Part shown: positions 1 to 64,000 of the stretch, piece after piece
Layout: each line of letters begins with the position of its first letter
Position numbering within the stretch: position 1 is the stretch's first letter
Assembly: GCA_963739345.1 (NCBI GenBank)
Contig: CAVUAA010000001.1
Coordinates: 859,749 to 923,748, forward strand
Length of the DNA: 64,000 bases
Direction: 5' to 3'
From: an uncultured Verrucomicrobiae bacterium
GTDB lineage: Bacteria > Chlamydiota > Chlamydiia > Chlamydiales > JAFEGQ01
Made by a program: the position numbers and the translations under genes
Notes under the pieces: generated by a model
What the model was told of the DNA's origin: nothing
Databases searched by the model: none
Seen by the model: only the letters and a program-made list of their open reading frames with translations

Positions 1-1071
1 GCCCTTTGTCTGCCGTGTTCGGTGTCGCACGGTTGCAAACGTCGACTCAATCGAATTAGTGGTTCGCAGATGTGCCCAGTGCTCCGCAGGATAATCATAG
101 AACGCCAGAAGCTGTGAGCGATCTTTGGTCAAACATTCACTGGCTTTCGGGTATTTCGCCCCGTAAAGCTTTGCAAAAGCGACCATTGCTTCCTCGGCGT
201 CCTTCCTTGTCTCTGCCGCATAGATTTCCCGTAACTTCTCCTTGGCGCCGATCTGGATCTTCTTGGGAAGCTTATTGAGGACATTCGCGGTCTTGTGGAC
301 CCAGCAGCGCTGGTGCTTAACATCGGGAAAGGCCTCTTCGAGGGCCTTCCAAAATCCCAGAGCTCCGTCTGCGATGGCCAGGGCTTTGGGGCAGAGGGTA
401 AACCCACGGCTTTTCAAGCCGTGGAACATTTCCTGCCAAGAAAGGGTGCTTTCCCTCTCTCCATCAGCGATGGCGATTGACTCTTTGGTCCCATCTTCCA
501 ACGCTCCCATGAGCACCAAGATGCACGGACGGTCAGAGGTGAGTCTGACATTGAAGTAGATGCCATCGGCCCACAGGTAAACGTACCGTTTGCCCTCTAG
601 GGGGCGCTTGCTCCACTCATCATGCTCTCCCTCCCGGATCTGCTTGAGACGGATGATATTGGTGGGGCTTAGACCTGCGGCCTGTGGCCCAAGCAGGGCC
701 TCTAAAGCTTCGGCAAAATCACCGGTAGAAACGCCCTTGAGATACACGGCATCAAGGCTCGGAAGACGCCGTAGGTACGGAGGGAGGATGCTGCTAGAGA
801 ATCGCTTGCCTCCTCTTCTGTCATGCACCCTTGGCTGCTCAATCGTAATCGACCCGACACCCGTCTGAATTGAGCGTCCGGGCAAATGCCCGTGACGCAT
901 TACCAGCGACTTTCCTTCGCATTTCTCCTGCTGTTTCTCGAGATACTCTGCGACCTCAAGCTCTAGAGCCTGCATGAGCATCCTTTGAGCTCCCTGCCGA
1001 CAGATCTCGTCCAGCGTCTGCTTGGGAAGCTTTTCTGAATTCTGTTCTTCACGTATGATATCCTTCTTCAT
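1..1071 (-). CDS. IS256-family (Mutator-type) DDE transposase, partial (C-terminus runs off the left window edge)
   Basis: Absent from the supplied ORF track because there is no stop inside the window. My reverse-strand translation from the ATG (complement of 1069-1071) stays open for 357 codons: MKKDIIREEQ...RYVYLWADGIYFNV...LAIADGALGFWKALEEAFPDVKHQRCWVHKTANVLNKLPK...LRTTNSIES. These are the D, D and E regions and the RCxVHKxxN motif typical of IS256 transposases. Confidence 0.8.
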   Translation of the reverse strand, partial: MKKDIIREEQNSEKLPKQTLDEICRQGAQRMLMQALELEVAEYLEKQQEKCEGKSLVMRHGHLPGRSIQTGVGSITIEQPRVHDRRGGKRFSSSILPPYLRRLPSLDAVYLKGVSTGDFAEALEALLGPQAAGLSPTNIIRLKQIREGEHDEWSKRPLEGKRYVYLWADGIYFNVRLTSDRPCILVLMGALEDGTKESIAIADGERESTLSWQEMFHGLKSRGFTLCPKALAIADGALGFWKALEEAFPDVKHQRCWVHKTANVLNKLPKKIQIGAKEKLREIYAAETRKDAEEAMVAFAKLYGAKYPKASECLTKDRSQLLAFYDYPAEHWAHLRTTNSIESTFATVRHRTRQTKG

Positions 1072-1702
1072 GAGCGTACTCCTGTTGTATACCCGTTTTT
1101 GTGTTGGGTGACAGGATACGCTCAACTTTTTTGATCAACAACTTTCGGTCATACCTCCCTCCGCTTCAACGGGTTCTGTTCGCTTTTCTCTGTTCTCTCC
1201 CGTGGGCCACTGCCGTTTCCCTAAGCGCAGCACTACTGTATGAATATTGGACCACTGCCCTCGAGGCGATGACAGTCGTTCCTATCGTTCTCTATTCCAT
1301 TGCCACTGTTGCAATCGCCCACTTCCTGCTGATCAGGCGAAGAGTCCGATAAACATCTACCAGTTAAACCGGTCCCGTACGAGCCAGGGGACGTCCCTAG
1401 GAAGTTGTCGAACGAATGTTGTTAGCCGTGCCACCAGTCCTTAGCCCGCCACACCAAATTCGATACGTTATGTCTCATACCGACAGCGGCTTCGCTTGCA
1501 GATACGATGGCTCCTTTTACTTTGTGCACAGCCCATCGTGTGGACAAGGTCCCTACCATCGAAAATTGTAGGTAAAGGCTCTATCGAGGAGCCTTCACCA
1601 CGCCCGCTGTAGTCCGACGTTTAATGCGTGACCAATTAGTTTGCTGTTTTCAGCCAACAGTCTGGGTTCCAGCATGACGCTCATTAATTCCCTATGGTCT
1701 AG

Positions 1703-2771
1703 CACGGGCGTGTTGCAAAAATAGGATAGGGTCCGGATCCGAGCCGTTTCGCTTAACTTCTTAGAGCCATCATTTCGTTCAGAACGAACATTTTCACTCC
1801 TATTTCAATCACCTGATTCTTAGGTTTCCGAGCCCTGATACTGGATCCGGTTAGCGCTTTTATACGGTGCATGCAGGTCTCTACAAGGGAACGACGGTGG
1901 TACCCCACCTCCTTTTTCCAACGACGTTTGCCCCGTTTCTGATCCCTGATTCGGTCGATCGCTTCGTCTCTTGCCCGAAGGAAAGGGAGCCCGGATTTCC
2001 GGGCTCCCTTTCTTGGGGGTATGGTCGGCTTTGCACCTCGACGGTGGATTGCTTCGTAACAGTCTTGAGCGTCATAGGCTCCATCGCCAATCACTTCAGC
2101 AATCTCTCCATCAATAGCATCGAGAAGACCCGGCAACGCCTGAGAGTCCCCGAAATTCTTGTCGCTGATTGATGCCACAACAATCTGCTGCGTCTCAACG
2201 CACATGCCAATATGAATCTTCTTCCAGCCTCTGTGATAGCTGGGGCCATGCTTACGAGCTTGCCATTCTCCCTCTCCGTAGGTCTTGAGGCCTGTAGAGT
2301 CAAAGACAACGTGCAGAGGTCCTTTACGGCGGATCCCTGCTGGCAGCCTCACGCTCTGCGCTCGTCTGCAAATAGTCGTGTAATCAGGACAAACACATTC
2401 CGAATCCATGAGTTTGAGAACATCTCTCATGAGTCCCTGCAGCTGCCTAAATGCACACCCGTAAACGACTCTCACAATCATTAGAGCCTGGATGGCCTGG
2501 CGGGAATAGATAGCAGGGCGCCCTCTGGCGCCCTCCTGATCTGAGTACCAAGATTTCTGGGGACAATCCTTGATCCAGAAAATAATGCTTCCCTGATTGA
2601 CCAATGCTTGGTTAGACTTGGACCAATTTCTGGCGCGTTTACGTGTCATCTTTAGACTCCTGGGCTTTCGTCAGCAAAGGAGTCTATTTCATTTCAGGAC
2701 TAGCTATCAAGATCTTGGTTAGGAGCAATCAGCCGGCGGCGGCCGGCTGATTAATGCAACACGACCCCGTG
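1703..2771 (-). mobile_element. IS5-family (IS903-like) insertion sequence
   Basis: One transposase ORF bounded by imperfect terminal inverted repeats: CACGGGCGTGTTGCA (1703-1717) and the complement of TGCAACACGACCCCGTG (2755-2771). I could not find a convincing target-site duplication, so the ends are approximate. Confidence 0.6.
1753..2649 (-). CDS. IS5/IS903-group DDE transposase
   Basis: 298 aa. The N-terminus RNWSKSNQALVNQGSIIFWI resembles the IS903 TNWPAYNxALxNRGS region. D in VVFDSTGLKTYGEGEW, D in VIGDGAYD, E in YHRRSLVETCMHRIK (the YxxRxxVE motif). Confidence 0.85.
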   Translation of the reverse strand: MTRKRARNWSKSNQALVNQGSIIFWIKDCPQKSWYSDQEGARGRPAIYSRQAIQALMIVRVVYGCAFRQLQGLMRDVLKLMDSECVCPDYTTICRRAQSVRLPAGIRRKGPLHVVFDSTGLKTYGEGEWQARKHGPSYHRGWKKIHIGMCVETQQIVVASISDKNFGDSQALPGLLDAIDGEIAEVIGDGAYDAQDCYEAIHRRGAKPTIPPRKGARKSGLPFLRARDEAIDRIRDQKRGKRRWKKEVGYHRRSLVETCMHRIKALTGSSIRARKPKNQVIEIGVKMFVLNEMMALRS

Positions 2772-2794
2772 GGGTTGACTAGCCCTCTGAACAA

Positions 2795-3238
2795 TTATAC
2801 TTCTGGTAGTCGCTCTGTATACTTGAAATGTTTTTCCATTCGATCAATTAGATCCGAATCCTTTGAGTAGATTTCCCAGTAAGAGCTGTCGAACATAACA
2901 ATGACAAGATCACATTCCCTGTACATTTCCTCGTCTGTTTCGAATCGACGCAAATCTGCTTCATCCTTGCAACCAATAGCGGTGATATCGCTAATTTGGT
3001 AGAGCCTCTCGGACAAAGAGACAAGTTCAGCCCAATCGATGGAGACCCCCCTTGGGGACTCAACAACCTTCTGCTCAAAGACCGGAATAGACAAGCCCGG
3101 ACCAAGATTGCCCATAGCCTGAAGGTACAGAAGTGACCAGTTCAATTTAGGATCTTCAGCAATCAAGCTAATGACGTCCTTAAGCTCGGTAGATATATAG
3201 GTGTGTTCCTTATCGTGAATTCTAATTCCACTACTCAT
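2795..3238 (-). CDS. putative cognate immunity protein of the upstream RHS toxin
   Basis: 147-aa acidic ORF with no signal peptide. It starts 9 nt after the RHS stop on the same strand and is visibly more AT-rich than the surrounding DNA. The call rests on position only; no family was recognised. Confidence 0.45.
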   Translation of the reverse strand: MSSGIRIHDKEHTYISTELKDVISLIAEDPKLNWSLLYLQAMGNLGPGLSIPVFEQKVVESPRGVSIDWAELVSLSERLYQISDITAIGCKDEADLRRFETDEEMYRECDLVIVMFDSSYWEIYSKDSDLIDRMEKHFKYTERLPEV

Positions 3239-3247
3239 ATTTATTCA

Positions 3248-6200
3248 CTACTCCAAGGGTTTGGGCAAGTCTCGTTGTGGTGTTCCCCCCGTCGGGTTCG
3301 GGATGCGAATATGTTGATGAGGGTTGGTATGATCGTTCGGTCGCCCGTGGTCTGTAAAATCAATATCACGAATAACCTGTCCCTTGCCATCAAACTCCCT
3401 TGCCTGTGGATAGGAGCCCCTACGTCCTGTACGCGTGCCAAGCTGTGTATGTGGCACATCAACATCCGGTATGAATACCCCATCTTCAGTCAGGGGGAGG
3501 GGCCTATCGGGGAAAGCGCCACCTCTCTTCTTCTTGCGCTTTGACTCAGTTGTGCTGTTGGAGTAGGTCTGTCTGGCATAGGTAGCGTTGATCGTGTTGA
3601 CAAAGACCCGATGTCTGGCTCGCCTCTCAATGTACTGATTCGCTTCACAGAAGCCCCATGTCACAAGGGCGGCAGCTGTCGCATATGCAGACGTTGTCAC
3701 AATGGCCGATAAAGCAAACGACCCTAAGGGAATAGCGATGAGAAAGATAAACTCACCGTCAGGGTCTGTGTATAGCCATGGATTGTTCAGGCAGTACGCG
3801 TAGAGATTATGTGCCTTGAGGATGCCGACTGGATCTGGGGTGAGCCAGCGAGCCAGCTGCGGGTCGTAGTAGCGCTTGCCAAAGTAGACAAGGCCTAGCT
3901 CGTCGTCCATGCGTTTGCCCGCAAACCTCCACGGGTTCGAGAGGGAGGGAAGGGGGGTCGTAGGGGCAAATGCGGTGTATTGGTAGGAATCGGCTATGTT
4001 TCCTGTTTCGATTGCGGCCAAGGTGCGGACGTTGCCTCTGAGGTCAGAGAGAGGCGAATACGCGATGCCATTAAGCTCTATGGCAACTGATGGTCTGCCT
4101 CCAAGCCCCACGCGTAGCTGCTCGATATGACCATCTTCACTTATGGTTCCTATTTCTTGATCCCCGTCGTAGAGATAGGACTCATGGTGGGTGGCTGTCC
4201 CTATCCACCCTCGGCGATCCTCGACGGTTTTGGTGGTGCGGCGGCCTAGCGGGTCATAACTAAATTCCACGCTCAGATGGGGAGCTTTGGCAGCGACTAG
4301 TTGGTCAAGCGCATTGTAAGTGAACGTAGTGTCGCCCTTGTGGACCAGGCGACCGTCAGCGTCGTATGTGCACTGGACATTGCCAAAAGAGACCAGTTGG
4401 TCCAGGGCATTGACCTCGATAGCTTGGTCAACTGTTGAAACCGGGTTGTATAGGGGAGAAAACTCATGGGAATGTTCGGGCTCTTCGGTCAGTTGACATA
4501 GGGCATCATAGTCTAGGTGAATCTCGTTGCCATCCTCTGTAACATTGCAAGGGCAGTCATCGGCTGTGTACTTGTTGACGGCGATTGAGAGGAACGGGTT
4601 GCTCTTGGAGGTGGGACGGCCCTTGGGGTCATAGGTGTAGGTGGTGTGAGATCCATCGGCGGCGGTTTCTGATGCTATCAGTCCGAGGAGGTTATACTCG
4701 TCGTATGTGTGAGAGTGTTTGCAAACACCATTTGCATCATATCGTTCGATGGAAGTTGGGTGCAGCGGGTCATAGGAGAAGCGTACCTCAGATCGATCGG
4801 GAAGCGTCAAGGACAACGGCCGGTCCCGCTTGTCATAGGATTTTCGTATGACCTTGCCAGAAGCTAAGCGCTCACAGGTCAGGTTTCCGCTGGGATCGAC
4901 AGTGCGGATGATACTAGAGCCGTTTAGAGCATCTGCAGCACGGGAAAGGTAGCCAAGAGAGTCGTATTCGTATTGGTAGCTGACGCCTGGTCCTTCCAGG
5001 TGAATAAGATTGTCGAGATAATCATATTCATAGTGGATCGCTTCTCCACTGGGTTTCACCTTGGAGGCTAACTTGCCGCTATGTGTGTATTTGAAGTTGG
5101 TGGTCGCAGCACCTGAGCAATTGGCCGCAAGGGTCTCGGTAGTTATCCGCCCAGCCCAATCGTAGGTCCATGTGGTTAGACGATTCTGATCGCGCTTTTG
5201 TACGAGATTAAGGGAGAGATCATAGGCAAATGAGCTGGTTTTGAGACTGCGACCCTCTGGATCTGACAGCTGGAGAAGGGCTGGCCGGTTGTAAGCATTA
5301 TAGGTAACTGTCTCGATTCTTCCTGCCGGTTGCCGGGTTATCTTCGTACGCTGGCGAAGCCCAGTGATGCTGTCGACAGAGTCCTCGTTGTAGGAAATAG
5401 TGGTGACGTTGCCAAGGGGGTCGACTGAGCAGATCAGCTGGTCAAAGCAATCGTACTCATAGCGGTCGGTGCTGATGGCAGAGTCATCAATCCATCGGTG
5501 TATGGCGCACTTATTGCCTCGTGGGTCGTAATCAAAGAGGCTGTGTCGCAATAGGGTGCCGTCGAGGTCTCGAGCGGATTCCTCTACCAGACGATCTGCG
5601 GCATCGTAACTATAGCTGGTGATCAGGGTTTGCTCATCGTTTAGTTGAATACGCTGGGATAGTCTACCGAGGGAATCATAGGAGCGCCTGACGGTTTTGC
5701 CCTCTCGAGATCTTTCCACCTCGCGCCCGGCTCCATCATATGCATAAGTAGTGGTGAAGCCGCCTCTGTCGGTTTCGGAGATAAGCGATACACCGCTGTA
5801 TTCCCAGGATTCGCTGGACAGGACATCACCGCTTGGGGAGCGGGCGACCTTAGCCACTGCGCGGCCAAGGACATCTCGACGATATTGGGTGATGAGGCCG
5901 CAAGGGCTGACATGCTCTCTTAGGGTTCCATCGAGGAAGTAGCGGAATGTTTCAGTGGAGCCATTGGGATGGACAATCTGGGTAGGTGAGCCGCGAGCAT
6001 TAAAAGAGCGGCTGGTAGTGTGGCCACATGGATCGATGCGGTGAATGGGTTGTCCGAAGGGATCGAGGATGTTGCAAGAGACTACAGGCCTGGGGGCGCC
6101 AGAGACGTCGGCAATTAAGGGCGTAGTCTCTTGCGTCTCGACACCGGTCACAGGATCATAGGTGTGGTAGGTGGGGTGGCCGAGATGATTGTGTTCAGAG

Positions 6201-8278
6201 ATGAGCCGGCCCCGCTCGTCATAGCTATACTCCTGCTGTCGAGCACTCGAGCTGCCCACTTCGACTTGAGTGGTCAACCTACCTGCACGGTCGTAGGCCC
6301 TTTCTGTCGCCAGAGTGCCACAGAAGTGGTGGGACTCCGTTTTACGAGACCACTTGTCATAAGTGTGGTGTGCCTCCTGGCCAAGAGGATTGGTTTCGCG
6401 TAAGACGTTTCCGGCCTCGTCGAAATCGCGCTCGATGACATAGGCCAAGGTGCCTTCAGCGTCATACACTGTCTCAGCACACACTCTTCCGTGAAGATCA
6501 TAAGCGAGATGTATGCGGCGAAGAAGGACCTCTTTTCCCCCTTGGAGGCACCACTCTTCTTGATATTCCGGCATATGGATAAACGGCGACTCTTGGCGCA
6601 GGATGAATCGAGTCCATCGCCGTTCGGTGACACCAATGGTGCGGGTTCGATCGGATGAAGAGCCGTCGTCTTTTGTGATTTGGATCAGGTTGAGGCTGTC
6701 ATCGTACTCCCAAAAGGTTCGCCGAAGGATCGTCTCCCTGTCGCAAACAAGCTTGAAGGAGGGAAGACTTGTATTGGTCACGTAACCATAGAGTGTAGTG
6801 AGACCGTTACCCTCCGATTCGCGCAGGACGAGATGTCGGCCATCCGCAGAATACTCTCTGGTAATGGAATAGGTCTCCTCTGCTCCCCCGCCACTGAGGT
6901 CTCCAGTGAGGTGTTCCTCTATAGGGTTGCCATAAGCATCATTCTTGTAGGTTCTAGTCCAGAGGGGCTGGCCGCGGCTGTCGTAGCGGCCTGTAGAGGT
7001 CAAAAAGCCTTTTTCACTCCAACAATAACGCTCTTCAAACCGGAGTGTGCCATCGGCTTCCAGATGCTCAATCCGCGTGAGATAGAAACTGGGCGAGTAG
7101 TGGTAGATTTGAGCCGTCCCATCCGGATGAATCGCCTTGGTCCAGCCCCCCCTTGTTCCTGGTACTCCCCTCTCGTACTCAAACCGGCTGGTGGCGACAA
7201 AGTCGCCCTCTTCACCTATCGGCTCCAGTAGTGCCGCCAGTCCAACGACGTGGGAACCGGTTGGGAGCTTTTGGGTGGCCCAATGACACTGAAACCAATC
7301 AGTTTTTCCAGAGTACTCTTGGAGTTGTAGGCGGGGGGCGTAGGATGCCTTACTTCTCCGAAAAAAGGGGCTGTTGACCTGGGAGAGAAAAGGGCGGTTG
7401 CATGAGACGCTAATCTTAGCAGCATTCCTCCCCTTTCCCTCTTTCCACTTCCGATCAAAATGGTGCCATTGGCACTTATAATCGGTCGCCAGGCCGGTGT
7501 TCGTGACAAACGTGTAGTCGACACCATCAGTTCTGATGTCTACCGAAGCATAAGTCTGTCGACTATCGGGATCGGAGCTATAGATGCGCAGTAGCTTGCC
7601 GCTGGAGTCGTATTCGTAATGGAGGTGCCTTCCATTGGGAAGCCTCTCGGATTGCAGACAGAATGTGCTCCCTCGCAGATAGACGTAAGTCCTCATCACC
7701 CCCTCGGGGAGGTAGGCAGTAATTGTCTTGAGTGACGGCGAGATTTCAAAATACGTATTGCTGAGATGATAGCGGCCACTCGGCCCGTCAGGCCCGAAAT
7801 TGTGCAAACCAACCGGTCGTGATATCAGCTGGGTCTCACCGCTTGGCTCCACCTGGTAGTTTAGGGTGAGACCGTTGGGTTGTGAGAGCGTGATGATGGT
7901 ACAGCCGCTGTGATCCTGATAGGCATTGAGGTGCCGGTGCTGCAAGAAGGACCATCCGCCAAAAACCGGCGCATTCTTGTAAGCCAGGTAATCAGCTCTA
8001 TTGGGGTTAATATTTGGGTATGTCGCCGGGGTGCCAGAGCAGAAGTAGCGATGGATCTCGATTGGCTGGGCGCCTCGTGCAACAACATCCGCTTCACTAA
8101 TGAGCAAAGAACCGGTCACCGGGCTCACGTTCCCTGCGATAAGACTTGTGGGTGAGCCAGAGAGCGAAGCCACGTATTCTGGAGCGGATGGGATCAGGGC
8201 AAGTTCTTTGTCGTCTGCGGCCTGCGCCACAAGCCCTAGCTGATAACAACAGAGAATCAGAAACAATCGCTTAAACAT
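3248..8278 (-). CDS. RHS/YD-repeat polymorphic toxin with signal peptide and variable C-terminal toxin domain
   Basis: The ORF track opens at 8383. The Met at 8278 gives a signal peptide (MFKRLFLILCCYQLGLVAQA), so I prefer that start. Many YD repeats are present (YxYDxxGR/N). The RHS core ends PWRFAGKRMDDELGLVYFGKRYYDPQLARWLTPDP...YTDPDGEF. It is followed by a 166-aa non-repeat tail (3251-3748). Confidence 0.88.
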   Translation of the reverse strand: MFKRLFLILCCYQLGLVAQAADDKELALIPSAPEYVASLSGSPTSLIAGNVSPVTGSLLISEADVVARGAQPIEIHRYFCSGTPATYPNINPNRADYLAYKNAPVFGGWSFLQHRHLNAYQDHSGCTIITLSQPNGLTLNYQVEPSGETQLISRPVGLHNFGPDGPSGRYHLSNTYFEISPSLKTITAYLPEGVMRTYVYLRGSTFCLQSERLPNGRHLHYEYDSSGKLLRIYSSDPDSRQTYASVDIRTDGVDYTFVTNTGLATDYKCQWHHFDRKWKEGKGRNAAKISVSCNRPFLSQVNSPFFRRSKASYAPRLQLQEYSGKTDWFQCHWATQKLPTGSHVVGLAALLEPIGEEGDFVATSRFEYERGVPGTRGGWTKAIHPDGTAQIYHYSPSFYLTRIEHLEADGTLRFEERYCWSEKGFLTSTGRYDSRGQPLWTRTYKNDAYGNPIEEHLTGDLSGGGAEETYSITREYSADGRHLVLRESEGNGLTTLYGYVTNTSLPSFKLVCDRETILRRTFWEYDDSLNLIQITKDDGSSSDRTRTIGVTERRWTRFILRQESPFIHMPEYQEEWCLQGGKEVLLRRIHLAYDLHGRVCAETVYDAEGTLAYVIERDFDEAGNVLRETNPLGQEAHHTYDKWSRKTESHHFCGTLATERAYDRAGRLTTQVEVGSSSARQQEYSYDERGRLISEHNHLGHPTYHTYDPVTGVETQETTPLIADVSGAPRPVVSCNILDPFGQPIHRIDPCGHTTSRSFNARGSPTQIVHPNGSTETFRYFLDGTLREHVSPCGLITQYRRDVLGRAVAKVARSPSGDVLSSESWEYSGVSLISETDRGGFTTTYAYDGAGREVERSREGKTVRRSYDSLGRLSQRIQLNDEQTLITSYSYDAADRLVEESARDLDGTLLRHSLFDYDPRGNKCAIHRWIDDSAISTDRYEYDCFDQLICSVDPLGNVTTISYNEDSVDSITGLRQRTKITRQPAGRIETVTYNAYNRPALLQLSDPEGRSLKTSSFAYDLSLNLVQKRDQNRLTTWTYDWAGRITTETLAANCSGAATTNFKYTHSGKLASKVKPSGEAIHYEYDYLDNLIHLEGPGVSYQYEYDSLGYLSRAADALNGSSIIRTVDPSGNLTCERLASGKVIRKSYDKRDRPLSLTLPDRSEVRFSYDPLHPTSIERYDANGVCKHSHTYDEYNLLGLIASETAADGSHTTYTYDPKGRPTSKSNPFLSIAVNKYTADDCPCNVTEDGNEIHLDYDALCQLTEEPEHSHEFSPLYNPVSTVDQAIEVNALDQLVSFGNVQCTYDADGRLVHKGDTTFTYNALDQLVAAKAPHLSVEFSYDPLGRRTTKTVEDRRGWIGTATHHESYLYDGDQEIGTISEDGHIEQLRVGLGGRPSVAIELNGIAYSPLSDLRGNVRTLAAIETGNIADSYQYTAFAPTTPLPSLSNPWRFAGKRMDDELGLVYFGKRYYDPQLARWLTPDPVGILKAHNLYAYCLNNPWLYTDPDGEFIFLIAIPLGSFALSAIVTTSAYATAAALVTWGFCEANQYIERRARHRVFVNTINATYARQTYSNSTTESKRKKKRGGAFPDRPLPLTEDGVFIPDVDVPHTQLGTRTGRRGSYPQAREFDGKGQVIRDIDFTDHGRPNDHTNPHQHIRIPNPTGGTPQRDLPKPLE

Positions 8279-8411
8279 GGGAGTTGATGCTACCCAGACG
8301 TAAAGATTGTAGCAAGCTCGAGGCAGCCTCACTATGAGATATCCCGATGAGGTTCCCAGCCGGATCGTAGGAATACGTGACATCGAAGGCCAAGATTGAA
8401 GCTAGCATCGA

Positions 8412-9191
8412 CTACCTATCGGCCGATGAACCCATCCCAGTAGTGTTTGAGATGTTGTCCGAGAGGTAAGCGAGCTGCGGAATGCGCAGGTCGATGACGT
8501 GGTTTCCTTCTAGCGGACAGAGCTTCTTGTAGTTGGCAAGCGCCTGCTTAACGTTACGAGGGGGCAATCTAAGGATGTGCTGGTTGGGGGGCGCGCCGAT
8601 AATCATGACAATCTGTCGCTGGCCGCTGCTCTCGGCCCCCATCTGGGCGGTGTCAATCCGCGTAATAGGTAACGAGGGATCGAGAAGAGTGAGGGCGTAA
8701 CGAAGCGATTCGGTGGTGATTTCAGCGAGATAGAGATCTGGAAGTTGACCGTGTGAAAAGGTGAGCGGGAGGGTGTTTCCGTCGCGGTCAATGCCGTAGC
8801 CTGGAAGTTCGGGAAGAGCGGCGATAGGCTCGCGGGGAGTGTAGTCGATGTAGAGGCCGGAGGGGTGGGCCCGGTCGACGTGGGCCGAGGCGATCAGCTC
8901 CGAGGAAATAAGTCGCTTTTCGAGCGCGCGGGGATTAAGGGCATAGAGGTTGTCGGTAGCGCTCACTCCCATGAGATGAGCAAGCACGGGCGTGGGAAGT
9001 TCGATCGCCCCCCTGCTGTGCGGATAGAGAGTAGTGAGAAGAAACCGCTCGTTGAAGTGGCGCTGCCGCTCCCAATGCTTGTAGTAGAGCCAGCCGGTTG
9101 TGGCCGAGCCGGAAACCAATAGTGTCGATCCAAAGATCATCAGCAGAGAGAGATAGAGAGGAAGCTTACGTTTGCGCATAGCGAAGAGCAT
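8412..9191 (-). CDS. ftsQ: FtsQ-like cell-division protein (N-terminal TM helix + POTRA-like region)
   Basis: It is the last gene of the dcw block, directly after murC/ddl. It has a single N-terminal TM helix (LPLYLSLLMIFGSTLLVSG) followed by a periplasmic domain. The start could instead be Met5 (9179). Confidence 0.6.
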   Translation of the reverse strand: MLFAMRKRKLPLYLSLLMIFGSTLLVSGSATTGWLYYKHWERQRHFNERFLLTTLYPHSRGAIELPTPVLAHLMGVSATDNLYALNPRALEKRLISSELIASAHVDRAHPSGLYIDYTPREPIAALPELPGYGIDRDGNTLPLTFSHGQLPDLYLAEITTESLRYALTLLDPSLPITRIDTAQMGAESSGQRQIVMIIGAPPNQHILRLPPRNVKQALANYKKLCPLEGNHVIDLRIPQLAYLSDNISNTTGMGSSADR

Positions 9192-11334
9192 GAATGATTA
9201 GGTGATCGACTAGCTCGGCATGAGGAATGCCAACGCGGGCGAGCGCTTGTGGGTAGGGACTGAACGGAGTGCAGCCGGGAAAGGGGTTGATCTCGTTAAG
9301 AATTGGATTCCCCTGCTCGTCGACGAACCAGTCGATCCGGCAGAGGCCGCGACAGGCGAGGGCGGAGAAGAGCTGTTTGGAGAGTTGCTGCAGCTCAGCC
9401 GCGCACGGCAGATCGGGAGAAAAATCGACCGGGTTGCCGGTGGCAGTGTATTTCCCTTCAAAGGTGTGAACGTTGTCGCCGGCCAGTATCTCAAATGGCG
9501 GCGCGGCGAAGAGTTCCGTGGTCTCAAGAAGTGCCACTTCTACTTGACGGCCCCGGATCATCGGTTCAATGATCAGACGATCGTCGATGGCAAACACCTC
9601 TTCAATCGCCGCAAGGAGATCCTCCGCCCGATCGACCCGGATAACGCCAAACGTGGAACCTTGATGGGCCGCTTTGACGAAGACCGGATAGGCCTCTACT
9701 TCAACCGATCCGTCCCAATACTTGCGACGAAGGTCGATAAACGGTGCAGTGGGAATGCCAAGCCCCTGTGCAACGTATTTGGTGAGCGCCTTGTCCATCG
9801 CGACTGCACCGGCGGCAATTCCACATCCCACATAGGGAACCTCGAGCGCCTCAAGGAGACCCGCGGCGGTTCCGTCCTCTCCGTGCGGCCCGTGCAAGCA
9901 GGGGATCACCACATCGGCCTTCTGAATCGCTTGCAGAGGCCACTCGCTCACATCATATCGCTCAACCGAGTAGAGCTCTGCTCGCAAGTTTTTCTCAAAG
10001 AAATCGGCTGACATCTTTGAGACCTCACTCTCAAGCGATTTTCCTCCACAGAGCAGCGCTACTCTCAACGGCGCAGGTTCAAATGGCGTCGCCCAGCGGG
10101 TGATGTCGCCAGCGCCCATCATGACGACTACATCTGTCGGACGCACCTCTATCGCCGAACGGTCGGGAGCGTAGCGGGCGGGCGGGTGGCGCGCAAGCAG
10201 CGCCTGCGCATCTACTCCTTCAATCGGTGCCTCTCCCGCACTGTAGACATCGGTGATGTACATCTCATCCGCCGCATCAAAGACAAACTGATCAAGACAC
10301 TTTTGTAACCTGGAGTAGCGATGGGGTTGAAAAACAGCGATCAGCCTGCGCGGACCTATCGCAGCCCGAATCCCCTCCAACGTCGTCGCCACCTCAGTTG
10401 GATGATGAGCGTAGTCATCGATGACCAGCACGCCCCCCCTCTCCCCTTTCACTTGGCACCGCCGTCCGACACCCGGAAATGAGGCCAACCCGCTTCGCAC
10501 TGCCTCTTCATCAACACCAAGTGAGAGCGCAAGCGCCAATACACCCGCTCCGTTGAGCGCATTGTGCTCTCCCAACGCTTGAACCGTGACATCGGTGAAC
10601 GCTTCTCCCTCAATCACCGCATCAAACGTCGTTGAAAATCCCTTCGCACGAATGTTCTTTGCATTGTAGGAGGTCCCCTTCGGCTTTCGTTTGCTGAGCC
10701 ATGCATCGTTTGCACACCAGAACAGTTTTTCGCTTTGCGCAAAAAACTGTTCATAGGCCGCCCACATTGCCTTTTCATCGCCGTAGTGATCGAGATGATC
10801 GGCTTCCACTCCCGTCACAATCGCCGCATGCGGCCGATACTTAGTGAAAGTCCCATCGCTCTCATCCGCTTCTGCCACAAAGTACTTGCCAGTTCCATGC
10901 CGTCCGTTTCGCTCGAGCCCTGGCAGCACCCCCCCAATCGCAAAAGCGGGATCTAACCCCGCCTCCATTAACACCCACGCCAGCATCGCCGACGTCGTCG
11001 TTTTCCCATGAGTGCCCGTCACCGCCAACACCTCAAACCCTTGCATCAGCTCACACAAAAGATCGGCCCGATGCACCGTCCTGCACCCCAAAGCCTTCGC
11101 CTTTTGAAACTCGACATTGTCCGGCTGAACCGCTGAGCTATAGATGACAGTCGCACCCGCAACCAGCTGCTCCCCTGCTTGTGCCGTGTCGACAGCCGCC
11201 CCCTCTTTTCGCAGCGCCGTCACGAGTGCGCTGTCGCGCAGATCGCTCCCACTCACCTCCATCTTCTGATCGAGCATCACCCTTGCGAGTGCGCTCATTC
11301 CAATGCCGCCGATGCCGATGAAGTGATAAGTCAT
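9166..11334 (-). CDS. murC: bifunctional UDP-N-acetylmuramate--L-alanine ligase / D-alanine--D-alanine ligase (MurC-Ddl fusion)
   Basis: 722 aa. The N-terminal half has the Mur ligase motifs GIGGIGMSALA and GTHGKTTTSAML. The C-terminal half is Ddl-like (VALLCGGKSLESEVS...LHGPHGEDGTAAGLLEALEVPYVGCG...EINPFPG). This fusion is a hallmark of Chlamydiae. Confidence 0.93.
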   Translation of the reverse strand: MTYHFIGIGGIGMSALARVMLDQKMEVSGSDLRDSALVTALRKEGAAVDTAQAGEQLVAGATVIYSSAVQPDNVEFQKAKALGCRTVHRADLLCELMQGFEVLAVTGTHGKTTTSAMLAWVLMEAGLDPAFAIGGVLPGLERNGRHGTGKYFVAEADESDGTFTKYRPHAAIVTGVEADHLDHYGDEKAMWAAYEQFFAQSEKLFWCANDAWLSKRKPKGTSYNAKNIRAKGFSTTFDAVIEGEAFTDVTVQALGEHNALNGAGVLALALSLGVDEEAVRSGLASFPGVGRRCQVKGERGGVLVIDDYAHHPTEVATTLEGIRAAIGPRRLIAVFQPHRYSRLQKCLDQFVFDAADEMYITDVYSAGEAPIEGVDAQALLARHPPARYAPDRSAIEVRPTDVVVMMGAGDITRWATPFEPAPLRVALLCGGKSLESEVSKMSADFFEKNLRAELYSVERYDVSEWPLQAIQKADVVIPCLHGPHGEDGTAAGLLEALEVPYVGCGIAAGAVAMDKALTKYVAQGLGIPTAPFIDLRRKYWDGSVEVEAYPVFVKAAHQGSTFGVIRVDRAEDLLAAIEEVFAIDDRLIIEPMIRGRQVEVALLETTELFAAPPFEILAGDNVHTFEGKYTATGNPVDFSPDLPCAAELQQLSKQLFSALACRGLCRIDWFVDEQGNPILNEINPFPGCTPFSPYPQALARVGIPHAELVDHLIIHALRYAQT

Positions 11335-12410
11335 GAATCCAATTCTAGGTGGTTGAGGATCGTGGTGTAAAGGTCGGTCTCTGGCTCGGGTGCGGAAGGA
11401 GGGTTTAGGGGGGTGTCGAGGGCGGCGAGAAGACGCTCTTCAGTGAGGTCTGTTTCGAGGATTTTGAGGGCGCCACCCCACGAGACTGCGCAGTCAGCAT
11501 TGGCGTTTTGATGGTCGTCAGCTGCATGAGGGTAGGGAATGAGGATGGCCGAGATGCGGTAGGCGAGGTGCTCGGCGATGGAGGAGGCACCAGCGCGCAT
11601 GATGACACGATCGGCAGCAGACCAGACGAGGGGCATGCGGGTTTCAAAGGGGACGACGTGCGCAGGAAAAGGATAATGGGGAAGCGGGTTGCCGTGGCCG
11701 GTGAGGTGGATCACTTGGATGTTTGGGCGGGTAGAGAGGGCGGCGTGGGCGATCTGATTCAGACGAACGGCTCCTTGCGAGCCGCCGAGGACGGCGATGG
11801 TGGTGCGGTCGGGTTCGAGGCCTAGGGCGATGCGGGCAGCTTGAGGGGTGTGGGATTCGATGGGGCGGAGGGGAAGGGGGATGTGGATCCCATTATCGAT
11901 GGGAGTATTGGGAAACTGAACACCAGTGAAGAGGGCCCGTTTGGCGAAAAGGCGGTTGACAAGACCGGGAGTGGCATTCCCTTCGTGGAGAATGATGGGG
12001 GTGCGACCGAGGGTGGCAGCGAGAAGGACCGGGAATGTATGGAAGCTTCCAAACCCAACCACCAGATCGGGTTTGAAGGACGAGAGAACTCCTAAGCTTT
12101 GGAGGGTGCCATTTGCAATGCGCAGAGGCTTGCGCGGGCGACCGGAGGGGACCTCGACGAAACGGAACTCGCCGCGGGCAAAGAAGGGCTTGTCGGTTAG
12201 CCCGCCGGCGACAAAGAGAATTTCAGGGCTAGAGGGATGCGCCTGAAGCTGGCGTGCCAACGCCTGTGCGGGAATCAGATGCCCCCCAGTCCCCCCTGCT
12301 GTGATGACGATCCGAACAGCGACCGAGGGGTCAGGCCTGACAATTGGACATTTGCTGGCAAATGTCCAATTGTCAGGCCTGACCCCATCGCTGCTCTTCT
12401 TTTTTCCCAT
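11331..12410 (-). CDS. murG: UDP-N-acetylglucosamine--N-acetylmuramyl-(pentapeptide) pyrophosphoryl-undecaprenol GlcNAc transferase
   Basis: ITAGGTGGHLIPAQALARQL motif and dcw context. The first ~28 codons include 20 codons supplied by the 60-bp palindrome at 12327-12386. No alternative start codon lies between the palindrome and the GGTGGH motif. Confidence 0.88.
   Translation of the reverse strand: MGKKKSSDGVRPDNWTFASKCPIVRPDPSVAVRIVITAGGTGGHLIPAQALARQLQAHPSSPEILFVAGGLTDKPFFARGEFRFVEVPSGRPRKPLRIANGTLQSLGVLSSFKPDLVVGFGSFHTFPVLLAATLGRTPIILHEGNATPGLVNRLFAKRALFTGVQFPNTPIDNGIHIPLPLRPIESHTPQAARIALGLEPDRTTIAVLGGSQGAVRLNQIAHAALSTRPNIQVIHLTGHGNPLPHYPFPAHVVPFETRMPLVWSAADRVIMRAGASSIAEHLAYRISAILIPYPHAADDHQNANADCAVSWGGALKILETDLTEERLLAALDTPLNPPSAPEPETDLYTTILNHLELDS
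12327..12386. repeat. 60-bp near-perfect palindrome (29-nt arms, 2-nt centre) carrying two GTCAGGCCTGAC cores
   Basis: GGGGTCAGGCCTGACAATTGGACATTTGC-TG-GCAAATGTCCAATTGTCAGGCCTGACCCC. It shares the GGGGTCAGGCCTGAC terminus with the element at 34043-34163. Confidence 0.9.
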
Positions 12411-13473
12411 CCACCTCCAAGATTAGCGCAAGGGCGATGATATTAGCCATGAGAGAGGAGCCCCCCTGGCTGAAAAAAGGAAGGTTGAGTCCTTTGGGGG
12501 GCATAATGCCGGAGACGACGCCAAGGTTGAGAAAGGCTTGAATGGCGATGAGGGAGGTAAGGGTAACGGCGAGATAGAACCCGGCGGGGTCGCGGGCGCG
12601 GCAGGCGATCCGGTAGCCGAGGAGGGCGAAGAACATGTAGAGGAGAATGAGGGCGAGGACGCCAACAAGGCCACTCTCTTCGGCGTAGACGGCCGCAATG
12701 TAGTCGTTCTGCGCTTCGGGCAAGTAGGTGAGCTTCTGCATGCTCTGGCCAAGGCCGCGCCCAAGGATGCCGCCGGCGCCAGCGGCGATTTTTGCTTGAT
12801 GCGGTTGGTGCCCTTTGCCGAGCAGGTCAAGCTCGGGATGCATATAGACCTGCATCCGCTTCTGCACATAGGGAAGCTGCCAGGCGGCAAGAGCGCCAAG
12901 CAGCGCAAGGGCCACCATGGGAGCGAGCCAGTAGCGCCCCTTGACGCCGGTGATGAGGCAGACGACCACAAGGGCGGAGGCGATGATGGCGGTGGTCCCG
13001 TTGTCGGGCTCGAGCATGATCAGGGCGAGTGGAACGGCGGCAAGAGCAGCAAAGCGAGCGAAACGAAGCCAAGTGAGCTCAGCACCAGCGAGGGTGTGGA
13101 TGGCAAAGAGGGGAAGAAAGATCTTGACGAATTCGGAAGGTTGGACGGTGAGGCCGGCGGCGCCGATCCACCGCCTAGCGCCGTTACGGACGACGCCAAT
13201 GCCAGGAACAAAGACGAGGGCGAGCAGGACGCAGAGGACGATCATGATCCCAAAGCTGTGATCAAGGAGGGTCCGGTAGCCGATGAAGCGGAGCAAGAGG
13301 CCGGCCCCTAGGCCGAGCAGCGCGTAGATCAACTGACGGGTGACGGCGGCGTGGGTACTCACCTTGAGATGACGATCGATGACGTCGGCCGACGAGGTAT
13401 TGAACACCATCACCAAGCCGATCGCAAAGATGACCACTGCGCAGATGAGAAGGAGGTATCGACTCCTGATCAC
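12373..13473 (-). CDS. ftsW: SEDS-family peptidoglycan glycosyltransferase FtsW
   Basis: 366-aa polytopic membrane protein with SEDS motifs (QPSEFVK, LPEAQNDYIAAVYAEE, PFFSQGGSS). It lies between murD/LysM and murG. Its stop codon TGA lies inside the palindromic element. Confidence 0.88.
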   Translation of the reverse strand: MIRSRYLLLICAVVIFAIGLVMVFNTSSADVIDRHLKVSTHAAVTRQLIYALLGLGAGLLLRFIGYRTLLDHSFGIMIVLCVLLALVFVPGIGVVRNGARRWIGAAGLTVQPSEFVKIFLPLFAIHTLAGAELTWLRFARFAALAAVPLALIMLEPDNGTTAIIASALVVVCLITGVKGRYWLAPMVALALLGALAAWQLPYVQKRMQVYMHPELDLLGKGHQPHQAKIAAGAGGILGRGLGQSMQKLTYLPEAQNDYIAAVYAEESGLVGVLALILLYMFFALLGYRIACRARDPAGFYLAVTLTSLIAIQAFLNLGVVSGIMPPKGLNLPFFSQGGSSLMANIIALALILEVDGKKEEQRWGQA

Positions 13474-14126
13474 TAGCGGACGCGAATCTTGTCGCCGGGC
13501 TTCAATTTGCGAGCGGTGTTCTCATTGAGATCGTTCAGAGCAAGGAGCTCATCGAGAGGAATCCGGTACTTCATCGCAATCGACCACGGGTTATCGCCGC
13601 TCCGAATGGTGTAAAAGTCAGCCTCTTTAGTCGCTACCTTCGCGGTGTCGGAGGAGATGCGTCGACGGCGGATGCCATCTTTCTTTGCCAATGGGACACG
13701 GAGCTTCTGTCCAATTTGGAGAACAGTCGACGAGAGGCTGTTCGCATCCATGATCGATTCTACCGACGAGTCGTTGGCGCGGGCGATCTTGTCGAGTGAG
13801 TCTCCTTTCTTAACAGCCACCTCGACAAAATTGGGCTCTTCAATAACGGGAGCTGCTGTTTTAACGGCGGGGGTGGCAATGACGAGCGGCTCTGAAGCCT
13901 GCAGCTCGGCAAGCACCTGATCAACTTCATCGCCGACGACATAGCGCTTAGCGATGTCAGGCGCGGTCTTGACGGGGGCGCGCAACGTAACCGGCGGGGC
14001 GATCGGTTCGGCCTGAACCAGTGTTTGGCTTGTTCTCTTGTCCCCGCTCACTGCGGTAGCAAAGAGGACCACGAGGAGTCCCACATTGATCAGGACTGCA
14101 ATAAGGATGGTGTCACGCCGACTCAT
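13473..14126 (-). CDS. membrane-anchored protein with two LysM domains (occupies the NlpD position of the chlamydial dcw cluster)
   Basis: N-terminal TM helix (ILIAVLINVGLLVVLFATAV). Two LysM-like repeats: VAVKKGDSLDKIARANDSSVESIMDANSLSSTVLQIGQKLRVP and YTIRSGDNPWSIAMKYRIPLDELLALNDLNENTARKLKPGDKIRV. No M23 peptidase HxxxD/HxH motifs were seen. Confidence 0.75.
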   Translation of the reverse strand: MSRRDTILIAVLINVGLLVVLFATAVSGDKRTSQTLVQAEPIAPPVTLRAPVKTAPDIAKRYVVGDEVDQVLAELQASEPLVIATPAVKTAAPVIEEPNFVEVAVKKGDSLDKIARANDSSVESIMDANSLSSTVLQIGQKLRVPLAKKDGIRRRRISSDTAKVATKEADFYTIRSGDNPWSIAMKYRIPLDELLALNDLNENTARKLKPGDKIRVR

Positions 14127-14140
14127 GCTTTTTAGTCTCC

Positions 14141-15307
14141 TTATAACTGATTAACCAGCTCCCTAAATCTGTCTCCGCGAGCTGCATAATTCTCAAACAT
14201 ATCGAAGCTTGCGCAGCCCGGGCTGAGAAGCACAATCGTACCCGGTTCTGCCTTTTCCCGCGCACTTTCCACCGCCTCTTCGAATGTTTGGCAGTGAGAG
14301 AGCGAACAGTGACCGTCTAATGCACTTGCAATCTGCTCGGCAGCCTCACCAATAATACAACAATGGGAGACTTTGTCGCTAAAGAGAGTCGCCCATCCGT
14401 CGTAGCTCTCCCCTTTTCCTCTGCCGCCGGCGATGAGAACGATGGGGCCTGGCAACCCTTCAACGGCACGTTTAGTCGCGGCGACGTTAGTCCCCTTGCT
14501 GTCGTTGATGAAGGTGATCCCACCTACCTCTCTCACTGATTCAAGGCGATGTGGGGGCTTTTTGAAGGTGTCCCACGCTTCGTCGAACACCTCAAGTCCC
14601 ACCCCAAGCGCTTGGCAGAGTGCATAGGCCGCCAGCCCATTTTCGACGTCGGGACTCACTGTCTTGCTATAGCAGAGCGGATGAAACGTTTCGACAGCGG
14701 AGAGGTCAAACTGGGAGGCGAGTCCCTCTGGTGCGAACAGCGGCGCCCCTGGCTTAAGGGAGCTGGCAATGCGCAGCTTCGCCTTTGCATACGATTCAAG
14801 CGAGCCGTGACGATCGAGATGATCTGGAGTAATATTGAGGATGACAGCGGCATCGAGTACTTTCGATTCGAGCGTTTCAAGCTGATAAGAGCTGAGCTCA
14901 ATGACGGCGATCTCGTCATGCTCGAGATGGGAGACCCCTTCGGTAAGCGGAGTGCCGACGTTTCCAAGCGCCCGCGCCTTCTTGCCGGCCACTTTAAGTA
15001 CATGTGTGACCAACAGCGTGGTGGTGGTCTTTCCGTTGGTGCCGGTGATGCCCACCGCCCGATTGGTAAGGTAGCGGCAGGCGAGCTCCACCTCACCGAT
15101 CACTTCAATCCCCGCCTCCCTCGCCGCCCGCACCAGTCTGTGCGTAGGCGGCACTCCCGGAGAGAGCACGGCCAACTCAAAGTTCATCTCTTGAGGCATC
15201 TCGGGAGCTGTCTTGTCGTCGAAACAGACCACGTCGTAGCCGTGCTCCTTCAAAAATCTTGCGGCGCTCTGGCCGCTAATTCCCATTCCGATGACTAGTG
15301 CTTTCAT
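14141..15307 (-). CDS. murD: UDP-N-acetylmuramoylalanine--D-glutamate ligase
   Basis: Mur ligase P-loop GITGTNGKTTTTLL, the DHLDRHGS motif, and its position between mraY and ftsW. Confidence 0.88.
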   Translation of the reverse strand: MKALVIGMGISGQSAARFLKEHGYDVVCFDDKTAPEMPQEMNFELAVLSPGVPPTHRLVRAAREAGIEVIGEVELACRYLTNRAVGITGTNGKTTTTLLVTHVLKVAGKKARALGNVGTPLTEGVSHLEHDEIAVIELSSYQLETLESKVLDAAVILNITPDHLDRHGSLESYAKAKLRIASSLKPGAPLFAPEGLASQFDLSAVETFHPLCYSKTVSPDVENGLAAYALCQALGVGLEVFDEAWDTFKKPPHRLESVREVGGITFINDSKGTNVAATKRAVEGLPGPIVLIAGGRGKGESYDGWATLFSDKVSHCCIIGEAAEQIASALDGHCSLSHCQTFEEAVESAREKAEPGTIVLLSPGCASFDMFENYAARGDRFRELVNQL

Positions 15308-15311
15308 ATGC

Positions 15312-16418
15312 CTACTGAAATTTCAATGACGCTAGACCGACCATAGCTAATACAAGCCCAACAATCCAGAAGCGGAGAACAACTTTTGTCTCCGGCCACC
15401 CTTTGTACTCAAAATGGTGGTGCAAAGGGGCGCACAGAAAAACTCTTTTGCCGCTGCGAAGCTTGTAGCTGCCCACCTGAATGATCACAGAAAGCGCTTC
15501 GATTACAAACACACACCCCACTAAACCGAGCAAAAACTCCCGACGCAAGAGAACAGCCGAGACGCCAAGCACAGCCCCCAACGCAAGCGATCCGGTGTCC
15601 CCCATGAACACTTGGGCTGGGTAGCCATTGTACCATAAAAAGCCCACACAGCCCCCTACTAGGGCGGCGAGATAAATAGCCACCTCGCCACTCCCCTCCA
15701 CATAGAGGATGTGAAGGTAGCGGGAGATCTCAAGGTTGTTGGAGAGGAAGGCGATGCCGGCGAAGGTGGCGCCAACCAAAACCAGCGCTCCGGCCGCCAA
15801 CCCATCGAGCCCATCAGTCAGATTGACCGCATTCGAAGCACCGGTCACCACAAATGCTGTCCACAGGACAAAAACGACGCTTCCAAGCACCAACACCGGA
15901 CTCTTGAAAAAGGGAAGGTAGAGGAGCCGGATGTAGGAGGGAAATTCAGAAAAGTTAAGGAGGTAGATGGCCAGAGCTGCGGCAAATAGCCCTTGAATGA
16001 GCAGCTTCTTCTTGCCGGCCAATCCTTTCGCGCTCCGCTCCCGCAACTTCATCGCATCGTCGACAGCACCAAGCCCCCCCATGCAGATGGTGGTGAGTGC
16101 CAAAATCCATGTGAACGGACTGGTCAAATCCATCCACAACACCAGCGACACCAGCATCGACGCCAAAATCAGTAGACCGCCCATGGTAGGCGTGTCCTTC
16201 TTCTTCTTGTGGAGCTCGCCTAGCATCGGACACTCGTCCATCCGGATTGGCTGTCCGATCTTCAGCTCATAGAGTTTCTTGATAAAGCGGGGGCCAAGAC
16301 CGATGCAGAGGATGAGAGCGGTGAGAGAGGCGAGCGCCATCCGGGTGGATGAGTAGAGGAAGGCACTCGGAACGTGCACCTCGAGCGACTCCAACCAGTG
16401 GATGACAAAAAAAATCAC
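15312..16418 (-). CDS. mraY: phospho-N-acetylmuramoyl-pentapeptide transferase
   Basis: MraY motifs are present: GQPIRMDECPMLGELHKKKKDTPTMGGLLIL, NAVNLTDGLDGLA, FMGDTGSLALG. The track ORF extends to 16535 and overlaps murF. I prefer the GTG at 16418, which forms a GTGA overlap with the murF stop and still includes the conserved N-terminal helix. Confidence 0.85.
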   Translation of the reverse strand: MIFFVIHWLESLEVHVPSAFLYSSTRMALASLTALILCIGLGPRFIKKLYELKIGQPIRMDECPMLGELHKKKKDTPTMGGLLILASMLVSLVLWMDLTSPFTWILALTTICMGGLGAVDDAMKLRERSAKGLAGKKKLLIQGLFAAALAIYLLNFSEFPSYIRLLYLPFFKSPVLVLGSVVFVLWTAFVVTGASNAVNLTDGLDGLAAGALVLVGATFAGIAFLSNNLEISRYLHILYVEGSGEVAIYLAALVGGCVGFLWYNGYPAQVFMGDTGSLALGAVLGVSAVLLRREFLLGLVGCVFVIEALSVIIQVGSYKLRSGKRVFLCAPLHHHFEYKGWPETKVVLRFWIVGLVLAMVGLASLKFQ

Positions 16419-17695
16419 AAAACCTCGACAAACTCTTCCATTGCATAGACGCGCGATCCCTTGACCAGGACCACATCGCCTGGCTGGACCACTTCGCCCA
16501 AGTACTTTGCCAGCTCGTCCCGTTCCATGCACCACTTGATGTCACGCCCCTCCCGATGCCACACCTCAAACGCAGGAGCGAGGTGCTCGCCGAGACAGAT
16601 GAGATGATCGACCCTTCCAAGCGCGTGCTCGGCCACCTGTCTGTGCGCCTCAGCCTCCAAATCCCCCAATTCACCGATGCCCCCAAAGACAACAATCCGT
16701 CGCCCCCCATCCTCCGGCTCGGGGAGGCTATCGAGAGCGGCACACACCGACAATGTGCAAGCATTGTAGGTGTCGTCGACGATGGTGATTCCGTTCCGAA
16801 TCTGAACTTCAAACCGCTGTGCAGGCAAATCGAGCTCACCAATCCCCTCTTCGATCTGCCGCCACCCAAGTCCAAGCGCTCGCGCCGCCGCAGCTGCCGC
16901 CAGCAGATTGTGGAGGCAATGACGAAGAGGGACCGCCCAGTCGCACTCCACCACTGGGCTCCCCCCTTCAAAGATCTGCACCCGTTGACCATCCACGCGT
17001 CCATAAAAATCTGCCTCGCGCGTCCTAGTCGAATAGCTCCGCTTCGGGCATGCCCCTGCCTCCATCAAAAAACCGCTAAAGGGTGAATCGAGCGGAATGA
17101 TCCCAAGCTTCGCCTGCTCAAAGATCTCCCCTTTCGCCTTGGCGATTCCCTCAATCCCCTCCTGAAAAAATCCGACATGAACAAGGGCAATATTAGTCAC
17201 CACAGCAATATCGGGCGGTGCGATCTCACTCAGTCGCCGGATCTCCCCTGGGCCGGTCATCCCCATCTCGAGGATGACGATCTCCTCATCCCCCTTCGCT
17301 TCCAAAATTGAGAGAGGCAATCCCACCTGACTGTTCCGATTGCCGCGTGAAAAATGGACTCGCCGATGAGCGGCCAGCAACTTCACCAAAAAATTGCGCG
17401 TCGTCGTCTTCCCCACCGAACCGGTGATAGCGACCACTTTCGCACTCATCCCCGCCAGCTTCGCCTGTGCCGCCTCTTGCAAGGCTCCGAGCACATTGTC
17501 AACGACCAGCTGCTCAATCTCCACATCAACTTTTCGCTCGACCAACGCCGCCGCCGCTCCGTTTGCTGCCGCCTCCGCAACATAGTCGTGCCCGTCAACC
17601 CGCTCACCTTTAAGGGCGCAGTAGAGATCGCCCGGCTTCACCTCCCGGCTATCCGTCACCACTCTCGAAGCACTACAAATTCGCTCTAATGTCAC
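16415..17695 (-). CDS. murF: UDP-N-acetylmuramoyl-tripeptide--D-alanyl-D-alanine ligase
   Basis: Mur ligase P-loop ITGSVGKTTTRNFL and its position as the first Mur gene of the cluster upstream of mraY. Confidence 0.88.
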   Translation of the reverse strand: MTLERICSASRVVTDSREVKPGDLYCALKGERVDGHDYVAEAAANGAAAALVERKVDVEIEQLVVDNVLGALQEAAQAKLAGMSAKVVAITGSVGKTTTRNFLVKLLAAHRRVHFSRGNRNSQVGLPLSILEAKGDEEIVILEMGMTGPGEIRRLSEIAPPDIAVVTNIALVHVGFFQEGIEGIAKAKGEIFEQAKLGIIPLDSPFSGFLMEAGACPKRSYSTRTREADFYGRVDGQRVQIFEGGSPVVECDWAVPLRHCLHNLLAAAAAARALGLGWRQIEEGIGELDLPAQRFEVQIRNGITIVDDTYNACTLSVCAALDSLPEPEDGGRRIVVFGGIGELGDLEAEAHRQVAEHALGRVDHLICLGEHLAPAFEVWHREGRDIKWCMERDELAKYLGEVVQPGDVVLVKGSRVYAMEEFVEVL

Positions 17696-18162
17696 CTAAA
17701 CCAACTGCGTCGTCTGATAAAGTAGCCCCACCACAAGCAGATGATCAAGAGGTGGATGAGGGCGGCAATAATCCGCCCAACGATAAGACCCGCCGGCATT
17801 TCTGCCAACGAGGAACCTACGATAAACATGACGATCCAGATGACGATGCCGACAAACTGCAGAAGAAACAGCAGATAGGTGAGCCAAAGGCCCCACACCC
17901 ACCTCCCCCACACCCCAATGCCAGACAAAATCAGGAGAGAGCTCGAGACCAAAGTCCAAATGCTGACCGACATTGGGATCTGCACAGCCCCGGCGCCAGC
18001 CGTAGCCAGCAAACCCATCACTCCGTAGATCAACCCAATAATGCCAAACACAATGGCCAGAACAATATATATCTGACCCCAAACAAATCCGCGCGACAAC
18101 TGACCTGGCTTCTGTTCCATTATTCCCACCCCCAATTCACCTTTTAGATTCTCTCCCTCCAC
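17692..18162 (-). CDS. small polytopic membrane protein, unknown function
   Basis: About four hydrophobic helices. Its end overlaps the murF start by 4 nt, which suggests co-transcription. No family was recognised. Confidence 0.5.
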   Translation of the reverse strand: MEGENLKGELGVGIMEQKPGQLSRGFVWGQIYIVLAIVFGIIGLIYGVMGLLATAGAGAVQIPMSVSIWTLVSSSLLILSGIGVWGRWVWGLWLTYLLFLLQFVGIVIWIVMFIVGSSLAEMPAGLIVGRIIAALIHLLIICLWWGYFIRRRSWFR

Positions 18163-18216
18163 CTGTCAAATGAATTGATCAAAATCCCCCCTCTCCCTAT
18201 TCTTCCCATTAACTAA

Positions 18217-18287
18217 GGTGGCATGGCCAAGTGGTAAGGCAGGGGCCTGCAAAGCCCCCATCCCCAGTTCGAATCTGGGTGCCACCT
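18217..18287 (+). tRNA. tRNA-Cys (GCA)
   Basis: 71-nt cloverleaf. Acceptor stem GGTGGCA/TGCCACC, anticodon arm GGGGC-CTGCAAA-GCCCC, T-arm CCCCAGTTCGAATCTGGG. Confidence 0.92.
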
Positions 18288-18298
18288 AACAAAAATAG

Positions 18299-26301: not shown

Positions 26302-28608
26302 TTATTGAGATTCGTTCAACAGGCGGGTGAGCTCTTCAAACACCCACGGTAAAAAAGCGAGCTGGAACTCGCGTGACGGCTCGCCGAGCGCCTTAGCTCG
26401 CTCAGCTTCGAGCTCTTTCACTTTCGCTTGATACCTCTTGGTGAGCTCTGTGATCGGCGCCATCATCTGCCGATCCTGTTTCAGTCGAAAGCCGAGCTGC
26501 TCTCTCTTCAGCGCCTCGAGCTGCTCACGCCTCTCGAGCAGACGCTTTCTCGTCTGAGAGGCACGAGCCAATAGCTCTTCACGAGCCTCCTCAAAGCGGG
26601 GGTCCCACTCTAGGAAGTTAACGGAGGCTGCTTGTAATTGCCTCGGACCTCCAACCTCTTTCGATGCTTCAAAGACACGCTGCCATGAGTGCTCAATACA
26701 GAGCTGACCCATCACCTCAGCCCGTTCGATATGGAGCTTCTTAAACCTCTCTTGGTATGCAGCTCGAAGGTAGTTCCGTTTTATCTCCCAATAGAGCTCC
26801 GCTTTGCACAACTCGCTGTAGCCAGGCGCTTCGCCCGCAATGATCTGTTCACTGACCGTCTTCAGCGCGTCAACCACATGCGCAAGCCCCTGGTTTTTGC
26901 CCCCTTTATGCAAGAGCTCGACCGCCTCGACCACCTTCTCGGCAAAAAAAGCTTCATCTTCACAAGCGGCCGCCTCAACCAGCTCGGAGAGATTGTTCCA
27001 CCCCAGATCGAAGATGGGGTGATCGCTGTGGTCGTAGATGGTGTTTAGGACGATGGTTAGAAAGTCCTTGGCAAGGCTATACAGCTCATCAGCTGTCTCT
27101 TTGACGGCATCGAGAGGGGGCGCATCGAACTCCTGCAGATCCTCCGCCCATTCTTCGATTTGCCTATCTATCGCCGGACCAATGACGAACCGGAAGACAA
27201 GCGGCTGGATGATGGCGCGTGCCGCCGGAATGAGCGCATAGAAGGTGGTCTTCTTGTTACGTAGTGACAGGACTCCATTGAGGAGGGTCTTGAGCGCTCC
27301 TAGTATGGTCTCCTGAAAGCCCCCCTCTTCTACGGCACTCCGGCCCTCCACCGGAACAACCTTTTGCTCGAGCGCAGAGGTATAGCTGCCAAGCGCCTTA
27401 GCAACACATGCCAGCTGCTTCGCCAGCTCCACCGGCTTTTCGGGTAGGTCCTCCAATGCTTTGATCGCGTCGCACACCACTTTGGTATCAATGCTGTTGA
27501 GCTCATTAACTTGGCTGAGCAGCGTCTCAACAGATTCCACCTTCTGTGCCTTCGCAATTTCCTGGCAACTGCAGATCAGCTCTGTCAAAGGTTTAAAAGC
27601 GGGGTAGTTCTTCTCCCATTTTCCTGCTTTTGCTCTCAGATAGGTGAAAGTACGCTCGACTTTGCCCATGAGCGAATCCACGCGAACTTTAACCAGGTCC
27701 CCGTGCCACGTACGTGTCATGGTGAGAAGCCGGGGTTCGTTTGCTTTGCCACCTTCCAAGAGGCCAAATAGCTCTGCAACCAACTCCAGCGAGGCAGTAG
27801 CCTCATTCCTGTTCCCAAAATGTGGACGGAGGGTTGTACGAGTCGAAACCTGTTCCTCCAACGAGTCACAGTTTTTGCGCAGATAACTGAGAATCGGTTC
27901 TGCAGCGTTGCGCACGCGATCGATCGCTGTGTTGAATCTCCCGGGGTCGTTGCCCCAGTAGCCACAAAGATGGCTCATCAGAGCGGAGACGAGACTCTTT
28001 AGTCGAACCATATGTTCGTCGACCGCGTTCCCGCGACGAATTAATTCAAAAAGAGCATCCCCACCCACGCCGCGGCTCAGTACCTCACCAAACCTTTTCT
28101 TCCGGTTAAGGTAGAGTCCCTTATGGAACTCTGTACACGCTCTCTTCCAACTCTGTGACACCTTACCCATTTTGTACCGGTGGACAGGAATCATGAAGCG
28201 CAATAGGTAGCGCTTCAGATCCTGTGGCGGATCGAACACATAATCGTCTGAAGTTGGAACCAGTTTCTTTTCGTCGTTCTGTAAAACATTGTCTTCCGAC
28301 ACGTCAGTGAACTCAGAGACGTCGAGTAACGTAGAACCAGCAGTGCGATCAACCCAAATGAGCTCAGTAACGTGAAGTAACGTAGAACCAGCAGTGCAAT
28401 CAAACCAAACTATGCCCTCTTCAGGCTTGTCGGCTTCTAACTCGACTTGTGGCTGCGAGCGGTGGCGTAGCGTATAGGTAACGCCAACAGCAATGAAGAT
28501 GGGGGTGGCGACGGCGGCGGTGCGGGCAACAAGTGACGCTTCATTCCATCCGCCACGAACAGATGAAAATAATCCTTGAGTCGAAGATAGTATTTCTCTT
28601 ACCGCCAT
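26302..28608 (-). CDS. large hypothetical protein: N-terminal TM helix, 17-aa tandem repeat, F-box-like motif, long helical/coiled-coil C-terminus
   Basis: 768 aa. TM helix AAVATPIFIAVGVTYTL. Tandem repeat WFDCTAGSTLLHVTELI/WVDRTAGSTLLDVSEFT. F-box-like PPQDLKRYLLRFMIPVHRYKMGKVSQSWKRAC. C-terminal stretch rich in E/K/R/L heptads. Confidence 0.6.
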   Translation of the reverse strand: MAVREILSSTQGLFSSVRGGWNEASLVARTAAVATPIFIAVGVTYTLRHRSQPQVELEADKPEEGIVWFDCTAGSTLLHVTELIWVDRTAGSTLLDVSEFTDVSEDNVLQNDEKKLVPTSDDYVFDPPQDLKRYLLRFMIPVHRYKMGKVSQSWKRACTEFHKGLYLNRKKRFGEVLSRGVGGDALFELIRRGNAVDEHMVRLKSLVSALMSHLCGYWGNDPGRFNTAIDRVRNAAEPILSYLRKNCDSLEEQVSTRTTLRPHFGNRNEATASLELVAELFGLLEGGKANEPRLLTMTRTWHGDLVKVRVDSLMGKVERTFTYLRAKAGKWEKNYPAFKPLTELICSCQEIAKAQKVESVETLLSQVNELNSIDTKVVCDAIKALEDLPEKPVELAKQLACVAKALGSYTSALEQKVVPVEGRSAVEEGGFQETILGALKTLLNGVLSLRNKKTTFYALIPAARAIIQPLVFRFVIGPAIDRQIEEWAEDLQEFDAPPLDAVKETADELYSLAKDFLTIVLNTIYDHSDHPIFDLGWNNLSELVEAAACEDEAFFAEKVVEAVELLHKGGKNQGLAHVVDALKTVSEQIIAGEAPGYSELCKAELYWEIKRNYLRAAYQERFKKLHIERAEVMGQLCIEHSWQRVFEASKEVGGPRQLQAASVNFLEWDPRFEEAREELLARASQTRKRLLERREQLEALKREQLGFRLKQDRQMMAPITELTKRYQAKVKELEAERAKALGEPSREFQLAFLPWVFEELTRLLNESQ

Positions 28609-28660
28609 AGGCGATAAATAATAAACTGTTTAGGAGTTTCCAGCAAGTGTTGCGAGGCGC

Positions 28661-28822
28661 AGACCCAGATTGCTACCCTATCACTCCTCTAGGGCGTCTG
28701 GTTTTAAGCAAGTTACGAGCATCGCGACGAACGGCGTGGCCACCAGCCAGGTCTGAGGAGCGAGGCAAAGTAGATTGCCAAAAACAGGCGTCATAGGGGG
28801 GAGAGTGTGGCAATCTGTGTCT
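28661..28822. repeat. ~160-bp TIR-bounded miniature element, copy A
   Basis: It aligns along its whole length with 48152-48317. The termini AGACCCAGATTGCTACCCTATC and GAGAGTGTGGCAATCTGTGTCT are inverted repeats of each other. Confidence 0.8.
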
Positions 28823-31800
28823 GAGTCTATGGCTAAGCTCTCTACAGATGTGGAGGAGGATGGTGGGCCGTTGAAGGACAAGGGTTTGGAAGGCCTGTTT
28901 TTCAAGAGAAAGGAGAGTGCAGTTGGTGGCGGCGGTGGCGGTGGCTGAGCGGGGCGCCTCTTCAAAGAGGGACATCTCGGCAAAATAAGCCCCCTGCTCT
29001 AGTGTAGCAATTTTTTGATTTGCCCGGGTGAGGGCGACCGAGCCCTTCCAGATGATGTAGAAACGATCGCCCGGACTCCCCTCTTTGAAGATGATTTCTC
29101 CTTTGGCGTAGGCTTCTTGATGGAGCTGTTCGTCGATGACGAGCAGCTCTTCGAGGAGAAGATCTGCAAAGTAGGGAACGCCTTTGAGAAAGAGTAGTCT
29201 ATTCACGGGGAACTCCTTGTGGTGAATGGCTGCCCAGACGGCTTGGGCACCCTGCTGCAGAAAGGGATCGATCGACTGTTTCATGGCCTGTTCGAGGTAG
29301 GAAAGAACGAGGGGGTGGTGGGTGTAGAGGGCGGGATCAACGGGGTCATGAAGGGTGGTGATGAGCTCTTTATCAACAACGGCGGCGTAGCGACGGGGGG
29401 CCTCGCGACGGATGAGCTGGGCGAGGTGGCCTCGCACCTCTTTGAGCTGTGGTCGGGTGAGCTGCTGGAGAGCAAGGGCCGACTGGTCGAGCCCCATGCC
29501 GTCGAGGGCAGCGACGAGATAGAGGAGGAGGCGCCGTTGCCGGTTTTGCATGGCTAGGCTGATGGGGGTCCAGATGCCACCCTCTTCGCGCAGGCAAGGG
29601 GGGAGCTTGAGGGAGGAGGCGAAGTCGTCGAGGCGAGGCTTGAACCAGCGGTCGAGCAGGTCGCGGCCGGGCTTTCCGGAAGCGGCGAGCGCCCAGATGG
29701 CTGACTCTACGACCCACGGATGAAGTGAAGAGAGGTGGCTGGCGGCCGCTTCGATGCCGGGAAGGTCGAGCTGAGAGAGGCCGCGGGCGGCAGCTTTGCG
29801 GACGAGGTCGGAGGGGTCTTCGATCAGGCGGGCGACATGTTCGACTCGGTTGTCGGCACCTGAGGCGACGAGAAGGTCGACGGCGGCGGCGCGGATGCGG
29901 GGCTCTTCGTGGAGACTCGCTCTGAGGGCCACTTCGTAGACATCGGCGTGCCCCTCCACCACTCCCTGGAGAGCGAGGCCGAGGGTGTGGATGGCCGCCT
30001 CGCGAACGCGGGGAGAGGGAAAGCGGGTGAGCTGCTTGAGGACGCGTAGGGTTTCGAGAGGCGCGCCACGCCGGATGATCTCGAGAAACTCGAGTAGGCC
30101 GTTTTCGTCGATATCGGAAAGATTGAGCCCCTCCCACGCGGCGGCGGCCAGCTTCCCCATCCCGAGCCGCCAGGCGGCGGCACAGGCGAGGAGCTGCACC
30201 CAGGTATCGTCGTCGCGGAGCCGTGAGGTGACAGGGACGATCCCCACCGGAATCTTGTGCAGGGCCACTGCGGCAAGCGCCCGCGCCCGCACCTGAACCA
30301 CGTCGGAGGTGAGAAGTTGCGCTAGCTGCTCTGGAGGGACATGTTTGAGATATTCAAGTGCAGCAGAGCGGCAAGCTGGGGTGGTGGCGCGAGGAAGAGC
30401 CTCTTGCGCCAGCTTCACATACCGCTGTGGATGCTGATTGCGGGCGGCGAGGAAGAAGCCAATTCGGATCGACTCGGGATCCTCTTCGGCAAGGAGCTGC
30501 TCAATCTCTGCAGGCTGTGCTGGAACAGCGTCGGAGCTCTCGTCGAGCGCCTCTAACCCAAGCCCCTTCCCACGAAATGCGGACTTCCAGCGGCGCCGGA
30601 GAAGAAGCGCTGTCCACAGGGAAAGGGCGACCACAACTGCCGCTGCTACAGCGGTCCAAGCGATCGCTTCTCGCCCGTCAAGTGGAGTGGGGTAGAAGAG
30701 CAAAATCAAACCGGCCACAAACGCTCCAACCGCCGTGCAGACAATGAAGATGAGCGTCCGGACGGCGCCGATCACACTTTTCGGGAGGAGCACCAACACC
30801 TGACGGACATAGGTGAGCTGCAGTCCCGGCATGAGGGAGAACCAGGAGAGGCTGACTAGCAGCGCCACCGTCCAGGAGGCGGGAACGAACACCCATAGAA
30901 TTAAGAGAGTGAGACGGACCACCGCGTAGATCATCGCCGTGGCCCCCACCCCAATGCGCTGCGAAATCCGCTCGGTGGAGAGGGTGAAAAGCGAGACGAT
31001 CACGGCGTTTGCCGCCACCACAGCAACAATCAGCAGACCGAGTGAAACAGGCGCCCCCCCAACCCGCTCGCCAAAGAAGGCGAACGTATTGGCCTGAATC
31101 GCGTAGCGGACGATCCGCCCAACAATCGAGATCACCGCAAGCGCGCCTACAACAGGATAAGTGGCCAAAATTCCCCGCCACCGGCTCGCTGGCAGATCGA
31201 ATGTTCCCACCACACCGGTTGAGCGACGGGGGAGCTTGGCCACCGCCATCGCCGTCAAGACGACGGTGCCGAGCGAAAGAATCGCCCACAGCCAAACCGC
31301 ACTCTCGTAGCGACCGGTGGAGACCCACGGAAGAAGGAGAAGTGCGCCGACGATTCCACCCGCCGCCTGAATGGGCAAAAAGAAGCCCGACAGACGTCCC
31401 CACTCAAACTCGTCGAACACGAGGAGGGCCACGGTCCTGAGTCGCCGGACCAACAGAGCGAACGAGATCTCGGCGATGACGAAAGCGAAAAATGAGCCGC
31501 CGACCGGACTTGAACCAAGGAGCAAACGGACTACCACCACCGCGCACACTGTTGCTAGCGCAATCCCGAAGTAGATCCAGCCGTGAAAAACCCACCGTGA
31601 AAGAAGCTCGGCCACTCCCATTGCAACCAGTAATGAAAGGCCCATCGCAAAGAAGGCGTGGGGCAAAAGATGGGGACCGGCATTGGCTAAAAAGAGCGTG
31701 TAGCTGAGCGCCATCCCAAAGAAGGCGGCAAGCAACACCACCACGTGCAGCGCCAGCAGGAGCGGCACAAACCGTCCAAGGCCGGCGCGCAGGCGCCACC

Positions 31801-31840
31801 GTCTCTCAATAGCTAGGGTGAGATTGTTGCTCATTATCAC
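28673..31840 (-). CDS. multidomain membrane protein: polytopic transporter-like N-terminus (MFS/TLC-like) + HEAT repeats + cyclic-nucleotide-binding domain
   Basis: About 12 hydrophobic helices in the first ~430 aa. HEAT-like repeats: PSPRVREAAIHTLG, EEPRIRAAAVDLLV, DPSDLVRKAAARGLSQL. cNMP-binding domain: FLKGVPYFADL...GEIIFKEGSPGDRFYIIWKGSV...YFAEMSLFEEAPRSATATA. The last ~49 codons are read from repeat copy A. Confidence 0.75.
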   Translation of the reverse strand: MIMSNNLTLAIERRWRLRAGLGRFVPLLLALHVVVLLAAFFGMALSYTLFLANAGPHLLPHAFFAMGLSLLVAMGVAELLSRWVFHGWIYFGIALATVCAVVVVRLLLGSSPVGGSFFAFVIAEISFALLVRRLRTVALLVFDEFEWGRLSGFFLPIQAAGGIVGALLLLPWVSTGRYESAVWLWAILSLGTVVLTAMAVAKLPRRSTGVVGTFDLPASRWRGILATYPVVGALAVISIVGRIVRYAIQANTFAFFGERVGGAPVSLGLLIVAVVAANAVIVSLFTLSTERISQRIGVGATAMIYAVVRLTLLILWVFVPASWTVALLVSLSWFSLMPGLQLTYVRQVLVLLPKSVIGAVRTLIFIVCTAVGAFVAGLILLFYPTPLDGREAIAWTAVAAAVVVALSLWTALLLRRRWKSAFRGKGLGLEALDESSDAVPAQPAEIEQLLAEEDPESIRIGFFLAARNQHPQRYVKLAQEALPRATTPACRSAALEYLKHVPPEQLAQLLTSDVVQVRARALAAVALHKIPVGIVPVTSRLRDDDTWVQLLACAAAWRLGMGKLAAAAWEGLNLSDIDENGLLEFLEIIRRGAPLETLRVLKQLTRFPSPRVREAAIHTLGLALQGVVEGHADVYEVALRASLHEEPRIRAAAVDLLVASGADNRVEHVARLIEDPSDLVRKAAARGLSQLDLPGIEAAASHLSSLHPWVVESAIWALAASGKPGRDLLDRWFKPRLDDFASSLKLPPCLREEGGIWTPISLAMQNRQRRLLLYLVAALDGMGLDQSALALQQLTRPQLKEVRGHLAQLIRREAPRRYAAVVDKELITTLHDPVDPALYTHHPLVLSYLEQAMKQSIDPFLQQGAQAVWAAIHHKEFPVNRLLFLKGVPYFADLLLEELLVIDEQLHQEAYAKGEIIFKEGSPGDRFYIIWKGSVALTRANQKIATLEQGAYFAEMSLFEEAPRSATATAATNCTLLSLEKQAFQTLVLQRPTILLHICRELSHRLRHRLPHSPPYDACFWQSTLPRSSDLAGGHAVRRDARNLLKTRRPRGVIG

Positions 31841-31883
31841 TCACCGGAGTAGCATTTTCAAAAGACTTAAAGCAAGGACTCAC

Positions 31884-34042
<2,159 letters not shown>

Positions 34043-34163
34043 TTTGGGGTCAGGCCTGACATCATGACATCTCTCAACTTTTGCTTTGTCAGTCCGGGTT
34101 AATACGGCCAACTGTGACAACATATTTGTTTAGAGATGTCATGATGTCAGGCCTGACCCCAAA
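34043..34163. repeat. palindromic element: perfect 32-nt inverted arms around a 57-nt loop, GTCAGGCCTGAC cores
   Basis: TTTGGGGTCAGGCCTGACATCATGACATCTCT (34043-34074) is the exact reverse complement of 34132-34163. It starts 1 nt after the groEL stop. Confidence 0.9.
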
Positions 34164-34169
34164 TTAGAA

Positions 34170-34355
34170 TCAGTGGATATCGCGCTGCACGGGACGGATG
34201 ACCGTCCGTATCTCCTCAATCTCCACCCCCATCTGCTCTTCAGGAGCCTCAACAATCTCCTGATGAACCTCCTGCTCCTCCTGCTCCGACTCCTGACGCG
34301 CCTCGCGCAACACCTTCCTCTGCGTCTTGTCGTTGTGATGCACTGGATCTTTCAT
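34170..34355 (-). CDS. possible small acidic protein (61 aa)
   Basis: The ORF has an upstream GGGGGTGG SD-like sequence and a highly acidic, low-complexity composition. No family was recognised and it could be spurious. Confidence 0.25.
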   Translation of the reverse strand: MKDPVHHNDKTQRKVLREARQESEQEEQEVHQEIVEAPEEQMGVEIEEIRTVIRPVQRDIH

Positions 34356-34479
34356 TACTAACCACCCCCGTTTTCCCCATTATACAAACTATTTAATTAT
34401 TGTTTGTAGCAGTATTAGGTAACGCGCTAATCATCAATATGTTAGCTCAAATCAGGCCGCTGTGTTAGAATGTGCGGCT

Positions 34480-35391
34480 ATGAACAAGAAAGACCTCCTC
34501 CCAAGAGCTCCCGGTACCATCCGAATCGCCCAAATCTCCGATATGCACTGCTACCGCGTGACGCTCAATCCCTTACAATTCTTGAGCAAGCGGTGGGTGG
34601 GAAACATCAACGTCCTCTTCAACAGGCGGCTCAAATACCACAAAGACCCCAACCCCGCCATGATCCAGCTCTTTGAGGACTTAGGGGTCGACCACGTTAT
34701 CCTCTCCGGCGACCTCACCACCACCGCCCTCCCTGCCGAGTTCCAGGTGGCCCGCGACTTTGCCGACCAGATCGAGGCGCGCGGCATCCAGATGCACGCC
34801 ATCCCCGGCAACCACGACAATTACACCAGACACTCCCTCCGCACCAAGATCTTCTACAAATATTTTGAAAAGGAGACCCACAGCAACGGCTTCTCCATGC
34901 GTGACGAAGGCGTCGCTCTCAGACCTCTTGCACCTGGATGGTGGTACATAGGTCTCGACACCACCCTCCCCACCCCCCCCCTCTCCGCCATCGGCCGTTT
35001 CACCCCCGCCATCGAAGCCAAGCTCGAGGAGGCGCTCCGCCAGGTCCCTCCCGGCGACCAAGTGCTCCTCACCAATCACTTCCCCATGTTCAACACCATC
35101 CACCACTCCCACGACCTGCGCCGCTGCGACGCCCTTCGCGCCCTCCTCGTCCGCTGGCCTAACGTCAAGCTCTACCTCCACGGCCACGTCCACCGCCAAT
35201 CCATCACCGACCACCGCACCTCTGGCCTCCCCATCATCCTCAATTCGGGCAGCTGCGGCTTCAAGCGTCGCGCCACCTTCCACCTCATCGACCTCGCTCC
35301 CGACAATATAAAAGTTTATGTTTACTCCCGTGAAAAACGGGGTGACCAGCAGGGTAACTGGACCCTCCGCGAGCGGGCCCAATTTTCTTGA
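34480..35391 (+). CDS. calcineurin-like metallophosphoesterase
   Basis: Motifs in order: IAQISDMH, ILSGDLTT, IPGNHDN, NHFP, LHGHVH. The start is taken at the Met that gives MNKKDLL. Confidence 0.8.
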   Translation: MNKKDLLPRAPGTIRIAQISDMHCYRVTLNPLQFLSKRWVGNINVLFNRRLKYHKDPNPAMIQLFEDLGVDHVILSGDLTTTALPAEFQVARDFADQIEARGIQMHAIPGNHDNYTRHSLRTKIFYKYFEKETHSNGFSMRDEGVALRPLAPGWWYIGLDTTLPTPPLSAIGRFTPAIEAKLEEALRQVPPGDQVLLTNHFPMFNTIHHSHDLRRCDALRALLVRWPNVKLYLHGHVHRQSITDHRTSGLPIILNSGSCGFKRRATFHLIDLAPDNIKVYVYSREKRGDQQGNWTLRERAQFS

Positions 35392-35446
35392 TCTAATCAC
35401 TCCTTCTTCTTTACAGTTGTTTAACAACTTGGCGAGGAGGGGAAAG

Positions 35447-36109
35447 ATGGTAACGACTAAAAAGATCGATCATGAGACCAATTTGGCGCTGGCAGCAGGG
35501 CTGGCAGCAGGAGCAATTGGGGTGGTGTTTGGCACACCGCGTGAAGCGGCGGCTGTAGCAGCAATCTCCTCTCTTGCCGGCGCAACAATCTCCTCTCAGA
35601 TTCCTAGGAATTGGGCGAAATCAGAGAACAGGCGACTCGGAAGCACCGTCATTGCCACTTGTTTGCTGTTTCTAGCCGCACGGGGTGTGGGGCAAAAGAT
35701 GCCGGTGGAAATGGCCGCTGCAGGTCTCGCCGGAGCGTGCGGCGCGGTGACGTTCTATAAGCCAACAGCCAGTACCGAGTTCGAGAGCCTTCCGTTCTTA
35801 GTGGCAATGGGCTACTCGGTGCTCAGCGCCCACCTCTTCCCCACACATAGGCCCACATTTGCCAACGCTCTCCTCGTCGTCAGCGCCACCCATCTTTGCG
35901 CACAAGAATTCACTGAATTCGTAGAGGACGACAAGGCAAAAAACATGATTTGGTGTGGAAAAATCGCTGCCCTTCTTGCTCTCCACGACCTTGGTAGACC
36001 GATCGGTTTTCCTGTCCGATGGCGACAACTATGGTATGCGGGCATCGCCATGGAGGCCATCCCGCCCCTCATAGCCAAATTATTAGAAAATAACGACGTT
36101 CATACGTAA
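35447..36109 (+). CDS. hypothetical polytopic membrane protein
   Basis: An AGGAGG RBS lies 6-8 nt before the ATG at 35447, whereas the track ORF begins at 35318. Several hydrophobic helices are present. No family was recognised. Confidence 0.5.
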   Translation: MVTTKKIDHETNLALAAGLAAGAIGVVFGTPREAAAVAAISSLAGATISSQIPRNWAKSENRRLGSTVIATCLLFLAARGVGQKMPVEMAAAGLAGACGAVTFYKPTASTEFESLPFLVAMGYSVLSAHLFPTHRPTFANALLVVSATHLCAQEFTEFVEDDKAKNMIWCGKIAALLALHDLGRPIGFPVRWRQLWYAGIAMEAIPPLIAKLLENNDVHT

Positions 36110-36243
36110 GTCATTTTATACGTATTCTCTCCCGAGACGACAGTATGAGCATACTTGCGCAGGTCCTTCCCACAAGACTACCGCATGAGCATGCGACGCG
36201 CGGGTCCGCCAGATAGTGCAGTAAGCGACGATCCCAAGGGTTT

Positions 36244-36347
36244 ACCCTGGGTGAGGAGTACACTGTGCTATCTGGTGTGGCCCCCGCAAGCATGCACCCT
36301 GGGTGAGGAGTACACTGTGCTACATGGCGCGGGCCGCGCAAGCAGGC
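36244..36347. repeat. 52-bp direct tandem repeat, 2 copies
   Basis: ACCCTGGGTGAGGAGTACACTGTGCTA occurs at 36244 and again at 36296. The 25-nt remainders (TCTGGTGTGGCCCCCGCAAGCATGC / CATGGCGCGGGCCGCGCAAGCAGGC) are also related. It lies just 3' of the transporter gene stop. Confidence 0.8.
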
Positions 36348-37726
36348 TAGGCGCCGAACCACTTGTCGACATTAACTAGACCCGCCTCTTGAAGCATTAC
36401 GAGGATGATGGCGAGGGGGATGAGGTAGCGAATCAGCCAGCGCCAGGGGCGAAAGAGGGCTGGGACGCCGGTCCCCTCGGTAAAGGCAACTTTGACTTGG
36501 TCACGTGGCACTCTCCATCCGACGAAGATACTGGTAAACAGGGCGACGGTGGGGAGGATCCAGGTGCTGACGAGGGTGGACATGGTCTGAAAGTAGGTCA
36601 TGCCATACATCTCAACCCACTGAGGGAAGAGGTAGGGCGTGCCGGAGAGCGCGCAGGGGATACCAAAGAAGAGGATGAGGCCGGCTGAAATGAGAGTAGC
36701 TCTTTTGCGGCTCCAGCTGTAGAGGTCCATGAAGTTGGCGACGAGCACCTCGAGCATGGCCACGGCGGAGGTGAGGGCGGTGAAAACGAAGAGGACGAAG
36801 AAGGCGACAGAGATGAGGAGGGAGGCGGGCACCTGGCCAAAGAGCACAGGTAGAGTTTTAAAGACCAACCCTGATCCACCGCTCGGCTCGAGGCCAAAGG
36901 TAAAGACGATGGGGAAGATCATGAGGATGGCGAGGATGGAGATGATGACGTCGGAGGCGACGACAATCATGGCGGTCTTAGGAATGTCATCGTCAGGACG
37001 GAGATAGCTGCCGTAGGTGATCATGATCCCCTGGCCCAAACTGAGCGTAAACAGTGCAAGACCCAGAGCAACGAGGACACTTGAAGGGGTGAGGCGGCTT
37101 GGATCGGGGTAGAAGACGAAGCGGGCCGCTTCGGAGAAGCCGTCGAGGGTCATACTGTAGAAGAGGAGACCAATCAACAAGATGAGGAGGGAGGTGGTCA
37201 TAATTTTGCTCCACCGCTCAATCCCCTTTTGAATCCCCTGGTAGACCATGGCAGAGGTGATGAGGGTGAAGAGGAACATAAAGAAGAGTGTGATGCTGGG
37301 CGAGTGGGCGAGGATGTCAAAGACATTGCTGATTTGCTCAGGGGTCTTTCCCTCTGCAAAGTTGTTGAGAGAGAGAAGAATATAGTTGAGCCCCCAACCG
37401 GCAATTACCTGATAGTAGGACATGACGAGGAGAGTGCCAAAGACCGCGAGCCAACCAATCAGGCGCCAATTTTTGGATCGGTGAGAGAGGGCATCAAACG
37501 TTCCAACTGCCCCCCTCTGTGAGGCGCGGCCCAAGATGAGCTCACCGATGAAGACGGGAATGCCGATCACAATGGTGAAGCCGAGGTAGATAAGGACAAA
37601 GAGGCCGCCCCCGTTTTCCCCAGTAATGTAGGGAAACATCCAGAGGGTTCCGAGTCCGACCGCCGAGCCAATGGCGGCCATGATGAAACCAAGACGGCTC
37701 GCCCAATGTTCACGTTGATGTTTCAT
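36347..37726 (-). CDS. sodium:neurotransmitter symporter (SNF/NSS) family transporter
   Basis: From Met83 of the track ORF: MKHQREHWASRLGFIMAAIGSAVGLGTLWMFPYITGENGGGLF, the NSS signature N-terminus, followed by ~11-12 TM helices. The upstream 82 codons overlap a better opposite-strand gene and are rejected. Confidence 0.85.
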   Translation of the reverse strand: MKHQREHWASRLGFIMAAIGSAVGLGTLWMFPYITGENGGGLFVLIYLGFTIVIGIPVFIGELILGRASQRGAVGTFDALSHRSKNWRLIGWLAVFGTLLVMSYYQVIAGWGLNYILLSLNNFAEGKTPEQISNVFDILAHSPSITLFFMFLFTLITSAMVYQGIQKGIERWSKIMTTSLLILLIGLLFYSMTLDGFSEAARFVFYPDPSRLTPSSVLVALGLALFTLSLGQGIMITYGSYLRPDDDIPKTAMIVVASDVIISILAILMIFPIVFTFGLEPSGGSGLVFKTLPVLFGQVPASLLISVAFFVLFVFTALTSAVAMLEVLVANFMDLYSWSRKRATLISAGLILFFGIPCALSGTPYLFPQWVEMYGMTYFQTMSTLVSTWILPTVALFTSIFVGWRVPRDQVKVAFTEGTGVPALFRPWRWLIRYLIPLAIILVMLQEAGLVNVDKWFGA

Positions 37727-37772
37727 ATGGTCTACTGCTATCCTCTTTCGAAAAGAAAAAAGGGTAGCTGTA

Positions 37773-38186
37773 GTGAGCAAAGAAAGCAAGCCATTGGCCT
37801 GGTACAGTGGAGGTTTGAATTTCAAGTGCACGGAGTGTGGCAAGTGCTGCACAGGGGGGCCAGGTGCTGTGTGGGTCACACCAGAAGAGATTGCCGCCCT
37901 CGCCGACCGGGTAGGACTCTCCGAAAAGGCGTTTCGGGAGCAGTATACGGAGAAAGAGGGAAACAGGATCACATTGATTGAAAAGCCTGATTCCTATGAT
38001 TGCATTTTTTTGAAGGGCAAGCTTTGCTCCGTCTACGAAACAAGACCTAAGCAGTGCCGCACATTTCCGTGGTGGCCCTCCAATCTCTCTTCGCGCGAAG
38101 AGTGGAATAAAATAGAGTGCGAGGGGATCAACCCGGACGCGCCACTCGTCCCCTTTGAGGAGATCGAACGATGCAAAAACTCTTAG
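37773..38186 (+). CDS. YkgJ-family cysteine-cluster (CxxCxxCC) protein
   Basis: FKCTECGKCCTGGPG plus the downstream CIFL...CSVYETRPKQCRTFPWWP match the UPF0153/YkgJ Fe/Zn-chelating domain pattern. Confidence 0.75.
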   Translation: MSKESKPLAWYSGGLNFKCTECGKCCTGGPGAVWVTPEEIAALADRVGLSEKAFREQYTEKEGNRITLIEKPDSYDCIFLKGKLCSVYETRPKQCRTFPWWPSNLSSREEWNKIECEGINPDAPLVPFEEIERCKNS

Positions 38187-39875
38187 ACGCCACCACTGAA
38201 AAAAATGTGCAGGCGTGGCTGACGGGCGATTACGACGCCGAAACAAAGCAGGCGATTGAGGCGATGTCAACCGACGAATTGACCGACGCGTTCTACCGGC
38301 AGCTTGAGTTTGGAACGGGGGGCCTCCGCGGTCTAATGGGAGTGGGATGCAACCGGGTCAATGTCTATACCATCCGCGCTGCCACCCAGGGGCTTGCCAA
38401 CTACATCCGCAAGACCTCCCAGGGAGAGCCCTCTGTCCTTGTCGCCTACGACTCACGTCACCACTCTCGCACCTTCGCTGAGGAGACCGCCCGCGTGCTG
38501 GCCGCCAACGGAATCAAGGCCTATATCTTCAAAACGCTCCATCCCACTCCTCTCGCCTCCTTTGGCTGCCGCCACCTCCGGTGCGCTGCGGCAGTGATGG
38601 TGACAGCCTCACACAATCCCCCCGCCTACAATGGCTACAAAGTCTACTGGAGTCACGGCGGCCAGGTGCTCCCCCCACACGACCAGGGGATCATCAGCAG
38701 AGGTGACCATGGTCACCTCCCCCGACGATGTGCGCGAGGCGCCTCTCGACGATCCGCTCATCGAATGGATCGGCGAAGAGGTGGATCAGGCCTATCTCAA
38801 CACCATTGCTCACGAAGCGACGCTAAAAGACCAGAACAAGAGCCACGGCCCGCAGCTGCGCGTCGTCTACACCAGCCTTCACGGGACGGGCGAACCACTC
38901 ATTCTCGCCACCCTGCGCGAATGGGGCTTCACTGACCTCCACCCGGTCGAGAAGCAGTGCATCCCCGACGGTGACTTTCCTACCGTCGACAAACCCAACC
39001 CCGAGGAACAGGCGGCGATGAAACTGGGCATGGAGCAGCTGCAAGCTGTTGAGGGGGACATCCTTCTCGGCACCGACCCGGATGCCGATCGCCTAGGCGT
39101 CGGCGTCCGCCACAACGGCGAGGTGACCCTCCTCAACGGCAACCAAATTGCCTCCCTCTGTCTCGATCATCTTCTCACCCACTCCGCCCTCCCCCCCTCA
39201 CCCGCCGCCATCAAGACCATCGTCACTACCGAACTGTTTTCTGCCATTTGCACATCCCACAATGTCACCTGCTGCAACGTCCTCACCGGCTTCAAATACA
39301 TTGGCGAGCTAATGGAGTCGTGGGCGCGGGACGGCGACCACAGCTTTGTTTTTGGGGCCGAGGAGTCCTACGGCTACCTGGTCGGCACCCACGCCCGCGA
39401 CAAAGATGCGATCGTCTCCGCTGCCCTCGTCTGTGAGATCGCCCTCGATGCCAAGCTCAAAGGAGAAACCCTCCTCGACAGACTAGACGCGCTCTACAAA
39501 CAGCACGGCTTCTATCGGGAGGGGCTCCGCTCGCTCACCTTTGAGGGGAAGGCGGGAGCCGAGCGGATGACCTCACTCATGGAAGCACTCCGCGCCACTC
39601 CCCTCACCCACTTTGCAGGCATCGCCATCCGCACGGTCGAAGACTACAAAACCGCCACTGCCACTGACCCTTCCACTGGCAAGACAAGCTCCCTCACCCT
39701 CCCCCGCTCCAACGTCTTACTCTACTGGCTTAAAGATGGCAGCCGCCTCGTCGTCCGCCCCTCAGGAACTGAGCCGAAAATCAAACTCTATGGCGGTGTG
39801 ATGGATAAGGAGCTCTCCACCGCCGACGAGAAGCTCGACGCCCTCCTCACTGACCTCCAAGCACACCTCCAATGA
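38171..39875 (+). pseudogene. alpha-D-phosphohexomutase (phosphoglucomutase/phosphomannomutase family) with a +1 frame break near 38690-38700
   Basis: First frame: ...GTGGLRG...VMVTASHNPPAYNGYKVYWSHGGQVLPPHDQGII (active-site TASHNP). Second frame: AEVTMVTSPDDV...YTSLHGTG...GTDPDADRLGV...GAEESYGYL...RPSGTEPKIKLY. Together they make one colinear ~567-aa enzyme. Confidence 0.85.
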
Positions 39876-41191
39876 TCCCAAGTAACCCCCTTCCCGAACT
39901 CTACGAGTCCCCAGACGAGAAGCGGTTTGTCGCCGAGATGAACCACCACCTCTGGCTCTCACGCACCGCTCAGCAAGTATGCGCTTTCCGTGATCTTCCC
40001 ATGTGGCTGATGGCCGCCAACGCCATTGTCTGGAACGGCAGCGGCGTCCGCCTGCCCGTGATCGGCGGCCCGCAAACTCCGTGGCACTGGGGAGCTTTCC
40101 TCGCCTGTGGCAACCGACTTGGGTGGCTCATCCCCATCGTTTATTTCAATCCGCTTGCCAACCTGTGGAAAGTGGCCGCTGCTGCCACCGCGACCCTCAC
40201 CATCCTCTGGCCAATCGCCGGCATCGCCCATGGCGAGGCGGAGACCTTCTACACGCTGTTTGAGGAGTGGGAAAAGGGGCTTTCCAAGGCTTTAGAAGAT
40301 GAAATATTATCGTGGCAGTACAGTCTGGGTACCCTTAACGTGAAACAACTGTCAACTGTGGTCAAAAGGGCTAAGCACCGACGAAAACTGTTTGCCTTAT
40401 GTCCGTTCAATCTAAAACGCCTCAAATCAGCCTCGCCCAATGCCGCGGTCCTCCAATTAATCCACCTGCTCGATATCGCCTGCGAACTGGATAGAGTCGA
40501 TCAGAAGCTGGTCAATGATGCAATAGAGGAACTCTCCAGTGAAGAGACTCCCAAGACCCTCTCTGACCGCAAGTGGCGATCAGAGACCGCAAAAAGAGAC
40601 GTCAAAAAGCGCAACGAGCTTCTAACGCTCATCAAAGTTAATGAAAATGAGCTCAAAACAATCAATGATAGAATAAAACATTTCCGTATTAAACTAGAAA
40701 AACTACTCAAGAATCCCCCAATACGGAAGAATGGCAAGATACGCGACCCGTGCATGAAGCTCGTGCACGACTCTATACAAGCAACTAAGCGCGTCACTGA
40801 GCTGTTAACCCAAGTGCCCTCTGACGAATACGCCACACTGAACACCGAGTGGAAGGAAATCAAAAAACTCTGGTGGAAAGATGACAATAATCTCTACTCG
40901 TACTGTGACAACGTTTGCCACCTTGAGTGGCCGGGTAGCTCCCTTGACGTCTATGGCGAGAAGTTTGTGCTCGCCCACTGCTTCCAAGACAAGGAAGGCG
41001 GGGCGCTCAGGAGAATGATCAAAGCGCTGAAGTCGGGTAAGCTCAGTCCTCGCGCTTTCTACGACTTGGTGGGTGACCACGTGATGGAGGACGAACCCCA
41101 GAAGAAACCGCAGAAGAGTTCTTGGAAGTATCGTGAGGTCCGCTTTGGCGCGGTTGCGGCGGTGGCCCGATCCAAGATGGTTCCTTCTTGA
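39872..41191 (+). CDS. hypothetical protein with bilobed hydrophobic domain + coiled coil (Inc-like candidate type III secretion substrate)
   Basis: Two closely spaced hydrophobic segments (WGAFLACGNRLGWLIPIVYF ... AAAATATLTILWPIAGIA) are followed by a K/E-rich helical region. The central part (about 40260-40900) is visibly AT-richer. The 3' end overlaps the convergent helicase gene by 149 nt. Confidence 0.5.
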   Translation: MIPSNPLPELYESPDEKRFVAEMNHHLWLSRTAQQVCAFRDLPMWLMAANAIVWNGSGVRLPVIGGPQTPWHWGAFLACGNRLGWLIPIVYFNPLANLWKVAAAATATLTILWPIAGIAHGEAETFYTLFEEWEKGLSKALEDEILSWQYSLGTLNVKQLSTVVKRAKHRRKLFALCPFNLKRLKSASPNAAVLQLIHLLDIACELDRVDQKLVNDAIEELSSEETPKTLSDRKWRSETAKRDVKKRNELLTLIKVNENELKTINDRIKHFRIKLEKLLKNPPIRKNGKIRDPCMKLVHDSIQATKRVTELLTQVPSDEYATLNTEWKEIKKLWWKDDNNLYSYCDNVCHLEWPGSSLDVYGEKFVLAHCFQDKEGGALRRMIKALKSGKLSPRAFYDLVGDHVMEDEPQKKPQKSSWKYREVRFGAVAAVARSKMVPS

Positions 41192-42278
41192 TCCGCGCTG
41201 AGACGCGGTCGAGAAGCTCAAGCTCGCGGGAAGTGATGAGGGTGACAGCTGTCCCCTCACGGCCCGACCGCCCGGTCCGGCCGGAGCGGTGAACATAGGT
41301 ATCGACGTCGCGACCCAGCTGATAGATGAAGACGTGCGTCACTCCCGAAAAATCAAGACCACGCGCAGCGACGTCGGTTGCCACCATGTGGCGAATTTTG
41401 CCACTGCGGAACTTGGCAGTGATGCCTGAGCGGAGAGGCTGTGAGAGGCCGCCGTGGAGAAAGTCAACCTGCTGCAAGCCGCGACGTAACGCCCGGCAAA
41501 CATCTTCGGTTTGATGACGCGACTCACAGAAGATGAGCGATTGCTTAGGGCGCATGTCGTGAATGAGATCGAGCAACACCTTTGGCCGAGCAACAGGGCT
41601 CTTCACAAAGACAAAACGGTGGTCAATCTTGTCCGGGCTCGGCTTCTTCCCCTGGAGGATCATCTCTTCGGGCGACTTCATATAGGCGCCGGCAATCTTC
41701 TTGATCGCCAAGGGCATGGTTGCTGAGAAAAGCAGCGTCTGGTGATCGTGAACTAGACACTGAATGATGAATTCGAGGTCATCGACAAAACCCATGCTCA
41801 GCATCTCATCCGCCTCGTCGAGAATAAGCGTCTCCACATGTGACAAGTCGATCATCCTCCGATGAACTAAATCAATCAAACGCCCCGGCGTGGCGACTAG
41901 AATCTGGACACCCGCGTTGAGCTTGGCCATCTGGATGGTCGCATCATCACCTCCGTAGAGAGCGTACGCTTTAACCCCCTTCCTCTGCCCAATCCGCTGC
42001 GTCTCGGTCGCATACTGGATTGCTAGCTCACGAGTGGGGACCACGATGAGCGCTTGAATCTCTTTCCGATTGGTGTCCACCCGGTTTGAAACAGGAATAG
42101 CACACGCCGCCGTCTTGCCCGAGCCGGTCTCGGCCAACGCAATCAGGTCTTTGCCATCCATGATGAGTGGCATTGTCTTCGCCTGCACTGGGGAGGGCTT
42201 CTCAAAGCCCATTCCGGCCAGCGCGTCTAAAATCTTAGGATCGAGTCCAAAATCAGAAAACTTCATGAACCCATCCAT
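41043..42278 (-). CDS. DEAD-box ATP-dependent RNA helicase (paralog 1)
   Basis: Q-motif GFEKPSPVQ, AETGSGKTAA, PTRELA, DEAD (LDEADEML), SAT, HRSGRTGR. Alignment with paralog 2 suggests the start may be MKFSDFGL (42266). Confidence 0.88.
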   Translation of the reverse strand: MDGFMKFSDFGLDPKILDALAGMGFEKPSPVQAKTMPLIMDGKDLIALAETGSGKTAACAIPVSNRVDTNRKEIQALIVVPTRELAIQYATETQRIGQRKGVKAYALYGGDDATIQMAKLNAGVQILVATPGRLIDLVHRRMIDLSHVETLILDEADEMLSMGFVDDLEFIIQCLVHDHQTLLFSATMPLAIKKIAGAYMKSPEEMILQGKKPSPDKIDHRFVFVKSPVARPKVLLDLIHDMRPKQSLIFCESRHQTEDVCRALRRGLQQVDFLHGGLSQPLRSGITAKFRSGKIRHMVATDVAARGLDFSGVTHVFIYQLGRDVDTYVHRSGRTGRSGREGTAVTLITSRELELLDRVSARIKKEPSWIGPPPQPRQSGPHDTSKNSSAVSSGVRPPSRGHPPSRRKRED

Positions 42279-42462
42279 AACGTGCTGTTGGTTAATTTAT
42301 TGTTGCAGCGCGAGCGCCTGCTGCTGCCGTTTGCGACGGCCAACCTTTGTAGGTTGGTCTCGTGAGCGGCGGCAGCAGGCGATGCGGTGCGACGGTAAAG
42401 GAGTCGGCATGATTTTGTGGATGGGTTCATAGAAAGAGTGTACCGGATCGCCCCCTTTAGGG

Positions 42463-43779
42463 CTACCCACGTCCCCTACCACCCGGTCGGCTGGTCTGAC
42501 GTGCGCCGCCCTTATGAGGAGCGCCCTTGCGACCACCAAACTGTTTTGGCTTGTGACCCCCTGGAGCCCCTGGACGACCCCCTGCACGACCTGGCTTGCG
42601 GGCACCGGGACGACCACGTGCAGGACCATTAGGACGGCTTGGGTTGGCTCTGCGCGCACTTCCTGGAGGAGGCGCCGCGCCAATCCATGACGGCTCGCAC
42701 TGGATCCGCTTGGCTACCTGACCGAGCATCCCAATCTCTTGGTTGGTCACCAAAGTGACCGCTGTCCCCTCGCGCCCCGAGCGACCAGTTCGGCCTGAAC
42801 GGTGAACGTAGGTCTCTACAGTACGTCCCAGCTGATAGATAAAGACGTGAGTAACGCCTGAAAAGTCGAGGCCACGGGCCGCAACGTCAGTCGCTACCAT
42901 GTGGCGGATCTTCCCCTCACGAAACTTAGTCGTGAGCCGGGTACGAACTCGCTGAGAGAGCCCACCATGAAGGAATTCGACGCTGTCCATCTCCGCGCCC
43001 ATAGTTTTGCAAACTTGCTCGGTCTGACGGCGCGACTCACAGAAAATCAAAGATTGATTAGGTCCCATCTCACCGATAAGCCCAAGCAACACCTGAGGGC
43101 GATCGCCAGGACTCGGAACGTAAACAAACTTGTGATCGATCTGATCTGGACTCGGCTTGTCACCCAAGAGATGAAGCTCTTCGGGCGTTCGCATGTACTG
43201 TCCAGCAATATTTTTGATCCCCTTGGGCATCGTCGCTGAAAAAAGTAGTGTCTGATGATCGTGCTGAATAGTATCAAAAATAAAGTTAAGGTCTGGAAGG
43301 AAGCCCATGCTCAACATCTCATCAGCCTCATCAAGGATAACGGTCTTCACATGCTTCAAGTGAACCTTCTTTCGACGAATTAGGTCATTGAGTCGACCAG
43401 GAGTGGCAACTAAAACATGTATTCCGCCCTTTAACCTAGCAATCTGGCGCTGGATGTCAGATCCCCCAAAAACGGCGAGTGTTTTCACCCCTTTAGGTCG
43501 TCCAATCCGTTGAGTCTCATTCGCATACTGAATGGCCAGCTCGCGGGTGGGTACCACCACAACGACTTGTACAGCCTTGTGAGAGACATCCACCATGTGA
43601 CACATGGGGATCGCACAGGCGGCGGTCTTGCCCGAACCGGTCTCGGCCAGTGCAATTAAGTCTTTACCTGCAAGAATTAACGGGAGTGCCCTCTCTTGAA
43701 CTGGTGAGGGTTTTTCATAACCCATCTCATCAAGTGCTTCTAAAATGCTCGGATCTAAATTGAATGATTGAAATGTCAT
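42463..43779 (-). CDS. DEAD-box ATP-dependent RNA helicase (paralog 2) with Arg/Gly/Pro-rich C-terminal tail
   Basis: It has the same motif set as paralog 1 and is colinear along the core. The tail reads ...GRPGARKPGRAGGRPGAPGG...RPGGRGRG. Confidence 0.88.
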   Translation of the reverse strand: MTFQSFNLDPSILEALDEMGYEKPSPVQERALPLILAGKDLIALAETGSGKTAACAIPMCHMVDVSHKAVQVVVVVPTRELAIQYANETQRIGRPKGVKTLAVFGGSDIQRQIARLKGGIHVLVATPGRLNDLIRRKKVHLKHVKTVILDEADEMLSMGFLPDLNFIFDTIQHDHQTLLFSATMPKGIKNIAGQYMRTPEELHLLGDKPSPDQIDHKFVYVPSPGDRPQVLLGLIGEMGPNQSLIFCESRRQTEQVCKTMGAEMDSVEFLHGGLSQRVRTRLTTKFREGKIRHMVATDVAARGLDFSGVTHVFIYQLGRTVETYVHRSGRTGRSGREGTAVTLVTNQEIGMLGQVAKRIQCEPSWIGAAPPPGSARRANPSRPNGPARGRPGARKPGRAGGRPGAPGGHKPKQFGGRKGAPHKGGARQTSRPGGRGRG

Positions 43780-43878
43780 TGGCTCCGTTTGCTGCCTTCC
43801 CCTAACTGATAGGGCGTTGAATTTTGAGCGAGGAGAAGCAGATCGTCTAAAGCAAAGAGAAGCATGGAGTAATCTGAT

Positions 43879-44598
43879 TCATAATCGGCTTTCAATATTA
43901 TCACGGAGCTTCTTAGAAAGAAAGCTTTTAGGTAAAAAATGGCGAAAAAAGAGCGCCAACCGATAGGGCCAATGAAAAACTGATAGGTTGTTTTTCCTTT
44001 GAATCTGCTTCCAAATGTGGCGGGCTGCCTCGTCTGCCTCCATCACCCCAAAGCCAGAAATTTGGTATCGTCCTTCTGAGGCGCGTGACTGAAAATTGGT
44101 CTTCACCATCCCCGGACAGGCGGTGAGGACTCGAATGCTCTGGGAGCGAAGCTCCTCATCCAGCGCCTGGGAGAAGCTGTTTACACACGCCTTTGCCCCA
44201 GCATAGACGGCGAATAGGGGAAAGACAAAGAAAGCGGCGGCCGAAGAGACATTCAGGACGGTGCCGTGACGGCCCGCCTCTCGCCACGCCTTGGCCGCCT
44301 CGACGGTCAACTGGTAGACCGCCTTCACATCCACCTCGAACACCTTAAGCTGCGCAAGCGTATCCAGGTCAACTGCCGCGCCATAGAGTCCAAAGCCCGC
44401 CGCATTGACCACCACGTGAGGAAGCTCCTTGCGGATCACGGCGACCACGGCGTCGCGCCCTTCTGGGGTCGCCAAATCCGCCTGCACGGTCGCACCGGCG
44501 CTCCGCCCCACCCCGATCACCTCGTGCCCTTCGGCGGTAACCAGCTTAGCGAGCGCCGCCCCAATTCCGGAGGTTGCGCCGGTGATCAAGATTTTCAC
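43879..44598 (-). CDS. short-chain dehydrogenase/reductase (SDR)
   Basis: MKILITGATSGIGAAL (TGxxxGxG), NAAG, and the YAGAK catalytic YxxxK. Confidence 0.8.
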   Translation of the reverse strand: MKILITGATSGIGAALAKLVTAEGHEVIGVGRSAGATVQADLATPEGRDAVVAVIRKELPHVVVNAAGFGLYGAAVDLDTLAQLKVFEVDVKAVYQLTVEAAKAWREAGRHGTVLNVSSAAAFFVFPLFAVYAGAKACVNSFSQALDEELRSQSIRVLTACPGMVKTNFQSRASEGRYQISGFGVMEADEAARHIWKQIQRKNNLSVFHWPYRLALFFRHFLPKSFLSKKLRDNIESRL

Positions 44599-46763
44599 TC
44601 GTCAACCACCGCCGGGTCATCGGCAGCTCCTGCCGGTGGCTGCCTCTCGGGATATTTGATGCGGGTGTGAGAAGCTGCCATGATAGAGGTGACGAGCGAC
44701 TCTTTCACCTTTTGCATGTCTTCATAAGTAAGGAGGCACCGGTCAAACTGATGGTCGTCGATCTTCTGCTGGATCAGCTTATTGACCATCGCCCACACGT
44801 TTTCTTCATTTGCCTCGTCGAGTGAGCGGGAGGCTGCCTCCAACGTGTCGGCCATCATGATAATGGCTGACTCCTTCGAGCGGGGCTTTGGCCCGCTGTA
44901 GCGGAAGTCGGCCTCATTCACCTTCTCCGCATCCCCCCCTTGACGCTGCACTTCGTCGTGGTAGAAGTAGTAGACAAGCGTCGTCCCGTGGTGCTCACGG
45001 ATGATGTCGAGGAACGGTTCGGGCAGATTGTGTTTACGGGCAATGGCCGCCCCCTCGGGGACGTGGGCCATGATCACCTGCGCAGACTCAAGTGGCGTGA
45101 GCAGCTGATGGATGTTCACTCCACCGCTCTGATTTTCCGTGAAATACTGCGGACTGATCAGCTTCCCAATGTCGTGATAAAGGGTGGCGACGCGACAGAA
45201 CAACCCAGAAGCCCCAATCGCGTTCGCTGCCGACTCGGCGAGGTTACCCACCACAATCGAGTGTTGGTAGGTGCCTGGCGCTTCAATGCTCAACCGTCGC
45301 AAAATGGGATGGGTAGGATCCATGTATTCCATCAACGTCACTTCTGTGATGATCCGGAAGAGCGACTCAAGAAGGGGCAACAGCCCCACCACCAACACCG
45401 CCGTTAACAGCATGAAGACAAAGCTCGAAATGAGATCGGTGAGCAGCGAGACCGTCCAAAACTCTAACGCAAAGAGGTGAAAGGCGACCAACACCAGCAC
45501 GGCAGCGATCCACGCCTTCCCACACACCATGAACACCTCTTTGCGCTTGCGCAATGTCCGCGTGCTCAAAATCGCCACCAGCCCCGTGATGACGTTCATT
45601 ACCAAAAATCTAGGCGCATCGACCGCTAACGAAAAGGTGAGCACCACCGCCAAGAAGGTGGCCGCGTAGGCCGCAACCCGCCCGCTGAGGAGACTACATA
45701 GAATGATCGCCGCAAACGGAACAAAGAGTGGATAGCGAACCACCTCAGAGAGATCAGACTGACTCTTCAAGAAGAGATATTCGGTCCCCTTCGCAATCGC
45801 CATTGTCAGCACCATCACAAGCAACAAAAGAAGTAGCTTCTTGTTCGACATGTAGATCGAGCGATGATGGGCTCGCAAATAGGCCCCCCCAATCACTACA
45901 AAGACCAGCGCCAGAAGGAGACTTCCCGCCAGCGTCGTTGGATGCCACAAATTCTTCTGCTGCTGGAGCGCTTGATGCATCCGCTGCAACATAGACAAAT
46001 GACGAGACGTAACCATCTGCCCCTTGTCGAGAATGCGGGTCCCCGCCTTCTGGCGGCTCACCACCGGCGCGACCGCCCGCTGCGCCAAATCGCGCACTGC
46101 CGTCATCGAGTTAGTATCCTCATCAAACGTCCAGCTATTCTCAGCAAACCACTTGACGATGAAGGTTGCCACCGGCTCTGACACTGCGCTCCTCTCGAAC
46201 GCATTCCTCGCCAACTGCTCCCAAAACTCTTCTGGCATCTTCACCGACTGCGCCGGATCGGCCGGCGTAAAGACATAGTACTGATTGGTGGGCAGCTCGA
46301 TCGACTGCATCTTCTTCAGAGTGCGCGGATCGGTGAACCGCTCACGCGCCAACGCCGTCGCAAACAGATCGACCGCCCGATACATGTCCTCAAACGTCGC
46401 CTGCTTCACCTGATCGCGCCACTTCTGATTCTCAGAGAGCACCTGCTCAAATTGCGTCTGCCGCTTAGCGATCTCCTTCATACTCAACAGGTAGATCTTT
46501 CCAATGTCGCGAATAGCCTCCTGCTTGCGAAGGATCGTCCCCTCCTCATCCGGAAACTCAAAGTCAACCTGCGAAACAATGTAGCGTGGCGCCTGCGCGT
46601 TGAGTTCCAGCACCTCCACCTTCACCTGCTGAAAGTGGAGAAAGAAAAAAAGACACACTGCAAACACAAGCCCAAGCAAAGCACGGACCCAAAGGTTCCT
46701 TTCAAAAAACCCACGCGGTTGACCCATTAGAGGGCCGCTTTCCAATTCCTCACCCATACCCAT
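44595..46763 (-). CDS. 7TM receptor with intracellular HD hydrolase domain (PgpH/YqfF-like)
   Basis: A large N-terminal extracytoplasmic region, then 7 TM helices, then a C-terminal HD domain (HSIVVGNLAESAANAIG...ATLYHDIGK...REHHGT). Confidence 0.8.
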   Translation of the reverse strand: MGMGEELESGPLMGQPRGFFERNLWVRALLGLVFAVCLFFFLHFQQVKVEVLELNAQAPRYIVSQVDFEFPDEEGTILRKQEAIRDIGKIYLLSMKEIAKRQTQFEQVLSENQKWRDQVKQATFEDMYRAVDLFATALARERFTDPRTLKKMQSIELPTNQYYVFTPADPAQSVKMPEEFWEQLARNAFERSAVSEPVATFIVKWFAENSWTFDEDTNSMTAVRDLAQRAVAPVVSRQKAGTRILDKGQMVTSRHLSMLQRMHQALQQQKNLWHPTTLAGSLLLALVFVVIGGAYLRAHHRSIYMSNKKLLLLLLVMVLTMAIAKGTEYLFLKSQSDLSEVVRYPLFVPFAAIILCSLLSGRVAAYAATFLAVVLTFSLAVDAPRFLVMNVITGLVAILSTRTLRKRKEVFMVCGKAWIAAVLVLVAFHLFALEFWTVSLLTDLISSFVFMLLTAVLVVGLLPLLESLFRIITEVTLMEYMDPTHPILRRLSIEAPGTYQHSIVVGNLAESAANAIGASGLFCRVATLYHDIGKLISPQYFTENQSGGVNIHQLLTPLESAQVIMAHVPEGAAIARKHNLPEPFLDIIREHHGTTLVYYFYHDEVQRQGGDAEKVNEADFRYSGPKPRSKESAIIMMADTLEAASRSLDEANEENVWAMVNKLIQQKIDDHQFDRCLLTYEDMQKVKESLVTSIMAASHTRIKYPERQPPAGAADDPAVVDE

Positions 46764-46807
46764 ATCCTATAGCACAAATCGAGCGGCGCAGCTATTATAG
46801 GCTCTTC

Positions 46808-47965
46808 ATGACCGGTAATAGCAAGCAATCAGGTGATAATTTTCCACAAACCGCTAACTATCAGGCGCTAGCCAGACGCTACCGTCCGCAACGATTTGCC
46901 GATGTCCTTGGTCAAGAGGCGATCGTCACCACCCTCATCAACGCACTTCAAGGGGATCGACTCGCCCACGCCTATCTCTTTTCTGGTGCTCGCGGCACCG
47001 GAAAGACCACCCTCGCCCGCATTCTGGCCAAAGCGATTAACTGCGAACAACGGCAAGATGGCGAGCCGTGCAACAGCTGCCCCTCCTGTCACGAGATCAC
47101 CTCCGGCGCCTCCCTCGACATCCTAGAAATTGATGGCGCCTCCCACCGGGGCATCGATGACATCCGACAGATCAACGAGACCGTCGGCTACGCCGCTCCC
47201 AAAGGGCACCATAAAGTCTACATCATTGACGAAGTGCACATGCTCACCAAGGAGGCGTTCAACGCCCTCCTCAAGACCCTCGAAGAGCCCCCTCCCAAAG
47301 TGAAGTTCTTCTTCGCCACCACCGAACCGCACAAGATTCCCCCCACTATCATCAGCCGCTGCCAACGCTTCCAACTCTCCCGCCTCACTCCCGAGCTCAT
47401 CATCACCAAACTGCGCGCTGAGTGCCAGGAACTGAGCGCCACCATCACAGACCCCGCCCTCTCCCTCATCGCACAAGCAGCCGAGGGGGGCATGCGCGAC
47501 GCCGAGTCCATCCTCGACCAAGTCCTCTCCTTCCACGGCCAGGAAATTGACGAGCAAGCTGTCGCCGACGTCCTCGGCCTCGCTCCTAAGACCACCTATA
47601 TCCGTCTCGATGAGGCGGCCAAAACCCACGACCTCTCCATCCCCTTCGACATCGTCGACGAAGTCTTCTCCTCAGGCCGCGACCTCACCCACTTCATTAC
47701 CGGCCTCATCGAGCACCACCGCTCCCACCTCCTCCACGCCATCAGCAACACCCCCACCCCTTACACTCGTGCCCAACTTCTCACTCTCCTTGATGATTTG
47801 TTGCTTGCACAGGAGCGCTTCCGCCACGCCCCTTCCAAGCGCATCGCCCTTGAGATGATGCTCACCCGCATCGTCCGCACCCCTCGTCAAATCCCTCTCG
47901 AAGAGCTCGTCGACCGCCTCATCTCCCTCGAGTCCCGCCTCGACTCTCCACTGCCTCCTCCGTAA
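46808..47965 (+). CDS. dnaX: DNA polymerase III subunit gamma/tau (C-terminal 48 codons continue in the +1 frame to 48110)
   Basis: YRPQRFADVLGQE, GARGTGKTT, zinc module CNSCPSCHEI, IIDEVHML, SRCQRF. After the TAA at 47963-47965 the +1 frame reads KAAPKPQPKPVPAPEQNKVATPQSRYDTLIRFAAVELDGRVENARSRR* (stop at 48108-48110), followed by a T7 run. Confidence 0.88.
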   Translation: MTGNSKQSGDNFPQTANYQALARRYRPQRFADVLGQEAIVTTLINALQGDRLAHAYLFSGARGTGKTTLARILAKAINCEQRQDGEPCNSCPSCHEITSGASLDILEIDGASHRGIDDIRQINETVGYAAPKGHHKVYIIDEVHMLTKEAFNALLKTLEEPPPKVKFFFATTEPHKIPPTIISRCQRFQLSRLTPELIITKLRAECQELSATITDPALSLIAQAAEGGMRDAESILDQVLSFHGQEIDEQAVADVLGLAPKTTYIRLDEAAKTHDLSIPFDIVDEVFSSGRDLTHFITGLIEHHRSHLLHAISNTPTPYTRAQLLTLLDDLLLAQERFRHAPSKRIALEMMLTRIVRTPRQIPLEELVDRLISLESRLDSPLPPP

Positions 47966-48151
47966 GGCCGCTCCAAAGCCTCAGCCCAAGCCTGTACCTG
48001 CGCCGGAGCAAAATAAAGTAGCGACCCCTCAGAGTCGCTACGACACCCTCATCCGTTTTGCCGCTGTCGAACTTGACGGCCGCGTTGAAAACGCTCGCTC
48101 ACGCCGCTAGCGATTTTTTTCTCGCTCAGCTATTCTGTTTTCCAAAACCAT

Positions 48152-48317
48152 AGACCCAGGTTGCTACCATACCCTTCTCCTAGGGCGTCTGGTTTTGAGC
48201 GAGATACGAGCATTGCGATGAACGGCGTGGCCGCTGGCCACGTCTGAGGAGCAAGGCGAAGTAGATCGCCAAAAGCTGAGCATCATAGAGAGAGGAGAGG
48301 GTGGCAATCCGGGTCGT
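48152..48317. repeat. ~160-bp TIR-bounded miniature element, copy B
   Basis: Colinear with copy A: AGACCCAGGTTGCTACCATACCC...TAGGGCGTCTGGTTTTGAGC...GAACGGCGTGGCCGCTGGCCACGTCTGAGGAGC...GAGGGTGGCAATCCGGGTCGT. It has a central hairpin CGTGGCC-GCT-GGCCACG. Confidence 0.8.
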
Positions 48318-48329
48318 AGAGGAGATGTC

Positions 48330-48638
48330 ATGGGCAAGGGATATGCAAAGCAGAAGAAGCAGGCACGGGAGATGCAGGACAAGTTCGCTAAGATGCAGGA
48401 GGAGCTGGCCGCTGCCGAAGTGGAGGGCCAGGCAGGAAATGGTCTGGTCACCATCAAGATGAACGGTGAGCACGAGATGCTCGGCATCTCGATCAAGCCT
48501 GAATGTGTCGATCCGGATGATGTCGAGGGTCTCGAGGATCTGGTGCGAGCCGCCCACAACGATGCAGTTGAGAAGCTAAAAAGCGAGACGGCGGGCAGCA
48601 TGCCCGACCTCGGTAGCCTAGGAGGTTTGTTGGGATGA
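48330..48638 (+). CDS. ybaB: YbaB/EbfC-family nucleoid-associated protein
   Basis: 102 aa. ...MQEELAAAEVEGQAGNGLVTIKMNGEHEMLGISIKPECVDPDDVEGLEDLVRAAHNDA... matches the YbaB pattern, and it lies downstream of dnaX as in most bacteria. Confidence 0.88.
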   Translation: MGKGYAKQKKQAREMQDKFAKMQEELAAAEVEGQAGNGLVTIKMNGEHEMLGISIKPECVDPDDVEGLEDLVRAAHNDAVEKLKSETAGSMPDLGSLGGLLG

Positions 48639-49405
48639 GATTTCTACTTCTATTTTGTCTTGTACCGCTCGCATTGCGCGGAGAAATGCACACGATTGAT
48701 CATTTTGAAGAGCTGAATGAGCGCATCCAGCCAGGCACGTGGGTGATCGTCGACATCGACGGCACCTTGATCGATGCCGCGCAGATGCTAGGCTCAACTC
48801 ACTGGCTCTACGACCACCTCAAAGAGCTCGTCCACGAAAAGGAGCATGCGCCGGCCGAGGCGGCCTTTGCCTTTGAGGAGATGCTGGGATCAGTGCGAGC
48901 ATGCGTCCCCTACGTACCCATGGAAGAGTATATTCCTGAGATGATTGCCGACTTACAGGTTCGCGGCCACACTGTCTTCGCCCTCACTCACCGCCCCCTC
49001 TCCATGCACGCCGCCACCAAAAAACATCTCTCATCCGTCGGCCTCGATTTCACTAAAACCTCTCCACTGAAAAAAGATCACTGGTTCTCCGACCTCTCAC
49101 GCCTGCACGACGGCGTCCTCTTCGTCTCTGACTTTGGTCCCAAGGGAAGAACTCTCGCCCTCCTCCTCGAACACCTCGGCAAAACTCCCCAGGCAATCGT
49201 CTTCATCGACGACAGCGAACACAACGTGAAAAGTGTCGACCAAACCTGCTCCGAACTGGGCATCCCCTGCCACGCCTGCTACTACCAACTCCGCAAACAG
49301 CGCCACGCCACCTACTCCCGCGAAATCGCTGACATCCAATTCGCTGCACTGCCCAACATCCTCACAGATGAAGAGGCGAGAGTTGCGAAATTAGGATTGC
49401 TTTAG
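48635..49405 (+). CDS. secreted HAD-superfamily-like hydrolase
   Basis: Signal peptide MRFLLLFCLVPLALRG. HAD motif I VIVDIDGTLID, and a late FIDDS motif (motif IV-like). Confidence 0.6.
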   Translation: MRFLLLFCLVPLALRGEMHTIDHFEELNERIQPGTWVIVDIDGTLIDAAQMLGSTHWLYDHLKELVHEKEHAPAEAAFAFEEMLGSVRACVPYVPMEEYIPEMIADLQVRGHTVFALTHRPLSMHAATKKHLSSVGLDFTKTSPLKKDHWFSDLSRLHDGVLFVSDFGPKGRTLALLLEHLGKTPQAIVFIDDSEHNVKSVDQTCSELGIPCHACYYQLRKQRHATYSREIADIQFAALPNILTDEEARVAKLGLL

Positions 49406-50446
49406 TTCAGAGAACAAAACGGGCTTCTCCCATCCTGGGAACTGAGCTTTGAAAATATCCCTCCACTCGTCGCCGTCGAAGAGCATGGCGATGTATTGAT
49501 CAAGGGTCTGCCCCTCGCGGATTTGCTCGGTCCCCGCCTCCCCAATATAGGCACCAATACTGGAGATTATATCAGTGAACGCCCCTAGTAGCTTGCGATG
49601 CTCTTTGAGCAGTTTTCCAGAACGCTTTTCCGCTGCGAGTATCAGGTCGTATCCTTCCTTCACCACCCCTTGCAGACGGGCTCTTTCCTTCTCATACGTT
49701 GGATTTCGCTTTGAAGTTTCGAGATCCAAATTCCCAGATGACAACATCAATAGAAGCGTCGACATCACATGAGCGCTATGATCGTGGATGAACTCCTTTC
49801 CCGTAGCGAGAAGAACGTATCCATCAATGAAGGCTTTGACAAATGAGAGATCGTCGGCAACTCCATCGCTAGTTAAAAGCTTGAGATCGGGCAGTCTAGG
49901 ATTCGTCTTTTGGAGCTCCTGCCAGCTTGCTGACAACGCCTCATGATCTGGCAGGCACATTACGTACCGCATGCTCTTCAGATCGATTTTTGCTCGATAA
50001 CCAAGGTGATCTCGCAATACCGCGGCGTACCGATATCCCTTTAGCTGCTGCCCGTTTAAGAACTTAAGAGCGAGCTTTGGTGGCGGTTCTACTGCCGGGT
50101 ATATCTCGCCGTTTTTCTTCCGATAGGACTCCTCACGACGATCACACTCCAGCTCACCACGACAAACCACATAGTCATACTCCTGTCTAATGGCCATCAC
50201 GTAGACCCAGCCACCATGCTTCCCCTTCTCACGACCGATGCACTCCCACATCTCGCCATTCTTGGCTCGCAACGTCTCCTCTAACCCAAGCCCAAGCCTC
50301 TCAATGGCGACCTCTTTAGGTGCATTCAATCCCTCTTCGTGGCCCAGCACAGATTTACCCAACTCCGTGATACGGGAGTCGACCCCATCGACTACAATCA
50401 ACTCCTTAGATCTAGCATCATTCCTCGACTCTCTAACTCCTTCCAT
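49391..50446 (-). CDS. hypothetical protein (351 aa), no recognisable family
   Basis: A long ORF with an AAGGAAG RBS and an AT-rich upstream region. Composition is somewhat AT-richer than the core genes. Confidence 0.5.
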   Translation of the reverse strand: MEGVRESRNDARSKELIVVDGVDSRITELGKSVLGHEEGLNAPKEVAIERLGLGLEETLRAKNGEMWECIGREKGKHGGWVYVMAIRQEYDYVVCRGELECDRREESYRKKNGEIYPAVEPPPKLALKFLNGQQLKGYRYAAVLRDHLGYRAKIDLKSMRYVMCLPDHEALSASWQELQKTNPRLPDLKLLTSDGVADDLSFVKAFIDGYVLLATGKEFIHDHSAHVMSTLLLMLSSGNLDLETSKRNPTYEKERARLQGVVKEGYDLILAAEKRSGKLLKEHRKLLGAFTDIISSIGAYIGEAGTEQIREGQTLDQYIAMLFDGDEWRDIFKAQFPGWEKPVLFSELKQS

Positions 50447-50529
50447 GGAGCACTTCCTTAATTATTCCATCGATTAGTATATAAAGTTTAACTAATAACT
50501 GTTAATGAATGATAAAGAAATACTAGTCA

Positions 50530-50785
50530 ACGAGGCAAACCCGCAACTAGCTATTAATGAGCGTCTTAAGTCCTATGGGGAGTCATAGGGAGAGGATAGT
50601 GTAGCAATCTGGGTCGCTGCCTCAGAGAGGAGGATTGCTGGCTAGGTGGGTCTGGAAGACCCGCCTTGCCCGAAATTCTGCTGAGGGAGGCTAGCGAAGT
50701 GGTTGAGATTTGCGAATGAACGACGAACGTACGTGGTCAAGGGCCACGTACGAGGAGTTCAATCATGAAGATTGACCACTTTGCT
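50530..50785. repeat. degenerate copies of the ~160-bp TIR element (a 3' fragment followed by a diverged, internally deleted copy)
   Basis: 50585-50617 (ATAGGGAGAGGATAGTGTAGCAATCTGGGTCG) matches the 3' TIR of copies A/B. From ~50625: GGATTGCTGGCTAGGTGGGTCTGG..., TTGCGAATGAACG...CGTACGTGG-TCAAGGG-CCACGTACGAGGAG..., GAAGATTGACC parallel the 5' TIR, central hairpin and 3' region of copy B. It abuts the ptsI stop. Confidence 0.45.
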
Positions 50786-50789
50786 AGCC

Positions 50790-52556
50790 TCAGTCGGTAG
50801 AATTTTGAGTAAGGTGGGTCTGGTAGTGTTGGATGAGGGTGTCGAGAATCTCCATGGAGGTGGGCATGGCGAGGATACGCTCGGCGAGCTGGGTGGCACG
50901 GACGATGCTGCAGGCGCGGATGGCGTTTTTGACGATGGGGAGGTAGCGAGCGGAGACGGAGAGCTCGTGGACGCCGAGGCCGAGGAGGAGGGGGGTGAAG
51001 CGGGGGTCGGCGGCCATCTCGCCGCAGACGGTGATGGGGATGCCGTTCCGGTTTCCTTCAGAGACGATCATCTTGATGAGGCGGAGGACGGAGGGGTGGG
51101 CGGGGGTGTAGAGGTAGCTCATGGCCTGGTTGTCCCGGTCAACGGCGAGGGAGTACTGGACAAGGTCGTTGGTCCCGATGGACATGAAGTCGCACTCGCG
51201 GGCGAGGACGTCGCAGGTGATGGCGGCGGAGGGCACTTCGATCATGCAGCCGAGGGGGATGTTTTCGTCGAAGGGGATCCCCTCTTGACGGAGCTCTTCC
51301 ATGGCCTGGCGGACGTACCCTTTGGCTTCCATGAGTTCTGGGAGACCGGAGACCATGGGGAAGAGGATGCGGACATTCCCGTTAACACTGGCGCGAAGGA
51401 TAGCTCGGAGCTGCACCTTGAACGCTTCATGCTCTTTGAGCATGAGGCGGATGGCGCGGCAGCCGAGGAAGGGGTTCTCTTCGTGCTGGACGATGGGGAG
51501 CTCGCGAAACTTATCACCGCCGACATCAAAGGTGCGGATGGTGACCGACTTGCCCTCCATCGCCTCCGCGATGCGGCCGTAGATGAGATACTGCTCCTCT
51601 TCTGAGGGGAAGTTTTGGCGGGCGGTGAGGATGTACTCCGAGCGGAAGAGGCCAACGCCGCTCCCTCCATACTTCTTTAGCAGTTCGAGCTCGTTAAACA
51701 TCTCGATGTTGGCAGAGAGGACCACCTTGTAGCCATCGATGGTCTCGGAGGTAAGGTGGCCGAGCGCTTCAAACCGCTCAAAATGACGGGCGTGTTCCCG
51801 CTTTAGCTCCCGGTACTTGGAAAGGGTCGCTGGGGTGGGGTTGAGGATCACCTCGCCGTTACGACCGTCGACGATGACAATGCCACGGGAGAAGTCGCTC
51901 GCATTCCGAAAGTCAACACGAGCGACGTAAGGGATCCCCTTCGCCTTGGCCATGATGGCGGCGTGAGAGGTGTCGCCGCCTACCTGTGTAACAAATGCGC
52001 TAATGCGAGAGGTGTCAGCCTCGGCGGTGTCGGAGGGGGTCAGTTCGTGAGCGAAAACAATCGCGTTCTCGGGCGCCTCTTCGAGGGGGACGCGGACGCA
52101 GGCGCGAAGACGCCCCATCACCCGCCGGCCAATGTCGTTCAAGTCGTTGAGTCTCTCGCGAAAATAGGGATCGTCAAGGGCTCGAAACTTGTCGGCATAA
52201 TTGTCGATGGCCCGCTGGAACACATGCTCGACGTTTTGGAGGGTGGAGCGAATCTGCTCCTCCACTTCGTCAACGAGAATGGGATCGCGAATGATGTGGA
52301 GGTGCGCTTCGAGAATGGCCGCCCCTTCGACTGCGCCTTCGGCTTCGAGCTTGCCACGCAAAACTCTCACTTGCCCCTCGCTCTCTTCGAGGGCGGAGTG
52401 GTAGCGGGCAATCTCCCCTTCTACTTCGTCGATGGCAATCGTAAAATGGGGAACAACAGCTTGCGGACAAGTGTACACAAAAGGCGTGCCGATGGCGATA
52501 CCGGAACAGATCGCCGCACCTCGGAGCCGAATCTCTTTCACTTTACTCTTTACCAT
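50790..52556 (-). CDS. ptsI: phosphoenolpyruvate--protein phosphotransferase (PTS enzyme I)
   Basis: GGDTSHAAIMAKAKGIP (active-site His region), GLFRSEY, and SIGTNDLVQYSLAVDR. Confidence 0.9.
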   Translation of the reverse strand: MVKSKVKEIRLRGAAICSGIAIGTPFVYTCPQAVVPHFTIAIDEVEGEIARYHSALEESEGQVRVLRGKLEAEGAVEGAAILEAHLHIIRDPILVDEVEEQIRSTLQNVEHVFQRAIDNYADKFRALDDPYFRERLNDLNDIGRRVMGRLRACVRVPLEEAPENAIVFAHELTPSDTAEADTSRISAFVTQVGGDTSHAAIMAKAKGIPYVARVDFRNASDFSRGIVIVDGRNGEVILNPTPATLSKYRELKREHARHFERFEALGHLTSETIDGYKVVLSANIEMFNELELLKKYGGSGVGLFRSEYILTARQNFPSEEEQYLIYGRIAEAMEGKSVTIRTFDVGGDKFRELPIVQHEENPFLGCRAIRLMLKEHEAFKVQLRAILRASVNGNVRILFPMVSGLPELMEAKGYVRQAMEELRQEGIPFDENIPLGCMIEVPSAAITCDVLARECDFMSIGTNDLVQYSLAVDRDNQAMSYLYTPAHPSVLRLIKMIVSEGNRNGIPITVCGEMAADPRFTPLLLGLGVHELSVSARYLPIVKNAIRACSIVRATQLAERILAMPTSMEILDTLIQHYQTHLTQNSTD

Positions 52557-52568
52557 TATCCACTTCCA

Positions 52569-52841
52569 TTAACCTGTCACTTCAAGTCCCCGATCAAATG
52601 CTGTGGTCACAATTTCCATCACGTCGGTTGCATCTTCCCCTTCCACGGTCACTTCCAGTGTGGCCCCTGTCTTGGCAGCCAGCATCAAAAGTTCAACGAT
52701 GCTGTGGCCATTGGCCAGACGATCCTGATGTTTAAAGGTGATCTTGCTAGCACAGCCGCGCAGCAAGCGGACCAGTGTACTGGCGGGCCTCGCATGAAGC
52801 CCAAGTGGCATTCGAACCATAATCTCTTGCACCAGTCTCAT
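52569..52841 (-). CDS. ptsH: phosphocarrier protein HPr
   Basis: 90 aa with GLHARPAS (His15 region) and a later NGHSIVELLML (Ser46-like region). It has an ATGA-type overlap with hprK. Confidence 0.85.
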   Translation of the reverse strand: MRLVQEIMVRMPLGLHARPASTLVRLLRGCASKITFKHQDRLANGHSIVELLMLAAKTGATLEVTVEGEDATDVMEIVTTAFDRGLEVTG

Positions 52842-53773
52842 CGGATCCGATTCCTCTCTATCGTTGCCAACAGCCGCTCATTGAACTCCTTTGCCGAATG
52901 CCTCCCCATCTGCTTTAGACGGGTGTTGAGGGCAATGGTCTCAATGAGCAGCACCACATCCCGTCCCGGTTTGACGGGTAGAATATGAAGCGGAATTTGG
53001 AGGCTCAAGATATCACAACACTTCTCATCAAGTCCAACCCGATCGTAACAATGCTGATCATTCCACTCTTCCAAACGGACAACGGTGTCCACTCTTTTGC
53101 TTCCGCGGACGCAGACAGCGCCATACAAAGTGGCAACGTTGATGATTCCTATCCCTCTAATTTCCATGTGATGGCGAGTGAGTGCATCACCGCTTCCCTC
53201 CAGAAATCCATTCTCTTGTCTGCGGATTTTGACGATGTCATCGGAAATAAGTCGGTGTCCTCTCTCAATGAGGCCGAGTGCCGCCTCGCTTTTTCCCACC
53301 GACGCCTCTCCTTCGATCAACACACCGACTCCAAACACTTCAACGAGCGTCCCATGCATGCAGGTTGAGGGGGCAAACTCCTCGCTTAACATTACGGTGA
53401 CTCGCGACCAGACGTCGGCGGTGCGTAAGGGAGAACGAAAAAGAGGGACCTGCGCGTTTTCACACAGCTCGATCATGTCTTTTGGAGGTTGTAAGCGACG
53501 GGCGACTATAATGGCCGGTGTCCGGCGAGACAAGAGAGCGCGCAATCGTTGGAGGCGGGTCCTTTCGGGCAAGCTGCGGAGGTAGCGGATTTCGACCCGC
53601 CCCATCACCAAGATCCGTCGATCGGCGTAGCCGTCGAGATAGCCGGCCAGCGCCAATCCTGGTCGATGCGCTTCAGGAACGGTGATCCGACGCTTGAGCC
53701 CCTTCGCTCCTGCGATGAGTTGCAGTTGCAAATCGCCGCCGTGCCGCTCTTGGAAGTCCTTTAATGTATACAT
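52838..53773 (-). CDS. hprK: HPr kinase/phosphorylase
   Basis: From the Met at 53773: MYTLKDFQERH.... Walker A GEASVGKSEAALGLIERGHRLISDD, then the HMEIRGIGIINV signature. The upstream 46 codons of the track ORF overlap the preceding gene and are rejected. Confidence 0.88.
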   Translation of the reverse strand: MYTLKDFQERHGGDLQLQLIAGAKGLKRRITVPEAHRPGLALAGYLDGYADRRILVMGRVEIRYLRSLPERTRLQRLRALLSRRTPAIIVARRLQPPKDMIELCENAQVPLFRSPLRTADVWSRVTVMLSEEFAPSTCMHGTLVEVFGVGVLIEGEASVGKSEAALGLIERGHRLISDDIVKIRRQENGFLEGSGDALTRHHMEIRGIGIINVATLYGAVCVRGSKRVDTVVRLEEWNDQHCYDRVGLDEKCCDILSLQIPLHILPVKPGRDVVLLIETIALNTRLKQMGRHSAKEFNERLLATIERNRIR

Positions 53774-54525
53774 GCTAGGTAAAATACCAGCCAATCTAAG
53801 AAGGTAGGAAATGCGAGCGTCTCCCCTCCACTTCCCTTCGCCTGTGGGTCTGAGAGTGAGTGCTCCTGTGCAGAATAGTAGAGATTGCCCATCTCCTGCT
53901 CGGGATACCAATCAGCATAGAAACACTGGTAGGAATCGAGGCCGTAGCTTTGATAGAAGGGGATGAGATGGTTGCCGTTGACCAGTTCCCGATTGCGGAG
54001 GGTGAGTGGCCCCTCCAGCTGGAGACGCGCTGGAACCTCTTCAACAGAAAGGACTCCGGTATCACCAGCTTTTCCAAAGCCGTTGTGAATTTTGAAGAAG
54101 GCGAGGTAGTCGCTGGGCAGCTCGTGAGCGACGTGGGCAGCGCGGAAGCGTAGCACCTCGTTCCGATCAGCTGGCGGCTTTCCCCAATAGAAACCGGAGC
54201 CGTCGGCGAGCGAGTAGAGAAGGAGGAACTCGAAAGGGGCCCCCTCGTTCTCCTGCGTCATCAAGACGCCTACATCATCGAGCTCCTTGAAAAAGCATTC
54301 AATGGGGTGCTGGGTGCGGGGGTGGTAAGGAAGAGTGGCGGCCCAAAAACCGCGGGTGAAATCGACCCGGTCTTCTGCTGTCAGTCTCGAGAGCTCAAAC
54401 CAGCCGCGGGGGAGATCGGGGCAGCATTCAGAGAGCTGTTCCCACGAAGCATTCTCATCCTCGTGCAAGGCGACTACCTTGTGAAACCGGTCGCTTCTGA
54501 AGTAGTTGCGAACTTGCTTGTTCAT
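53761..54525 (-). CDS. SMI1/KNR4 (SUKH)-like protein
   Basis: ELPSDYLAFFKIHNGFG...LIPFYQSYGLDSYQCFY resembles the SUKH-1 LPxDYxxFLxxxNG ... pattern. It lies between comEC and hprK and overlaps the hprK start by 13 nt. Confidence 0.45.
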   Translation of the reverse strand: MNKQVRNYFRSDRFHKVVALHEDENASWEQLSECCPDLPRGWFELSRLTAEDRVDFTRGFWAATLPYHPRTQHPIECFFKELDDVGVLMTQENEGAPFEFLLLYSLADGSGFYWGKPPADRNEVLRFRAAHVAHELPSDYLAFFKIHNGFGKAGDTGVLSVEEVPARLQLEGPLTLRNRELVNGNHLIPFYQSYGLDSYQCFYADWYPEQEMGNLYYSAQEHSLSDPQAKGSGGETLAFPTFLDWLVFYLACIH

Positions 54526-54543
54526 TTGAGAATCGAGAATGGA

Positions 54544-55902
54544 CTACCGGTGCAAAAAATAGCAAGAGGGCCCCCCATGAGACAATCGCCCAGGTGGGGA
54601 TGCCGTCGAAGTGGAGCACCACCTCGAGGGAGGGGGGACGGCGCGAGTGATATCGATGGCAAGTCCGAGCACCGCCTCGACTGGCCACCACCAACCGGTG
54701 ACGGCCGCCAAGGGCATGAGGAGCATGGCCACCGTCACGAGGAGCGGGAAGAAGAGGTTGTAGAGAAGGCTAAGGATAGGGAACTGGCCAAAGTGATAGA
54801 GGGTGAGAGGGAGGGCGATGAGGTGAACAGCGAGGAGGAGGGCCACCGCCCGTCTAAATAGGGTGAGGAGGAGATAGCCGTGCTGGTCGAGGAGGGAGAG
54901 ACGGCGCGCCTCCTTTAAGTCAAAATGGGAAAAGAGGAAGCGGAGCGCTCGTTCCATCGGCTGATAATAGAGGAGAATGGCAGCGGTACAAAAGAAGCTG
55001 AACTGAAAGCCGATGGAGCGGACGCATAGCGGATCGAGGAGAAGAACCACAAGAAGAGCGAGGCCCAATGCATTAAGAGCATCACACCGCCTCCCGATCA
55101 CCCATCCACTAAGAACCGCCACCGCCATCACCCACGCCCGCTGGACCGACGGGCTGTAGCCGATAAAAACAAAGTAGCTCGAAAGGAGGAGGACAAGAAC
55201 AGAGCCTGCCACTCGGGCCGAAAGGAGGGGACGCAAGATCGCCCCCAAAAAGAGAGCAACGAGCGAGAAGTGGAAGCCGGAGATGGCCATCAGGTGTTGA
55301 AGACCGAGCCGCTGAAAATCCCACATGAGCGTCGGCTCGTTGAAGTCGCCTGTCACCAAGCCAACGCCAAATTCAGCCGCTCTTCGGTCCCGAATCCGCC
55401 GCCTCAGGTAGCGCCCCACACGACTCTTCACCCCGTGGCGCCACTCGGCCGCCGACCATGTGTGAGAGACCTCCTCCCACGGAACAGTGGGATCGATCAC
55501 CAGCCGCCGCCCATCGATCAGTTCTCCCGTCACCACATAATCGCGATCGCACGGCGGCCGCTCCCACTTTGAAGAGAAGTAGGCGTTCACCGGCACCCGT
55601 CGCCCCCCAAATCCATCGATGTGACCCTGCAATCGGTGACCGTGAGAGAAGCGAGAAGCAGTCGTTGACAGGTCGGTAATGTGGAGCACTCCCCGACCAA
55701 CTGTATCGGTCGGCGGAGCAAAGCTGATACTGGCAAAAAGATAAGCGGCCAACACCACCGGCGTCCACCGCCACACCAATGGAAGCGCGAGCAGCACCCA
55801 CCACGTGTGGGGCATGCTGGCCCCAATCAGAGCGGCCACTCCTATGTAAAGAAGCGGACTATTTATCGTGCTCGAGTGGTCGGTTGATGAGTCTAGCTCC
55901 AC
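54544..55902 (-). CDS. comEC: ComEC/Rec2-family competence membrane protein (competence domain only)
   Basis: Polytopic. LGLQHLMAISGFHFSLVALFLGAIL matches the conserved ComEC core motif (LxISGxH). GTG start; the internal Met at 55812 is an alternative. Confidence 0.75.
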   Translation of the reverse strand: MELDSSTDHSSTINSPLLYIGVAALIGASMPHTWWVLLALPLVWRWTPVVLAAYLFASISFAPPTDTVGRGVLHITDLSTTASRFSHGHRLQGHIDGFGGRRVPVNAYFSSKWERPPCDRDYVVTGELIDGRRLVIDPTVPWEEVSHTWSAAEWRHGVKSRVGRYLRRRIRDRRAAEFGVGLVTGDFNEPTLMWDFQRLGLQHLMAISGFHFSLVALFLGAILRPLLSARVAGSVLVLLLSSYFVFIGYSPSVQRAWVMAVAVLSGWVIGRRCDALNALGLALLVVLLLDPLCVRSIGFQFSFFCTAAILLYYQPMERALRFLFSHFDLKEARRLSLLDQHGYLLLTLFRRAVALLLAVHLIALPLTLYHFGQFPILSLLYNLFFPLLVTVAMLLMPLAAVTGWWWPVEAVLGLAIDITRAVPPPSRWCSTSTASPPGRLSHGGPSCYFLHR

Positions 55903-57118
55903 GTTGGGAAGTAATATACTGGAACATCCAGTTCAGGAAAACCGTGGTCCGGTTGCGGAACCCCACCAGGTAGACGATGTGGATCAAACCCCACGCCAAC
56001 CAGGCGGGGTAGCCGGTGAACATGAGATCACTCACCATTCCCACCGCCTTGTTCTTCCCGATCGTCGCCAACGACCCTTTGTCGCGGTAGGAAAACTTGG
56101 GACGCTTCTCGTGCGGGATCCTTTTACGGATCATTTTCGCCACATACCGCCCCTGCTGCACTGCCACGGGCGCAAGACCGGGCAGCGGCTTGTCCCCCCG
56201 TCCGATAAAACAGGCTGCATCACCGATCACAAAGATCTCCGGATGTCCAGGGATCGAGCAGTCGTGCAACACCTTCGCCCGCCCCTGACGATCCAGTTCG
56301 GTATCAAGCGTCTTCAAGAGAGGCGAAGCCTGGTTGCCGGCAGCCCAAATCACATTGCGAGCTGGGATAAACTGATCGCCCAGCTGCACTCCCTCTTTGG
56401 TGATATTGGTCACCATCGTGTTGAGCACCACCTTCACCCCGAGCCCCTCAAGGTCCTTCTGAGCCCGCTTCCCCAGCTTCTCCGGGTAGACTGGGAGGAT
56501 CTGCCCCGCCCCCTCAACCAGATAGATCTTGGTGGTTTGGGTATTGATCCGCCGAAAGTCCTTGATCATCGTCTTGTGGGCGATCTCCGCAATGGCGCCA
56601 GCCACCTCAACGCCTGTCGGCCCACCGCCAATTACTACGAAATTGAGATACCTCTCCGCCTCCGAAATGCTATCGGACCGCTCCGCCTTTTCGAACGAGA
56701 TAAGCAGTCGCTCCCGAATCCGGAGGGCATCGACCATCGTCTTGATCCCCGGCGCGTTCTCTTCCCACTCGTCGTGCCCAAAATAGGAGTGGCGAGCACC
56801 CGGCGCCATAATCAAATAGTCATAGGCGATCTCCTCACCGTTGGCCAAGACAAGCAGCTTCGCCGCCTTTTTAATCTCGACCACCTCAGCCATGTTGACG
56901 ATCACATTCTTCTGGTCACGAAATACCTCCCGAATCGGCACCGCGATGTCCCCCGGGGAGAGGCCAGCACTGGCCACCTGATAGAGGAGCGGCTGGAAGA
57001 GATGGTGATTGGTTCGGTCCAGGAGCATCACCTGCGCCGTCTTCTTTTTCAGCCCCTTGGCCGCGTTGAGCCCCCCGAAGCCACCACCGATAATCACCAC
57101 CTTTGCCACTGCAACCAT
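55859..57118 (-). CDS. ndh: type II NADH:quinone oxidoreductase (NDH-2)
   Basis: VVIIGGGFGGLNAAKGL and a second dinucleotide fold FVVIGGGPTGVEVAGAIAE. The start was chosen at MVAVAKVVIIGGG; the track ORF extends to 57178. Confidence 0.85.
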   Translation of the reverse strand: MVAVAKVVIIGGGFGGLNAAKGLKKKTAQVMLLDRTNHHLFQPLLYQVASAGLSPGDIAVPIREVFRDQKNVIVNMAEVVEIKKAAKLLVLANGEEIAYDYLIMAPGARHSYFGHDEWEENAPGIKTMVDALRIRERLLISFEKAERSDSISEAERYLNFVVIGGGPTGVEVAGAIAEIAHKTMIKDFRRINTQTTKIYLVEGAGQILPVYPEKLGKRAQKDLEGLGVKVVLNTMVTNITKEGVQLGDQFIPARNVIWAAGNQASPLLKTLDTELDRQGRAKVLHDCSIPGHPEIFVIGDAACFIGRGDKPLPGLAPVAVQQGRYVAKMIRKRIPHEKRPKFSYRDKGSLATIGKNKAVGMVSDLMFTGYPAWLAWGLIHIVYLVGFRNRTTVFLNWMFQYITSQRGARLINRPLEHDK

Positions 57119-57247
57119 CGCCAATATCCTCCCTGTAAAGTATCTGTTTACCAAATTATGAATATATCGCAAAGGCAAACATCTTAAGTCGCTGATTGCG
57201 AGCCCTTTAATCTTCTAGTTTAACCTAGAAATTATTACCCTAAACTG

Positions 57248-57256
57248 TGGTATAAT
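57248..57256 (+). promoter_or_regulatory. candidate extended -10 promoter element (TGGTATAAT) for the 57287 gene
   Basis: TG-n-TATAAT lies in an AT-rich intergenic tract about 30 nt upstream of the GAGGAG RBS and the ATG at 57287. I found no convincing -35. Confidence 0.35.
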
Positions 57257-57286
57257 TAAAGTAGAACCAATGAGGAGTTTAATCAC

Positions 57287-58033
57287 ATGCCTTCAACAGG
57301 ACCTATACACCCCGACCCATCTGTTGCCATTCCACCTCCACAGTCGAAGGAGGCGCTATTCCATAAGGGGATGAGCGCGGCCTCGCTAATCGCTGAGCTG
57401 GGGGTGATTCTTAGAAACCAGATCGACGGCATTGAGCAGGACAACTACCAGATCAAGATGACCAAGTGGCTGCAGGAGGGTTTGAAAGAGTTCACCCAAG
57501 CCATCTCCGAAATGCAGGCCGGCACCTATCCTAAGGGGATCAACGATCTCCTCAAGGCGCTCCGCGATCTCCACGACATCCATCTAATGAGCGCCAAGCA
57601 GCTTGGCGGCCCCTTTGGCGTCAAGGAGGGCGAAGGGATCAAGTCGGCAATCGCAACCATATATAATGGAGTAAAGAAAGCGCTCGGCGGCTTCCTCAAG
57701 CCAGGCGCGGAAGGAGTTGGGGATGCTGGTGCAGGCAAGCTTCTGCAAAACTATCTTGAGGATCCCAGTAAGCATCCGCTCACCGTCAACCAGATGAAAC
57801 ACATGCAATACGCCATTAATCAGATGATCGGACTGGCGCTCACCCCCATGAACGGTTTGAGCATCGCGATCAACGACCAAGTCTCTGCTCTTGACGCCAT
57901 GTCGGCCCTTGCCATTGCCAACTTTGGTCGTGGCAAGAACAACGGAGTCTCTGCCCTTCAGATCATGGGTAAGACCACCAGCCAATTCTGGAAGATCCTC
58001 ATTCAAATGATCTCCACCCTCCAATCCGGCTAG
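57287..58033 (+). CDS. hypothetical all-helical protein (248 aa), candidate secreted effector/translocator-like
   Basis: A good RBS (GAGGAG) and no signal peptide or TM helix. The N-terminus is proline-rich and probably disordered. No family was recognised. Confidence 0.5.
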   Translation: MPSTGPIHPDPSVAIPPPQSKEALFHKGMSAASLIAELGVILRNQIDGIEQDNYQIKMTKWLQEGLKEFTQAISEMQAGTYPKGINDLLKALRDLHDIHLMSAKQLGGPFGVKEGEGIKSAIATIYNGVKKALGGFLKPGAEGVGDAGAGKLLQNYLEDPSKHPLTVNQMKHMQYAINQMIGLALTPMNGLSIAINDQVSALDAMSALAIANFGRGKNNGVSALQIMGKTTSQFWKILIQMISTLQSG

Positions 58034-58126
58034 TACCGATTGGGGCCAGGCCCCGATCGGTACACTAGCTCAATTTGCGCATCATTGACCGAAATCGCCT
58101 TTTGGCGGATACTCTACCCTCTCTAT

Positions 58127-58201
58127 GGCGGTCGTAGCTCAGTTGGTTAGAGCGTCGGATTGTGATTCCGAAGGTCGCGGGTTCGAGCCCCGTCGATCGC
58201 C
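58127..58201 (+). tRNA. tRNA-His (GTG)
   Basis: Extra 5' G(-1) typical of tRNA-His. Acceptor stem GCGGTCG/CGATCGC, anticodon arm TCGGA-TTGTGAT-TCCGA, T-arm GCGGGTTCGAGCCCCGT. A T-run follows. Confidence 0.92.
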
Positions 58202-58207
58202 CATTTT

Positions 58208-58960
58208 TTGCTGGGAGTAGGTTTGTCAAACTGGTTGGCTCTATTGCTAGGCCTTGTCCAAGGTCTCACTGAATTTTTACCCGTTAGCTCCTCAGGCCAC
58301 CTCAAGCTCTGTCAGCTCTTTTTTGGGCTCGAAACCCTAGAACAGTACGTTTTTTTTGATCTAGTCTGCCACGGCGGCACCCTCCTCGCCATCTTAGTGG
58401 TCCTAAGAAAAGAGATCCTCACCCTCAATCGGCGAACAATCCTCCTCCTCACCCTCGGCACCCTCCCCCTCTGTCTCGCTCTCCTCTTCAAGCGACAAAT
58501 CGAGACTCTCTACGGCGCCACCTCGCTCCTCGGCCTCTGGTTTTTGCTCACCGGCGTCATCCTCCTCATTGGCGAGCGGTGGAGGCCAGGAACTCCCGGA
58601 AAACGGTGGAGCGCAGTCAGTGTGGGCTGCGCACAGCTCCTTGCTCTCATGCCGGGGGTGTCGCGCAGTGGCGCCACCATCTCAGCTGGGCGGGTGCTCG
58701 GCTGGGAGCGGATGGAGGCGGCCCGTTTTGCCTTTCTCCTCGCCATCCCCGCCATCGGCGGCGGCATGCTGATTGAGGGGATGAGCGCGACAGCCGCGGC
58801 GGTCCCCCTCCCCACCTACCTGATCGGCTTCGTCACATCCTTCCTGGTCGGCATGCTCGCCCTCCTCGGCCTCCTCAAGCTCATTCAGCGCTTTAATCTT
58901 CTCCCCTTCGCCTGGTATACATTAGCGGTAGGAACCTTTACCCTGATTTACACACGATGA
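58208..58960 (+). CDS. uppP: undecaprenyl-diphosphate phosphatase
   Basis: LGLVQGLTEFLPVSSSGHL and PGVSRSGATISAG are the two BacA/UppP signature motifs. Confidence 0.9.
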   Translation: MLGVGLSNWLALLLGLVQGLTEFLPVSSSGHLKLCQLFFGLETLEQYVFFDLVCHGGTLLAILVVLRKEILTLNRRTILLLTLGTLPLCLALLFKRQIETLYGATSLLGLWFLLTGVILLIGERWRPGTPGKRWSAVSVGCAQLLALMPGVSRSGATISAGRVLGWERMEAARFAFLLAIPAIGGGMLIEGMSATAAAVPLPTYLIGFVTSFLVGMLALLGLLKLIQRFNLLPFAWYTLAVGTFTLIYTR

Positions 58961-61068
58961 CACAGAAGACAGCCACCATCACACCTGAACTGCGCGGCAT
59001 GGGCGTCCTCCTCGGCACCTTCCTCCTCCTCTTGAGCTTGCTGCGAGGGCAGGCGCACGACCTCGGCGTCGTCGGCTTCGCCACCAGCTGGTTCTTCCAA
59101 TTCACGTTTGGCCTCGGCAGCTTCATGATTGTTGGCTATCTTGTCTGGTGGAGTTGGCGGATGCTCACCGGTAAGCTTCCCGAGCGGCCACGGCGCGAAC
59201 TTATCTGGTTCTCCACTCTCCTCCTCTCAGTGAATGTTCTACTCAGCGTCATCTCCGTCGCGTGGCCGGGCGTCGCCGCCTTCTGCCGCCCACTCATCTA
59301 CTCCGACACCATCACTCATGTCGCCCCTTTGGCCTATGGAGAGGTGCGCTACCCCCTCGGCGGCCTCCCCCTCTACCTCCTCTACACCGACCTCCCTCTC
59401 ATCAACCTCCGCCACCTCCTCAGCTCCATCGGCACCACCATCATCTTCTCCGCCCTTGCCGCCGCCTCCATCCTCGCCCTCACGGAGATTAGGCTCCTCC
59501 CCCTCCTCAAGCAGGCGCTCCAAAAGCGGCCCAAGGTCACCCTTAAAACACCTCCCCGTCGGGTCGTCCTCCCCAAGGTGCCGCCTCCTCCCTCCAAGCC
59601 CAAGCCACAGCAGATGCCAACACCGACCCCAACCTCAACACGCCGGGTCCGCGCCTACGACCTCCCCGCCGACAACATGCTCACCGAGCCACAACACGTT
59701 GACATGGCCGACCTGAAAAAAGAGCTTCAAAAACAAGCGCAAGTTCTAGAGGAGACTCTTCAGAACTTCGGCATCGAAGCCAAAGTTGGCGAGATCAACT
59801 GCGGCCCCACCATCGCCTCCTTCGAAGTGCACCCTTCCGTCGGCGTCAAAGTGCAAAAGATCAAGGCGCTCGAGAACGACATCGCTCTGAATTTGCAAGC
59901 ACGATCTATTCGAATCATCGCACCCATTCCTGGAAAAGCGGCCGTCGGCATCGAAATCCCCAACCCCAAGCCGCAGGGGGTGGTCTTCAAAGAGATGCTC
60001 GCTGCCTATCATGGGAGCAAGAAAAAGTGTGGCATCCCCCTTCTTCTCGGAAAGGCGGTTAATGGCGAAGCGGTCATCACAGATCTGGCCAAAATGCCCC
60101 ACCTCATCATCGCCGGCGCCACCGGCTCCGGAAAATCGGTCTGCGTCAACGCCATCATCATGTCCATCCTTCTCAACATGCGCCCCGACGAGATCCGTCT
60201 TCTTATGATCGATCCCAAAAAGGTGGAGCTCACCCCCTACTCCCGCCTCCCCCACATGCTCGCCCCCGTCGTCACCGAGCCGCACGAGGCGTGCATGGCC
60301 CTCAACTGGCTCGTCAAAGAGATGGAGAATCGATATGAGATCTGCCGCCGCGTCGGCGTCCGCAATATCGACTCTTTCAACTGCCGCAAACGGAATGTCG
60401 CCAAAGAGGCCGAGCTCGAGATTGACATTCCCGAGCATCTTCCCTACATCGTCGGCATCGTCGATGAGCTCGCCGACCTCATGATGGCCTCACAGAGCGA
60501 CATCGAAACCCCCATCACCCGCATCGCCCAGATGGCCCGCGCCGTCGGCATCCACCTCATCCTCGCCACCCAGCGCCCCTCCCGTGAGGTAATCACCGGC
60601 CTCATCAAGGCCAACTTCCCCGCCCGTATCGCCTTCAAAGTGGCCAACCGGATCAACTCGCAGATCATCCTCGACGACACTGGCGCCGAATCGCTCCTCG
60701 GCAACGGCGACATGCTCCTCCTCCCCCCCGGCACCGCCAATCTCATCCGCGCCCAAGGAACCTACGTCAGCGACAACGACATCAACTCCGTCATCGCCCA
60801 CATCTGCGAACAAGCCCCCACCGACTACCAAATTGAGAACTTCCGCGACGCCCCCGGCATGGGCGCACAAGACGCATCTGAAAGGGATACACTCTACGAA
60901 GATGCCCTCTCCCTTGTCACCTCTACCGGCGTTGCCTCCACCACCTTCCTCCAGCGCAAGCTTAAAGTGGGCTACGCCCGCGCCGCCTCCATCATGGATC
61001 AGCTCGAGCAAAACAGCATCATCGGCCCCCAAGAAGGCGCAAAACCCCGTCGTGTGTTAACTAGTTAG
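58957..61068 (+). CDS. ftsK: DNA translocase FtsK
   Basis: N-terminal TM helices, a Pro-rich linker, and a motor domain with Walker A GATGSGKSVC, IVDELADLMM and ATQRPS. The C-terminal gamma domain reads TTFLQRKLKVGYARAASIMDQLE. Confidence 0.92.
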   Translation: MTQKTATITPELRGMGVLLGTFLLLLSLLRGQAHDLGVVGFATSWFFQFTFGLGSFMIVGYLVWWSWRMLTGKLPERPRRELIWFSTLLLSVNVLLSVISVAWPGVAAFCRPLIYSDTITHVAPLAYGEVRYPLGGLPLYLLYTDLPLINLRHLLSSIGTTIIFSALAAASILALTEIRLLPLLKQALQKRPKVTLKTPPRRVVLPKVPPPPSKPKPQQMPTPTPTSTRRVRAYDLPADNMLTEPQHVDMADLKKELQKQAQVLEETLQNFGIEAKVGEINCGPTIASFEVHPSVGVKVQKIKALENDIALNLQARSIRIIAPIPGKAAVGIEIPNPKPQGVVFKEMLAAYHGSKKKCGIPLLLGKAVNGEAVITDLAKMPHLIIAGATGSGKSVCVNAIIMSILLNMRPDEIRLLMIDPKKVELTPYSRLPHMLAPVVTEPHEACMALNWLVKEMENRYEICRRVGVRNIDSFNCRKRNVAKEAELEIDIPEHLPYIVGIVDELADLMMASQSDIETPITRIAQMARAVGIHLILATQRPSREVITGLIKANFPARIAFKVANRINSQIILDDTGAESLLGNGDMLLLPPGTANLIRAQGTYVSDNDINSVIAHICEQAPTDYQIENFRDAPGMGAQDASERDTLYEDALSLVTSTGVASTTFLQRKLKVGYARAASIMDQLEQNSIIGPQEGAKPRRVLTS

Positions 61069-61071
61069 AAT

Positions 61072-61980
61072 ATGGAGATCTACGACCCCGAGTCGACCCC
61101 CCAGAACACCTACCTCAAACTGTGGGGGACGCGCGGCTCTGTCCCCGTCTCAGGTGCCCACCACACCCGCTTTGGGGGAAACACCGCCTGCCTCGAGATC
61201 CGCCGCTCCGACCACCTGATCATCATCGACGCTGGCACCGGCATCCGGGCTCTTGGTGATGAACTCTTAACGACTAAGTTCCGCGAAATCCACTTGATCA
61301 TCGGCCACAACCACTGGGACCACGTGATCGGCTTTCCCTTCTTCCAACCCCTCTACCGCTCCGACTTCGTCGTCCACATCTACGGCCCCACCCACTACGG
61401 TAAGAACACCGAGGCCGCCCTCCAGCAGATCCTCGAGCCCCACCACTTCCCCGTCCGCCTTGACGAGCTAAAGTGCTCCCTCCACTTCCACGAGATCGCC
61501 CCTGGCGACACCGTTGAAATAGGGGACGTCAAAATCGACACCTGCGCCTGCGACCACCCCGGTGGAGCCCTCGGCTTCCGCATCCACCAGCCGGACCACT
61601 CCATCGCCTACATGACCGACAACGAGTTTCTTAAAGGCTACCGCGGCCACCCCAACGACATCACCCTCGACTCTGAAGCGCTCGCCCCCTACCGTGACTT
61701 TGTCGAATTTGTCCACGGCTCCGACCTCCTCATCCACGAAGCGCAATACACCCCCCGCGAATATGCCGGTCGCATTGGCTGGGGGCACACCTCCATGTCC
61801 AACGCCGCCGCCCTCCTCCGCCTAGCCAACATCCGCGAATGGGTCGTCACCCACCACGACCCCGCAGCCACCGACGACCGCCTCCGCACCCGTCTCCAGC
61901 TCATGTGGCAGATCCTCCGCGAATGCAATACCCACTGCCACGTCTCCATGGCCTCCGACGGCATGAAACTTCTCCTTTGA
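61072..61980 (+). CDS. MBL-fold metallo-hydrolase
   Basis: The HLIIGHNHWDHVIGFPFF (HxHxDH) motif, plus downstream DHPGGALGF and HEAQY... elements. Confidence 0.75.
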   Translation: MEIYDPESTPQNTYLKLWGTRGSVPVSGAHHTRFGGNTACLEIRRSDHLIIIDAGTGIRALGDELLTTKFREIHLIIGHNHWDHVIGFPFFQPLYRSDFVVHIYGPTHYGKNTEAALQQILEPHHFPVRLDELKCSLHFHEIAPGDTVEIGDVKIDTCACDHPGGALGFRIHQPDHSIAYMTDNEFLKGYRGHPNDITLDSEALAPYRDFVEFVHGSDLLIHEAQYTPREYAGRIGWGHTSMSNAAALLRLANIREWVVTHHDPAATDDRLRTRLQLMWQILRECNTHCHVSMASDGMKLLL

Positions 61981-62050
61981 GACTGAGCCTTAGCGGCCTG
62001 CAAAATAATCATTTGTCATGATAGGATGAGGGGTACGGGGGGAGCTGACT

Positions 62051-62608
62051 ATGGCCAAGATTCGATTGAAGGAGCCCTACTTGGGCAACATTGCACTTTG
62101 TCTGGTGGCTGCAGAAGCCATCGAAGAACTGCAAGAGGCGTGTGAGGAGCTGGGGCATGTGGCTGAGGCGGCCACCAGGGCACACGTCGCCATCGCACAG
62201 CTACATGAAGATTGGGCCAACTGGCTCGAGGATCCAACCCAAGAGACCCTGCAGCCAGTGCTAGCCGACCTGCACGATCTCAAAGCTCTCCAACCTCGCC
62301 TCTATCAGGAAGTACTCAGCTTCTTCGAGCCAGCTGACCAAGAGATCACCGCTCACCTCAATGGGAAAATGACATTGGGCGACGTGCATGCCAAATTCCT
62401 CGACCTGACAGAAGACCCTCACCAGATGCCCAGCTGGGCGCGCGCCATTTCAGAGGCCAACATCTTAGAGATAACTATTCTCGATGCCATCGCAAAAAAC
62501 ACCCATCCGACGCTCTGTCTCCTCTACGGACAGGCGCAGGCGGTCTTTCACTCAGCTATAGTGCAACCTGTCTCCGAAGGTCACCCAGAAGCTCCTTCAC
62601 CTGAGTGA
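62051..62608 (+). CDS. hypothetical acidic helical protein
   Basis: 185 aa with no TM helix or signal peptide and no recognised family. Its 3' end overlaps the convergent FliS-like gene by 53 nt. Confidence 0.4.
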   Translation: MAKIRLKEPYLGNIALCLVAAEAIEELQEACEELGHVAEAATRAHVAIAQLHEDWANWLEDPTQETLQPVLADLHDLKALQPRLYQEVLSFFEPADQEITAHLNGKMTLGDVHAKFLDLTEDPHQMPSWARAISEANILEITILDAIAKNTHPTLCLLYGQAQAVFHSAIVQPVSEGHPEAPSPE

Positions 62609-62921
62609 TGGCCGTCGTGTCATAGGCGAGAGTGGCCTGGGCGATGTTGAAATCCATGTAATCATAGATGCGAAAGAGATTGGCCGCCGTCGGCCCTCCG
62701 TGCTGGAGGTCGAGCGCCTTGATCAGCTCCGTGAGAAGCCCTTGCGCCGCCACTAGCCGCCGACAGTAGGTGTCGGTCCATGAAGGGGCGTGATCCCTGA
62801 TCGCCACCTCCGCTTCAGAGAGCAGTTTGGCCAGATCATCATAACGATCAATGATCGCATCGGCCGAAATCACATTCACTTGACTCGCCATCATCGCACC
62901 CCACTTACGCACTTGCTTCAC
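62556..62921 (-). CDS. FliS-like export chaperone
   Basis: Colinear by eye with B. subtilis FliS as recalled from memory. SADAIIDRYDDLAKLLSEAEVAI aligns with TPGELTLMLYNGCLKFIRLAAQAI. AAQGLLTELIKALDLQHGGPTAANLFRIYDYMDFNIAQATL aligns with KAQNIIQELNFTLNRNIELSASMGAMYDYMYRRLVQANI. The size (~111-121 aa) fits. Confidence 0.55.
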   Translation of the reverse strand: MKQVRKWGAMMASQVNVISADAIIDRYDDLAKLLSEAEVAIRDHAPSWTDTYCRRLVAAQGLLTELIKALDLQHGGPTAANLFRIYDYMDFNIAQATLAYDTTAITQVKELLGDLRRQVAL

Positions 62922-62998
62922 CTATCTATTATAAACTTTTTATTTGTCAATCTTTTTCAGATTGAGATTAAGGGACTTGATCGGCTACACCGTTTTCG

Positions 62999-64000: not shown

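Follow-up and report, generated by a model that had tools for sequence, protein, structure and literature searches.

A palindromic insertion at the ftsW/murG junction of a chlamydial genome, probably a doublet of TIRtron-type terminal inverted repeats

REPINs, which are mobilised by RAYTs (Bertels and Rainey 2011, PMC3116915; Nunvar 2010), consist of two short, individually palindromic units that are inverted with respect to each other and together fold into a long hairpin. Non-autonomous and without target-site duplications, they share their repeats with the flanks of a cognate HUH/Y1 gene, and canonical copies are extragenic. A second group was described by Di Nocera et al. 2013, who named the genes TIRYT and the units TIRtrons; the terminal inverted repeats (TIRs) have the sequence GGGGWSAS in common (PMC3733652) and sometimes form repeat families made up of singles, dimers and clusters (PMC3733652). 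Quentin et al. 2018 assigned such genes to TnpA_REP subclass 2.1 and those of the Bac_DnaA_C type to its group 2.1.2 (PMC6006769). Transposition by TIRYT is treated as a hypothesis in this literature (PMC3733652). As the term is used here, a TIRtron would be a Y1/HUH tyrosine transposase gene with a C-terminal helix-turn-helix resembling DnaA domain IV, flanked by GGGGWSAS TIRs; the helix-turn-helix may be of the Bac_DnaA_C, HTH_23 or HTH_28 type. We know of no experimental demonstration that TIRYT proteins transpose.

Palindromic elements can also lie inside genes. Rickettsia palindromic elements (RPEs) were reportedly described by Ogata et al. in 2000. These in-frame palindromic insertions are reviewed in PMC10969869, and intragenic REP dimers code for 20–30 aa, frequently near N-termini (PMC3733652). 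The element considered here lies in a 64-kb stretch of DNA with a G+C content of ~56% (the window, to whose first letter all coordinates refer). The features are as follows; L001 is the metagenome contig that carries the closest relative of the window murG.

9166–11334, minus strand: murC-ddl fusion (Pfam confirmed).
11331–12410, minus strand: murG, 359 aa, starting MGKKKSSDGVRPDNWTFASKCPIVRPDPSVAVRIVITAGGTGGH, with the Glyco_transf_28 N-domain from residue 34.
12314–12323, minus strand: outer right arm GTCGCTGTTC (RNA fold, inverted-repeat search).
12315–12401, minus strand: full insertion, 87 bp or 29 codons, as defined against the empty site in L001.
12327–12386, minus strand: 60-bp palindrome, two inverted GGGGTCAGGCCTGACAATTGGACATTTGC arms; peptide in the murG frame GVRPDNWTFASKCPIVRPDP.
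12373–12375, minus strand: ftsW stop codon TGA, within the element, from the core GTCAGGCCTGAC of the upstream arm.
12373–13473, minus strand: ftsW, 366 aa, ending ...EEQRWGQA*, with the FTSW_RODA_SPOVE domain at residues 7–358.
12387–12396, minus strand: outer left arm GAGCAGCGAT, pairing with 12314–12323 over a 3-nt bulge (RNA fold).
12408–12410, minus strand: murG start codon ATG, with GGAGG ahead of it, homologous to the L001 start; the 60-mer lies 8 codons downstream.
13473–14126, minus strand: LysM protein (Pfam confirmed).
14141–15307, minus strand: murD (Pfam confirmed).
34046–34160, no strand assigned: second family member, 115 bp (GGGG to CCCC; inverted repeat 34039–34167).

On the minus strand the genes follow one another in the order murD, LysM protein, ftsW, murG and murC-ddl fusion. 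This order, together with the fusion, is what we take to be the chlamydial dcw arrangement. The palindrome between ftsW and murG has the form GGGGTCAGGCCTGACAATTGGACATTTGC-TG-GCAAATGTCCAATTGTCAGGCCTGACCCC, that is, 29 + 2 + 29 nt with a 2-nt spacer. The preliminary description had called it a 60-bp palindrome with perfect arms, and so it proved: the 29-nt arm has exactly one match per strand with 0 mismatches, and 0 were expected from 100 shuffles. Imperfect outer arms are present in the flanks. The left one, GAGCAGCGAT, resembles the outer flank of copies in JABDEO, another chlamydial genome, where CGCAGCATT is followed by GGGG. An ungapped register of the outer inverted repeat, with 7/13 matches, was superseded by the bulged register with its 10 RNA pairs (8/10 Watson–Crick in DNA). 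The self-complementary 12-mer core GTCAGGCCTGAC occurs 4 times in the 64 kb, with 0.19 occurrences expected by chance, and the four sites are both arms at murG and both arms of the element at 34046–34160. Depending on the frame, this core translates as VRPD, SGLT or QA-stop, and the three readings are identical on both strands.

These three readings determine what happens to the two genes: the murG frame remains open and is extended by 29 codons, while the ftsW frame runs into TGA. The ftsW stop was thus correctly placed within the element. On the murG side, the N-terminus reads MGKKKSSD-GVRPDNWTFASKCPIVRPDP-SVAV-RIVITAGGTGGH, and the sequence spanning the insert includes …GVRPDNWTFASK. From the palindrome to the G-loop the codons are TCG GTC GCT GTT CGG ATC GTC ATC ACA GCA GGG GGG ACT GGG GGG CAT. 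An alternative downstream murG start was rejected on this reading, there being zero in-frame ATG, GTG or TTG ahead of the G-loop, which upholds the earlier statement that no other start lies between the palindrome and GGTGGH. Since the murG ATG aligns with that of L001 and no later start is available, the element would indeed be read as MurG residues, as had been proposed. MurG would use the VRPD frame of the core and gain 29 residues in its N-terminal region.

A comparison of relatives, which had been suggested as a way to define the empty site, gave a clear result. In an alignment of 22 MurG sequences, the 21 homologues (the nearest relative and 20 further chlamydial-type MurGs) lack the insert segment and the window protein alone has it; homologues that cover the MurG N-terminus begin 3–10 residues ahead of the GGTGGH loop. 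MurG homologues with a named source are mostly chlamydial (Chlamydia-type, Simkania, Candidatus Protochlamydia-type and Rhabdochlamydia-type), at ~36–46% identity. The nearest relative is P0002, with 74% identity, encoded on L001 in the conserved order LysM-ftsW-murG. Its murG opens ATG CAG AAG CGG ATC GTC, or MQKRIVITAGGTGGH, and its FtsW of 385 aa overlaps murG by ~95 nt. Gene callers may miss the true murG start under such an ftsW overlap, as in L001. When the DNA of L001 and the window was aligned, a single clean gap of 87 bp was seen in L001 with near-identical flanks. The boundaries of this insertion are uncertain by a few nt, due to an AAG/AAA ambiguity, and it consists of the perfect 60-mer flanked by a further 15 and 12 nt, which hold the imperfect outer arms. 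Removal of 12315–12401 in silico restores a MurG beginning MGKRIVITAGGTGGH, to be compared with MQKRIVITAGGTGGH of L001, and an FtsW of exactly 385 aa, the L001 length, with a tail ...DRHHSRGDWGASDSRTGVGTPASGASL collinear with ...DRHHSRRNRGPSDPGTGAGLPAAGAPL of L001. The window FtsW as it stands is 19 residues shorter than that of L001 (366 vs 385 aa). Judged by these alignments, the 60-mer region is an insertion and not native sequence. The earlier proposal of an in-frame insert stands, its length being divisible by three, with the refinement that the insertion measures 87 bp, not 60 bp.

The insertion is present in one assembly only (a single cluster member on a single contig), and chimeric reads can yield perfect palindromes, which raises the question of an assembly or sequencing artefact such as a palindromic chimera in a long-read MAG. 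We regard this as very improbable. The sequence genuinely belongs to a family that recurs in many independent assemblies, its outer arms have diverged, both reading frames are exactly preserved (87 = 3 × 29), and the resulting MurG retains all conserved residues.

The second copy in the window directly follows the TAA stop of the ORF at 32594–34042. The core had been noted earlier in an element at 34043–34163, which we now measure as 34046–34160; this copy and the one in murG have the terminal 16-mer GGGGTCAGGCCTGACA in common. No further copies were found in the 64-kb window when the 16-mer was searched with 3 mismatches allowed. A collection of genomes was then scanned for two cores spaced 29–89 nt. 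This yielded 114 stretches in other genomes, the majority of them from Chlamydiae MAGs, and with the second window copy they substantiate the suggestion of a dispersed family. By contig prefix, the matches comprise ~38 JABDEO01 loci, 17 CALOCV01 loci (Parachlamydiales) and 16 CAWACC01 loci (Parachlamydiaceae); eight more chlamydial genomes are represented, making 11 Chlamydiae MAGs altogether. In loci fetched from three Chlamydiae MAGs we counted 79, 33 and 83 oriented arms. That the murG sequence is native and arose where it stands, whether as a local hairpin or as a lineage-specific extension of MurG unrelated to mobile DNA, is effectively refuted: some chlamydial MurGs do carry N-terminal extensions of up to ~10 residues, but the gap in L001 is clean, and an independent origin is untenable because of the identical 16-mer termini at 34046–34160 and the homologous arms in 11 Chlamydiae genomes.

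Across the family the arm consensus is (TT)GGGGTCAGGCCTGAC-A-NNNN-GACA, and genome by genome it is always GGGGTCAGGCCTGAC-A-(3–4 nt)-GACA-yT. CALOCV copies are palindromes of 53 nt, core to core, of the form TTGGGGTCAGGCCTGACATTCGGACATTTG-nnnn-reverse complement, an architecture essentially that of the 60-mer. Longer subfamilies of 71 and 98 nt are found in other genomes, with tandem arrays in one of them; the 114 stretches as a whole contain hairpin dimers and tandem arrays, and the window contains two dimers. Truncated stubs stop at GGGGTCA, immediately ahead of GGCCTGAC. Perfect arms are typical of young copies across the family. Most hairpin copies (n = 80) are not spanned by a long open frame, and intragenic copies are rare; besides murG, the clearest internal in-frame copy is one of 71–103 bp in a Proton_antipo_M (nuoN-like) ORF in L034, and some others are located at gene 3′ ends. 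The family arm was also found in some MAGs of Gammaproteobacteria/Coxiellaceae, Syntrophomonas, Elusimicrobiota and Tissierellia. Several phyla share the 15-nt core without change, an observation to be read with the fact that the scan pattern itself demanded that core. Matches in Myxococcales palsa_1150 were set aside as a differing direct repeat, CTG-GTCAGGCCTGAC-CTCCATG, and those in Pseudomonas, Streptomyces and Mycobacterium were not counted as family because they have no GGGG-…-ACA/GACA arm. The window-specific arm variants GTCAGGCCTGACAATTGGACAT and GGTCAGGCCTGACATCATGACAT had 0 exact matches each in the metagenome collection, and a scan of viral contigs with the 16-mer returned 5 single matches and zero paired arms.

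To find an associated transposase, we searched the interiors of outward-facing arm pairs 0.4–5 kb apart. Such interiors in L039, L081 and L099 contain an ORF of 315–335 aa, and a homologous ORF is present in L082; the four come from four different genomes, none of them the source genome. Pfam domains of the arm-associated ORF are Y1_Tnp (IS200-like, PF01797) and Bac_DnaA_C (PF08299). The best NCBIfam model is the REP-associated tyrosine transposase NF047646, at 65–71 bits against a curated cut-off of 80, and the sole PDB sequence match is to DnaA domain IV. Two complete 53-nt palindromes, the same as the dispersed copies, enclose the gene in L081. The transposase ORFs terminate within the arm (...WGQA*, ...ECQA*, ...SQA*), as the window FtsW does, and the one in L081 ends ...WGQA*. 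Homologues number >5,000 matches at E ≤ 1e-20, some of them named RayT or REP-associated tyrosine transposase. Many transposase contigs are only ~1 kb in length; such repeats break assemblies. No transposase of the Y1/DnaA-C type was found in the 64-kb window, and no protein of the 1,252,598-bp source contig was among the best 120 of the >5,000 homologues of the L081 transposase. All four window arms and every genome-group consensus begin GGGGTCAG, which fits GGGGWSAS. The association of arm and transposase in the four other genomes is that of the published TIRtron layout, and the source genome presumably has, or had, a TIRYT enzyme.

The preliminary description had labelled the element MITE-like. 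More precisely, the element is best described as a REPIN-like doublet of the TIRs that flank a Y1 tyrosine transposase, without target-site duplications. Flanking direct repeats of at least 2 nt were found in 6/79 hairpin copies, which is about chance, and gave no target-site duplication signal; none was seen at the murG copy in the L001 alignment. In 8-kb chunks around perfect arm pairs, the interiors examined between oriented pairs held the Y1 gene, and a DDE-encoding insertion sequence with these TIRs was not seen there. We hold it very improbable that the family arose by deletion from an insertion sequence with a DDE transposase and moves by cut-and-paste, as a classical MITE would. Its small size, abundant copies and terminal inverted repeats would suit such an element, but target-site duplications did not exceed chance in the 79 copies, the sole gene repeatedly bracketed by arms in the fetched loci is of the Y1/HUH type and not DDE, and the arm matches the GGGGWSAS of TIRYT repeats. 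Without target-site duplications, the copies look as HUH/Y1 elements should, and a MITE of the DDE type is disfavoured.

Set beside the described systems, the family is closest to the TIRs of TIRtrons. The window arms start GGGGTCAG (GGGGWSAS), family arms lie on either side of a gene for a Y1_Tnp protein whose C-terminus is Bac_DnaA_C-like and reach into the 3′ end of this ORF, and the repeats are scattered through the genome as singles, dimers and clusters. Unlike the TIR families reported as 'moderately abundant', the present one is far more abundant, and the window copy in murG is intragenic. With REPINs it has in common the pair of short palindromic units inverted into a long hairpin, the non-autonomous character without target-site duplications, and a cognate HUH/Y1 gene flanked by the same repeats. 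It differs from them in that its arms start (TT)GGGG and have no GTAG or CGTC tag, and in that canonical REPINs are extragenic and the murG copy is not; its transposase, unlike RAYTs, scores too low for the RayT equivalog and carries an additional DnaA-like domain. As with RPEs and intragenic REP dimers, the insertion is in frame in a housekeeping gene, adds 20–30+ residues in what is often an N-terminal position, and leaves the fold intact. The likeness to RPEs is functional only: phylum and sequence family are different, RPE-1 measures ~100–150 bp, and the murG element, unlike RPEs, rewrites two overlapping genes, providing a stop for one and codons for the other. In Rfam, all matches fell below the gathering score; they were to models of eukaryotic miRNA hairpins and reflect nothing more than shape.

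The earlier view that such an element inside two essential cell-wall genes is unusual was overstated, in that in-frame palindromic insertions of 20–30 aa are documented (PMC3733652, PMC10969869). In-frame palindromic insertions and TIRYT-linked repeats are both already known. What is new is the lineage, Chlamydiae, with the abundance of the family in several chlamydial MAGs, and the fact that one and the same copy gives an essential gene a new stop and lengthens the gene that overlaps it. In the papers searched, we found no report of this family in Chlamydiae.

We consider it likely, with a probability of roughly 0.8, that a non-autonomous TIRtron TIR doublet of ~87 bp landed in the ftsW/murG overlap and persists as a tolerated selfish insertion. 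The 60-mer would be the core of this element, formed by two inverted copies of a TIRtron terminal inverted repeat, and the element would be the functional analogue of a REPIN or MITE. Its mobilisation would have been the work of the tyrosine transposase, via single-stranded DNA. One copy would have inserted 2–3 codons past the murG start, in what was formerly an ftsW/murG overlap of ~95 nt, and FtsW would have lost, on balance, its last 19 residues, a tail encoded out of frame within murG. The segment added to MurG is probably a disordered extension ahead of strand β1 and the GGTGGH loop, and its translation and neutrality are presumed. Survival of the copy would be explained by a length divisible by three (87), so that MurG gains a mere extension, and by FtsW losing only a tail outside its domain. 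In keeping with this, MurG keeps all conserved residues and the FtsW domain (7–358) is untouched. An AlphaFold2 model of MurG from the 22-sequence alignment has a mean pLDDT of 90.3 and a pTM of 0.87; residues 1–24 have pLDDT <50, and the first strand is predicted at 33–37. Low values in the insert are expected since no aligned homologue covers it, and the model speaks only to the core fold, which it predicts to be undisturbed.

At the RNA level, the hairpin in its extended form has a very high stability (−76.6 kcal/mol, z = −10). It begins 25 nt past the murG AUG and includes the ftsW stop, which means that ribosomes translating ftsW must melt it. An intrinsic terminator on the sense strand was rejected, as no U-run follows the hairpin. 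The hairpin could have been co-opted as an RNase III or other processing site, as a tuner of translational coupling at ftsW–murG, or as the source of a functional MurG peptide, and its stability, its position 25 nt after the murG ATG with the ftsW stop that obliges ftsW ribosomes to melt it, and its still perfect arms would fit such a role, as would the known influence of REP-type repeats on mRNA fate (PMC3733652). We nevertheless give co-option little chance: the nearest relative and 20 further homologues manage without the element, perfect arms are usual in young family copies, the sense strand lacks a U-run after the hairpin, and the element is found in one genome only. We think it most likely that the murG copy is selfish DNA which the cell tolerates, and not an adaptation.

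A further reading is that the GGGGTCAGGCCTGAC arm marks an uncharacterised and very successful TIRYT-driven lineage, common to environmental Chlamydiae and to other bacteria that partly co-occur with them, with a breakpoint that may be readable from genomes at the ends of the truncated stubs, that the murG hairpin sets the ftsW:murG ratio, or both. We think this unlikely; were it true, TIRYT transposition would become testable with defined substrates. The tolerated insertion itself amounts to a natural experiment with an empty site, in which a single insertion has altered both of two overlapping essential cell-wall genes and neither is broken, because the self-complementary core leaves two frames open and puts its stop in the third, on both strands. 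On the sequence evidence, Chlamydiae would join the lineages whose housekeeping proteins include translated palindromic selfish DNA. The high-copy repeat family is tied to the poorly studied TIRYT transposases and offers concrete DNA substrates for tests of their transposition.

L034, a locus from the Chlamydiales MAG MFD01213.bin.2.138, carries at positions 5539-5641 a further member of the family to which the murG element belongs, a perfect palindrome of 103 bp. It lies in frame within a nuoN-like ORF (Proton_antipo_M), at approximately residues 30-63, and is likely to be, after murG, a second case of a housekeeping gene with an in-frame insertion. The arms also occur in tandem arrays in CAWACC01, a Parachlamydiaceae MAG (L086, 5430-5700; also L055, L085 and L094), where many copies are truncated stubs with the end point GGGGTCA|. 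Across the loci of this genome we counted 71 such stubs versus 97 full 15-mers, and their common end suggests that the arm is repeatedly broken or joined between GGGGTCA and GGCCTGAC.

The dcw genes lie on the minus strand; on the opposite, + strand of the window, TTCTTTTTT (12397-12405) follows the extended hairpin of the murG element, and antisense transcription would there meet what resembles an intrinsic terminator. A different repeat family is represented at 63751-63877 by two inverted copies of the 41-nt palindrome AAATTGTCACATTCTGGGACAGTCCCCAATTGTGACAATTT, with 100% complementarity and a spacing of 45 nt; the first copy overlaps the TAG stop of the ORF at 62999-63793.

In L001, the metagenome contig of the closest relative, the public murG gene call (274 aa) lacks the G-loop because its start is placed at 2064 (region concerned, 1866-2064). 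The true ATG is at 1893, where the overlap with ftsW is ~95 nt, and this overlap is the apparent cause of the mis-start. The long ftsW-murG overlap is the ancestral state for the window lineage. The window itself has a dcw order of the chlamydial type with a murC-ddl fusion, and its G+C content of ~56% is high for Chlamydiae. L001 aside, the nearest MurG relatives are just ~46% identical, so the window belongs to a deep, poorly sampled lineage.

Arms with an identical 15-nt core, which the collection search pattern required, are also present in Gammaproteobacteria/Coxiellaceae and Tissierellia MAGs (L099, L082, L009, L019, L030, L057, L075 and L102). Two of these loci carry the TIRYT (Y1/HUH tyrosine transposase) gene with arms:

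L099, 1790-2987: TIRYT gene with arms, non-chlamydial MAG
L082, 1724-2743: TIRYT gene with arms, non-chlamydial MAG

Part of these non-chlamydial MAGs share a sample series with chlamydial MAGs. This is a hint that the arms and TIRYT have spread horizontally.

Follow-up and report, generated by a model that had tools for sequence, protein, structure and literature searches.

Hairpin-forming miniature elements with IS982-family ends at or near the ends of genes in a chlamydia-like genome

The window, that is, the whole 64-kb stretch of DNA analysed here, contains a family of short hairpin elements; its copies A, B, C1 and C2 are very probably non-autonomous MITEs of an insertion sequence (IS) of the IS982 family. 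The copies constitute a repeat family, they are polymorphic for insertion among related genomes, and they have their ends and internal motifs in common with an IS982-family IS; from these sequence features, mobilisation in trans by the transposase of such an IS, and a role of the hairpin in that process, can be proposed. The MITE-like character that the first-pass annotation had ascribed to these elements is thus upheld by their shortness, the lack of a transposase ORF within them, their inverted-repeat termini (TIRs), their dispersed loci, the empty sites in relatives, and the occurrence of identical copies at different loci.

Copy A (28661-28822, plus strand; 162 nt) forms one hairpin throughout and scores 165 bits against a covariance model built from five copies; copy B (48152-48316, plus strand; 165 nt), in the dnaX-ybaB spacer, scores 153 bits. 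As already noticed by eye in the first-pass annotation, A and B repeat one another from end to end, with 81.7% identity over 164 columns (BLAST E ~1e-37), and the first 123 nt align without gaps at 85% identity; since the flanks of A and B are mutually unrelated, a segmental duplication is not the source of their likeness. The TIRs of A lie at 28662-28677 and 28806-28821, and the 16-17-nt TIRs are complementary at 14 of 17 positions in A and at 13 of 17 in B. With up to three mismatches allowed, the TIR core GACCCAGATTGCTACC occurs at five sites in the window (28662 and 48153 on the plus strand; 28806, 48300 and 50600 on the minus strand), each of them an element end, against a chance expectation of 0.57; the inverted termini originally proposed are therefore genuine, and metagenomic copies of the element carry the exact 16-nt core at both ends. 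The third locus had been read as a 3' fragment followed by a diverged, internally deleted copy. The fragment stands as C1 (50579-50616, plus strand), a 38-nt 3' terminal piece of the A/B type that consists of the right TIR and ~20 nt and is 81-85% identical to A and B at their 3' termini. Its neighbor C2 (50657-50821, plus strand) turns out to be complete, a hairpin of 165 nt that belongs to a sister subfamily and has the termini AGACCCGCCTTGCC...GGTGGGTCT; it matches the covariance model over positions 1-162 (56 bits, E ~1e-11), and therefore it is not an internally deleted copy. A marginal, possibly decayed fourth copy lies at ~43789-43860 (plus strand), where the 5' and 3' arm motifs are recognisable by weak BLAST matches (75-86% identity, E ~0.003); its centre and outer TIRs are gone. 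Every copy in the window, C1 and this possible relic among them, has the same chromosomal orientation, in numbers too small for significance; the GC skew over the 64 kb is too noisy to tie element orientation to the direction of replication.

On the plus strand, A and B fold with minimum free energies of -77.1 and -80.3 kcal/mol (z = -7.0 and -6.0; 0 of 200 shuffles fold equally well), compared with only -53.2 and -62.3 kcal/mol on the reverse strand. The internal hairpin that had been described around the central CGTGGCC-GCT-GGCCACG is present, and it extends beyond this centre over the whole element. A check for covariation, as had been recommended, demonstrates that the hairpin is clearly conserved by compensatory change: across five copies 96.7% of the cells pair, and compensatory double changes affect 10 of the 60 pairs, where shuffles yield 3.0 +/- 1.3 (10 being reached in 0 of 500) and slid controls 0-3. 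The plus strand folds better in all seven elements, by 12-35 kcal/mol (G-U pairs, 5-11 vs. 0-3); with the covariance model, A/B-type copies obtain 153-184 bits in their better orientation and 50-79 bits in the reverse one, and the copy on metagenomic contig L012 obtains 83 bits. Conserved CUGAGGA and GAA motifs were compared with hammerhead and K-turn structures; the cores do not fit by eye, Rfam returned no match, and both candidates were rejected.

The suggestion that the elements might instead represent a structured RNA or a terminator module spread through the genome is not borne out. A search against Rfam yielded no match at gathering score in the window, nothing around A at E <= 10, and around C2 a lone sub-threshold match to a generic long hairpin, the model of a plant miRNA precursor; terminator-like sites (a G+C-rich stem-loop followed by a T-run) were absent from both strands at A, B, and C2, and promoter-like sites were not found in or at the elements. 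The orientation of the elements relative to the flanking genes varies, such that the transcribed strand is the weakly folding one for A and C2, and the strongly folding one for B; this inconsistency argues against a general role at the mRNA level. With a length of 162-166 nt the elements have nearly all of their six frames interrupted by stops, the longest open stretches reach ~45-58 aa, and six-frame translation revealed no transposase-like ORF; the concatenated six-frame peptides, used as the query of a protein search, returned no relatives.

Copy A lies between two co-directional genes on the minus strand and has altered the end of one of them, a 1055-aa transporter/HEAT/cNMP-binding gene. 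As the first-pass annotation had recognized, A provides the final 49 codons of this reading frame together with its stop (28673-28822, minus strand), which are read from the weaker-folding strand; the ancestral C-terminus RLATLAGNS* is found displaced and out of frame just past A, at 28630-28659 on the minus strand. Orthologues of the gene product show 86% (P0122), 73% (P0123), and 56% (P0124) identity; P0123 and P0124 stop where the element-encoded tail of 49 residues begins, and P0122 keeps only ~11 element-encoded residues, ending in ...LPPSPPL. At the nucleotide level, site A is empty in two related contigs (L006 and L007; gene 73% identical), where ...CGTCTC is followed directly by CGCCTCGCTACGCTTGCTGAATAG; in the window, 163 nt (AGACAC...GGGTCTG) split this sequence between ...AGACTC and CGCCTCGCAACACTTGCTGG..., and the comparison of the filled with the empty site leaves a single extra base. 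A closer relative (L005, 86% identical) carries insertion A at the same nucleotide, on a contig that ends in the middle of the hairpin. In this copy a 1-nt indel closes the reading frame after ~11 element codons, and thus the peptide added by A is not conserved. The 49 in-frame codons from A are included in a public protein (P0121, 1053 aa); a HMMER search of the 51-aa tail against 1.84 billion proteins gave weak matches of a low-complexity or repeat-like kind, the best of them with E 9e-7 and none at or below 1e-10. The half of A that is available in L005 is 96.6% identical to the window over 87 nt, compared with a mean of 83.6% for the surrounding 5.3 kb; only 0.08% of 87-nt windows match at 96.6% identity, a figure that refers to a single short stretch. 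Conservation at this level would not be expected of a selfish relic in decay.

Site B is likewise polymorphic. B begins 41 nt past the stop of the dnaX C-terminal frame (48108-48110) and ends ~13 nt upstream of the ATG of ybaB, both genes being on the plus strand; the earlier statement that all copies sit directly at or across a stop codon does not hold for B. The site is empty in L003, where dnaX and ybaB are ~15 nt apart, and in L004, where they abut. The dnaX-ybaB spacer of a further relative (L002) contains a 162-nt hairpin element that was considered as a diverged form of B; it is without alignable similarity to B and without a match to the covariance model, and accordingly it is a different element.

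C1 and C2 occupy the interval that separates ptsI from a 351-aa gene, on the minus strand. C2 encodes the final 9-10 codons and the stop of ptsI (...QTHLTQNSTD*), where orthologues end in QTHIAGVVAN, QTYIAGVA, or QKHISVVA; the ancestral tail QTHLASNPPL* is displaced and remains just beyond C2, at 50622-50654 on the minus strand. A candidate target-site duplication of C2 is the 12-nt direct repeat AGGTGGGTCTGG at 50644-50655 and 50812-50823; the alternative is a 7-nt duplication that matches at 6 of 7 positions (CTGGAAG, 50652-50658; CTGGTAG, 50820-50826). The PtsI protein is 100% identical to P0001, encoded on a contig of 1,252,598 bp, and its nearest named relatives belong to the Parachlamydiales, Simkania, and the Chlamydiales. 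The order of dnaX, ybaB, ptsI, ptsH, and hprK is the one typical of chlamydiae.

Family members also occur outside the window and its orthologous regions. A TIR-to-TIR pattern scan of JGI metagenomes yielded five contigs (L008-L012), four of which (L008, L009, L010, and L011) hold full copies with 75-83% identity to A and B; the copy on L012, a contig of an AT-richer genome, agrees with them in TIRs and internal motifs and differs in its stems. The copies on L009 and L011 are identical in sequence and differ in their flanks. Altogether, metagenome loci L008-L012 and L023 contribute at least six further copies, and copies of the family come from at least five independent datasets. Dispersal into unrelated flanks is thereby combined with presence/absence polymorphism at the orthologous sites A and B; copies beyond any duplication exist, and so does a matching full-length IS, the two observations on which the first-pass annotation had made its reading depend. 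An internal 22-mer pattern gave no matches in the metagenomes and one chance match among genome contigs (L001, Salinicoccus), and a scan of viral contigs with the 16-nt TIR gave six unrelated chance matches, all of them in phage genes. Target-site duplications were not recognisable at A, B, L008, L009, L011, and L012; in L023 and L010b, elements have landed in the middle of other MITE copies, at GTC^TGA^GGAG, and these nested insertions fit a 3-nt duplication of TGA.

The transposase that the first-pass annotation had left unnamed can be assigned to a family: a full-length IS with the same TIRs, the search for which had been advised, was found as a 1159-bp element of the IS982 family with a left end identical to nt 1-18 of the MITE. 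The left inverted repeat (IRL) of this IS is GACCCAGATTGCTACCCTGA and the reverse complement of the right one (IRR) is GACCCAGTTTGCTACCCTGA, with agreement at 19 of 20 positions. Contig L010 carries a complete transposase ORF; on L009 the same gene is cut at ~residue 160 by a MITE copy, and upstream of it lies an end identical to the MITE TIR. The L010 ORF is an IS982-family transposase by its match to NCBIfam NF033520 (161 bits, cut-off 130; model positions 1-240 of 243), by Pfam DDE_Tnp_1_3 matches, and by its best tblastn matches, which are annotated as IS982-family transposases. The single ORF of the 1159-bp IS encodes a DDE transposase of 275 aa. P0154, a member of the 90% cluster of this transposase, has the loci L021-L025; L021-L024 hold the complete IS, its left end in four different flanks and its right end in three (L021 and L023 have the right flank in common), with the limitation that these contigs are short-read assemblies whose left and right flanks are possibly mis-joined, and in L025 the IS is cut short of its right end. 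The 20-nt inverted repeats read GACCCAG(A/T)TTGCTACCCTGA, and the 5' end of the MITE is identical to IRL at 18 of 18 nt. Annotated IS982-family elements on Pseudanabaena and Rhodothermus plasmids have closely similar ends (AACCCAAGTTGCTACC and TACCCAAGTTGTGACC, respectively), and thus the end type of the MITE and the IS fits this family. Compared with the inverted-repeat consensus 5'-AC(N)6T(N)5TT, the ends G-ACCCAGAT-T-GCTAC-CC have the AC and the T at position 9, and CC replaces TT at positions 15-16; the Pseudanabaena reference end likewise has CC, not TT. At least four intact 275-aa variants of the transposase (P0153, P0155, P0156, and P0161) belong to the same 90% cluster, with 94-99% identity among themselves and 90-92% to the copies on L010 and L021. 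They are encoded on a contig of 1,252,598 bp, equal in length to the one that carries the PtsI (P0001) and the 1055-aa protein (P0121) of the window; judged by this agreement in length, the source genome probably carries several intact transposase copies, at least four; no IS copy is located inside the 64-kb window. On L010, the transposase gene is followed at the contig end by MITE fragments in direct orientation that replace the right end of the IS, an arrangement that may represent a nested insertion or a mis-assembly.

The MITE and the IS are linked by structure as well as by their termini. A subterminal hairpin of roughly 130-150 nt lies just inside both IS ends, and each end folds better when read inward (left end, -96.6 vs. 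-80.3 kcal/mol on the other strand; right end, -83.3 vs. -64.3 kcal/mol); in this inward-reading orientation the MITE covariance model matches the right end with 53 bits and the left end with 34 bits. Two purine-rich internal loops on either side of a 3-bp helix are formed by AGATACGA and GAAGTAGAT, motifs that recur in A, B, the copies from metagenomes, L012, and the IS right end; in C2 they are degenerate (AGATTTGCGA and GAAGAT). L012 and C2 have further stretches in common with the IS right end, among them GCGAAGTGGTT-AGAT in the case of C2. A and B have only the 18-nt TIR and short internal motifs in common with the recovered IS, with no long stretches, and therefore they are not simple or recent deletion derivatives of the recovered IS copy. 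The MITE is, in essence, one IS end-module closed by both TIRs. Since the IS ends show the same strand asymmetry, the asymmetry of the MITEs would come mainly from a cis requirement of the transposon on one strand; the hairpin and its compensatory changes most likely reflect this requirement, inherited from the IS ends and acting on the inward-read strand. Long hairpins just inside both termini have, to our knowledge, not been described as a feature of the IS982 family. In the proposed mechanism, the MITE would retain what the transposase needs in cis, namely one IS end module and both terminal repeats, and full-length IS copies elsewhere in the genome would supply the transposase in trans. 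Insertions would persist at sites of low cost, namely short spacers and the very 3' termini of genes; in the latter case the element sequence would replace the original last codons and give a new stop, resulting in the 49-codon tail of the 1055-aa gene and the 9-residue tail of PtsI.

A different reading of the conserved fold is that the element has been domesticated, and that the host keeps the hairpin as a functional single strand, either as an RNA that stabilises or processes neighbouring mRNAs, a function that has been proposed for ERIC and Correia elements, or as an ssDNA or cruciform signal. Several observations are compatible with it: the structure is preserved (96.7% of cells paired, 10 of 60 pairs compensatory), the plus strand folds better in 7 of 7 elements, purine-rich internal loops are kept across subfamilies with different stems, the orthologous copy of A in L005 stands out against its surroundings (96.6% vs. 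83.6%), and the window copies, with C1 and the possible relic, follow one chromosomal orientation. However, hairpin, motifs, and asymmetry are all found at both ends of the autonomous IS, and constraint by transposition covers most of the pattern without a host function; the orientation relative to flanking genes varies, promoter- or terminator-like sites and Rfam matches were not found, L003 and L004 lack an insertion at site B, which in L002 is occupied by a different hairpin element, and the orthologous conservation amounts to one 87-nt stretch. Domestication is therefore considered unlikely, if still worth weighing. A related and equally speculative proposal, more doubtful than probable, is that the ~130-160-nt hairpin with its tandem G-A loops, G-U pairs, and inward-read strand could be an obligatory ssDNA or RNA cis element of this IS982 branch, and/or that solo MITEs could have been domesticated by the host; the latter, if true, would account for an orthologous copy that is as conserved as the best coding stretches.

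Coding palindromes of the Rickettsia RPE type, which spread in frame into genes and add a selected peptide segment, would find a parallel in the 49 in-frame codons that A adds and that P0121 includes, and in several metagenomic ORFs that enter copies and end in TQIAT... peptides. Such an origin is very improbable, as the frame in L005 differs from that in the window by a 1-nt indel and the peptide is not conserved, the frame and the end at which genes enter the copies vary, no gene contains B, C1, or the possible relic at ~43789-43860, and the matches of the A tail are weak (best E 9e-7). Imperfect palindromes just after genes, and strand-asymmetric hairpins as in attC sites and IS200/IS605 ends, also recall REP/BIME (RAYT) elements, PATEs of the IS200/IS605 type, or integron attC sites; the probability of this group is lower still, given that the termini agree with those of the IS982 family and of an actual IS of that family, that dnaX, ybaB, and ptsI, which flank the elements, are core housekeeping genes and not cassettes, that GTTRRRY/RYYYAAC core sites are absent from the ends by inspection, and that 162-nt elements with 16-20-nt TIRs are far above the 20-40 nt of REP sequences. 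Chance similarity or a local segmental duplication, for which nothing speaks but the low copy number in the window, can practically be discounted against an A-B BLAST E of ~1e-37, unrelated flanks, and copies in at least five independent datasets. The preferred reading remains that of MITEs derived from an IS982-family element.

Among known systems, the closest counterpart is MITECca01, an IS982-derived MITE of ~240 bp with 169 copies in a Cardinium endosymbiont (PMC9769881). Both are non-autonomous, with inverted repeats that match an IS982-family IS of which intact copies are present in a host-restricted genome (here apparently so), and both occupy intergenic sites and the inside of mobile elements, as in the nested copies of L009, L010, and L023. 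They differ in host (Bacteroidota vs. a Chlamydiota-like organism here) and in length (~240 bp vs. ~162 nt); unlike MITECca01, the elements described here have an end-to-end hairpin that corresponds to the IS subterminal module, and two copies remodel the C-termini of housekeeping proteins. What is new is a chlamydial MITE of an already-known kind, the IS982-derived MITE described in Cardinium; the literature searched contained no report of MITEs in Chlamydiae. Members of the IS982 family are ~1 kb long, with AC ends, inverted repeats of 11-32 bp, and direct repeats that are absent or 2-10 bp long, and three of them, ISPasp1-3, are known from Parachlamydia (PMC7335449, Fayad et al.). The partner IS conforms to this description with its size of ~1 kb, its one transposase, a repeat matching at 19 of 20 positions that falls inside the 11-32 bp range, and direct repeats that appear to be variable or absent here, as reported (PMC7335449); its terminus continues from AC to CCAG.TTGC, as in the reference ends. 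The MITEs differ from the family in lacking a transposase, and their termini have GAC, not AC, at the very end.

Comparable elements of other origins are ERIC/IRU (MITEEc1) in enterobacteria and Correia/NEMIS in Neisseria, which are likewise imperfect palindromes of ~100-160 bp with TIRs, located near genes and capable of forming long RNA hairpins upon co-transcription; they belong to unrelated host clades and have unrelated sequences. RNA-level effects of ERIC and Correia elements, such as processing by RNase III or RNase E and the provision of promoters, are documented, whereas no promoter or terminator signal was found here. The RPEs are similar in being palindromic repeats of an obligate-intracellular-type genome that are sometimes found inside coding regions; they sit in frame inside genes and their peptide is kept, whereas the present elements reach only the 3' ends of genes, their frame is not conserved, and a cognate transposase is identifiable.

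No general concept is altered by these elements, which are fairly ordinary mobile DNA. They connect the MITEs of a chlamydia-like lineage with an element of the IS982 family, in a form in which the MITE corresponds to a hairpin end-module found at both IS ends, and the strand-asymmetric module may offer a way into the still-unknown mechanism of IS982 transposition. For annotation, the C-termini of the 1055-aa protein and of PtsI are transposon-derived, not ancestral, and gene callers silently include them. For assembly, contigs of related organisms break exactly at the repeats (L005, L008, and L010), and partial or nested element copies are found at contig ends.

All element copies and fragments in the window, which begin at 28661 (full MITE copy A), 43789 (a possible decayed copy), 48152 (full MITE copy B), 50579 (C1, a 3' fragment) and 50657 (C2, an element of the sister subfamily) share one orientation, on the + strand, regardless of the direction of the neighboring genes. 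This common orientation is suggestive of a chromosome-strand bias, with a sample of only five; the GC skew of the window was uninformative on such a bias. Nested or abutting insertions were found in three metagenome contigs: at 720-880 of L009, an IS982 transposase is truncated by a MITE copy; at 1-110 of L023, the center of a MITE is occupied by the insertion sequence; and at 1079-1171 of L010, MITE fragments follow the transposase gene in direct orientation, in place of the right inverted repeat that would be expected there.

The native 3' end of ptsI in this clade, CAGAC[G/C]CACATTGCTGG (encoding QTHIAG), is itself similar to the terminal inverted repeat of the element, AGACCCAGATTGCTACC; this TIR-like stretch is found at 50644-50655 of the window and at 11710-11770 and 11701-11761 of the related loci L002 and L003, respectively. 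The insertion point of C2 lies directly beside it, a juxtaposition of sequences that may reflect targeting of inverted-repeat-like sequences or, alternatively, an older insertion.

The window dnaX gene is split (47880-48110); a 385-aa ORF stops at ...SPLPPP-TAA (47963-47965), and its continuation, the conserved C-terminal part (…KAAPKPQP…SRYDTLIRFAAVELDGRVENARSRR*), lies in the +1 frame and runs to 48110. In the relative L002 (PtsI 85% identical), dnaX is a single ORF. The split may stem from an indel in the sequencing, from dnaX being a pseudogene, or from a frameshift of the tau/gamma type. In L002, the dnaX-ybaB spacer holds a different, 162-nt hairpin element on the minus strand (about 13156-13317), with a perfect 26-bp terminal stem, GCTAGTACCCAATCCAGAAGGTTCTG, and a folding energy of -87.8 kcal/mol (z = -9.5); the MITE covariance model gave no match to this spacer element. 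A further metagenome element (L012, 1733-1892) has the same TIRs and GA-loop motifs as the MITE, combined with different stems and with an apical hairpin homologous to that of the right end of the insertion sequence; its source genome is AT-richer, and a GST-like protein is encoded among the neighboring genes.

A second, unrelated palindromic family is represented in the window by elements of 86 nt (12314-12399) and 129 nt (34039-34167) with the shared core GGGGTCAGGCCTGACA (repeat family D15, pairs I2 and I4); this core is also present in metagenome contig L022, where it adjoins an insertion sequence copy, in the left flank. Two tandem duplications (families D10 and D11) consist of two 51-nt units with 86% identity (28308-28409) and of two 52-nt units with 81% identity (36235-36338); the former is located within the 768-aa ORF that lies immediately downstream of copy A. 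Finally, a 127-nt region at 63751-63877 (pairs I3, I7 and I8; family D12) is made up of two 41-nt arms, AAATTGTCACA...TGTGACAATTT, that are 100% complementary, and each arm is a near-palindrome in its own right.

Follow-up and report, generated by a model that had tools for sequence, protein, structure and literature searches.

The palindrome found next to a groEL paralogue, in the 64,000-nucleotide stretch of DNA analyzed here (the window), is in all likelihood a non-autonomous, REPIN-like doublet: it consists of two inverted terminal repeats, beginning with GGGGTCAG, of the type that delimits 'TIRtrons', elements which carry a gene for a Y1/HUH transposase (TIRYT, RAYT subclass 2.1) endowed with a DnaA-like C-terminal HTH. 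A second doublet lies elsewhere in the window; both start with GGGGTCAG, which fits the GGGGWSAS terminus, and, judging by analogy, they were presumably moved by a HUH transposase of the kind that such repeats flank in related bacteria. On this assignment, an anonymous palindrome can be placed in a recognizable class of mobile DNA, and a candidate enzyme can be named for it. The evidence comes from the anatomy of the element, from the repeat family and its link to a transposase in other genomes, from polymorphism of the site, from the lack of target-site duplications and from the co-variation of the arms; from it we infer the enzymology, the activity in this genome and the consequences at the RNA level proposed below.

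Structure of the palindrome beside groEL

The element, hereafter doublet A, had been described in a first-pass annotation of the window as a 32-bp perfect stem enclosing a 57-nt loop. Both arms, TTTGGGGTCAGGCCTGACATCATGACATCTCT at 34043-34074 and its exact complement at 34132-34163, are present, with 57 nt between them, but the perfect stem is longer, 36 bp: it spans 34039-34074, which reads CTAATTTGGGGTCAGGCCTGACATCATGACATCTCT, and 34132-34167, with 4 extra nt per side (CTAA / TTAG), and the groEL stop codon TAA (34040-34042) falls inside it. If imperfect pairing is admitted, the arms proceed inward to reach 53 nt at 87%, leaving a 23-nt loop, around which the interior, or 'cargo' (34075-34131), is partly self-complementary (34075-34091 / 34115-34131). 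The distances to the neighboring genes are as first reported: doublet A starts at the base after the groEL stop codon, and 6 nt separate its last arm position, 34163, from the TGA of the convergent ORF (34170-34172, - strand).

The whole palindromic doublet (34039-34167), made up of two inverted terminal repeat (TIR) units and the interior, is predicted to fold with a z-score of about -14. The RNA of the + strand folds at -84.9 kcal/mol (z = -14.3, none of 200 shuffles being as good) and that of the - strand at -82.7 kcal/mol (z = -12.6), while the single-stranded DNA reaches -48.6 kcal/mol (z = -15.1). The GC content of the doublet is 0.42-0.46, the interior being likewise low, versus about 0.6-0.65 in the flanks.

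The left TIR unit (34043-34074, + strand) is composed of TTTGGGG, a 12-nt palindromic core and ATCATGACATCTCT. It fits the consensus WWTGGGGTCAGGCCTGACATTCKGACATTT, derived from 120 distinct units, and is recognized with E = 1.4e-8 by a nhmmer profile of the same 120 units, all of which come from other genomes; the right unit (34132-34163, - strand), its exact reverse complement, is recognized with E = 1.2e-8. The core, GTCAGGCCTGAC, was located by 12-mer count at 34049-34060 and at 34146-34157, and the right copy coincides with a blastn break against L001, one of the orthologous loci described below. Because the core is its own complement, the two copies are also 12-bp direct repeats, and bound a 97-bp segment absent from L001.

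A second doublet in the window

Within the window GTCAGGCCTGAC occurs four times, starting at 12330, 12372, 34049 and 34146, versus 0.19 copies expected (none of 100 shuffles reached 4), and a search of the 64 kb with the profile of 120 units returned these four units only, corresponding to two doublets. The palindrome between ftsW and murG, which had been proposed as a relative of doublet A, is indeed the second member of the family and holds two of the four cores: this doublet B (12327-12386) is a 60-nt palindrome, in which GGGG, the core and a 14-nt arm are followed by TG and then by the inverse of the same sequence. It is 87-90% identical to the 53-nt doublets flanking a transposase gene in the Parachlamydiales MAG CALOCV01. 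The unit arms fit the consensus in both doublets (...ACATCATGACATCT in A, ...ACAATTGGACATTT in B), and differ between the two, with 8 matches over 14 positions. Only two doublets in 64 kb, with differing arms, do not demonstrate a high-copy population within this genome.

Doublet B touches both of its neighbors, the FtsW stop at 12373 being supplied or overlapped by it, and the element being read through in frame at the MurG N-terminus. A third inverted repeat, at 63751-63877, was checked as a possible member of the family, and no kinship was found.

The repeat family in other genomes

A set of 185,579 species genomes (one per species, GTDB r232) was scanned for two exact cores lying 28-88 nt apart. 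Inverted pairs of the core, on whose occurrence elsewhere the proposal of a family had been made to depend, were found in more than 117 stretches of other genomes, most of which are Chlamydiota MAGs. Among the matches listed, 38 loci belong to JABDEO01, 18 to CALOCV01 and 16 to CAWACC01, and the remaining ones to JAJACO01, JABDDS01 and others; outside Chlamydiota, the matches listed include Gammaproteobacteria MAGs (a Coxiellaceae bin among them), Syntrophomonas, Tissierellia, a Verrucomicrobia MAG and a MAG labelled Elusimicrobiota, of 61-63% GC. A spread of the family across phyla is probable. Matches in Myxococcales, Streptomyces, Mycobacterium, Pseudomonas, Microbacterium, Actinomycetes and Chloroflexales are direct repeats without GGGG/CCCC flanks, and were set aside as unrelated. 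An exact 22-mer of arm A had no matches in JGI metagenome contigs.

Doublets of other genomes share the layout of those in the window, TTGGGG-core-arm ... arm'-core-CCCCAA, and are near-identical within a genome, where they fall in size classes of 53, 71 and 98 nt. The notion of a family with a conserved terminus and a variable interior is borne out; the shared terminus, first given as 15 nt, is indeed conserved, but is about 28 nt long and reads (W)TTGGGGTCAGGCCTGAC-A-N4-GACAY. Since only copies with exact cores were collected, it is the sampling that makes the core look invariant.

The fetched loci contain 134 left-type and 128 right-type units, 11 solos, 77 doublets and nested arrays. TIR repeats are accordingly found as singles, dimers and clusters across these loci, the window holding two dimers only. 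By a crude ORF call, 55 out of 61 doublets are intergenic, many of them at most 40 nt from a stop codon, and 10 doublets sit between divergent genes.

Association with a Y1/HUH transposase gene

In seven genomes the same repeat flanks a gene for a Y1/HUH transposase with a C-terminal DnaA-like HTH. Four of the loci (L037, L080, L099 and L081) were found via the DNA motif, and contain a 315-335-aa ORF between or beside TIR units: it lies between left- and right-type units in L037 and L099, where it measures 317-335 aa, between two complete doublets in L080 and between two direct units in L081, the arrangement being an inverted one in the first three. The transposase features the Pfam domains Y1_Tnp ('Transposase IS200 like', 5e-15) and Bac_DnaA_C; its best NCBIfam is the REP-associated tyrosine transposase NF047646, at 66.6 and 70.8 bits, below the cut-off of 80. 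The HUH (NHxH), catalytic YIHxNP and WSSH motifs are invariant in the four proteins, which are 27-62% identical. At E <= 1e-20 the family counts 5114 proteins, some of them named RayT by their source, and a sequence search of the PDB with the transposase returned DnaA domain IV only, and no TnpA_REP.

The reverse test started from three loci, L125, L126 and L127, picked by protein similarity only. All three turned out to be flanked by inverted repeats starting with GGGGTCAGGC: an exact 30-nt inverted repeat, GAAAGGGGTCAGGCCTGACATTCGGACATTTG, in L125, an exact 29-nt repeat, GGGGTCAGGCCGGACATTCGGACATTTGA, in L126 (a Simkaniaceae MAG), and an exact 16-nt repeat, TTGGGGTCAGGCTTGG, in L127.

Repeat and gene are interlocked in several of these loci. 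In L037, L080 and L099 the gene ends as ...Q A *, with its TGA inside the core (...CAG GCC TGA), and the 3' end of the transposase gene runs into the downstream repeat in L125 and L126. The 111-nt doublets of CAWACC01 retain the last 19 codons of the transposase gene, and the doublets can therefore be regarded as internal-deletion, non-autonomous derivatives, comparable to REPINs. In the fetched loci, 77 doublets are found versus 4 transposase genes. By tblastn, no transposase homologue is found in the 64-kb window, and no protein of the source contig is among the 120 listed of the 5114 TIRYT homologues.

Ends and arms of the doublets

The TT/AA bases at the borders of doublet A, suggested in the first-pass annotation as possible target-site duplications, belong to the conserved outer palindrome of the element, TTGGGG...CCCCAA, and the 68 doublets analyzed lack direct-repeat flanks. 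Their outer palindrome is 3-19 nt long, mostly TTGGG or GCATTGGG, and the bases beyond it are unrelated. The lack of duplications is in keeping with HUH transposition via single strands, and speaks against a DDE-type MITE.

The two arms of a doublet vary in concert. When 45 distinct doublets were aligned without gaps, 93.3% of cells turned out to be paired, versus 81.6% in shuffles, and cells changed on both sides are 165, versus 58 +/- 5 in shuffles (none of 500 reaching 165), with compensatory changes in all 17 variable pairs (slid controls, 22-44%), counts which refer to a collection made by exact cores and can be inflated by related copies. In the 71-nt class of JABDEO01 the distance between arms is 0.29 edits within an element versus 2.16 between copies, and indels are mirrored from one arm to the other; since MAFFT misplaced the symmetric indels of the 71-77-nt JABDEO01 doublets, edit distances and the ungapped arm alignment were used instead.

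In CAWACC01 units are piled up as L L L .. R R R, with many truncated copies outside the stacks. The latter include 123 in the same orientation and none that is inverted; 67 of them break off immediately behind GGGGTCA, a pattern which, at the sequence level, hints at a recurrent break-and-join point in the core.

The groEL site in related genomes

Orthologous groEL loci are found in three states: without any element, with a 24-bp solo palindrome, or with the 121-bp doublet seen in the window. No element is present in L003/L004 (groEL identity 83%), where the groEL TAG overlaps the stop of the small ORF (GAT TAG TGG), nor in L122/L123, whose groEL is more distant and which feature the same overlap of stops (GAC TAG TGC). 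The L001/L002 loci (groEL identity 86%) contain only GACTAA-TTTGGGGTCAGGCCTGACCCCAAG-TCAGAATCA, the 24-bp solo palindrome, with one core; in the window this outer sequence is found again, together with the interior and a second core. Alignment to L001 by blastn breaks exactly at the cores, window positions 34060 and 34146 both aligning to L001 5321-5332. A break at the 12-mer implies that window and L001 differ by a 97-bp indel bounded by 12-bp direct repeats, corresponding to exactly one core plus the interior.

Over the 28 nt present in both, window and L001 show 100% identity, compared with 89% and 82% over the 300-nt flanks; at 85% identity, the chance of 28 identical nt (0.85^28) is about 0.01. 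Identity of the shared 28 nt within diverged flanks indicates that the site was either occupied before the split between window and L001 or hit twice, and that the terminus has been conserved. Perfect arms had been taken as a sign of recent mobility or of strong selection on the structure; since the outer palindrome is already present in L001, within flanks at 82-89%, and the arms co-vary across the family, they are no good evidence for a recent insertion. The element does show hallmarks of mobile DNA, namely many dispersed copies elsewhere, presence or absence at an orthologous site and a cognate transposase in other genomes.

The common ancestor of the window lineage and L001 would already have received the element, at the point where the stops of groEL and the small ORF overlap; afterwards, 97 bp (one core plus the interior) would have been either gained in the window lineage or lost in L001, which kept one core. 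The exact point of insertion can be read in different ways: the flanks are readable as TA duplicated in CTAG, or, alternatively, the element would sit three codons into the old end of groEL, CCAGAAGATTAG in L003 resembling TCAGAA--TCAG in L001.

For the steps that followed, we tentatively put forward a history to which we would give somewhat less than even chances. The solo palindrome, i.e. the L001 state, would have come first and served as a landing pad, the doublet having been formed later by a circular single-stranded intermediate of 97 nt (one core plus interior) integrating at the core; as an alternative, L001 would have lost the interior by replication slippage between the 12-bp direct repeats. 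The former sequence of events is supported by the size of the difference, exactly one core plus interior, by solos with the same outer bases present in other genomes, and by the nested arrays and truncated copies, which point to a recurrent break-and-join point in the core. However, the circular intermediate is hypothetical, only two lineages are occupied, from which no direction is readable, and slippage across a hairpin bounded by direct repeats, a well-established deletion route, yields the same product.

Alternative origins

Other identities were considered for doublet A. A classical MITE of a DDE transposon (IS630/Tc1-mariner type), inserted in CTAG with duplication of TA, would agree with the window copy, GAC-TA-(ATTTGGGG...CCCCAAAT)-TA-GAATCA, and with the empty site of L122, GGACTAGTG, i.e. 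CTAG. TA is, however, self-complementary, and would look the same if the palindrome had been extended by chance; the outermost palindromic bases vary across the 68 doublets (TT, AT, GA, AA, GG and others), only one of which begins with TA; the right flank in L001 is GT-CA; and the partner genes found all encode a Y1/HUH transposase, never a DDE enzyme. Target duplication of the TA/CTAG type is rejected at the family level, 68 doublets being without direct repeats, and an IS630-like MITE has, in our judgment, very little probability.

A locally evolved regulatory hairpin, non-mobile and kept by selection as a bidirectional terminator or as a stabilizer of mRNA 3' ends, also has very little probability. 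It would suit the position of the element, exactly between two convergent stop codons, its extremely stable fold on both strands and the full identity of the 28 nt shared with L001 within 82-89% flanks, but does not account for the recurrence of the same 28-nt terminus, which flanks transposase genes and is present at over 100 unrelated loci, nor for two related lineages which have no element and overlapping stops. The bidirectional intrinsic terminator initially suggested is not supported, for lack of a U-tract: the stem is followed by AATCAGTGG on the + strand and by TCGGCGTCG on the - strand, and a terminator scan returned no terminator-like site at doublet A. Nor does the sequence match an Rfam family: no meaningful match was obtained at gathering score and E <= 1, the sub-threshold ones being to eukaryotic miRNA precursors only (30 bits versus cut-offs of 85-105). 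A secondary regulatory role would, in any case, be compatible with a mobile element.

Possible mechanism

For the TIRtron-derived doublet, which is the reading we prefer, a mechanism can be extrapolated from IS200/IS605 TnpA and E. coli TnpA_REP. TIRYT would act in trans on single-stranded DNA, where it would recognize a small hairpin, formed by the 12-nt core and the adjacent GACA-containing arm, and would cut and rejoin one strand without target-site duplication; as an outcome, doublets would be spread or removed, chiefly between genes and close to their ends. Since the core is self-complementary, one strand shows an identical hairpin at both doublet ends; if the two cores were cut at the same point, one of them would be released with the interior and a solo would stay behind, matching the difference observed between window and L001. 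Enzymatic cutting and replication slippage between the 12-bp direct repeats lead to the same product; either could have operated, and we pick neither. To our knowledge, no TIRYT has been tested biochemically, and we know of no cleavage site or target sequence for these enzymes.

A bolder version, which we hold to be unlikely, sees in the core the attachment site of TIRYT. Cuts, perhaps after GGGGTCA, would release a circle of core plus interior; solos would be landing pads, and repeated integration would build up nested arrays such as those of CAWACC01; the symmetry of the arms would be maintained by hairpin-templated correction rather than by slow compensatory selection; and the module of core plus enzyme would have been passed on horizontally, reaching Chlamydiota, Coxiellaceae-like Gammaproteobacteria and other phyla. 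If this were true, abundant REPIN-like populations would exist for a RAYT branch thought to be without them.

Relation to known mobile elements

The closest known counterparts are the 'TIRtrons' of Di Nocera et al. 2013 (BMC Genomics 14:522, PMC3733652), RAYT-like genes with long flanking inverted repeats, encoding a 'TIRYT' and characterized by the common terminus GGGGWSAS and by 'moderately abundant' repeat families, organized as dimers and clusters. Most TIRYTs were subsequently assigned to TnpA_REP subclass 2.1, with a Bac_DnaA_C/HTH extension, and REP-like repeats were not found near subclass 2.1 genes (Quentin et al. 2018, PMC6006769); abundant REPINs have been reported for RAYT groups 2 and 3 only (Bertels et al. 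2017, PMC5581495). The present family shares with TIRtrons the RAYT-like Y1/HUH gene with an extra C-terminal HTH/DnaA_C domain, the flanking inverted repeats starting with GGGGWSAS (here GGGGTCAG) and overlapping the 3' end of the gene, and the occurrence of repeats alone, as dimers and in clusters. It differs from the published ones, mainly described in Proteobacteria and Acidobacteria, in the dozens of copies per genome found in Chlamydiota MAGs, in the 12-nt perfectly palindromic core of the repeat, and in the presence of the same core across Gammaproteobacteria, Firmicutes and an Elusimicrobiota-labelled MAG.

Similarities with REPIN-RAYT systems (Bertels & Rainey 2011, PMC3116915; Nunvar et al. 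2010, PMC2817692) are also evident: two inverted short repeats and a spacer form a hairpin, the doublet is a dispersed extragenic unit, a low-copy transposase is flanked by the same repeats, no target-site duplication is found, arms stay complementary, and the element is inherited vertically at an orthologous site. In contrast to REPINs, the unit consensus, WWTGGGGTCAGGCCTGACATTCKGACATTT, contains no GTAG or CGTC tag, the unit is a 12-nt perfect palindrome followed by a non-palindromic arm, rather than a 20-40-nt imperfect palindrome, and the enzyme, scoring under the NF047646 cut-off, belongs to another RAYT branch. IS200/IS605 elements (IS608, ISDra2) would have in common with this family the Y1 HUH chemistry, hairpin ends recognized in single-stranded DNA, no target duplication and seamless excision; their ends, however, are two different subterminal hairpins, without long inverted repeats, and TIRYT is about twice as long as their transposase, with an HTH domain. 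DDE MITEs such as Correia, Nezha and RUP are, like the doublets, about 50-150 bp long, with terminal inverted repeats around a variable interior, and lie between genes, often beside stop codons, but the doublets lack target-site duplication and have a tyrosine (HUH) transposase as partner.

In the literature searched, the term TIRYT is used by two works only, and neither the 12-mer GTCAGGCCTGAC in such a context nor a description of such repeats in Chlamydiae was found: the repeat family appears to be undescribed in Chlamydia-like bacteria, while the kind of element is in itself ordinary. REPIN/RAYT systems have so far been studied mainly in Gammaproteobacteria, e.g. in enterobacteria and pseudomonads, and they would be extended by abundant doublet populations in Chlamydiota, tied to the RAYT branch with the DnaA-HTH (TIRYT). 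The family offers to such studies a simple, perfectly palindromic recognition core, of use in biochemistry, and a site known in three states (empty, solo and doublet), suitable for following gain and loss. Annotation is affected as well, since doublets supply or overlap stop codons, as seen for groEL, for FtsW (12373) and for the transposase gene, and the ends of these genes are thereby altered.

Neighboring genes and possible effects on expression

Any effect of doublet A on the mRNA of groEL or of the small ORF would be a by-product of its position. To judge from the sequence, a stable 3' hairpin could protect both convergent transcripts, and a stem starting inside the groEL stop codon could, by analogy, hinder termination or damp translation: REPs lying no more than about 15 nt from a stop codon reportedly lower translation in E. 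coli (Liang, Rudd & Deutscher 2015). For the groEL locus alone, the consequence is probably modest.

The convergent ORF of 61 aa (34170-34355, - strand) has no Pfam match, and no relative of its protein was confirmed in a metagenome scan. It is nevertheless conserved in several related metagenomic contigs (L001-L004 and L122-L124), in which its synteny is maintained, and is thus a real gene. The groEL paralogue, chlamydial groEL3-like (32473-34042, + strand), ends with its stop codon inside the stem; its closest named relatives are chlamydial or PVC groEL at 62-68% identity, including a '60 kDa chaperonin 3' and sequences from Parachlamydiaceae, Protochlamydia and Verrucomicrobia, a 100%-identical fragment lies on a contig of 1,252,598 bp, and its reading frame shows an apparent +1 shift at the GGGG run 32694-32697.

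Organization of the repeats in other Chlamydiota genomes

In the Parachlamydiaceae MAG CAWACC01, the TIR units are piled into nested arrays, in which consecutive left-type units are followed by consecutive right-type ones (L L L .. R R R), as seen in L048 (958-1185), L053 (6602-7108), L084 (5904-6160) and, twice, L015 (3881-4060 and 4836-5024). The truncated copies that accompany the units differ in length and all resume at identical outer bases; those lying outside units number 123 in the same orientation and 0 in the opposite one, and 67 of the 123 end directly after GGGGTCA. A different organization is found in the MAG JABDEO01, where 71-nt doublets are nested within a larger asymmetric repeat, TGAGCGGGCATTGGGG...CCCCAATGCCACGCGT, occurring in both orientations (L012, L063, L067, L083, L088 and others); the repeated unit of this genome therefore exceeds the doublet in length.

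Occurrence outside Chlamydiota

The 12-nt palindromic core is also found in Gammaproteobacteria, in Firmicutes and in a MAG of 61-63% GC labelled Elusimicrobiota. The loci concerned are L099 (JABDBV01), L007, L017 and L087 (DAIEGU01), L074 (Coxiellaceae), L005, L042 and L050 (Syntrophomonas), L081 (Tissierellia), and L051, L092, L097 and L109 (JAYTSX01). The presence of the core, accompanied in L099 and L081 by the transposase gene, suggests horizontal spread or, possibly, binning errors. Among the matches listed, many homologues of TIRYT, the Y1/HUH transposase, lie on contigs of only ~1.0-1.3 kb, roughly the length of the gene, which is consistent with assembly breaks at the flanking repeats.

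The groEL locus

By comparison with the relatives L001 and L003, the groEL paralogue of the window (32473-34042) carries one extra base in the GGGG run at 32694-32697, and its frame is shifted because of it. As deposited, the protein (P0003, 445 aa) begins 3' of this run. The extra base is an assembly error in the homopolymer, or else the gene is a pseudogene. In the more distant relative L128 (GCA_041166445.1, 11579-11770), with 68% identity in groEL, genes of thiamine biosynthesis that follow a THI-box-like leader intervene between groEL and the small ORF; the core is absent from the 21.6 kb of this locus.

Other inverted repeats of the window

A third perfect inverted repeat, with 41-nt arms (63751-63791 and 63837-63877) spaced by 45 nt, belongs to a sequence family different from that of the two doublets, and no copies of it were found in any of the loci retrieved from other genomes. 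An ORF with a metallo-beta-lactamase fold (62999-63793) has this repeat at its 3' end, and each arm of the repeat is itself a near-palindrome, centred on GGGACAGTCCC.

Doublet B (12327-12386) is located at the ftsW/murG overlap. The FtsW C-terminus reads ...RWGQA*, its TGA falling within the right core; the QA* ending is common to this FtsW and to the transposase genes. The MurG ORF, starting at the ATG at 12410 with GGAGG 3 nt upstream, translates the entire doublet in frame as GVRPDNWTFASKCPIVRPD, and the MurG Pfam domain begins at residue 34, after the stretch so encoded.

Follow-up and report, generated by a model that had tools for sequence, protein, structure and literature searches.

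In Salmonella, binding of flagellin to the chaperone FliS frees the N-terminal helix α1 of the chaperone, which then docks in a hydrophobic cleft of FlhA-C through residues Ile7, Tyr10, and Val13 (PMC5932034). The Tyr residue of this helix has been described as ‘absolutely conserved’ and is essential to complex formation and motility in Salmonella (PMC5932034); docking of FliS on FlhA has been confirmed for B. subtilis (PMC6070490). The ancestor of the Chlamydiae has been inferred to be flagellated (PMC5604735, PMC9816063), and complete or nearly complete sets of flagellar genes occur in several chlamydial lineages (PMC5604735, 10.1101/577767, PMC9666466). In the flagellated chlamydiae (SAGs AB-751-O23 and AG-110-M15, clade CC-IV, and Ca. 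Sororchlamydiaceae) the flagellar genes are clustered, and FliS is to be expected within the flagellar sets of these marine, sediment, and sponge organisms. [quoted passage not shown] In the literature on chlamydiae and flagella, we found no paper discussing a chlamydial FliS.

Here, we describe a FliS-like gene in a 64-kb stretch of DNA, referred to hereafter as the window. The coding sequence lies at 62556–62891 on the reverse strand and specifies 111 amino acids followed by a stop codon; the product is predicted to fold as a four-helix bundle that lacks the canonical N-terminal helix α1. Background on such hallmarks in PVC bacteria has been published (PMC5147048): the dcw cluster of the window ends at ftsQ, without ftsA and ftsZ, and the window encodes a MurC-Ddl fusion (9166–11334) together with DUF2608, SNF-family transporters, HPr kinase, and PTS genes; no rRNA was found in the 64 kb. 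The gene order lon-tsaD-rpsU-dnaJ-E1 dehydrogenase...comEC-ptsH-ptsI seen at two of the related loci described below (L004 and L016) presumably resembles CT344–CT336 of C. trachomatis, and the order around the FliS-like gene itself is one that we take to mirror CT738/CT739 of the same organism. Because of the MurC-Ddl fusion, the absence of ftsA and ftsZ from the dcw cluster, this presumed gene order, and the PVC background, a chlamydial origin for the window appears likely, on indirect grounds, which agrees with the chlamydial setting assumed in an earlier note on this DNA. The GC content speaks against this assignment: it is 56% for the window and 47–59% for the related loci, and published chlamydial genomes range from ~26 to 50% GC (PMC5826181, PMC8242063), so that the window lies above the published range. 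The lineage is an unusual, poorly sampled, GC-rich, chlamydia-like one.

The earlier note had judged the product colinear with FliS by eye. The open reading frame, which is intact over 62556–62921 on the reverse strand (121 amino acids if read from a GTG at 62921), matches the Pfam FliS family PF02561 with an E-value of 2.7e-13; the score of 50.6 bits clears the cutoff of 26.7, and the match extends across positions 17–109 of the 115-position profile. The match is significant, where the earlier note had allowed for there being none, and lies far above chance level. With the NCBIfam equivalog TIGR00208 (fliS), the protein scores 32.6 bits, under the cutoff of 53.75. A profile of the family, queried against the PDB, returned only FliS chains and FliS-FliC fusions; the best matches were 6ch3_B (7.7e-10) and 5maw_E (3e-8), and 1vh6, 1ory, 3iqc, and 5xef were also recovered. 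An AlphaFold2 model, for which nine family sequences were supplied as input, was obtained with a pLDDT of 87.9 and a pTM of 0.80, and predicts an antiparallel four-helix bundle with helices at residues 10–33, 38–59, 66–89, and 92–110. When this model was queried against the PDB using Foldseek, the best 15 matches were FliS in every case, with TM-scores of 0.80–0.84 and best rmsd values of 1.2–1.6 Å. The core motif of FliS, LDL..GG..A.NL.RIYDYM....A, which occupies helices 3–4 and is the most conserved part of the protein, is kept. As the PF02561 match, the PDB profile matches, the predicted fold, and the Foldseek results all agree, the colinearity that had been drawn by eye is correct; judged by profile and predicted fold, the product of 62556–62891 is a FliS-family protein.

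The translational start was assigned by aligning the upstream region with that of the orthologous loci. The upstream frame is closed by in-frame stop codons above the common ATG in two orthologues (TAA in L001, TGA in L004), and a conserved Shine-Dalgarno sequence, GAGG/GGGGTG, lies just 5′ of the ATG at 62891; for these reasons we take this ATG, which opens the reading frame MASQ..., as the true start. The earlier note had left the length at ~111–121 amino acids: the 111-residue form stands, and the 121-residue form, read from the GTG at 62921, is rejected on account of the stops in L001 and L004. The divergent spacer between the FliS-like gene and yycJ (62892–62998) is 107 nucleotides long with 39% GC, which bears out the AT-rich divergent arrangement described earlier, and holds the Shine-Dalgarno sequence and a promoter-like region. 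In L001 and L002 the spacer hardly differs from that of the window, and in L003 it is still well conserved. The conserved spacer contains TTGACA...TATAAT-like hexamers with a spacing of 11 nucleotides, which do not make a textbook σ70 site, and a consensus scan found no canonical σ70 promoter for the FliS-like gene on its strand. By eye, a σ28-like 8-mer, GCCGATCA, can be discerned in the upstream alignment ~90 nucleotides upstream; a properly spaced −35 element is missing, and we do not claim it as a σ28 promoter.

The main departure from canonical FliS is at the N-terminus. The family was aligned with 134 FliS representatives from outside it, of which the 119 with complete N-termini were counted. 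These carry a median of 28 residues before the conserved ‘LY’ (Tyr17 of the window protein), with a Tyr or Phe in that stretch in 113 of the 119, and the usual pattern among the representatives is Y-[KRQ]-x3-[IV]-x-[TS]-A-[ST]-P. In the window protein, 17 residues come before Tyr17 (MASQVNVISADAIIDRY), none of them aromatic, and the corresponding stretch in three relatives (P0010, P0012, and P0035) is similar or shorter. In the AlphaFold2 model, residues 1–9 (MASQVNVIS) are disordered ahead of the first bundle helix, and helix α1 is absent. The full-length profile matches to FliS chains in the PDB likewise start at query position 10–11, which corresponds to chain residue 19–26. The helix that docks on FlhA-C, with its invariant Tyr, was therefore not found in the window protein; its absence had been overlooked in the earlier note. 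One subgroup of the family, P0020 and P0159, keeps a shortened ‘SYKSKS’ N-terminal motif that includes a Tyr, so the loss of gate docking may not extend to the family as a whole.

Relatives of the protein are scarce. Word-indexed searches returned three close homologues with 74–94% identity, and a HMMER search of 1.84 billion representatives yielded 520 matches at E ≤ 1e-3 and 11 at E ≤ 1e-10; numbers this small in a collection of that size mark the protein as a divergent FliS. The species-representative genome collection yielded no relative, whether queried with the single protein or with the family alignment, and a metagenome scan recovered distant, ordinary FliS genes only, one of which (L006) lies inside a fliD-flaG-fliS cluster. 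We defined the family as ten members: the window protein, P0001–P0003, P0010, P0012, P0020, P0022, and P0035, the last five from an exhaustive search, and P0159 from a profile search. The identity of the nine relatives to the window protein ranges from 28 to 93%, and the source of P0035 (locus L016) is a TARA ocean metagenome. The top matches of the exhaustive search, P0009, P0011, and P0015, are long tandem-repeat proteins, two of them coiled-coil-like, in which many weak partial matches add up; they were set aside as spurious.

The FliS-like gene occupies the same slot in all nine members with readable context, that is, the window and eight loci; P0002, on a 749-bp contig, falls outside these nine. 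On its upstream side in the window is a yycJ-like MBL-fold hydrolase gene (62999–63793, forward strand; Lactamase_B_2, 4e-25), transcribed divergently, and the divergent pair recurs in L001, L003, L004, L005, L012, L014, L015, and L016. In L002, the yycJ side has an end-cut gene of 33 amino acids, which runs on the opposite strand and is assigned to no Pfam family. The far flank of the slot is formed by a second MBL-fold gene, RNase Z/PhnP-like and encoding 302 amino acids (61072–61980, forward strand; Lactamase_B_2, 2.6e-17), of which orthologues encoding 262–306 amino acids lie beyond the FliS-like gene in L001, L002, L004, L005, L014, L015, L016, and L017. Further out is ftsK (58957–61068, forward strand; FtsK_SpoIIIE, alpha and gamma domains), part of a syntenic housekeeping block and present at the same position in L004, L005, L014, and L016. 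The order of the locus can be written yycJ ↔ fliS-like → [variable slot] ← MBL ← ftsK ← bacA. On longer contigs, one side carries the second MBL-fold gene, ftsK, bacA, an NDH-2 gene, comEC, and PTS genes, and the other side an E1 dehydrogenase gene, dnaJ, rpsU, tsaD, and lon. The earlier note had seen no other flagellar gene in this region, and this holds for the whole window: no flagellar or type III secretion Pfam family was found among its 42 larger open reading frames. Nor were flagellar, chemotaxis, or type III secretion families found among the called genes of the eight related loci (~90 kb). When 143 FliS representatives were placed in a neighbour-joining tree, the ten syntenic members and P0112 came out as one split with a bootstrap of 26%; as this value is low, a common origin rests mainly on synteny. 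The FliS-like gene is a lineage-wide feature at one housekeeping locus in a poorly sampled, relatively GC-rich clade.

Downstream, the FliS-like gene converges on a gene for a 185-amino acid, acidic, helical protein (62051–62608, forward strand) that is lineage-specific; the 3′–3′ overlap of the two coding sequences spans 53 nucleotides (62556–62608), as the earlier note had recorded. The 185-residue protein has a pI of 4.7 and is predicted by AlphaFold2 to be all-helical, with a pLDDT of 58. It has no sequence match in Pfam, NCBIfam, or the PDB, even at E ≤ 10, and its model has no Foldseek match at E ≤ 0.001. Four close homologues are present in the protein collection, orthologues occur in L001–L003, the conserved core reads W.NWL.DPTQETLQPVLADL..EVLSF.EPAD, and dN/dS values are 0.11–0.35; it is a real protein. 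The L003 orthologue is without the overlapping tail SEGHPEAPSPE, and the overlap there is 4 nucleotides. As read from this alignment and from the predicted disorder of the tail (pLDDT 30–40), the 53-nucleotide overlap comes from a disordered C-terminal extension of the neighbour that is missing in L003. The neighbour as a whole is absent from L004, L005, L012, L014, L015, and L016, each of which has the FliS-like gene. No gene separates the FliS-like gene from the second MBL gene in L004, L005, and L016; elsewhere, the position is taken by a Toluene_X porin-like gene (L014), a 92-amino acid open reading frame and DUF302 (L015), or a gene for a 356-amino acid membrane protein (L012). The space downstream of the FliS-like gene is thus a slot with variable content, and the 185-residue protein is not a conserved partner.

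Sequence comparison with the orthologues speaks to the maintenance of the gene. By the Nei-Gojobori method, dN/dS for the FliS-like gene is 0.069 against L001 (dS 0.50), 0.115 against L003, and 0.26 against L004, comparable to the 0.09–0.13 of the flanking yycJ, and the open reading frame is intact in all ten family members. The gene is maintained and under purifying selection. The exact protein is missing from a collection of 15 billion proteins that does contain five other window proteins, all from one contig of 1,252,598 bp and including the 185-residue neighbour, FtsK, and the 302-residue MBL protein; for this reason, the FliS-like gene is probably not annotated in the source record. Separately, at least two genes in the window are frameshifted.

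Taken together, we favour, with modest confidence, a model in which 62556–62891 functions as the gene for a diverged type III export chaperone of the FliS family with a shortened N-terminus, a relic of an ancestral flagellum whose client is encoded elsewhere. As modelled, the bundle would wrap around an amphipathic helix, probably a C-terminal one, of a client that is secreted or polymerises with itself, and would thereby keep that client competent for export; family and fold are the grounds on which a chaperone activity is proposed. Since the Tyr-bearing helix α1, through which the FliS-flagellin complex docks on FlhA, is missing, the client would be handed over in a different manner, or may only be held. 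The simplest origin would be vertical descent from the flagellar system that the chlamydial ancestor is inferred to have had, of which the gene would be a relic. The client could be flagellin if the genome keeps flagella, and otherwise a non-flagellar substrate. More tentatively, the clade may be without a flagellum, with the shortened FliS exapted to hold or deliver a non-flagellar client; candidates for such a client would be the substrates of the chlamydial injectisome and those of a cryptic FlhA/FliI/FliF export system.

Several other explanations were weighed against this model. That the gene is an ordinary flagellar fliS which has been relocated, with a full flagellar set elsewhere in the genome and flagellin as its client, and that the place beside yycJ is simply the usual one for fliS in this lineage, is the main rival but seems to us unlikely, although it has points in its favour: the full or near-full flagellar sets of several chlamydial lineages cited above, the marine source of one family member (the TARA ocean contig bearing P0035), the retained core motif, and the strong purifying selection. 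Set against these are the absence of any flagellar gene within the 64 kb, which make up about 5% of the contig, or within 2–10 kb on either side in the eight related loci, and the expectation that an ordinary fliS would sit in a fliD-flaG-fliS cluster, as it does in L006. An ordinary fliS would also be expected to retain the FlhA-docking helix with its invariant Tyr, which is needed for flagellin export in Salmonella, and to score above the NCBIfam equivalog cutoff for fliS. The earlier note had proposed the overlapping 185-residue protein (62051–62608) as a candidate client; the comparison of loci does not support this proposal, which we regard as very improbable. In its favour, the window and L001–L003 all have the two genes side by side in convergent orientation, and the neighbour is a helical, acidic protein on which purifying selection acts. 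Because the neighbour is confined to these loci, with six others keeping the FliS-like gene in its absence and unrelated genes filling the slot in three of them, it does not qualify as a conserved client, and nothing speaks for a client relationship peculiar to this lineage, conceivable though that is; it shows no flagellin-like or other family signal and no fold match, and the convergent orientation means that the two genes are not co-transcribed.

A role outside export altogether, in which the bundle has been recruited to a regulatory or other non-export task such as the sequestration of a regulator, perhaps with a tie to yycJ by way of the promoter region that the two divergent genes share, is improbable as well. 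FliS of Salmonella binds the anti-σ28 factor FlgM, and Chlamydiae keep a σ28. The divergent pairing with yycJ in all readable loci, the strong conservation of the spacer among close relatives, and the loss of the gate-docking segment would be in keeping with such a role. As the entire block consists of syntenic housekeeping DNA, a functional link need not follow from the proximity of yycJ; moreover, no regulator-like partner was found, and the sole σ28-like element is the 8-mer noted by eye ~90 nucleotides upstream without a properly spaced −35. At the other extreme, the reading frame might be a decaying remnant or a chance open reading frame without function, to which the missing database entry (set beside the five window proteins that are present) and the frameshifted genes of the window might be taken to point. 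The intact frame in ten of ten members, dN/dS values of 0.07–0.26, the conserved Shine-Dalgarno sequence and upstream region, and the confident, well-packed model fold speak against it, and selection and conservation effectively refute a dead remnant or a chance frame.

Returning to the systems described at the outset, the protein resembles canonical FliS (PF02561; 1ORY, 5MAW, 3IQC, 6CH3) in its profile score above the Pfam cutoff, its predicted four-helix bundle, the core motif of helices 3–4, its similar size, and its acidic pI. It differs in being ~11 residues shorter at the N-terminus, without helix α1 and the invariant Tyr, in scoring below the TIGR00208 equivalog cutoff, and in being encoded in a yycJ-ftsK housekeeping block rather than beside fliD, flagellin, or other flagellar genes. 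With the cryptic FlhA, FliI, and FliF of the non-flagellated Chlamydiaceae it would share the retention of a flagellar export-related protein outside a flagellar cluster in a chlamydia-like genome, whereas that set is made up of export-apparatus parts and the FliS family is one of substrate-specific late chaperones. With the flagellated chlamydiae it would share a phylum-level background; their flagellar genes are clustered, whereas here the docking motif is lost and none of the nine lineages has a flagellar gene nearby. Membership of the family is itself already known, as automated JGI names label relatives as FliS. What is new is the consistent N-terminal shortening with loss of the gate-docking motif, as read from the alignments, the fixed non-flagellar locus across the whole lineage, and the demonstration that the overlapping gene occupies a variable slot and is not a partner.

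The role of the flagellar export homologues kept by Chlamydiae has long been a puzzle, and the FliS-like protein offers a small, soluble, and easily expressed handle on what such flagellar relics bind. The gene is also a marker for a GC-rich, chlamydia-like lineage that two scans of species-representative genomes did not recover. If the clade is flagellated, delivery of flagellin can work without the canonical FliS-FlhA contact. If it is without flagella, substrate-specific flagellar chaperones, and not only core parts of the export apparatus, can be repurposed; were exaptation true, a substrate-specific flagellar chaperone would for the first time be known to have outlived the loss of the flagellum with a new client.

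The FliS-like gene and the second metallo-beta-lactamase (MBL) gene flank a variable slot, the content of which differs by lineage. In the window, the slot houses the 185-aa acidic protein (62051-62608); among related loci that possess a FliS-like gene, it is occupied by a 356-aa membrane protein in L012 (1765-2835), a Toluene_X porin-like gene in L014 (10453-11634), and a DUF302 gene with a small ORF in L015 (1963-2644), and it is empty in L004 (10318) and L005 (10358-10560).

On the opposite flank, a 41-nt near-palindromic element, AAATTGTCACATTCTGGGACAGTCCCCAATTGTGACAATTT, is present in two mutually inverted copies (63751-63791 and 63837-63877) that are separated by 45 nt and are 100% complementary. 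The pair starts within the last codons of yycJ, and each copy by itself furnishes a 20+20 hairpin. No further copy was detected across the 64-kb window. The pair may serve as a terminator or a recombination site, or may be a REP-like element.

Two top-scoring proteins from the exhaustive homologue search, P0009 (3295 aa) and P0011 (1849 aa), were rejected as relatives of the FliS-like protein. Both are giant tandem-repeat coiled-coil proteins, the repeat of which includes TTWSDLCCQRLEEITSLRTEL, similar to PSWTDTYCRRLVAAQGLLTEL in the FliS-like protein; their high scores arise because many weak matches to the query (34 stretches in P0009 and 20 in P0011) are summed, and they are therefore spurious. 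The exact FliS-like protein (62556-62891, minus strand) was not found in a collection of 15 billion proteins. The same collection contains five other proteins from the window, including the 185-aa neighbour and the products of ftsK and the 302-aa MBL gene, all five of which derive from a single NCBI/ENA contig of 1,252,598 bp; the FliS-like gene probably lacks annotation in the public record. Queries with the single FliS-like protein and with the family alignment did not yield a match for this lineage in a species-representative genome collection. The window has a GC content of 56%, and most of the related loci L001-L005 and L014-L016 have 52-59%; these values exceed the roughly 26-50% reported for chlamydial genomes.

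Elsewhere in the window, reading frames and matches to the GroEL model indicate that groEL (32470-34042, plus strand) is apparently frameshifted: the N-terminal ~72 residues lie in one frame that ends at about 32700, while the other 450 residues lie in a different frame (ORF 32594-34042), where model matches begin at position 73. Either the gene is a pseudogene or the long-read assembly contains an indel error here. A second apparent frameshift within the 64 kb splits a phosphoglucomutase/phosphomannomutase gene (38171-39875, plus strand): domain I is encoded by ORF 38171-38935, and domains II-IV are encoded by an overlapping ORF in another frame (38631-39875).

A 1055-aa protein with HEAT repeats and a C-terminal cyclic-nucleotide-binding domain (28673-31840, minus strand) adjoins a 768-aa protein (26302-28608) without a family match. 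Two very large RHS-repeat proteins, of 1711 and 1503 aa, are encoded at 3248-8383 and 21431-25942 (minus strand), each gene followed by small ORFs without assignment; an immunity-like gene of the SUKH/SMI1_KNR4 type and one for a DDE transposase (53761-54525 and 1753-2649, minus strand) also belong to this set. The set constitutes polymorphic-toxin equipment, which is unexpected in a genome with a main contig of only 1.25 Mb.
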